From positions 47,983 through 67,982 of the forward strand of contig MU005966.1 in NCBI GenBank assembly GCA_010093745.1: 20,000 nucleotides of DNA, read 5' to 3'. The notes under the pieces were generated by a model. The model searched no databases, had not been told where the DNA came from, and was given only the letters and a program-made list of their open reading frames with translations. Origin of the DNA: Piedraia hortae CBS 480.64. Taxonomy: Eukaryota. A program made the position numbers and the translations under genes. This document shows positions 1-20,000 of this stretch, piece by piece. The first letter of the stretch is position 1. Each line of letters opens with the position of its first letter.

Positions 1-2407
1 CACCGAGAATGATAAGATAGCGCATCGGGGGACGCTGGTTCAGCGCTTTGCGCCACTTGTACGTGGCCTCCAGGTCGGAGAGCAGCAGACCGCACCAATG
101 ACAGGCGGCCCAGCTGCGAGCGTACCAGCCAAGGATGATGGCGAGGGCGTAGAAGCCGAAACGTTTGTATGGCGTGCAAATGTCACGAATCATGACAGTA
201 GCAAGCAGGATCTGATACGTGAACTGCAGCTGCACAGGAACGGTCCAGAGCACACCGACGCAATAATGGCTGACAATGGCCGGCACGGCGTTGGGCATCA
301 GATAGGCCAGTTCGATGAGATTGTCCATGTAGACGCCAAAGTTGGGTGGTGCCACCACGTACGGCCACGTCGACCAAGACACCGATGGCAGATACTGCAA
401 CGCCGAAGTGATGTTCATCGACAGCAGGAAATATTGGGCTGTGGCGATGATGAGGATGGGCACAAACAGACGGGGGGCACGGCGCAGCGTCTTCTTGGCC
501 ACGTCGTCCAGCCGCCCATTCTTAAGGTAGTTTGTGGTCAAGAATCGCGTGGCAGTCAAGAAAAAGGGACCTATCCAGAGCTGTGTGAGGATGACGTTGC
601 CGAGAATCTTGGCTAGATATTTTTCAGCCTTGGGGTAATGAGCAATCGGGCCAAAGTCCTCAGAGATGTACGGCCAGAAGGTCTGACAAAAATGATGCAC
701 TGACACGGCAAAACAGGCCACAGCAACCAGACCAGCGAGGTAGTCAATCTGCTTCTTGGGTGGAGGCGGAGTCTCGATGTGCAGTGGGTTGGTGACGCCC
801 TTGACATCCGTCTCGGGCGGGTGCACGCGGACCTGGCCCTCCATCTCCTCGGCAGTAGGTGGTGCGCCCTGCTCCCTGAATGGCAGACCCGGCTGAAGAT
901 AGCTGGTGATGGTCGCGCTCTTCTCATCAAACGGGTTCTCGATGGCATGCGTGTCGGAGAAGGGATCGTGGTGCTCTTGCTGCGGCGCCTCATCGATGCG
1001 GCCAAGAACGGCAATTTCATCCCCTCGGTCGCCCGAAGACCGCCCTTCGACTAGCGGACGCTCCTCCGGTCCGTTCTGCGGCGTGGAGGATCGCGGCAGA
1101 CTGACCATACTAGCATAGGGAGGCACAGGCGTCTGTGCGCCCGAGCGCGGTGTGTGAAGACCGCTGTACATGGGCAGCGGGGTCTGGATACCGGGAGTCG
1201 AGTAGCCCGACGAGGTGCCAGACACAAAGTATCCCTTCTTGGTCGTCGAGCCATTTGACGAGCGCTGGTCCAGCGTGCCCTCGTTGGATGGCGGGGGCGC
1301 CCGCTTCGCGCGCCGATACGACGGCCGCATCTTGTGGAACGGCGTACGGCGAAAGCAAGTGTTGATCAGCGCGAAGATGCCAAAGATGCTGCAGGCGGCC
1401 GCGACAACGCCAGCAAGAACACGCAGACCACGCGGCCCACCCTCATCCTTCCACTTCCTCTCTGACTCGACGCCAAACGCGCTGTAGCCGCGCAAATCTG
1501 GGTCCTCTGTGGTGCACTGGGACTCGCCCGCGCAGCGTTTGTCGTAGTCGTGATGATCTGCGGCTGACATGGTCGACGAGTTGAAGAAGGCGCGCACGTA
1601 AAGCACGTAGGCTCGCGAGTTATCGCGCAGAGGCGGACCACCCATGTAGGTTGAGTCGCCGGTGGAGAAGGTGTGCAGAAACAGCGGCTGCCCAGCACGC
1701 GGCAGGGAGCGCTTCTTCTTGGTTAGCGACCGCGTGTTGTTGTCCGCGACCCAAAAGTCAACATTGGTCTTGTTCCAGTCCATGCGGACATGCGTAAAGT
1801 CGTCCCAGATGCGTACGCCGGCATGCTCGAGCGTTGTGAAGTTGGTGGTCCGCGTGGGATCGGGGAACTCCCCATTGACAAGGTACGCAGCTCGCGCCTC
1901 ATCTGACGAATCCATGTTCATGAGCTCTGTACTGAGGCTCTCCGAGTCGTTGAAGCGCAGCTGGAAGGCGAGCGAGACACCGCCCGAAGCCGAGCCAGCG
2001 GGCCTCAGACCAGCACGGAAGGTGCCGTATTGGATATCCTGGCGAACAGAGCGGAGGCTGGCTCCGGTGACGAGATGATCTTGGGTTGCCGGGTCTGTCA
2101 ACAACTCCAGAACCTGATTTTCGGTGCTGAAGAAGGTGTTGCTGGTCAGCTTGACGTTATCCGGGCTCGCGCCGACGCGGTAGATGGAGTTCCATCCCTT
2201 CTCCTTGCGGTGCTTAAAGTCCTGCGCGATCCACTGGTCGGTGTCAATCGACTTGGACTCGTTGAAGTAGACGACGATGGCGTCAGTGAAGCGCTGCGAA
2301 GTCTTCGGATCACGGAAGCCGCAGGGGCAGTCCTTGGGCGACAGCTTGGCAGCCGACGCCAGCTGAGAGCCCAGCACCAGGCCACAGAGGCCCAGAGAGA
2401 GCAGCAT
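1..2407 (-). CDS. Signal peptide + GH16-like (ConA/laminarinase fold) domain + TM helix + S/T/P-rich linker + acyltransferase-3 domain fusion protein; 3'-partial (runs off window start)
   Basis: Manual translation gives an open frame from ATG 2407 to position 2 (802 codons, no stop), with an in-frame TAA just upstream. It is absent from the ORF track because its stop lies outside the window. N-terminus MLLSLGLCGLVLGSQLASAA is signal-peptide-like. GH16-type motifs: CPCGFRDP, SLRSVRQDIQYGTFRAG, FTHVRMDWNKTNVDFWV, MGGPP, YVRAFFNSS. TM LRVLAGVVAAACSIFGIFALI at ~1360-1425. AT3 region from ~750: IDYLAGLVAVACFAVSVHHF...LRRAPRLFVPILI...GVLWTVPVQLQFTY. Confidence 0.88.
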   Translation of the reverse strand, partial: MLLSLGLCGLVLGSQLASAAKLSPKDCPCGFRDPKTSQRFTDAIVVYFNESKSIDTDQWIAQDFKHRKEKGWNSIYRVGASPDNVKLTSNTFFSTENQVLELLTDPATQDHLVTGASLRSVRQDIQYGTFRAGLRPAGSASGGVSLAFQLRFNDSESLSTELMNMDSSDEARAAYLVNGEFPDPTRTTNFTTLEHAGVRIWDDFTHVRMDWNKTNVDFWVADNNTRSLTKKKRSLPRAGQPLFLHTFSTGDSTYMGGPPLRDNSRAYVLYVRAFFNSSTMSAADHHDYDKRCAGESQCTTEDPDLRGYSAFGVESERKWKDEGGPRGLRVLAGVVAAACSIFGIFALINTCFRRTPFHKMRPSYRRAKRAPPPSNEGTLDQRSSNGSTTKKGYFVSGTSSGYSTPGIQTPLPMYSGLHTPRSGAQTPVPPYASMVSLPRSSTPQNGPEERPLVEGRSSGDRGDEIAVLGRIDEAPQQEHHDPFSDTHAIENPFDEKSATITSYLQPGLPFREQGAPPTAEEMEGQVRVHPPETDVKGVTNPLHIETPPPPKKQIDYLAGLVAVACFAVSVHHFCQTFWPYISEDFGPIAHYPKAEKYLAKILGNVILTQLWIGPFFLTATRFLTTNYLKNGRLDDVAKKTLRRAPRLFVPILIIATAQYFLLSMNITSALQYLPSVSWSTWPYVVAPPNFGVYMDNLIELAYLMPNAVPAIVSHYCVGVLWTVPVQLQFTYQILLATVMIRDICTPYKRFGFYALAIILGWYARSWAACHWCGLLLSDLEATYKWRKALNQRPPMRYLIILG

Positions 2408-2880
2408 TGCAGAGGGGAGAGCGCGGAGAGACAGAATGTAGAGAAGATCAGATTACAGGGCAAAAAACATGGGGGGCAGCTTGCTACTTCGGCTGCTTCC
2501 AGAGTGACACCACGCCCGACGAGAAAGAAGACGGCGGAAAAGTGGGTCCAGCCGCCGCGGCAGGACCCAGAATGGAGCCGAGCGCTGATGACAGGGTTTG
2601 GATTGACGGAAATTTAGCTTTGTGGCGCGGGGCAAGCATGCCGTTGGGCTGCTCGTGAATATTGGTTTTGCGCAATTCTTTTTTGTTGTTTCATAAATAG
2701 CGCAATAGCGCGCGCATGGTAATTAACTGATAGTGAGCGCTGGGAAAGTCTGATAACCCGCATGATGACCCGTTTGATGGGATGGCCCGTTGGATGGCAA
2801 TCAACCGCCACAGCACTCCAAGCTGCCACAACTCCTATACATGCTTTAACCGCGCAGCAGTAAAACTTCGAAGTGAATTT

Positions 2881-2967
2881 AGCCAACGTTGACACCCATC
2901 AGCCATACGTTAAGCTCCACCAGCCATTGCAGCTCTCGTCAGCCACAGTGTTACACCCATCAGTCAC
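2881..2967. repeat. Degenerate ~20-bp tandem repeat, about 4 units
   Basis: AGCCA/AGTCA recurs at 2881, 2901, 2922, 2941 and 2962; units gttgacacccatcagcca and gttacacccatcagtca are near-identical. It lies just downstream of the AT3 stop codon. Confidence 0.6.
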
Positions 2968-2989
2968 GACATTCTCTCCAATTAACCAT

Positions 2990-4444
2990 CTACTCCATTA
3001 GCCACTCAAATGCCTTTGCCGCCAGCTTTTGGGATGGCCGGTCAATTGCCCGGTAGTACAATTCGGTCGCTGCAATGGTGGTTATCGCGCCCACCACAAA
3101 CACGGCAAAATTTGCCAAAGCCGAAGACGTCCCATTCTCGGTAAGATGCAGGTAAAGTTTGATGCCAGCCGTCCAAAGAACGAGGCTTTGGGCGACAAAG
3201 ATGCTCAAAGACCGCCGTCCGATCGCCGTAAGCCACCTAGCAGATAACACTCGCTGGGCTCCTGCAGTAGTCTCCACAACGAGAAGTAGGCCGAAGATGA
3301 CGAGGAAATTGTCGAGGCGTGGCAGCGGGTCGTCCATGACAAAGTCTTTGAGCGTCATGTTCTCGTAAATATCGAGGTGAGGGTGGAGTATGAGTTCCTT
3401 GTTTGCATAGTGAGGCCATACGCTCCAAATGACCTTGAAAATGAGCCCCGCCAGGAGCATTCCCGCCGCAGGAATCTTCACTGGGACTTTCCAATGTTCT
3501 GTTATCTCTACCCCCTCTTCGAGACGCTTTTTGAGGACAGGATTGATCATGTAGCTAGCCAATAGCAGCGCGGCTGCATCGTAGAAGCCCCAGGAAGCCA
3601 TCCACCACGCCCCCAACGCGAACATGAAGATGTACGGGCGGTGCCAAGTCGGGCGCACATATGGCAGAACGACCATCAAAAAGTACACCGTCCATGATTG
3701 CTGGAAAATGAGAGAAACACTCCACAACGTATTGGTCGGCCAAAACTTGTTAGCCGCCTGCCAAAAGTAGGATCGCACGACCCAGAAAATTCCAAACATG
3801 GAGTTGAAGGCAACGAGCGCGCTGTCCGGAACGTCCGGAGCTGGCAGCGAATCGTTAGGACGTCGCTCCTTGAACTTTTCAATGTAATGAACACCAAGCC
3901 CAGCGAAGATGGCCATGCTGAGGCCAGAAGCGATGGAAACGGCAATAGCCATGCGAATGATGCGGCGGATGACGGTACCGCTGAGACTGATGGGCGTTGG
4001 GTTCGTCAAGAAGAGAATGCAGATAGAACGGGCGCTCAAGACAAAGAAAAAGGAAGCGATGAGCGAAGCGTTCCAAGCCCAAGAGGAGAGAACGATGCGG
4101 ACCACGCTCATGCCAGTAGACGCATTGTGGCCCGGGTAGATGATGCGAGGGATAAAAGTCGCGAAAAAGGTCCAGAAGAAGCTTGAAAGAACGATGATAC
4201 CGCGAAGTCCGTCGAGGTGTTTGTGCCTTGGCGCATTGCCATCAGCCAGATCAACAGCAGTGGAGTCATTGGCAGGCGACGTCGACGGCTTCATCGCGCG
4301 CAACCGCGACATGAGGCCCGACGACGTCTTCTCCTGCTGACCCGACATGGCAGATGTCTCAGTGGGCGTGCTAGTCCCGGTGTTTGGGTTTGGCGAGGCC
4401 AGGGGGAAGGAGGCCATGGGCGTGCTCTCCTTTGGGGTGTCCAT
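2990..4444 (-). CDS. Acyltransferase-3 family multi-pass membrane O-acyltransferase (484 aa)
   Basis: ORF 2990..4594. The likely start is ATG 4444 (MDTPKEST), preceded by a pyrimidine-rich leader. AT3 hallmarks: RHKHLDGLRG, FFFVLS, RRIIRM, LWSVSLIFQ, IGRRSLSIFVAQ, TELYYRAIDRPS. About 10 hydrophobic segments; no intron needed. Confidence 0.87.
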   Translation of the reverse strand: MDTPKESTPMASFPLASPNPNTGTSTPTETSAMSGQQEKTSSGLMSRLRAMKPSTSPANDSTAVDLADGNAPRHKHLDGLRGIIVLSSFFWTFFATFIPRIIYPGHNASTGMSVVRIVLSSWAWNASLIASFFFVLSARSICILFLTNPTPISLSGTVIRRIIRMAIAVSIASGLSMAIFAGLGVHYIEKFKERRPNDSLPAPDVPDSALVAFNSMFGIFWVVRSYFWQAANKFWPTNTLWSVSLIFQQSWTVYFLMVVLPYVRPTWHRPYIFMFALGAWWMASWGFYDAAALLLASYMINPVLKKRLEEGVEITEHWKVPVKIPAAGMLLAGLIFKVIWSVWPHYANKELILHPHLDIYENMTLKDFVMDDPLPRLDNFLVIFGLLLVVETTAGAQRVLSARWLTAIGRRSLSIFVAQSLVLWTAGIKLYLHLTENGTSSALANFAVFVVGAITTIAATELYYRAIDRPSQKLAAKAFEWLME

Positions 4445-5319
4445 TGCGGCGACGGGATGTTGGGAGAAGAGGTGAGGTGAACAGAACCAAAGAGGAAAGG
4501 GTGCCTGAGTGGGGGCGGATGCTAAATGTGGCCCGAGCGGTGCGGAATTCGGGGCGGACAGCGTTTTCGCCGGACAGACGAAAAGCCGCTCCATGCCCTA
4601 ACGCCACCGCAGGTGCATTCACGCTTTCCTGTTTGGGCCGCATCGCGTGTCGCAGGTTGGGAGCATCACTACCACTTTCAGACCCGTGGTGTGAGCTGCA
4701 TCGTGGGGCCGGGGAATGAGCTGTGTACCTGGCACGTCCAATCGTGCCTGCGCTAGCCTCCTGACTCGTCGACAGCGTCGGCGCTGTCAACTCGTCGCTG
4801 TCGCCCGCCTGCCAACCCCTTTCCCCTGCCAATAATAGCCACCCCCACCCCTGTCAGATACCACTGCCGTCAGCGTCTCCACCTTCGTCACTCCACATGT
4901 GTAGTTCCCCACCCAGCTGTCATTTACGCAGGCAGAAAAACAACAAAAACCTAACGACCCCTGCACGTGGCGTTGCTGCCAATCCCGGCAAGCATAATCA
5001 ATTCCGGGGCTGCCAATTCGCTTTCCCCACTTGACCCAATCATTGCTCGGCCGATTCCGCGCCGCTACCTTAATTACGCGGGCTTATGTTGCTGCGGGTG
5101 GGTCCGTATCTTTGCAAGAAATCCATCGTTTGGTTCTTCACTCTTTCCTGCCACCCTCACCCACCCACCGACTCTCGTTTTTTTCCTTCTCAACCCCTCA
5201 ACGCTTCCCCTTGTTTGTATCTCGCACCGACCCCGCGTCTTTTAACCACTTTGATTTTGCCGCCGACTTTCCCAAGAACATCACCCAAGCGCCGCTCCGG
5301 CTGCCCACGCTCGCTCATA
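4445..5319. promoter_or_regulatory. Divergent (probably bidirectional) promoter region between the AT3 and GT2 genes
   Basis: Head-to-head ATGs at 4444 (-) and 5320 (+), 875 bp apart, with CT-rich tracts ahead of each ATG on its sense strand. Individual sites are not verifiable. Confidence 0.5.
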
Positions 5320-6983
5320 ATGTTTCCGCGTCTTTTCCGCTCCCACGGGGCCTCGAACCTCACTGAGCTCTCTCCGTTGTCCGACGATGGCTCTCCGCAC
5401 AGTTCCAGCTTTCCGCTGCCAGCGCAGTCACAGGCGCCAGCCTCCCAGCCCAAAACTTTCAAGAAGGCGATGCTCTCGATGCGGGACCACTGGATGCGCT
5501 TCTCGGACTGGCTGACGGAATGGACGCCCGTCATCCTTGTCACCAGCTACTGGGTCGTTTGCACTGCCATCTTTGTCATGTGCAATGAGCCAGCCATTCG
5601 TTTCTTTTATTACTTTTACATGGTGGTCAATCTGTACATTGCCGTCTGCGCCGCGGTGGAATCGTTTCTCGGCTTGACGCCTGTGCGAGATGCTGCCATG
5701 GCCGCCGACAAGGCCGATGCCACGGGCAAGTTTCCCAGCTCCGACGAGGCTCTTCCGACTCTGGACATGGTTATGGTTGCATACTTGCCCAACGAAAAAG
5801 ACATCGTTGTTGGACAAGTTATGTACGCGCTTGAGGAGCTCAAGTACCCGCGCGAGAAGCTGCGAATTAGTGAGTGCTTGCTGGTGTCAGGTGGATTTGA
5901 CTGACCATCCAGACCTTGTTTATAACACTCCGAAGCCCATCGAACCGGTCGAGACGCAGCTGCGTGAGCTGGACGAGCAGTACGACCAGCTGCGGGTCAT
6001 CAAAGTGCCCAACTCCAAGTCCAAGGCCGACAACCTCAACCATTTCTTCTCTCTTCCACCCTCTGGCGCTGATTACACGGGCGTCTTCGATACCGATCAT
6101 TGCCCTCACCCGTACAACCCCCGCTGGGCTGCCGAGCGTTTTATCCTCGACAAGCCCGATATCGTGCAAGGCCGCTGCATCGTCTACAACACCAACGAGT
6201 CGTTCTGGGCGAAAATGATTGCGATTGAATTCGACAAGATCTATGCCATTGCGCATCCTGGCCGCAGCCGCATGTTCCAGTTTGGTCTCTTTTGCGGCAG
6301 CAACGGCTGGTGGCGATCGGAGGTGCTGCGTGAGCTGAAGATGCACGGCGAGATGTTGACTGAGGACATTGACTCTGCCCTGCGCGCATACGGTGACGGC
6401 AACCGTGCCGTCCACGACATGAACGTGCTGTCGTATGAGCTTGCGCCTAATTCGTTTGGAGCTTTCTGGAAGCAGCGGATGAGGTGGACCCAGGGTAAGT
6501 TTTGACGTCATAGGCTGGATTGGCGGCCGCTTACGAAGTTCAGGCTGGACGCAGGCTTCAATTGTTCACTTGCCGCTTATCTGGACTAACCCGCCCCGTG
6601 GCCATCGTGTGCCGCAGGAGCGCCTCGGTCTCTTCTCGCTGCTCTTTGTGCGTGAGCTGAGCTACTACTTTGTCTCGCAGCACACGTGTCTCCTGCTCAG
6701 TTTCATCATCACGGGCTGGCCGAACGATGCCGGCAGCTTTGTGCGGCTCATTTTCTTCCGCTACCCGATGGCCGAGTGGTTCTTGTTCATCACCATTCTC
6801 TGTCTTATCTTCACTCTTTGGTTCACGGATCGCGTGCGCAGCGAATTCACCAGCTGGCGGGCGATGATTGTCTTCTCGATCATCTACACGCCCTACCTGA
6901 TCCTGCAGAGCACCATGGGTCTGTTTGGACACGCAAGAGAACTGGTCAAGTACTCTTCGTGGAATCCGACGACGAGAGGGTGA
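5320..6983 (+). CDS. Processive glycosyltransferase family 2 (cellulose-synthase-like polysaccharide synthase), 523 aa; exons 5320-5869, 5913-6494, 6544-6983
   Basis: Three ORF-track fragments join in frame after removing two GT-AG introns (550+582+440 = 1572 nt), giving LRINLVYNTP and QRMRWTQGWTQAS across the junctions. Motifs: VAYLPNE, SKADNLN, FDTD (DxD), VQGR, GSN, LTED, QRMRW (QxxRW). Two N-terminal and several C-terminal TM segments. Confidence 0.92.
5870..5912 (+). other. Spliceosomal intron 1 of the GT2 gene (43 nt)
   Basis: GTGAGT donor, CTGAC branch site at 5901-5905, CAG acceptor; removal restores the reading frame. Confidence 0.9.
6495..6543 (+). other. Spliceosomal intron 2 of the GT2 gene (49 nt)
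   Basis: GTAAGT donor, variant branch GCTTAC, CAG acceptor; removal restores the QG/W frame. Confidence 0.85.
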
Positions 6984-7264
6984 ATGAAGAGGCGGGTTAT
7001 ATGCTTTCAATGACGGGGCACGCAAGGGAATCTGGGAACAAAGGATGGCCGAGAATGGTCACATGGATCATGTCAGGAGGACAAAATCGATGCCAACGCT
7101 GCGCCGCGGCGAAGATAGAGGAGTTGGGGGATGGCGATAACGCGATAATCATAAAATTATTCACCAATTTCAGTCGTAGCGGCTGCTGCCAGCCTGCAAG
7201 GTGAAACAGCGATATGAAGTGACGTTTCCTACATTTTGCATTGAGAGGGATTTGTGCAACCCAA

Positions 7265-8506
7265 ATGGCAACAAAGAGTAAGTTGGACCGCATCGTGTTG
7301 ATGCCCGTAGGCACGATTGGATGCGGCAAGACGACGCTCGCAGCAACGCTGCAGAAGCTGTTTGGCTGGGCTCACGTCCAGAATGACGATGTGAACGTCA
7401 AGTCGGGCAAGGCGCGTGCGTTTGCCATGTCCTGCGTGCAGGAGCTGAAGAGCCACGCAGCGGTGGTGGCAGACCGCAACAACCACCTGCGGCGGGAGCG
7501 AGACCAGCTGATGGTCGACGTGGCCGCCAAGGTGCGCACGAGATTGGTGTGTCTGCATTACGTCCATGATGTAGCGAACGTTGGCCGCATCCAGAGAATC
7601 ACGCAGGCCAGGGTCATTGAGCGCGGCGACAACCATCAGACGATCAAAATGTCGAACGGCGTTGAGCAGGTCTTCGATATCATGAAGGGCTTCATCGACC
7701 GCTTCGAACCGGTTAATGTCAAACAGTCGCCTGACGATCAATTTGACCTCGTCATCAATCTCGACCCGTGTGCATCGACCGCCGACAACGTGGAAGTTGT
7801 ACTGCGAGACATGTGCAAGGCGTATCCAGGTCTTATCTCCAACGTACCGAATAAGGCTGCAATTCATGCAGCTGTCCGGGGTAAACATATACCGTCAGGG
7901 CCTGCGCTTACGACCCAGCCATCTACCCTCCAGGTAGGACTGTCTGCACCCAAGGTAGAGCAGTTACCCAGGGGACCGCCATCCGCTTTCGCGGTACAGC
8001 AGAAGCTGCAGCCGCCTGCAATGAAAGTTGTGTATTTTGCCGTGCACGTTCCGTCTGATCGCGTGGTTCAGCTCCTGGACGACGTCTTTCGCGACGTCGA
8101 GGCCCAAGTTAGCGACATGTACCGAATGCTGAAGAAGGGTAATCGTTTACAGCGCACATTTCACGTCACGCTCATCCACCGAGCATCCTCTGGACAGCAT
8201 GCTGATTATTGGAACAAGTTGATGAAGCAGCAGCAGCTCACCAACGGCCCGCTGGGCCAGTGTCGCGTGCGCATGGAAAGGGTTGTATGGGACTCTGAAG
8301 TCATGGCGTTTGTTGTGCGTCTCGAAGGGAGATTTCGCTCAGTTAACAACGTTGCGCATATCACGGTAGGGACGGTGTCAGACGCGGTGAAGCCGGCTCA
8401 GGCGAATGTTATGCTGGACAAATGGCTTAGGGAGGAGGGTGGAAGTGATATCATGGTTGATGGCGTGGTCGAGCTGGAGGGTGCAGCAAAGGCGTTTACG
8501 TATTAA
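7265..8506 (+). CDS. Trl1-type polynucleotide kinase + 2',3'-cyclic phosphodiesterase (tRNA ligase 'healing' domains) with no ligase domain, 413 aa
   Basis: First ATG at 7265. Kinase: VLMPVGTIGCGKTT (P-loop), HVQNDD, ADRNNH, RVIERGDNHQTI. CPD 2H motifs FHVTLIHR and AHITVGT. These match the central and C-terminal domains of fungal Trl1. Confidence 0.9.
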   Translation: MATKSKLDRIVLMPVGTIGCGKTTLAATLQKLFGWAHVQNDDVNVKSGKARAFAMSCVQELKSHAAVVADRNNHLRRERDQLMVDVAAKVRTRLVCLHYVHDVANVGRIQRITQARVIERGDNHQTIKMSNGVEQVFDIMKGFIDRFEPVNVKQSPDDQFDLVINLDPCASTADNVEVVLRDMCKAYPGLISNVPNKAAIHAAVRGKHIPSGPALTTQPSTLQVGLSAPKVEQLPRGPPSAFAVQQKLQPPAMKVVYFAVHVPSDRVVQLLDDVFRDVEAQVSDMYRMLKKGNRLQRTFHVTLIHRASSGQHADYWNKLMKQQQLTNGPLGQCRVRMERVVWDSEVMAFVVRLEGRFRSVNNVAHITVGTVSDAVKPAQANVMLDKWLREEGGSDIMVDGVVELEGAAKAFTY

Positions 8507-8683
8507 TCTGCATGTATGCTGCAGGTCCGACATTCCAACATGAATGACCAACTCGATGGTACCATAAGCGTTCAGGCTGATGGAACGCCGAGGACAGGCT
8601 AGATAACGCCACCAGGTAAGCACGCTATTCAAAAGGCCCTTTTGCCCCCCCCTTCCTCCCCCTCCTCCCCCCCCCCCCTTACA

Positions 8684-10090
8684 ATGGCGATTTTCGGTGA
8701 TCCAGAAAAAGGGGAGGATAAGTTCAAGGCCGAGGACGATGGGTCGCCAATTGACACAATTGCGGCGCTTGTGCAGGAAGATCACCAGCATGATATCAAG
8801 TTGCGCACAATGTCTTGGCAAAAGGCCGCTTGGCTTCTTGCCGGCGACCAGGTCTGTCTTGCTATCATGGCCCAGACATGGTCACTGTCGGTATTGGGCT
8901 GGGTGCCGGGACTCATAACAATGCTGGTAGCTGGTGTCTTCTTCTGGTTCACTTCGATGACGATGCACAAGTTCATCATGAGGCACAGCCATATTCGCGA
9001 CATTTGCGACTTTGCGTCGTACTGCGTGGGTGGCTCGAGGATTGCGTACGAGGCAGCAGGCGTGATGCTCACTATCAACAATGTCATGATCATCGGCTTT
9101 CACATCTTTACCGGTGCAAAAATAATCAATACACTGAGCGACCATGCACATTGTACCGTCATCTACTCCGTCATTGTCATGATATTGGGCATCATTATGA
9201 GCCTGCCTCGCACCTTGCGCCATGTCAGTCTCATGAGCATGTTTTCAGCGGCCTGTATGGCCCTTTCTATCTTGCTGTTTGTCGTCTACGTTGGCATCGA
9301 AGACGCTCCATCCAATGGACCTGGCAAAAAGGTCTACCCCCAACTTGGGCCGGTAAAATCTTACAACTACCCACCCAAGGGGACCAGTTTCGTCGGCATT
9401 ATGAATGCCGTCTTAAACATCACCTTTCTCTGGGTGCCTCAGATCCTGTTTCCGACCTTTATTGCGGAAATGGAACGGCCTCAGGACTTTCCAAAGGCTC
9501 TTGCCGTGCTGACAGCCATCTCGGCTGTGCTGTTCACCGTTCCGCCCGCCATTGGCTTCTACTTTCTTGGGCAGTACTCGACTGCCCCGGCATTTGGCAG
9601 CCTCGGCCTGCCCAAGTTCAAGAAGTCGTCGTTTGCGTTTGTCATTGTGCCGACGCTTGTCATTGGCGTCATCTATGCAAATGTCAGCGCAAAGTTCATC
9701 TATAACCGCATCATGGGCTCGTCAAGACATGCGCATAGCCATACTGTCACCGGCTGGTCGGCATGGATCGCGGTGATGGCGACCATCTGGGCTGTGGCCT
9801 TCATTTTTGCTGAGGTGATTCCGTCCATGGGCGATTTCTTGTCTCTGCTCGGCGCCGCTTTTGACTCTTTCTTTGGATTCATCTTCTTTGCGCTGGCATA
9901 TTTCAATATGCATCGGGGCAACTACTTTGCTGGGGCAAAGCGGTCGCTTGCAACTATTGGTCACGTCCTCGTTATGTTGGCGGGTTTGTTCTTGCTTGGA
10001 CCTGGCCTCTACGCTGCCGTTGATGCCATCATAGATGATTATTCCGGGTCTACAACGCCTGCCTTTACGTGTGCAGATTCGTCTCTGTAA
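8684..10090 (+). CDS. Amino acid permease, AAAP/Aa_trans family (fungal Mtr-like neutral amino acid transporter), 468 aa
   Basis: ATG 8684 in ACAATGG context after a C-rich tract. LRTMSWQKAA, LGWVPGLI, IRDICD, SLPRTL, FIAEMERPQDFPKAL, FAEVIPSMGDFLSLLGA; about 11 TM segments. Confidence 0.92.
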   Translation: MAIFGDPEKGEDKFKAEDDGSPIDTIAALVQEDHQHDIKLRTMSWQKAAWLLAGDQVCLAIMAQTWSLSVLGWVPGLITMLVAGVFFWFTSMTMHKFIMRHSHIRDICDFASYCVGGSRIAYEAAGVMLTINNVMIIGFHIFTGAKIINTLSDHAHCTVIYSVIVMILGIIMSLPRTLRHVSLMSMFSAACMALSILLFVVYVGIEDAPSNGPGKKVYPQLGPVKSYNYPPKGTSFVGIMNAVLNITFLWVPQILFPTFIAEMERPQDFPKALAVLTAISAVLFTVPPAIGFYFLGQYSTAPAFGSLGLPKFKKSSFAFVIVPTLVIGVIYANVSAKFIYNRIMGSSRHAHSHTVTGWSAWIAVMATIWAVAFIFAEVIPSMGDFLSLLGAAFDSFFGFIFFALAYFNMHRGNYFAGAKRSLATIGHVLVMLAGLFLLGPGLYAAVDAIIDDYSGSTTPAFTCADSSL

Positions 10091-10342
10091 TTTTGAACCG
10101 TTTATGCTTAGACATATTCTTGTGCTCCCGTACATACCCAGATCAGATAAGACTTGGTCTTTCAAGCAATATTCGCTGTCACATCTAACGATTCGACTCA
10201 TTAAAATTGACACCTTGGTGCAAACCTTTCAGCCCCGTTCCACTCACTGTCCACTCAACACTGCAACCTATTAGTCTGAAGGCCAACCATCAAGATCTAC
10301 CCTCTGTTATCTTACCACTTTGTAATTCACCATTTATTAGAA

Positions 10343-11455
10343 TCACCGCGTCCCATTAACCCCCTTCCTCCCCTCTCCCAACTGTCCAGCAACGCATGCC
10401 GCCTCCCTGACCGCTCTGGCGACCGCACCTCTCACATTCCCCTCCTCCAGCACCAGAAGCCCACCAATCGTACACCCTCCGGGGGTGCAGACTTTATCCC
10501 TCAGCACAGCGGGATGTTCCTTTCCCTCGAGCAGCAACGCCGTAGTACCGCGCATCGTCTGCGTCGCCATGATATAAGCCTCCTCCCTAGGAACACCCAT
10601 CGCGATCGCGCCAGCAGCCATACTCTCCACCAGCAACGCCACAAAAGCAGGCCCAGATCCACACAACGCCGTGCAAGCATCCATGCAGCTCGCCGGTAAG
10701 CTCACCACCCGCCCGATCTTCGAGAAGATATACTCCACCACTGCGCGATCAGTAGTCGTTACTGCTGTTCCACCTTTCCCTTCCCCATTCTCAATCGAAA
10801 CAACAGACATACTCTCCCTCACCGCAGCAGCCGTATTGGGCATGACCCTCACAACCCTACACCCCCCATCCAGAAACCCACGAATCGTCCCCTCCGTAAT
10901 TCCCGCACATATACTAACCAGCAACTTCCCCCTCAACGCCTCACCAATTCCATCACCACTCAACACCTTCTCCACAGCATACGGCTTTACGCAAAGCAGA
11001 ACCACATTCGCGGCGCGCAGCGCGGGGAGTATATCCCCTACATGGACCGTAACCCCCGACGCGAGCGTGCCAAGTTCGGTTTTTATGCGCCCCGCACCCC
11101 GCGCGCTTGGCACGCACGCGTGGAATCTCGTAGGGATGGGGAGGGCTGAGTCGTTTCGCGCGGGTATGCCCGCATCTGAGCTGGAGAGGAGACCCCGCAG
11201 GATCGCGATGCCCATTGTTCCGCAGCCGAGAACGGTTAGTGTTGATTCATTCCCAGTGGGGTTGTGGGTATGAATGCTATCGCTGGAATTGGTGTTGGAA
11301 TCCATGGTATCGCCGTTGCTGGTGGTCGTTTTGCTATTGCCGCCGGCGTAGGGATGCAGTTCCGCAAACTTCTTCCGTAGCTCGGCTTCTTGCGCAGCGA
11401 GAGTTGCTTCGAGGATCCAGTTGGGTGTTAGTTCCCGTTCGGGTTGTTCAGGCAT
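10343..11455 (-). CDS. PRO3: Pyrroline-5-carboxylate reductase
   Basis: VLGCGTMG Rossmann motif, VLLCVKP, RVMPN, TALCGSGPAF, VCTPGGCTI. Start uncertain: ATG 11455 next to the poly-A run and gap, or ATG 11305. Confidence 0.93.
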   Translation of the reverse strand: MPEQPERELTPNWILEATLAAQEAELRKKFAELHPYAGGNSKTTTSNGDTMDSNTNSSDSIHTHNPTGNESTLTVLGCGTMGIAILRGLLSSSDAGIPARNDSALPIPTRFHACVPSARGAGRIKTELGTLASGVTVHVGDILPALRAANVVLLCVKPYAVEKVLSGDGIGEALRGKLLVSICAGITEGTIRGFLDGGCRVVRVMPNTAAAVRESMSVVSIENGEGKGGTAVTTTDRAVVEYIFSKIGRVVSLPASCMDACTALCGSGPAFVALLVESMAAGAIAMGVPREEAYIMATQTMRGTTALLLEGKEHPAVLRDKVCTPGGCTIGGLLVLEEGNVRGAVARAVREAACVAGQLGEGRKGVNGTR

Positions 11456-11472
11456 CTTTTTTTTTTTTTTTT

Positions 11473-11712
11473 NNNNNNNNNNNNNNNNNNNNNNNNNNNN
11501 NNNNNNNNNNNNNNNNNNNNNNNNNNNNNNNNNNNNNNNNNNNNNNNNNNNNNNNNNNNNNNNNNNNNNNNNNNNNNNNNNNNNNNNNNNNNNNNNNNNN
11601 NNNNNNNNNNNNNNNNNNNNNNNNNNNNNNNNNNNNNNNNNNNNNNNNNNNNNNNNNNNNNNNNNNNNNNNNNNNNNNNNNNNNNNNNNNNNNNNNNNNN
11701 NNNNNNNNNNNN
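11473..11712. other. Assembly gap (240 N) flanked by a poly-T homopolymer
   Basis: Run of N preceded by 16 T (11457-11472). Confidence 0.99.
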
Positions 11713-12329
11713 AAGGTTTAAAAAGTGTGACTGCATGATGGTTTATTCCTTGTCTGTGAATAGCGATTAAGCAGAAAAAAATCTCGGCGTCACAGCTCCC
11801 TGCTCCGCATCTATCACGACAGGTTGCGGTATATCTCGATGGTCGTAGCACTTGGTACATAGGGGGGACTTCAGGTTCTGATACGGAGTGGAGACACAGT
11901 AGTACCACAGTGAGTAGGGGAGGTACGTGTCAGAAGCTCAGAGCACGTCACCGTAGTGTAATTTTCGAGCACCGTGGCACCATAGCGTCAAGTGACTTGA
12001 CACACTTATCCAAAACCTGGAGTTTCTCCTAAATAGACTTTTGCGTGTCGTAGCACTTGGTGAGGTCTTCGCATCTTGGCCAATGCAATGCTTTCACAAT
12101 TGGCAGATGCGTGAATCAGGGGTCCAAGAACACCGAAAGTGAATGGTCGTTCCCAGTAAGTGTAGAGATTTGGCTCTCGTGGGTGAGAGTGCGCAGCGAC
12201 CCGAAGAGGACGGAGCGATAGACGGAACCAGGAACAGGACAGTTGTAGATGTGTATGAGTTCATATTAGTGTCGATATGACAGTGTGAATGACCTGCTAT
12301 GCAAGTGCCCTGCATACGCGCTAGCGGCG

Positions 12330-12915
12330 ATGCTTGAATTCAAGAGTAAGTGCGAGGAGCGATTAGGAAAAAGTGAACCAGATTCGGAGCGAGAAATGAG
12401 GCCGATTTTACTGGCTGACGATGAGAGGCAATACTGCTTGCTGCAGGTCCAACCCCACATAAAACTATCCCGGAGACGCAGCAGCCAATGGGATAATTAC
12501 GGCTTCGTTGCCGTTCAGGAAACGGACTCCCTAGTTTCCCCTTGTGCGGCGCTAAGAATCATGCTGGAGTGCCTTGATAAGACGGTCGTTCTGACGAGAA
12601 ATTGCAGCAAGTCCAGCTGCTGGAATTGTACGAGCAGAGTAATGTTCCACAAAGGATATGGATAAGGAACTACCAGACTTTGATTGCCGAAATCCATGAA
12701 CGAATGGTTGTGGACTCCATGATTTTCAACGGCGACGCCCATCGAGTCAAGCTCATCAAGCGAGAGGTTAATTGCAAGGCCGGGCGCTACCACCATTATC
12801 CATTCGGTGGCACAAATGCACTCTGGGTCCGCAGTTTGGCAGAAGCTGTGCAAACTTTAGGGAAACATAAGGTACATGTCGAAAGACGGATGGGGAAATA
12901 GATGGGGACGATTGA
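12330..12915 (+). pseudogene. Relic copy 1 of a repeated uncharacterised gene family
   Basis: LQQVQLLELY...IWIRNYQTLIAEIHE...GRYHHYPFGGTNALWVRSLAEAVQTLG aligns by eye with the copies at 13963-14710 and 15842-16160. Apparent frameshift near 12600. Homology upstream of ~12560 is not established. Confidence 0.65.
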
Positions 12916-13457
12916 AACGGTCGATACAGAAGCTCAACAGCAGTTGTGATTCACTTAGATAGACGTAAAATGTGTTGGCATGAAGCCTCGTTGCCATGAG
13001 TGTACGATGCCACTGCGCGACACCTCTTACACCAGCAGCTGCACCCTAGGTTTTGTCCTCACAGAGGTTTCCCTTAGGATCATGTCGCATGCAACATAGT
13101 GAATGCGCCCTGCTACTGGCAGAGGTGAGTCATCGAGTAAGACTGCATGCTGGCGGTCTTACTGCATGTATGACCACTTGCTTACGGTCATACAATTGAT
13201 GACTCTTCATACGAGATTACGCAATGGCCTACCGGTCCAGAATATATTCTCTGATGTCCCCTCGTAGATAAACTTGTATTCACTTGTACACACATCTCTA
13301 CTCTCCAGCCTTCGTTCTCATTCGCACATATGATCTGTTTCAAAATGAACAGCAACAATAACTGAGAGTTGTATGGTCGATGGCTTTGTGCATGTCAAGA
13401 GTCTACGCACTTATTGAGTCCTCCGTCGACGAGCGACTGGTTCGTTTTGTTATTTAG

Positions 13458-13690
13458 CCATGTCTTTGCTATGTCTTTGCTGATCTTCTCAGCTTGTGGA
13501 GAGAGGGGGTTAGCACTCGAATCAATAACTGGAGGAAGAAGATTGCTAAGTGTTCGACCACCCTATACCATCATGATTGGCATGGTAGAGTTCCATTTCG
13601 TTTGATTCAGGGGTTGCTTCCTGTTCCAAGAGTCCATACAAACTACAGTAAACAATTAAGGTCTTTCAGATCGATGACCATACATGTTAA
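13458..13690 (+). pseudogene. Possible highly diverged fourth relic of the same family
   Basis: ADLLSLWREGVSTRINNWRKKIAKC...PFRLIQGLL loosely parallels VQLLELY...IWIRNY / RNFRELVRDC...PCELIPGKL. The similarity is weak and by eye only. Confidence 0.3.
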
Positions 13691-13962
13691 GCTTAGACGG
13701 CGAACGTTTGCCGCTAAGTAGCTTTAAACCAATGATTTGAGCGAGTATCATAGAAGATCATACAGTGCATCCAACCTAAACACAAGCGATCATTATCTGT
13801 TTGGCCATGCAATAAATCAGGCGCTTTGATTGCTTTCACTATCCCATCAATTATTGCGGTGTTTCCACGATAGAATGATGCATGAGTGCTAGGCTCTTAC
13901 AGTCTAGGGATCACGGATACATAAACGTTTTGATTATGGATACGCATACCGGAAACTAACAT

Positions 13963-14710
13963 TTACCTATTGTCATCGACGCTTGGAACCCAACTTGGCG
14001 AGTGTATGCTATTTATACCCAGCGTTCTGACAGTCTCACCCAGGCTCCGTGCCCAGTAAACACCCGCGCCACCCCTAGGATAGATGCGGTATCTACCAAA
14101 CTCTCCACTAAGCTTTCCAGGAATTAATTCGCAAGGGGGAGTTTCCTCTCCAGTGTTCAAAGCGTTGGGAATAAAAAGCTCCTGAATCTCCTCAACCAGA
14201 ACACTGTAGTTTCTTAACCGGAAACAAGAAGAAAGGTGCTTAAGGCAGTGAATTTCCAGCACTTTAACTTCTCTCACCTGGTTTCTTCCAACGGTAAATG
14301 CAGCTTGATAAAACCAGCAATGCTTCTGCAGAAACTCTTACCGAAAGTCGATAGGTTGAATCTCCAACTTTAGCAAGTCGAGATGGAGGTTTGCGCATTC
14401 AAAAGGCAGGCCCCACCACGCCTGGCCAATAACCGCGCGGTCCTTTCTGGACGCATCGACAAGCAGTGTTAGTCTCTTGATTGAGGCAAAGGTATCTGGC
14501 TGTAAACGTTTCACTCTCATCGCGAATGTCAGCGGAAGACACCGACTTCTTCATGCGAAGGGAGGAACGGTGGAATGCAAGAAGTCGAGCCTCGTTGTTG
14601 ATCTATTTGCAGGCAAGGAGGAGGGAAAGGTCTTTAGCGCTGCTGGCTTCTTCGAACGCGAGCGCGTAGATTTCATTGCGGATCTCCGGCGGCATCGTTA
14701 ATAAAGACAT
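13963..14710 (-). pseudogene. Relic copy 2 (most complete): fungal F-box-like N-terminus plus family C-terminal domain
   Basis: From ATG 14710: MSLLTMPPEIRNEIYALAF...LSLLLACK*INNEARLLAF, with TAG at 14603-14605. Frameshift ~14520-14550 into RVKRLQPDTFASIKRLTL, TAA at 14338-14340, then VREVKVLEI...RLRNYSVLVEEI...GRYRIYPRGGAGVYWARSLGETVRTLG. Confidence 0.75.
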
Positions 14711-15841
14711 TGCGTCGGGAATCATAAAAGGCCGCTGGATAGAGAAAATGTTGGCTAAATAAGGTTGTCGAAGCGTAGTGTTATGCGTACGAATCGACGC
14801 CCACGGTAAGAGTGACAGAAAGTGTGGAGTGCAGTGTGTGGAGTTGGGGGTACGACGTACTTAGGTAATCTAAGCCCCACTGATTTGTGCTCGGCCACCG
14901 ATCTGGAGCTTAAAAGAGTCAGTGCGTGGAGAACCGGCCATGGTACCGGAATGCCAAGGGGGCTTAGTCTCAGCTTTGGTGTCAACCAGAGTCATAATTA
15001 TGTTTCATTTTACTCTACCCCGTGCTGTCAGTCGACATGTCAGTTCCGTGAACCGTACTATGGTTCAGCAAGTGGAGGTTTTCCTACAATAGCAGGGAAA
15101 CCTTCACAGGGGAAGAAACCCAGATGCTCCTGAGATACCTATATGCTCACGTTCTCACAGCAACACGGCTCAAAGCCAATTATTGATAAGATAGCGGTAT
15201 TCATCAGGTTGCCTGGTACATGGCGAAGAGAAAAAGTGGATAATCACTCATGTATCGTTTGTTCAATTTTATGTTGGCGTAAATAGCTCATTCTTGCCTG
15301 CTTAGCAACAAACGTACTGCTTCAGATTTCGGCAGTGCATTCGACATGACGACGTCCTTTGACGCGACCACGACCCATGGCGAACAACTTCGGTGAGGTA
15401 AAGACCTAGGATGTCCGGTACCCTATCTACCTCAGTCAAGCGTCTGATAACTTATTATGACATCAGGTGGTGGCGAAACTGAACACCAATTGAGAATATT
15501 GCCCCAAGCTTCTGGGGTTGATACTGATCCTTTTGAGCTATAGCATGATCAACTAACAGGACGAGCCAATTTGTCAATGATATAATGTTTAACTAGTGGA
15601 TGGCTTGTTACATGCACAAAGCCATTGACCACACAAAGTTTGCCAACATTCAACTGTCTTCATCTCAGGGTGTACGCCATTTCGCAGTCTATTCCATGTT
15701 TCGAGCCCAATATACGTCTACACCGCTGAATGGGTATATATGATAACGCCCGAACTCGAGACCAATCTCTGCCTGAACTAACCCGATTTGAGGAGCATCA
15801 CCTTGAAGAAACATGAAGTCTGCGTAAAACCTCCACGCTGT

Positions 15842-16160
15842 CTAGAATGTATGAATAGGCACAAAGATAGCTGACATCCAACTGTCGCCATCAAGGCTTG
15901 GTATCCGATTTTGGAACATACTGCCCGTCTCTCTCAGCATCTCGAAAGTATCGGCCACACTCCGTACCCAGTGTACGCCCGCGCTGCCTAGTGGGCGAAT
16001 GCGGTATCGTCCAGACCCCCCATCAACCTTTCCATCAACAAGTTCGAATTCGGGGACCATTCCTACTACGCATAATGCCACTGGGGAGAACCAGCACATC
16101 ATAACAGTCCCTCACCAGTTCTCGGAAATTCCTCTGCCAGATACTACACTGCCAACCCCG
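15842..16160 (-). pseudogene. Relic copy 3 (C-terminal fragment) of the same family
   Basis: IWQRNFRELVRDCYDVLVLPSG in one frame, then a frameshift (~16060) to FELVDGKVDGGSGRYRIRPLGSAGVHWVRSVADTFEML...IPSLDGD. Confidence 0.7.
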
Positions 16161-16574
16161 CAAAACATTGATTCATAATTTATGTCAAAATGTTTAATAG
16201 TGAATACAACAGTCCAAACAATAACTATACAATACCCCATGCAATACTCTTACAAGGGTCCAACCAACATTGGCTGAACTCTTCTGACAACAATTGATTC
16301 AAGTCTTGCTCGACTACAGACACAAGTGCCGTTGCATTATCTTATTAACATTTGGTGGAAAGCAGGCTCAGCCCCCATACCGCCCATACATCGGATATCA
16401 AATGATTCGATTAATATGGTTCACAAAGATGTATATGATGATATACACAGGCTACGTACTGGTCGCCTGAAAGACGCCTCCGTCTTCCGTCCATCCGCAC
16501 ACTTCCAAATCCTCCTCCAGGATACGTTGCCTAAGAAACATCAGAAATCATAGAATCGAAAGTGCAGATAGTAC

Positions 16575-17730
16575 CTACCTCGCAGCTTCGCCTAAGTCCC
16601 GGTAGGCGCGGTCAGACTTAGCGAAGAATTGCATATCCAGGCGGGCGGAGGACGTTGGCCGAGCCTGGTCGGCCTTCCACCGCTGCGCGTATAGCAATCA
16701 GCGAAAGTAATTTGAATTTGATCCGGGCAATGAAACTCACCCAAACCGCCGCGGCCTCCGCCATAGCCGTCGTCACCTGCGACGGCCGGACCCCGTCCTA
16801 GCCGCTGAGGACCCGAACAACCTCGAACAGCGCGGGGCCGTTCCCCACGGTGTTCAGACGATCCCGGACGTAGGCCAGGGCCCGGCCGCGCCAAGTTGGG
16901 ATGTCCTTTCTGACAATCCTAAGCTGCTGCTCGGACACAATACCCCGGCGAAGAAGCTCCTCCTGGATAGGTTAGCCACACGACTTGTCTTGTTCCGGTA
17001 CAAGGGTGAGAGCTCACCACCAGGGCGTTGGTACTACGCCAAATTTCGGCGTTGTAGAGCTCGAAGTGAAGCATTCGCCTCATGGCCTTTTGTATGGACT
17101 GCTTTTCATTAGTGATGACCATGCTGATCGGCTCCAACTTGCCGCCTGCAACTCCTTGGCAACCGCAGGCGTCCCCTGCCCCCGAATTTCCTGTAGATGC
17201 CGAATGATTTCAGCATTCTGCTCTGCCAGCAAGCTGGCTAGCCCAGCAGGGGGCTCTTCTACCGCCGCCGCCGAAGGCTGGGTGCTGGCCGTAAGTAACG
17301 GCGCAGCATCCGCCGCCGCCCCACCGGCACGCAACGATGCTTGCGGTCGTGGTGCACGAGGGGCGACCCTTCGGGGAGGCAGCATCGATGATGCTGCCTG
17401 GGAAGGCTCTGGTGGAGATGGCGCCGGAGAAGACAGTGCCGAACGGGCCAGGGCTTGCGGAGGCGGTATTGTCTCCAATGGAGACGGCGAACGCGGCATA
17501 GCAACAGGCGAATGAGATGACCCCTGGGGAGTCGGCGATCGCGCGAACGGCCGCAGTCGGGTTACACGCCGACCTATAGTAGACGACGGCCACGCAGTCG
17601 TCTTTGCAACCCTCAAGTCAGACTGTTCGTCTGCGGCAGGGCGGTCGACTTGGACGCGTTTGCCAGGTCGAGATGCTTCATTGCTTGTGGTATTCACGCG
17701 CTTCTTGCTTTCCTTTTTCTTGGGAGGCAT
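16575..17730 (-). pseudogene. Disrupted three-exon gene for a hypothetical protein (basic N-terminus, P/S/A-rich region, helical C-terminal part)
   Basis: ATG 17730 MPPKKKESKKR. Frameshift ~17138 (ELQAA/KLEPISMVI). Phase-0 introns 17017-16963 (GTGAGC..GCTAAC..CAG) and 16740-16683 (GTGAGT..GCTGAT..CAG). In-frame TAG at 16798-16800; final stop at 16575-16577. Confidence 0.65.
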
Positions 17731-17860
17731 GGTTTTGGAGTGTGTTGGAAGGGGGAAGGGATCACTTCGAGATTGGTGAATGGTGACAGTCAACAGTGTG
17801 TGTGTTACCTCACTATGGAATCCGTCTGAGATCTGGAGAAGGCTTGCACCGCAAGCTTGG

Positions 17861-17995
17861 TCCAAACTCTCTCTTCCCAGCCCGAACCGCATTCGCCGTG
17901 ACGACATCCTTTGACGTAACCACGCTCCAGGGGAAACATCCTCCATGAAGTAAACACCCTGGAGAGTCCGATGCCATATCTACCCAAGGCAGGCA
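17861..17995 (+). repeat. Left arm of a diverged inverted duplication (partner 19045-19195)
   Basis: cagcccgaaccgcattcgccgtgacgacatc...ccaggggaaacatcctcca matches the reverse complement of the right arm, cagcctagccgcattcgccaggacaacgtc...ccagaggaaacttcctcca. Confidence 0.6.
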
Positions 17996-19044
17996 TCTGA
18001 CAGGTATAGGTAATGGTGTTGTCTGCGTGTACGAGAATGCAGAATATTGAAAGTACAAAAAGTGTCCGGGGTCAGCTCATATTTCTTATGCGCCATCTGT
18101 GTGGCGCCCAATGTATGAAAGCACTTGGTTTGTTGTCCGACAATACAACATCACCGCTGGCATTAGTCGGACGCAATGAAACCAATCCACGTCGGTTTCC
18201 TCTTGAGGATTTGGTGCCAGCAGGATGGACCCATGGTCCCTTTTTTCTCGGCTTGTGCCCTTTGTCCCGCTCGTTGAGATTCCACCGACGAGGGCAAGAC
18301 GGCCAGATTTTGTCAGGCCGTCCGCTGTCACGTCCGCGTCTTCCCCCGGAGCTCGCGTGACGACCATGTGCTCCTTCATAAGATTTCCCTACATAGACAA
18401 TTTGGGAGTGTATATAGGAATGCCAAACCCCACGTCTTTTAAACACGGTAGGTCGAGGATCTTCACCTATCTAGGTACAAGTAATCCGCCAATCTCGAAC
18501 ACGCACGAGAGGAAGAAGTAATAGTTCCAGAACGGTGCTGTTTAGCTTTCCCGCCGATACGAGGGGCGGCCGTGTAGCTTGCGCAGTACAAGCTGATGAT
18601 GAAGCCGACTTCTGTCTAAGCGCCAACCAATGCCAAGGGTTCTTTCTTTTGGCCTCTGGGTAAGATTTTGCTCATGTACGCGACGGGGTGGAAGGTTTAA
18701 GGTATAGGCGTGATTCAGAGAGCAGAGTGTAGGCCAAAGTTGGGAGGTTGAGTTCTGGAGAAGTGTGTCGTGTCGTTGTTGCTAGCGTTGTCTGTGGCAG
18801 TAGCGGCCACTGTTTCCTTGGTCGTTTAGCGTGTAGACTTTATGCCGATGAAAAAGAGGGGGGCGGGTCATCGTCTTCGTCGTAACTGTCGTGGTGATGT
18901 CGCGAGCCCGACGTCGGGCCGACGTCGGAAGGCGAATGCAGCTCAGCGAGTTCGACGACAGAGGCTTTTGGCATTTCGCTGCTGTTGCTTGATTTCTGTG
19001 AGACGGTAAACCCTCTCATGCAGTATACAGCCAGATCGCCTCTG

Positions 19045-19195
19045 CCAGCATGGATAGAGGTCGAGGCTTCTCGGGGTTTTAACCTCTCTGGAGGAAGTTT
19101 CCTCTGGGACGGGTCATGGTCTCGTTCATGTTCTTGCATGTTTCGATGACGTTGTCCTGGCGAATGCGGCTAGGCTGAGATAGATAGAGTGGAGA
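19045..19195 (-). repeat. Right arm of a diverged inverted duplication (partner 17861-17995); overlaps ORF 18840..19139
   Basis: Nucleotide match as for the left arm; translations are also similar (AFARTTS / AFAVTTS; QRKLPPERLKPREASTSIHAGR / QGKHPP*SKHPGESDAISTQGR). Confidence 0.6.
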
Positions 19196-19632
19196 AGGTT
19201 TTCTCCGACTTCACTTCATAGAAATAGAACACCTACGACCACCTCTTTTGATCAGAGTTGAGTGCAACACATTTTTCTTTGATCTACTTTCCACTTTAGT
19301 CCTCGGAGGTTCACTCATCCGACAATTTCCATCTCCCAGACAGTTGTGACGCTCTATTCGGGAGGCCGTTTTACATGGGAAACTATCAACGGAAAGCTAA
19401 GCTGGGAAGACAGTTGACCAGAGGGTGGATCAATGAAGGCTCTCTATCTTCCACTTGTCCGCGTATCCGAACGACACATTCGCGAGCAGGTGGCCTTCAT
19501 GTAGCGAATCATAAAATGCCTAACCGTTTCCCATTATGTGCATGACACCCCTTCCCTTCTCCCCTCATCCACCCCTAACAACTCCACCTACACGACCCTT
19601 CAAAAGGCCCCCTATCTACATGCGATAATAAC

Positions 19633-20000
19633 CTACTCATCAACACAAACCCTCCTCGGCTTGGGCGGAACCTCCCACTCCGTCGCTTCCATAATTACAT
19701 AACTCTCAAACGGTGTCCCGCGAAGCATGCCTCCCTCCCCCCTAAGTTCCGGCTCAAAACCTTGGACACTGGCCCACCCATCAAAAAGCCTCCTCCAATA
19801 ACACGTCTCGGCCGCGGGCGAGAGATACCTCTCCCTAAAAACTTCCTTCGCCCTCCTTGCAACCCTCCCCGCAGCCTCCACATCCCCCAAAAGCGTCCCC
19901 ATAACCCCCTCAAGGTCCCCAAACCCCCTCTCAACCCTAAAGTAATTCTGCTGGGGGCCAGCATCCCTCAACAAATGATGAAAATGCTCGATCCACTTTA
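19633..20000 (-). CDS. Glycosyltransferase family 90 / CAP10-like (DUF821) protein, C-terminal part; 5'-partial
   Basis: Frame open to the window end: KWIEHFHHLL...QNYFRVERGFGDLEGVM...ARRAKEVFRERYLSPAAETCYWRRLF, typical of fungal CAP10/GT90 C-termini. Confidence 0.85.
   Translation of the reverse strand, partial: KWIEHFHHLLRDAGPQQNYFRVERGFGDLEGVMGTLLGDVEAAGRVARRAKEVFRERYLSPAAETCYWRRLFDGWASVQGFEPELRGEGGMLRGTPFESYVIMEATEWEVPPKPRRVCVDE

Follow-up and report, generated by a model that had tools for sequence, protein, structure and literature searches.

A conserved fungal protein family joins a GH16-fold ectodomain to a predicted AT3 acyltransferase domain and clusters with a GT2 synthase gene

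Introduction

Does the left end of a 20,000-nucleotide stretch of Piedraia hortae CBS 480.64 (contig MU005966.1; the whole stretch is called the window here) encode one protein in which a GH16-like domain and a membrane acyltransferase are joined, and what could such a protein do? The original prediction, made from the letters alone, described a hidden and unusual minus-strand gene that fuses a GH16-like ectodomain to an acyltransferase-3 (AT3) domain, and proposed that the GH16 fold plays the part of the SGNH domain of bacterial AT3 enzymes. O-acylation of extracytosolic glycans is described, in the portions of the literature accessible to us, for AT3 and AT3-SGNH enzymes of bacteria, for the Cas1/CASD1 type and for HGSNAT. 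The accessible text of AT3 reviews names fusions to SGNH, NRF and racemase domains and none to GH16, and that of PMC12423673 mentions AT3 proteins of filamentous fungi only in natural-product clusters. Our literature search returned no paper on a GH16 and AT3 fusion in fungi, and a search for the gene cluster described below matched only actinomycete work.

Results

Minus-strand positions 2..2407 of the window hold 802 uninterrupted codons beginning at an ATG at 2407, as seen in an open-reading-frame listing with open ends and in the translation, and no stop codon occurs in this frame before the left edge. The longest overlapping frame in another phase spans 204 aa, and rough arithmetic (~3.5% stops per random codon) puts the chance of 802 open codons at ~1e-12. 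These are the first 802 codons of a gene for which NCBI/UniRef hold a 944-aa public model, P0003; retention of a 129-nt segment discussed below gives a full length of 987 aa, and the last ~185 residues lie past the left edge. This stretch is the start of one gene, encoding a membrane protein of ~950-990 aa in a Dothideomycete fungus. The single uninterrupted frame had thus been recognised correctly, and the open-reading-frame track missed it because it runs off the window; the term 'hidden' does not suit a gene that already has a public model.

The encoded order is signal peptide, GH16-fold ectodomain with predicted N-glycans and disulfides, transmembrane (TM) helix, disordered linker of ~195 aa and AT3 domain, which gives a self-consistent topology with an outside domain, a cytosolic linker and an N-in AT3 domain. 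Pfam, the structure model and fold searches agree with the domain calls, order and topology first proposed, and the boundaries match as well: ~2330-1580 against 1550-2326 for the GH16-like domain, ~200 aa against residues 355-548 for the linker, and ~750 to <1 against nt 763 down to 2 for AT3. The claim of one gene also holds up in distant relatives, where the same architecture is encoded by single uninterrupted frames (L002, 1074 aa; L030, 1218 aa). Among the contigs of run X1, which is guessed to be RNA and may contain DNA, no joint is seen within 1-2407, and no single contig spans the whole fusion frame; RNA in this run is suggested by a GT..AG joint at intron 1 of the neighbouring GT2 gene and by a loose end with poly(A) at 7172.

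The protein begins with a predicted signal peptide (residues 1-19; 2351..2407, minus strand), read from a hydrophobic core followed by ASA|AK and modelled as a helix at residues 3-17. Residues 28-286 (1550..2326, minus strand) form a predicted GH16-fold beta-sandwich. Pfam family PF00722, one of a pair expected for the fusion, was recovered on the window protein (24.5 bits, cut-off 22); of 10 full-length relatives scanned, seven score 24-33 bits for it and three score 17.5-20. The predicted model matches 1gbg in Foldseek (E 3.1e-10, target-normalised TM 0.80) and 3i4i_A in VIA (Z 21.3, rmsd 2.5, 203 aligned), and the top structural matches from both tools are true enzymes, among them lichenases, laminarinases and Crh5. 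The catalytic motif ExDx(x)E (E.D.(.)E) is found in the ectodomain of none of 28 family members and is also missing in four more distant ones, basidiomycete members included. In the alignment to VEVDIEV of lichenase 1mve/2r49, all 28 carry M, L or C at the column of the acid/base Glu; the nucleophile column is variable, with Glu in only 12/28, and the helper Asp column keeps Asp in 26/28. Since the ectodomain matches solved GH16 chains weakly by sequence (E 5.5e-4 to 0.05), these columns are assigned from an alignment of modest quality together with the absence of the motif.

With ExDx(x)E lost throughout the family, the ectodomain reads as lectin-like, and we do not file it as a GH16 enzyme because the fold is present and the catalytic motif missing. 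A polar and aromatic set is conserved on the GH16 strands (D161 in 26/28, N164 and E180 in 28/28, plus W201, W211 and W247). Engagement of a glycan rather than its cleavage would fit the loss of the motif and the neighbouring GT2 synthase. As a substitute for SGNH, the GH16 fold fails in the catalytic sense: it bears no sign of esterase or transferase chemistry, so the catalytic job of an SGNH domain is beyond it, and what is left as a possibility is an acceptor-holding module.

The single TM helix (residues 326-354; 1346..1432, minus strand), identified from sequence and the structure model, is followed directly by the basic stretch RRTPFHKMRPSYRRAKR, which by the positive-inside rule would therefore lie on the cytosolic side. 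This stretch, a bias of N-glycosylation sequons (6 within residues 1-325, 2 across the remaining 619) and four invariant Cys residues in the ectodomain region (C27, C29, C292 and C298) together indicate that the GH16 domain is located outside. Residues 355-548 (764..1345, minus strand) form a Ser/Thr/Pro-rich, predicted cytosolic linker that is disordered in the model (pLDDT <50 across model residues 356-503), of low complexity and poorly conserved. The window protein carries LPMY and VPPY in this linker; [LPVA]PxY was rejected as a family feature, being present in only 18/28 linkers and in none of the Aureobasidium-like clade. The public gene model treats an in-frame GT..AG segment of 129 nt, or 43 codons (923..1051, minus strand), as an intron. 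A DPFDEK/NPFDEK-like motif of this segment is found in relatives, and a contig of run X1, which may contain DNA, covers 732-1230 gap-free across it; the segment is probably coding.

The N-terminal part of the AT3 (TmAT) domain occupies residues 549-802 of the window protein (2..763, minus strand), as supported by Pfam on full-length proteins, VIA and residue counts. PF01757, the other Pfam family expected, gave no match on the truncated window protein; on full-length P0003 it scores 27.5 bits (cut-off 31), the match covering profile positions 6-322 of 326. Of 10 full-length members scanned, 6 pass the cut-off (33.6-43.8 bits). In the full-length model, residues 511-899 align with HGSNAT (8jkv_A; VIA Z 13.9, rmsd 5.3, 284 aligned), at a Z just above the level that this tool calls common for helical bundles. 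Searching PDB sequences with a profile of the family returned no AT3-type chain at E<=1, and NCBIfam has no match for the fusion or for its paralog P0002.

The AT3 motifs, a TMH1 motif (DxxR-x10-H; R/K-X10-H) and RXXR, are defined in the accessible text of PMC7448272 and PMC12423673. The TMH1 His (692..694, minus strand; His572 in the window protein, His529 in P0003) is present in 27/28 members, and both arginines of the RXXR after TMH2/3 (R600 and R603 in P0003 numbering) are present in 28/28 and kept in four distant members. The Candelaria protein carries Asn in place of the TMH1 His. With the alignment register fixed by the canonical YLDGLRG...HH of basidiomycete members, the Asp position of DxxRx10H is Ala in 27/28 and the Arg position Val, Thr or Leu in 28/28; two aligned basidiomycete members keep the full motif. 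Substitution R14A in OafA removes activity, leaving 0.07% (PMC7448272, Table 1, a source available in part). The accessible part of PMC12423673 reports that GWT1 lacks both Asp and His yet is an acyltransferase, and that in HGSNAT the place of the AT3 His is taken by Asn, so that variation of the motif does not imply inactivity. Judged by its predicted model, the fusion carries a probable 10-helix AT3/TmAT acyltransferase domain that retains the TMH1 His and RXXR. About 30-50 residues follow this domain in P0003; no C-terminal SGNH domain is seen, Pfam finding only the N-terminal PF00722 and PF01757 in 10/10 full-length members.

A stand-alone AT3-like protein with a predicted TmAT fold, P0002 (534 aa), is encoded at 2990..4594 on the minus strand, and hhalign supports its assignment as a paralog (98.3%, E 1.7e-14, 351 columns). 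In VIA it matches 8jkv_A (Z 13.0), 8tu9_B (12.2) and GWT1 8xik_A (10.0), with the next at 6.9; TmAT structures are its only matches with Z>=8. Pfam scores it at 15.4 bits for AT3 and gives no match for its relatives in L002 and L030. P0002 keeps the TMH1 Arg/Lys and RXXR and lacks the TMH1 His (alignment A2 of the paralogs leaves out L009, L036, L044, L055 and L068, which have internal stops). With this His gone from P0002, and the Asp and Arg from the fusion, either or both proteins may therefore be catalytically impaired. Pairing of P0002 with the fusion AT3 domain is predicted: a complex test on single sequences, which does not distinguish heterodimer from homodimer, gave an ipSAE of 0.82 against 0.00 for the best of 3 controls, with at least 87% contact agreement between runs and a partner pLDDT of at least 82. 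The ipSAE mark is reached by 51/78 solved complexes and 2/108 mismatched pairs, or, in eukaryotes, by 39/65 and 2/126. HGSNAT is among the solved TmAT dimers, and the pairing score may reflect likeness to such dimers.

Divergently transcribed from these genes is P0077 (465 aa; 5494..6983, plus strand), a candidate processive-type GT2 synthase with exons at 5494-5869, 5913-6496 and 6546-6983 and the joint of intron 1 seen in run X1. It has DxD-type, TED and QRMRW motifs and scores 55 bits for PF13632 (cut-off 27), and phmmer aligns it to BcsA 5ej1 (E 6.3e-11) at VFDTDH/VFDADH, TED and QRMRW/QQRGRW. Against NCBIfam PgaC_IcaA it scores 53 bits (cut-off 422), and CelA is likewise far under its equivalog cut-off, so we regard the protein as a relative rather than an orthologue. 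On these sequence features it is classed as a processive membrane synthase of the BcsA/PgaC/NodC type. Identity with ZtGT2/CPS1 was considered and rejected, because the Z. tritici protein closest to P0077 is XP_003855770.1 (MYCGRDRAFT_35809, on a 3.86-Mb chromosome) and not ZtGT2 itself (XP_003857553.1, chromosome 1). The accessible text of the ZtGT2 paper (PMC5653360) does not mention an acyltransferase, GH16, or adjacent or neighbouring genes, and that of the AfTFT1 preprint (bioRxiv 10.64898/2026.09.17.752320) does not give neighbour genes. The right-hand part of the window contains no tRNA, and 10 ORFs there have no Pfam match.

Homologues of the fusion form 1407 representative clusters at E<=1e-3, 547 at E<=1e-10 and 208 at E<=1e-30, and 74 near-length homologues were listed; with 208 clusters at the strictest threshold, the fusion is not rare, and its description as unusual is overstated. 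Dothideomycetes carry the architecture, as do lichen fungi and relatives of smuts. Both Pfam domains occur in the same order in proteins of Endocarpon, Candelaria, Violaceomyces and Thecaphora, and thus in two fungal phyla, and relatives carry the public label 'GH16 domain-containing protein'. By sequence comparison, the fusion family is old and conserved among fungi. Where metagenome loci offer >=6 kb of upstream flank, 27 of the 31 contain both GT2 and the AT3 paralog. After dereplication at 95% nucleotide identity, 20 of 22 independent lineages have the trio, arranged in either of two gene orders, and the other two show no strong GT2 match nearby. Among the metagenome loci the flanks share no other ORF, and in four named genomes the locus tags lie two apart. 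This distribution identifies a cluster of a putative GT2 synthase, the GH16-AT3 fusion and the AT3 paralog that is kept through gene-order rearrangement.

Discussion

The polysaccharide synthase gene beside the fusion points to an as yet undescribed machinery that would decorate a fungal surface sugar polymer. The reading we prefer, with a probability of roughly 0.55, is a synthase-coupled machine for glycan O-acylation. GT2 would polymerise a beta-linked polysaccharide and extrude it at the membrane, while the AT3 domain would take an acyl group, probably acetyl, from acyl-CoA in the cytosol and pass it outward through the AT3 pore. Tethered just outside by its TM helix, the catalytically dead GH16 domain would be a lectin that keeps the nascent chain over this pore, leading to O-acylation as the chain emerges, and the His-less paralog would form a pseudo-symmetric heterodimer with the fusion AT3 domain. 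Such a machine would be a eukaryotic counterpart of IcaA/IcaC, or of AT3-SGNH enzymes such as OafA with the SGNH domain exchanged for a lectin. We entertain more tentatively, and with some doubt, an extended form in which an obligate TmAT heterodimer (the fusion having kept the His and lost the Arg, the paralog the reverse) is docked on a BcsA/PgaC-like GT2 and makes an O-acylated beta-glycan, new to the literature, for the outer wall or the extracellular matrix, from Dothideomycetes to lichen-forming ascomycetes; the fusion alone would reach smut-related basidiomycetes, where the ancestral full motif is kept. Acyl-substituted beta-glucans of Aureobasidium have been reported. Our literature search yielded nothing usable on them, and they are not counted as evidence; it also found no acylated polymer tied to the cluster.

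Several other explanations bear on this reading. The GH16-like domain could be an active glycanase or transglycosylase that trims or cross-links polymer through non-canonical residues such as the near-invariant Asp161 and the invariant Asn164 and Glu180, with AT3 working independently. The persistence of these residues and of the three Trp residues favours such activity, as does the fact that the best structural matches are real enzymes, and exopolysaccharide clusters of bacteria and fungi commonly include a hydrolase. We nevertheless consider it unlikely, given that ExDx(x)E is absent from the family, that every member has a hydrophobic residue or Cys at the acid/base column and that the nucleophile column varies; insect GNBP/betaGRP are non-catalytic glucan-binding proteins of GH16 fold. 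It also seems improbable that neither AT3-fold protein transfers an acyl group and that both serve GT2 as a non-catalytic scaffold or conduit (compare IcaD, PgaD and BcsB), the lectin anchoring the polymer. The complementary decay of DxxRx10H in fusion and paralog would agree with a scaffold, as would the low AT3 Pfam scores, with the fusion under the cut-off, the paralog lower and two paralog relatives without a match; yet His529 and both RXXR arginines are under strong constraint, basidiomycete members keep the full motif, and GWT1 and HGSNAT deviate in it too, GWT1 being an acyltransferase all the same (PMC12423673, accessible in part).

We give little credence to the proposal that the fusion acylates some other wall glycan, a glycoprotein or a glycolipid, with clustering a matter of co-regulation only. 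GH16 folds mostly recognise beta-1,3 or beta-1,3-1,4 glucans, which are made by other synthases, and two lineages have the fusion with no strong GT2 match nearby; against this stand the retention of the trio in 20/22 lineages through an inversion or transposition of gene order, between flanks that are otherwise unconserved, and the bacterial precedent of a GT2 synthase with an AT3 modifier, IcaA/IcaC (PMC12423673, accessible in part). That the long frame is an artefact, arising from an assembly error or from two adjacent genes that a fortuitously open linker connects, is very improbable: the linker is indeed of low complexity and poorly conserved, and the public model takes 129 nt out of it, but the same order recurs in single ORFs of lineages at 31-59% identity and in two phyla, no stop separates the domains, run X1 contigs contain no joint there and the topology is coherent from signal peptide to N-in AT3.

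The conserved trio would amount to a small pathway, amenable to genetics, that yields a modified surface polysaccharide. Among its carriers are black yeasts, Dothideomycetes associated with plants, and lichen fungi; poorly defined matrix polymers underlie how these fungi tolerate stress, adhere and interact with hosts. In the fusion, a glycoside-hydrolase fold would have been recruited in nature to hold the acceptor for an acyltransferase, and the complementary loss of TMH1 residues in the pair could provide a usable probe of TmAT pore function.

Among known systems, HGSNAT and GWT1 are the closest solved folds (8jkv_A at Z 13.9 for the fusion and 13.0 for P0002; 8xik_A at Z 10.0 for P0002) and are TmAT enzymes that tolerate changes in the TMH1 motif, whereas they share 8-11% identity with the fungal proteins, use other acceptors and have no GH16 domain. 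With GH16 enzymes (lichenases, laminarinases and fungal Crh transglycosylases) the ectodomain shares a beta-jelly-roll and a conserved concave face, at Z 18-21; it differs in having no ExDx(x)E in 28/28, where it resembles non-catalytic binders such as insect GNBP/betaGRP. ZtGT2/CPS1 and AfTFT1 are, like the cluster GT2, small membrane GT2s of filamentous fungi, and they serve minor outer-wall or matrix polymers, according to the accessible text of PMC5653360 and bioRxiv 10.64898/2026.09.17.752320; ZtGT2 is, as noted, another gene.

In the staphylococcal ica locus, as here, a processive GT2 gene (IcaA, the PNAG synthase) adjoins a gene of the AT3 family (IcaC, a stand-alone AT3 and proposed O-succinyltransferase); the fungal cluster differs in having two AT3-fold proteins, one of them lectin-bearing, and no IcaB-like deacetylase or IcaD is seen in it. 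For the animal NRF-domain AT3 proteins we know of no clustering with a synthase. Drosophila Drop dead and C. elegans NRF-6 resemble the fusion in placing an N-terminal extracellular domain before AT3, as described in the accessible part of PMC12423673; the fungal N-terminal fold is instead GH16, with no NRF domain by Pfam. The AT3-SGNH proteins OafA, OafB and OatA differ in that the SGNH domain of the OafA/OatA type is C-terminal, after an 11th TM helix, whereas the fungal soluble domain is N-terminal, of GH16 fold and without the SGNH triad, other residues stand in for the Asp and Arg of DxxRx10H, a cytosolic linker of ~195 aa is inserted and the host is eukaryotic. They are alike in joining a membrane AT3 domain to an extracytoplasmic domain that meets a glycan, in keeping the TMH1 His and RXXR, and in using an extra TM helix to put the soluble domain outside.

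Gene model and expression of the fusion

The fusion of a GH16-like ectodomain with an acyltransferase-3 (AT3) domain occupies a single minus-strand frame at window 2..2407, as the original prediction had it. The frame comprises 802 codons from an ATG at 2407 and, in an open-ended ORF listing, reaches the left window edge without a stop; the other frames over this stretch are at most 204 aa long, and the left half of the window has a G+C content of 52–62%. The ORF track missed the frame because it runs off the window, but the gene is not hidden, contrary to what had been claimed: a 944-aa public model (P0003, NCBI/UniRef) is identical to the window translation apart from 43 residues that it lacks, and it supplies the C-terminal ~185 residues beyond the window.

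The missing residues correspond to an in-frame, stop-free GT..AG segment of 129 nt (43 codons) on the minus strand at 923–1051, removed as an intron in P0003. This segment encodes ...ENPFDE, which aligns with DPFDEK/YPFDDK-type motifs of relatives, and the relatives' sequences carry on through the matching region. Contigs from a public sequencing run, X1 (83% of sampled words present; kind only guessed as RNA, with DNA possibly included), were placed on window 1–9000. Their sole joint, 5869 to 5913 with GT..AG ends, is exactly intron 1 of the neighbouring GT2 gene, and no joint falls within 1–2407. One contig spans 732–1230 gap-free, straight across nt 923–1051, and the whole fusion ORF is spanned by no single contig. 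Contigs and motif alignment together provide weak evidence that the ORF is expressed unspliced and, likewise weakly, that the annotated intron of P0003 is probably false.

Domain layout and topology

An AlphaFold2 model of P0003, computed with 28 aligned homologs as input (mean pLDDT 66.8), resolves the following parts of this minus-strand gene. An N-terminal hydrophobic helix, seen in model and sequence, forms a signal peptide with an ...ASA/AK cut (residues 1–19) and precedes a β-sandwich (residues ~28–286, nt 1550–2326, pLDDT 80–90). A single transmembrane (TM) helix (residues 326–354, nt 1346–1432), then RRTPFHKMRPSYRRAKR, leads into a disordered linker (model residues 356–503, pLDDT <50, equal to residues 355–548 of the window protein, nt 764–1345) and a helical bundle (model residues 513–914). 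The domain limits first proposed agree with these landmarks to within about 30 nt. N-glycosylation sequons are concentrated in the ectodomain (6 in 325 residues versus 2 in the other 619), which also carries four invariant cysteines, and a basic stretch directly after the TM helix obeys the positive-inside rule; on these grounds the sandwich is assigned to the cell exterior and the linker to the cytosol. The AT3 domain would thus be N-in, the orientation of bacterial AT3 proteins in the available part of PMC7448272.

The linker carries paired TP[LV]PxY ... TPxPxY motifs (window ~1100–1250, residues ~400–430), as do relatives in the fusion-family alignment; of the 28 family linkers, 18 have motifs of this kind, and those of the Aureobasidium-like clade have none. 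The paired motifs resemble the [LP]PxY ligands of Rsp5/NEDD4 WW domains, a hint of ubiquitin-dependent trafficking.

A GH16-fold ectodomain without the GH16 catalytic pattern

The GH16 profile PF00722 matches the window protein with 24.5 bits against a Pfam cut-off of 22. In a Foldseek search of the PDB, the fusion model matches Bacillus lichenases best (1gbg, E 3.1e-10, target-normalised TM 0.80), and laminarinases and Crh5 rank next; a Foldseek-independent VIA search returned 3i4i_A (Z 21.3, rmsd 2.5 Å, 203 residues). The family profile also matches the Fibrobacter lichenase chains 2r49 and 1mve (E 0.003–0.008), aligning the family's '..l-e-l-D-l-l-N-m..' over the lichenase 'V-E-V-D-I-E-V-L'. 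Across 28 members, the nucleophile column holds Glu in 12 and Ser, Ala, Asn, Gly, Gln, Tyr or Asp in the rest; the helper Asp column holds Asp in 26, Glu in one and Asn in one; and the acid/base column is acidic in none (Met 12, Leu 15, Cys 1), the residue after it being Asn in all 28. A search for the pattern E.D.(.)E in the ectodomains found it in 0 of 28 members, and it is equally absent from four more distant ones. Conserved polar and aromatic residues of the sheet persist, among them N164, N178-G179-E180, W201, W211 and W247, which indicates that a putative ligand-binding face has been retained. Judged from these alignments, the GH16 domain is predicted to be CATALYTICALLY dead at the canonical site. 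Given the loss of E.D.(.)E together with the retained face, we call the domain GH16-fold and lectin-like, and not a GH16 enzyme.

The AT3 domain and its altered motif

The AT3 profile PF01757 gave no match to the truncated window protein. On P0003 it covers profile positions 6–322 of 326 at 27.5 bits, under the cut-off of 31, and it exceeds the cut-off in 6 of 10 full-length members (4/6 and 2/4 in two scans). The VIA search matched model residues 511–899 to HGSNAT (8jkv_A, Z 13.9, rmsd 5.3 Å, 284 residues), barely above the level common to helical bundles.

AT3 proteins are marked by R/K-X10-H in the first transmembrane helix, TMH1 (DxxRx10H), and by RXXR, according to the accessible portions of PMC7448272 and PMC12423673; OafA needs both Arg and His, R14A and H25A leaving 0.07% and 0.33% of the wild-type signal (PMC7448272, same portion). 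The register of our alignment is fixed by a profile–profile alignment with the paralog family described below and by two basidiomycete members with YLDGLRG-x8-HH. Among 28 ascomycete members, the Asp position of DxxRx10H is Ala in 27 and the Arg position is Val in 24, Thr in one and Leu in three, while His529 (P0003 numbering) is His in 27 and RXXR (R600, R603) is kept in all. These counts put the pore His and RXXR under constraint and show other residues in place of the cytosolic Asp/Arg pair. Position 510, two turns earlier, is basic (Arg or Lys) in 27 of the 28 and Gln in the Piedraia hortae protein; the basic residue might stand in for the lost pair. The Candelaria pacifica member P0210 has Asn at the TMH1 His position, and the basidiomycete members P0241 and P0259 (Ustilaginomycotina) keep the whole YLDGLRG...HH motif.

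A paralog with complementary motif loss and a predicted pairing

Upstream of the fusion lies a gene for a stand-alone AT3-fold paralog, P0002 (window 2990–4594, minus strand, 534 aa), with weak matches to PF01757 (15.4 bits) and DUF418. An alignment of 17 P0002-family proteins, from which five ORFs with internal stops were excluded, matches the fusion-family AT3 region in hhalign with 98.3% probability (E 1.7e-14, 351 columns). The P0002 model (pLDDT 59.8) has just three PDB matches at Z≥8, every one TmAT (HGSNAT 8jkv_A, 13.0; 8tu9_B, 12.2; GWT1 8xik_A, 10.0); the next scores 6.9. In TMH1 the paralog proteins retain G-L-R/K-G; they also retain RXXR, with R211 invariant and R214 present in at least 90%, and have Thr, Ile, Val or similar at the TMH1 His position. 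The losses in the two proteins, Asp/Arg in the fusion and His in the paralog, are thus complementary, and the basidiomycete fusions retain DxxRx10H whole.

Fusion residues 505–944 and P0002 residues 118–534 were submitted to a complex test, as a heterodimer only and as single sequences without alignments. The ipSAE was 0.82 in 3/3 runs, against 0.00 for the best of three controls; in calibration the mark was reached by 51/78 solved complexes versus 2/108 mismatched pairs (eukaryotes, 39/65 versus 2/126). Contacts agreed by at least 87% between runs, and partner pLDDT was at least 82. The predicted interface sets, for example, fusion residues 588–598, 648–664 and 688–722 against P0002 residues 199–209, 256–280 and 301–334; with equivalent helices of both chains at the interface, the prediction is a pseudo-two-fold dimer. 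Likeness to a solved TmAT dimer such as that of HGSNAT could have produced this result.

An invariant His of P0002, H404 in an ...ELxxH... loop, lies opposite the fusion's near-invariant IHP His787 in hhalign, and this region falls within the predicted interface (P0002 405–410, fusion 788–795). Paralog copies include L001:6700–8040 and L030:3501–5000 in metagenome loci; in most relatives an intron seems to follow GRRSLS directly, and the window copy has none there.

A conserved three-gene cluster

Beyond P0002, and divergent from it, lies a GT2 gene on the plus strand (exons 5494–5869, 5913–6496 and 6546–6983; PF13632, 55 bits), whose translation is exactly the Piedraia hortae protein P0077 of NCBI. 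P0077 matches the cellulose synthase BcsA (5ej1, E 6.3e-11), with VFDTDH over VFDADH, TED over TED and QRMRW over QQRGRW, and its matches to the CelA and PgaC_IcaA models are far below threshold. By this comparison P0077 is marked as a putative synthase of the processive, membrane-embedded β-glycan type; an assignment of the cluster's GT2 as ZtGT2 was rejected by sequence comparison. Another fungal GT2, AfTFT1, has been expressed in Komagataella phaffii (bioRxiv 10.64898/2026.09.17.752320). The GT2 introns are very short (5870–5912, 43 nt; 6497–6545, 49 nt). Roughly 190 nt beyond the GT2 stop, at 7172, an X1 contig ends loosely in poly(A), placing a poly(A) addition site nearby, and in-frame ATGs 5' of the annotated start (MLSMRDHW..., MFPRLF...) make a longer N-terminus possible (relatives, ~515 aa).

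We searched 71 metagenome loci encoding fusion relatives with the window's genes. The fusion gene start is included in 54, of which 31 have at least 6 kb of upstream flank. A GT2 (exon 2 at ≥100 bits, opposite strand, 1.5–5.7 kb upstream) and a P0002 homolog (≥80 bits) are both present in 27 of these 31 loci and, after dereplication at 95% nucleotide identity (48 clusters overall), in 20 of 22 lineages. The exceptions are the L063–L066 cluster, with a weak paralog match only, and L068, with the paralog and just a 59-bit GT2-like match. Two gene orders occur: GT2(-)/paralog(+)/fusion(+) in the window, L001, L002, L039/40, L051/52 and L071, and paralog(-)/GT2(-)/fusion(+) in all remaining lineages. 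ORFs of at least 90 aa from the full lengths of L002 and L030 were set against the 21 other lineage representatives; matches to three or more of these came solely from ORFs within the three genes, so the flanks are otherwise non-syntenic. Fusion and GT2 locus tags also lie two apart in four named genomes (LTR85_010643/010641, LTR08_008312/008310, MBLNU230_g6660/g6658 and R9X50_00480200/00480000). Aureobasidium pullulans, a tractable and non-pathogenic relative, likewise has all three genes (homologs P0045, P0049 and P0106).

Distribution of the family

A word-indexed search recovered 74 near-length fusion homologs (29–95% identity) from Hortaea, Meristemomyces, Teratosphaeria, Zasmidium, Acrodontium, Dothistroma, Lecanosticta, Aureobasidium and others, many with precomputed PF01757 and PF00722 matches and the database label 'GH16 domain-containing protein'. 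A profile search run exhaustively over 1.84 billion representatives recovered 1407 proteins at E≤1e-3, 547 at 1e-10 and 208 at 1e-30, and many top matches span profile positions ~5–1018 unbroken. Representatives from Endocarpon pusillum, Candelaria pacifica and the Ustilaginomycotina Violaceomyces palustris and Thecaphora frezii carry the two Pfam domains in identical order (4/4), and in metagenome loci the fusion is a single uninterrupted ORF (L002, 1074 aa; L030, 1218 aa). The fusion, initially called unusual, is thus no one-off: its 208 representatives at E≤1e-30 form a conserved family.

Acrodontium crateriforme and Zasmidium cellare have two fusion copies each (P0014/P0030 and P0013/P0043), and each duplicate copy shares a contig with its own GT2 (P0083/P0103; P0101). 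These pairs point to an ancient duplication of the entire cluster in some genomes, possibly the counterpart of the two gene orders in the metagenome loci.

Other genes of the window

A 421-aa plus-strand ORF (7241–8506) matches the fungal tRNA-ligase kinase (PF08303, 169 bits) and cyclic phosphodiesterase (CPD; PF08302, 177 bits) domains; upstream in the same frame, no adenylyltransferase (ligase) domain is apparent, so its product may be a stand-alone kinase–CPD protein. It is followed by an amino-acid transporter (8642–10090, plus strand; PF01490, 85 bits) and a 521-aa pyrroline-5-carboxylate reductase frame (10343–11908, minus strand), whose Pfam domains begin only at residue 224, suggesting a later start or an intron. 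From ~11000 to 17000 the window is gene-poor and AT-richer, G+C falling to 0.41–0.49; no frame exceeds 131 aa between 12000 and 16900, and the ~11000–17000 stretch yielded no tRNA and no Pfam match among the ORFs tried.

Possible function and relation to known AT3 proteins

Established by the analysis are the domain architecture, the topological features, the absence of the GH16 catalytic motif, the conserved His and RXXR of the AT3 domain, the gene cluster and the paralogy. As for mechanism, we propose that the GT2 would extrude a β-linked polymer, that the AT3 pore would supply an acyl group taken from cytosolic acyl-CoA, and that the lectin-like GH16 domain, on its own TM helix tether, would keep the chain over the pore, with P0002 as the presumed partner of the fusion. 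The idea that the GH16-like domain takes the part of SGNH is partly supported: it can replace SGNH only as a putative acceptor-holding module, and the acyl-transfer chemistry would have to fall to the AT3 domain itself, as the available text of PMC12423673 proposes for stand-alone AT3 proteins such as Oac and IcaC.

Other readings change one element of this scheme. The GH16-like domain could be an active glycanase with an unconventional catalytic arrangement; Glu remains in the nucleophile column of some members and no acidic residue in the acid/base column of any, and we consider this reading unlikely. We are about as sceptical that the AT3-fold pair is a non-catalytic scaffold, the constraint on the pore His and RXXR standing beside the divided DxxRx10H motif. 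It seems less probable still that the acceptor of the fusion is unrelated to the GT2 product, the two genes recurring together amid flanks that otherwise differ. Our preferred reading stays with a synthase, a putative acyl-delivering pore and a presumed chain-holding, lectin-like domain acting together.

Databases already list proteins with the GH16–AT3 architecture, generically named and uncharacterised. A literature search, with most subscription journals outside its scope, found no paper on a GH16–AT3 fusion or on the fungal cluster, and as far as we could find, there is no earlier description of a dead-GH16, lectin-like domain in such a fusion, of the complementary loss of motif halves or of the conserved cluster with a synthase. 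The part of PMC12423673 available brings up fungal AT3 proteins solely in the context of natural-product clusters, and AT3 domains are described in fusions with SGNH in bacteria, with NRF in animals and with a racemase in VanT; here, by contrast, the partner is a GH16-fold domain.
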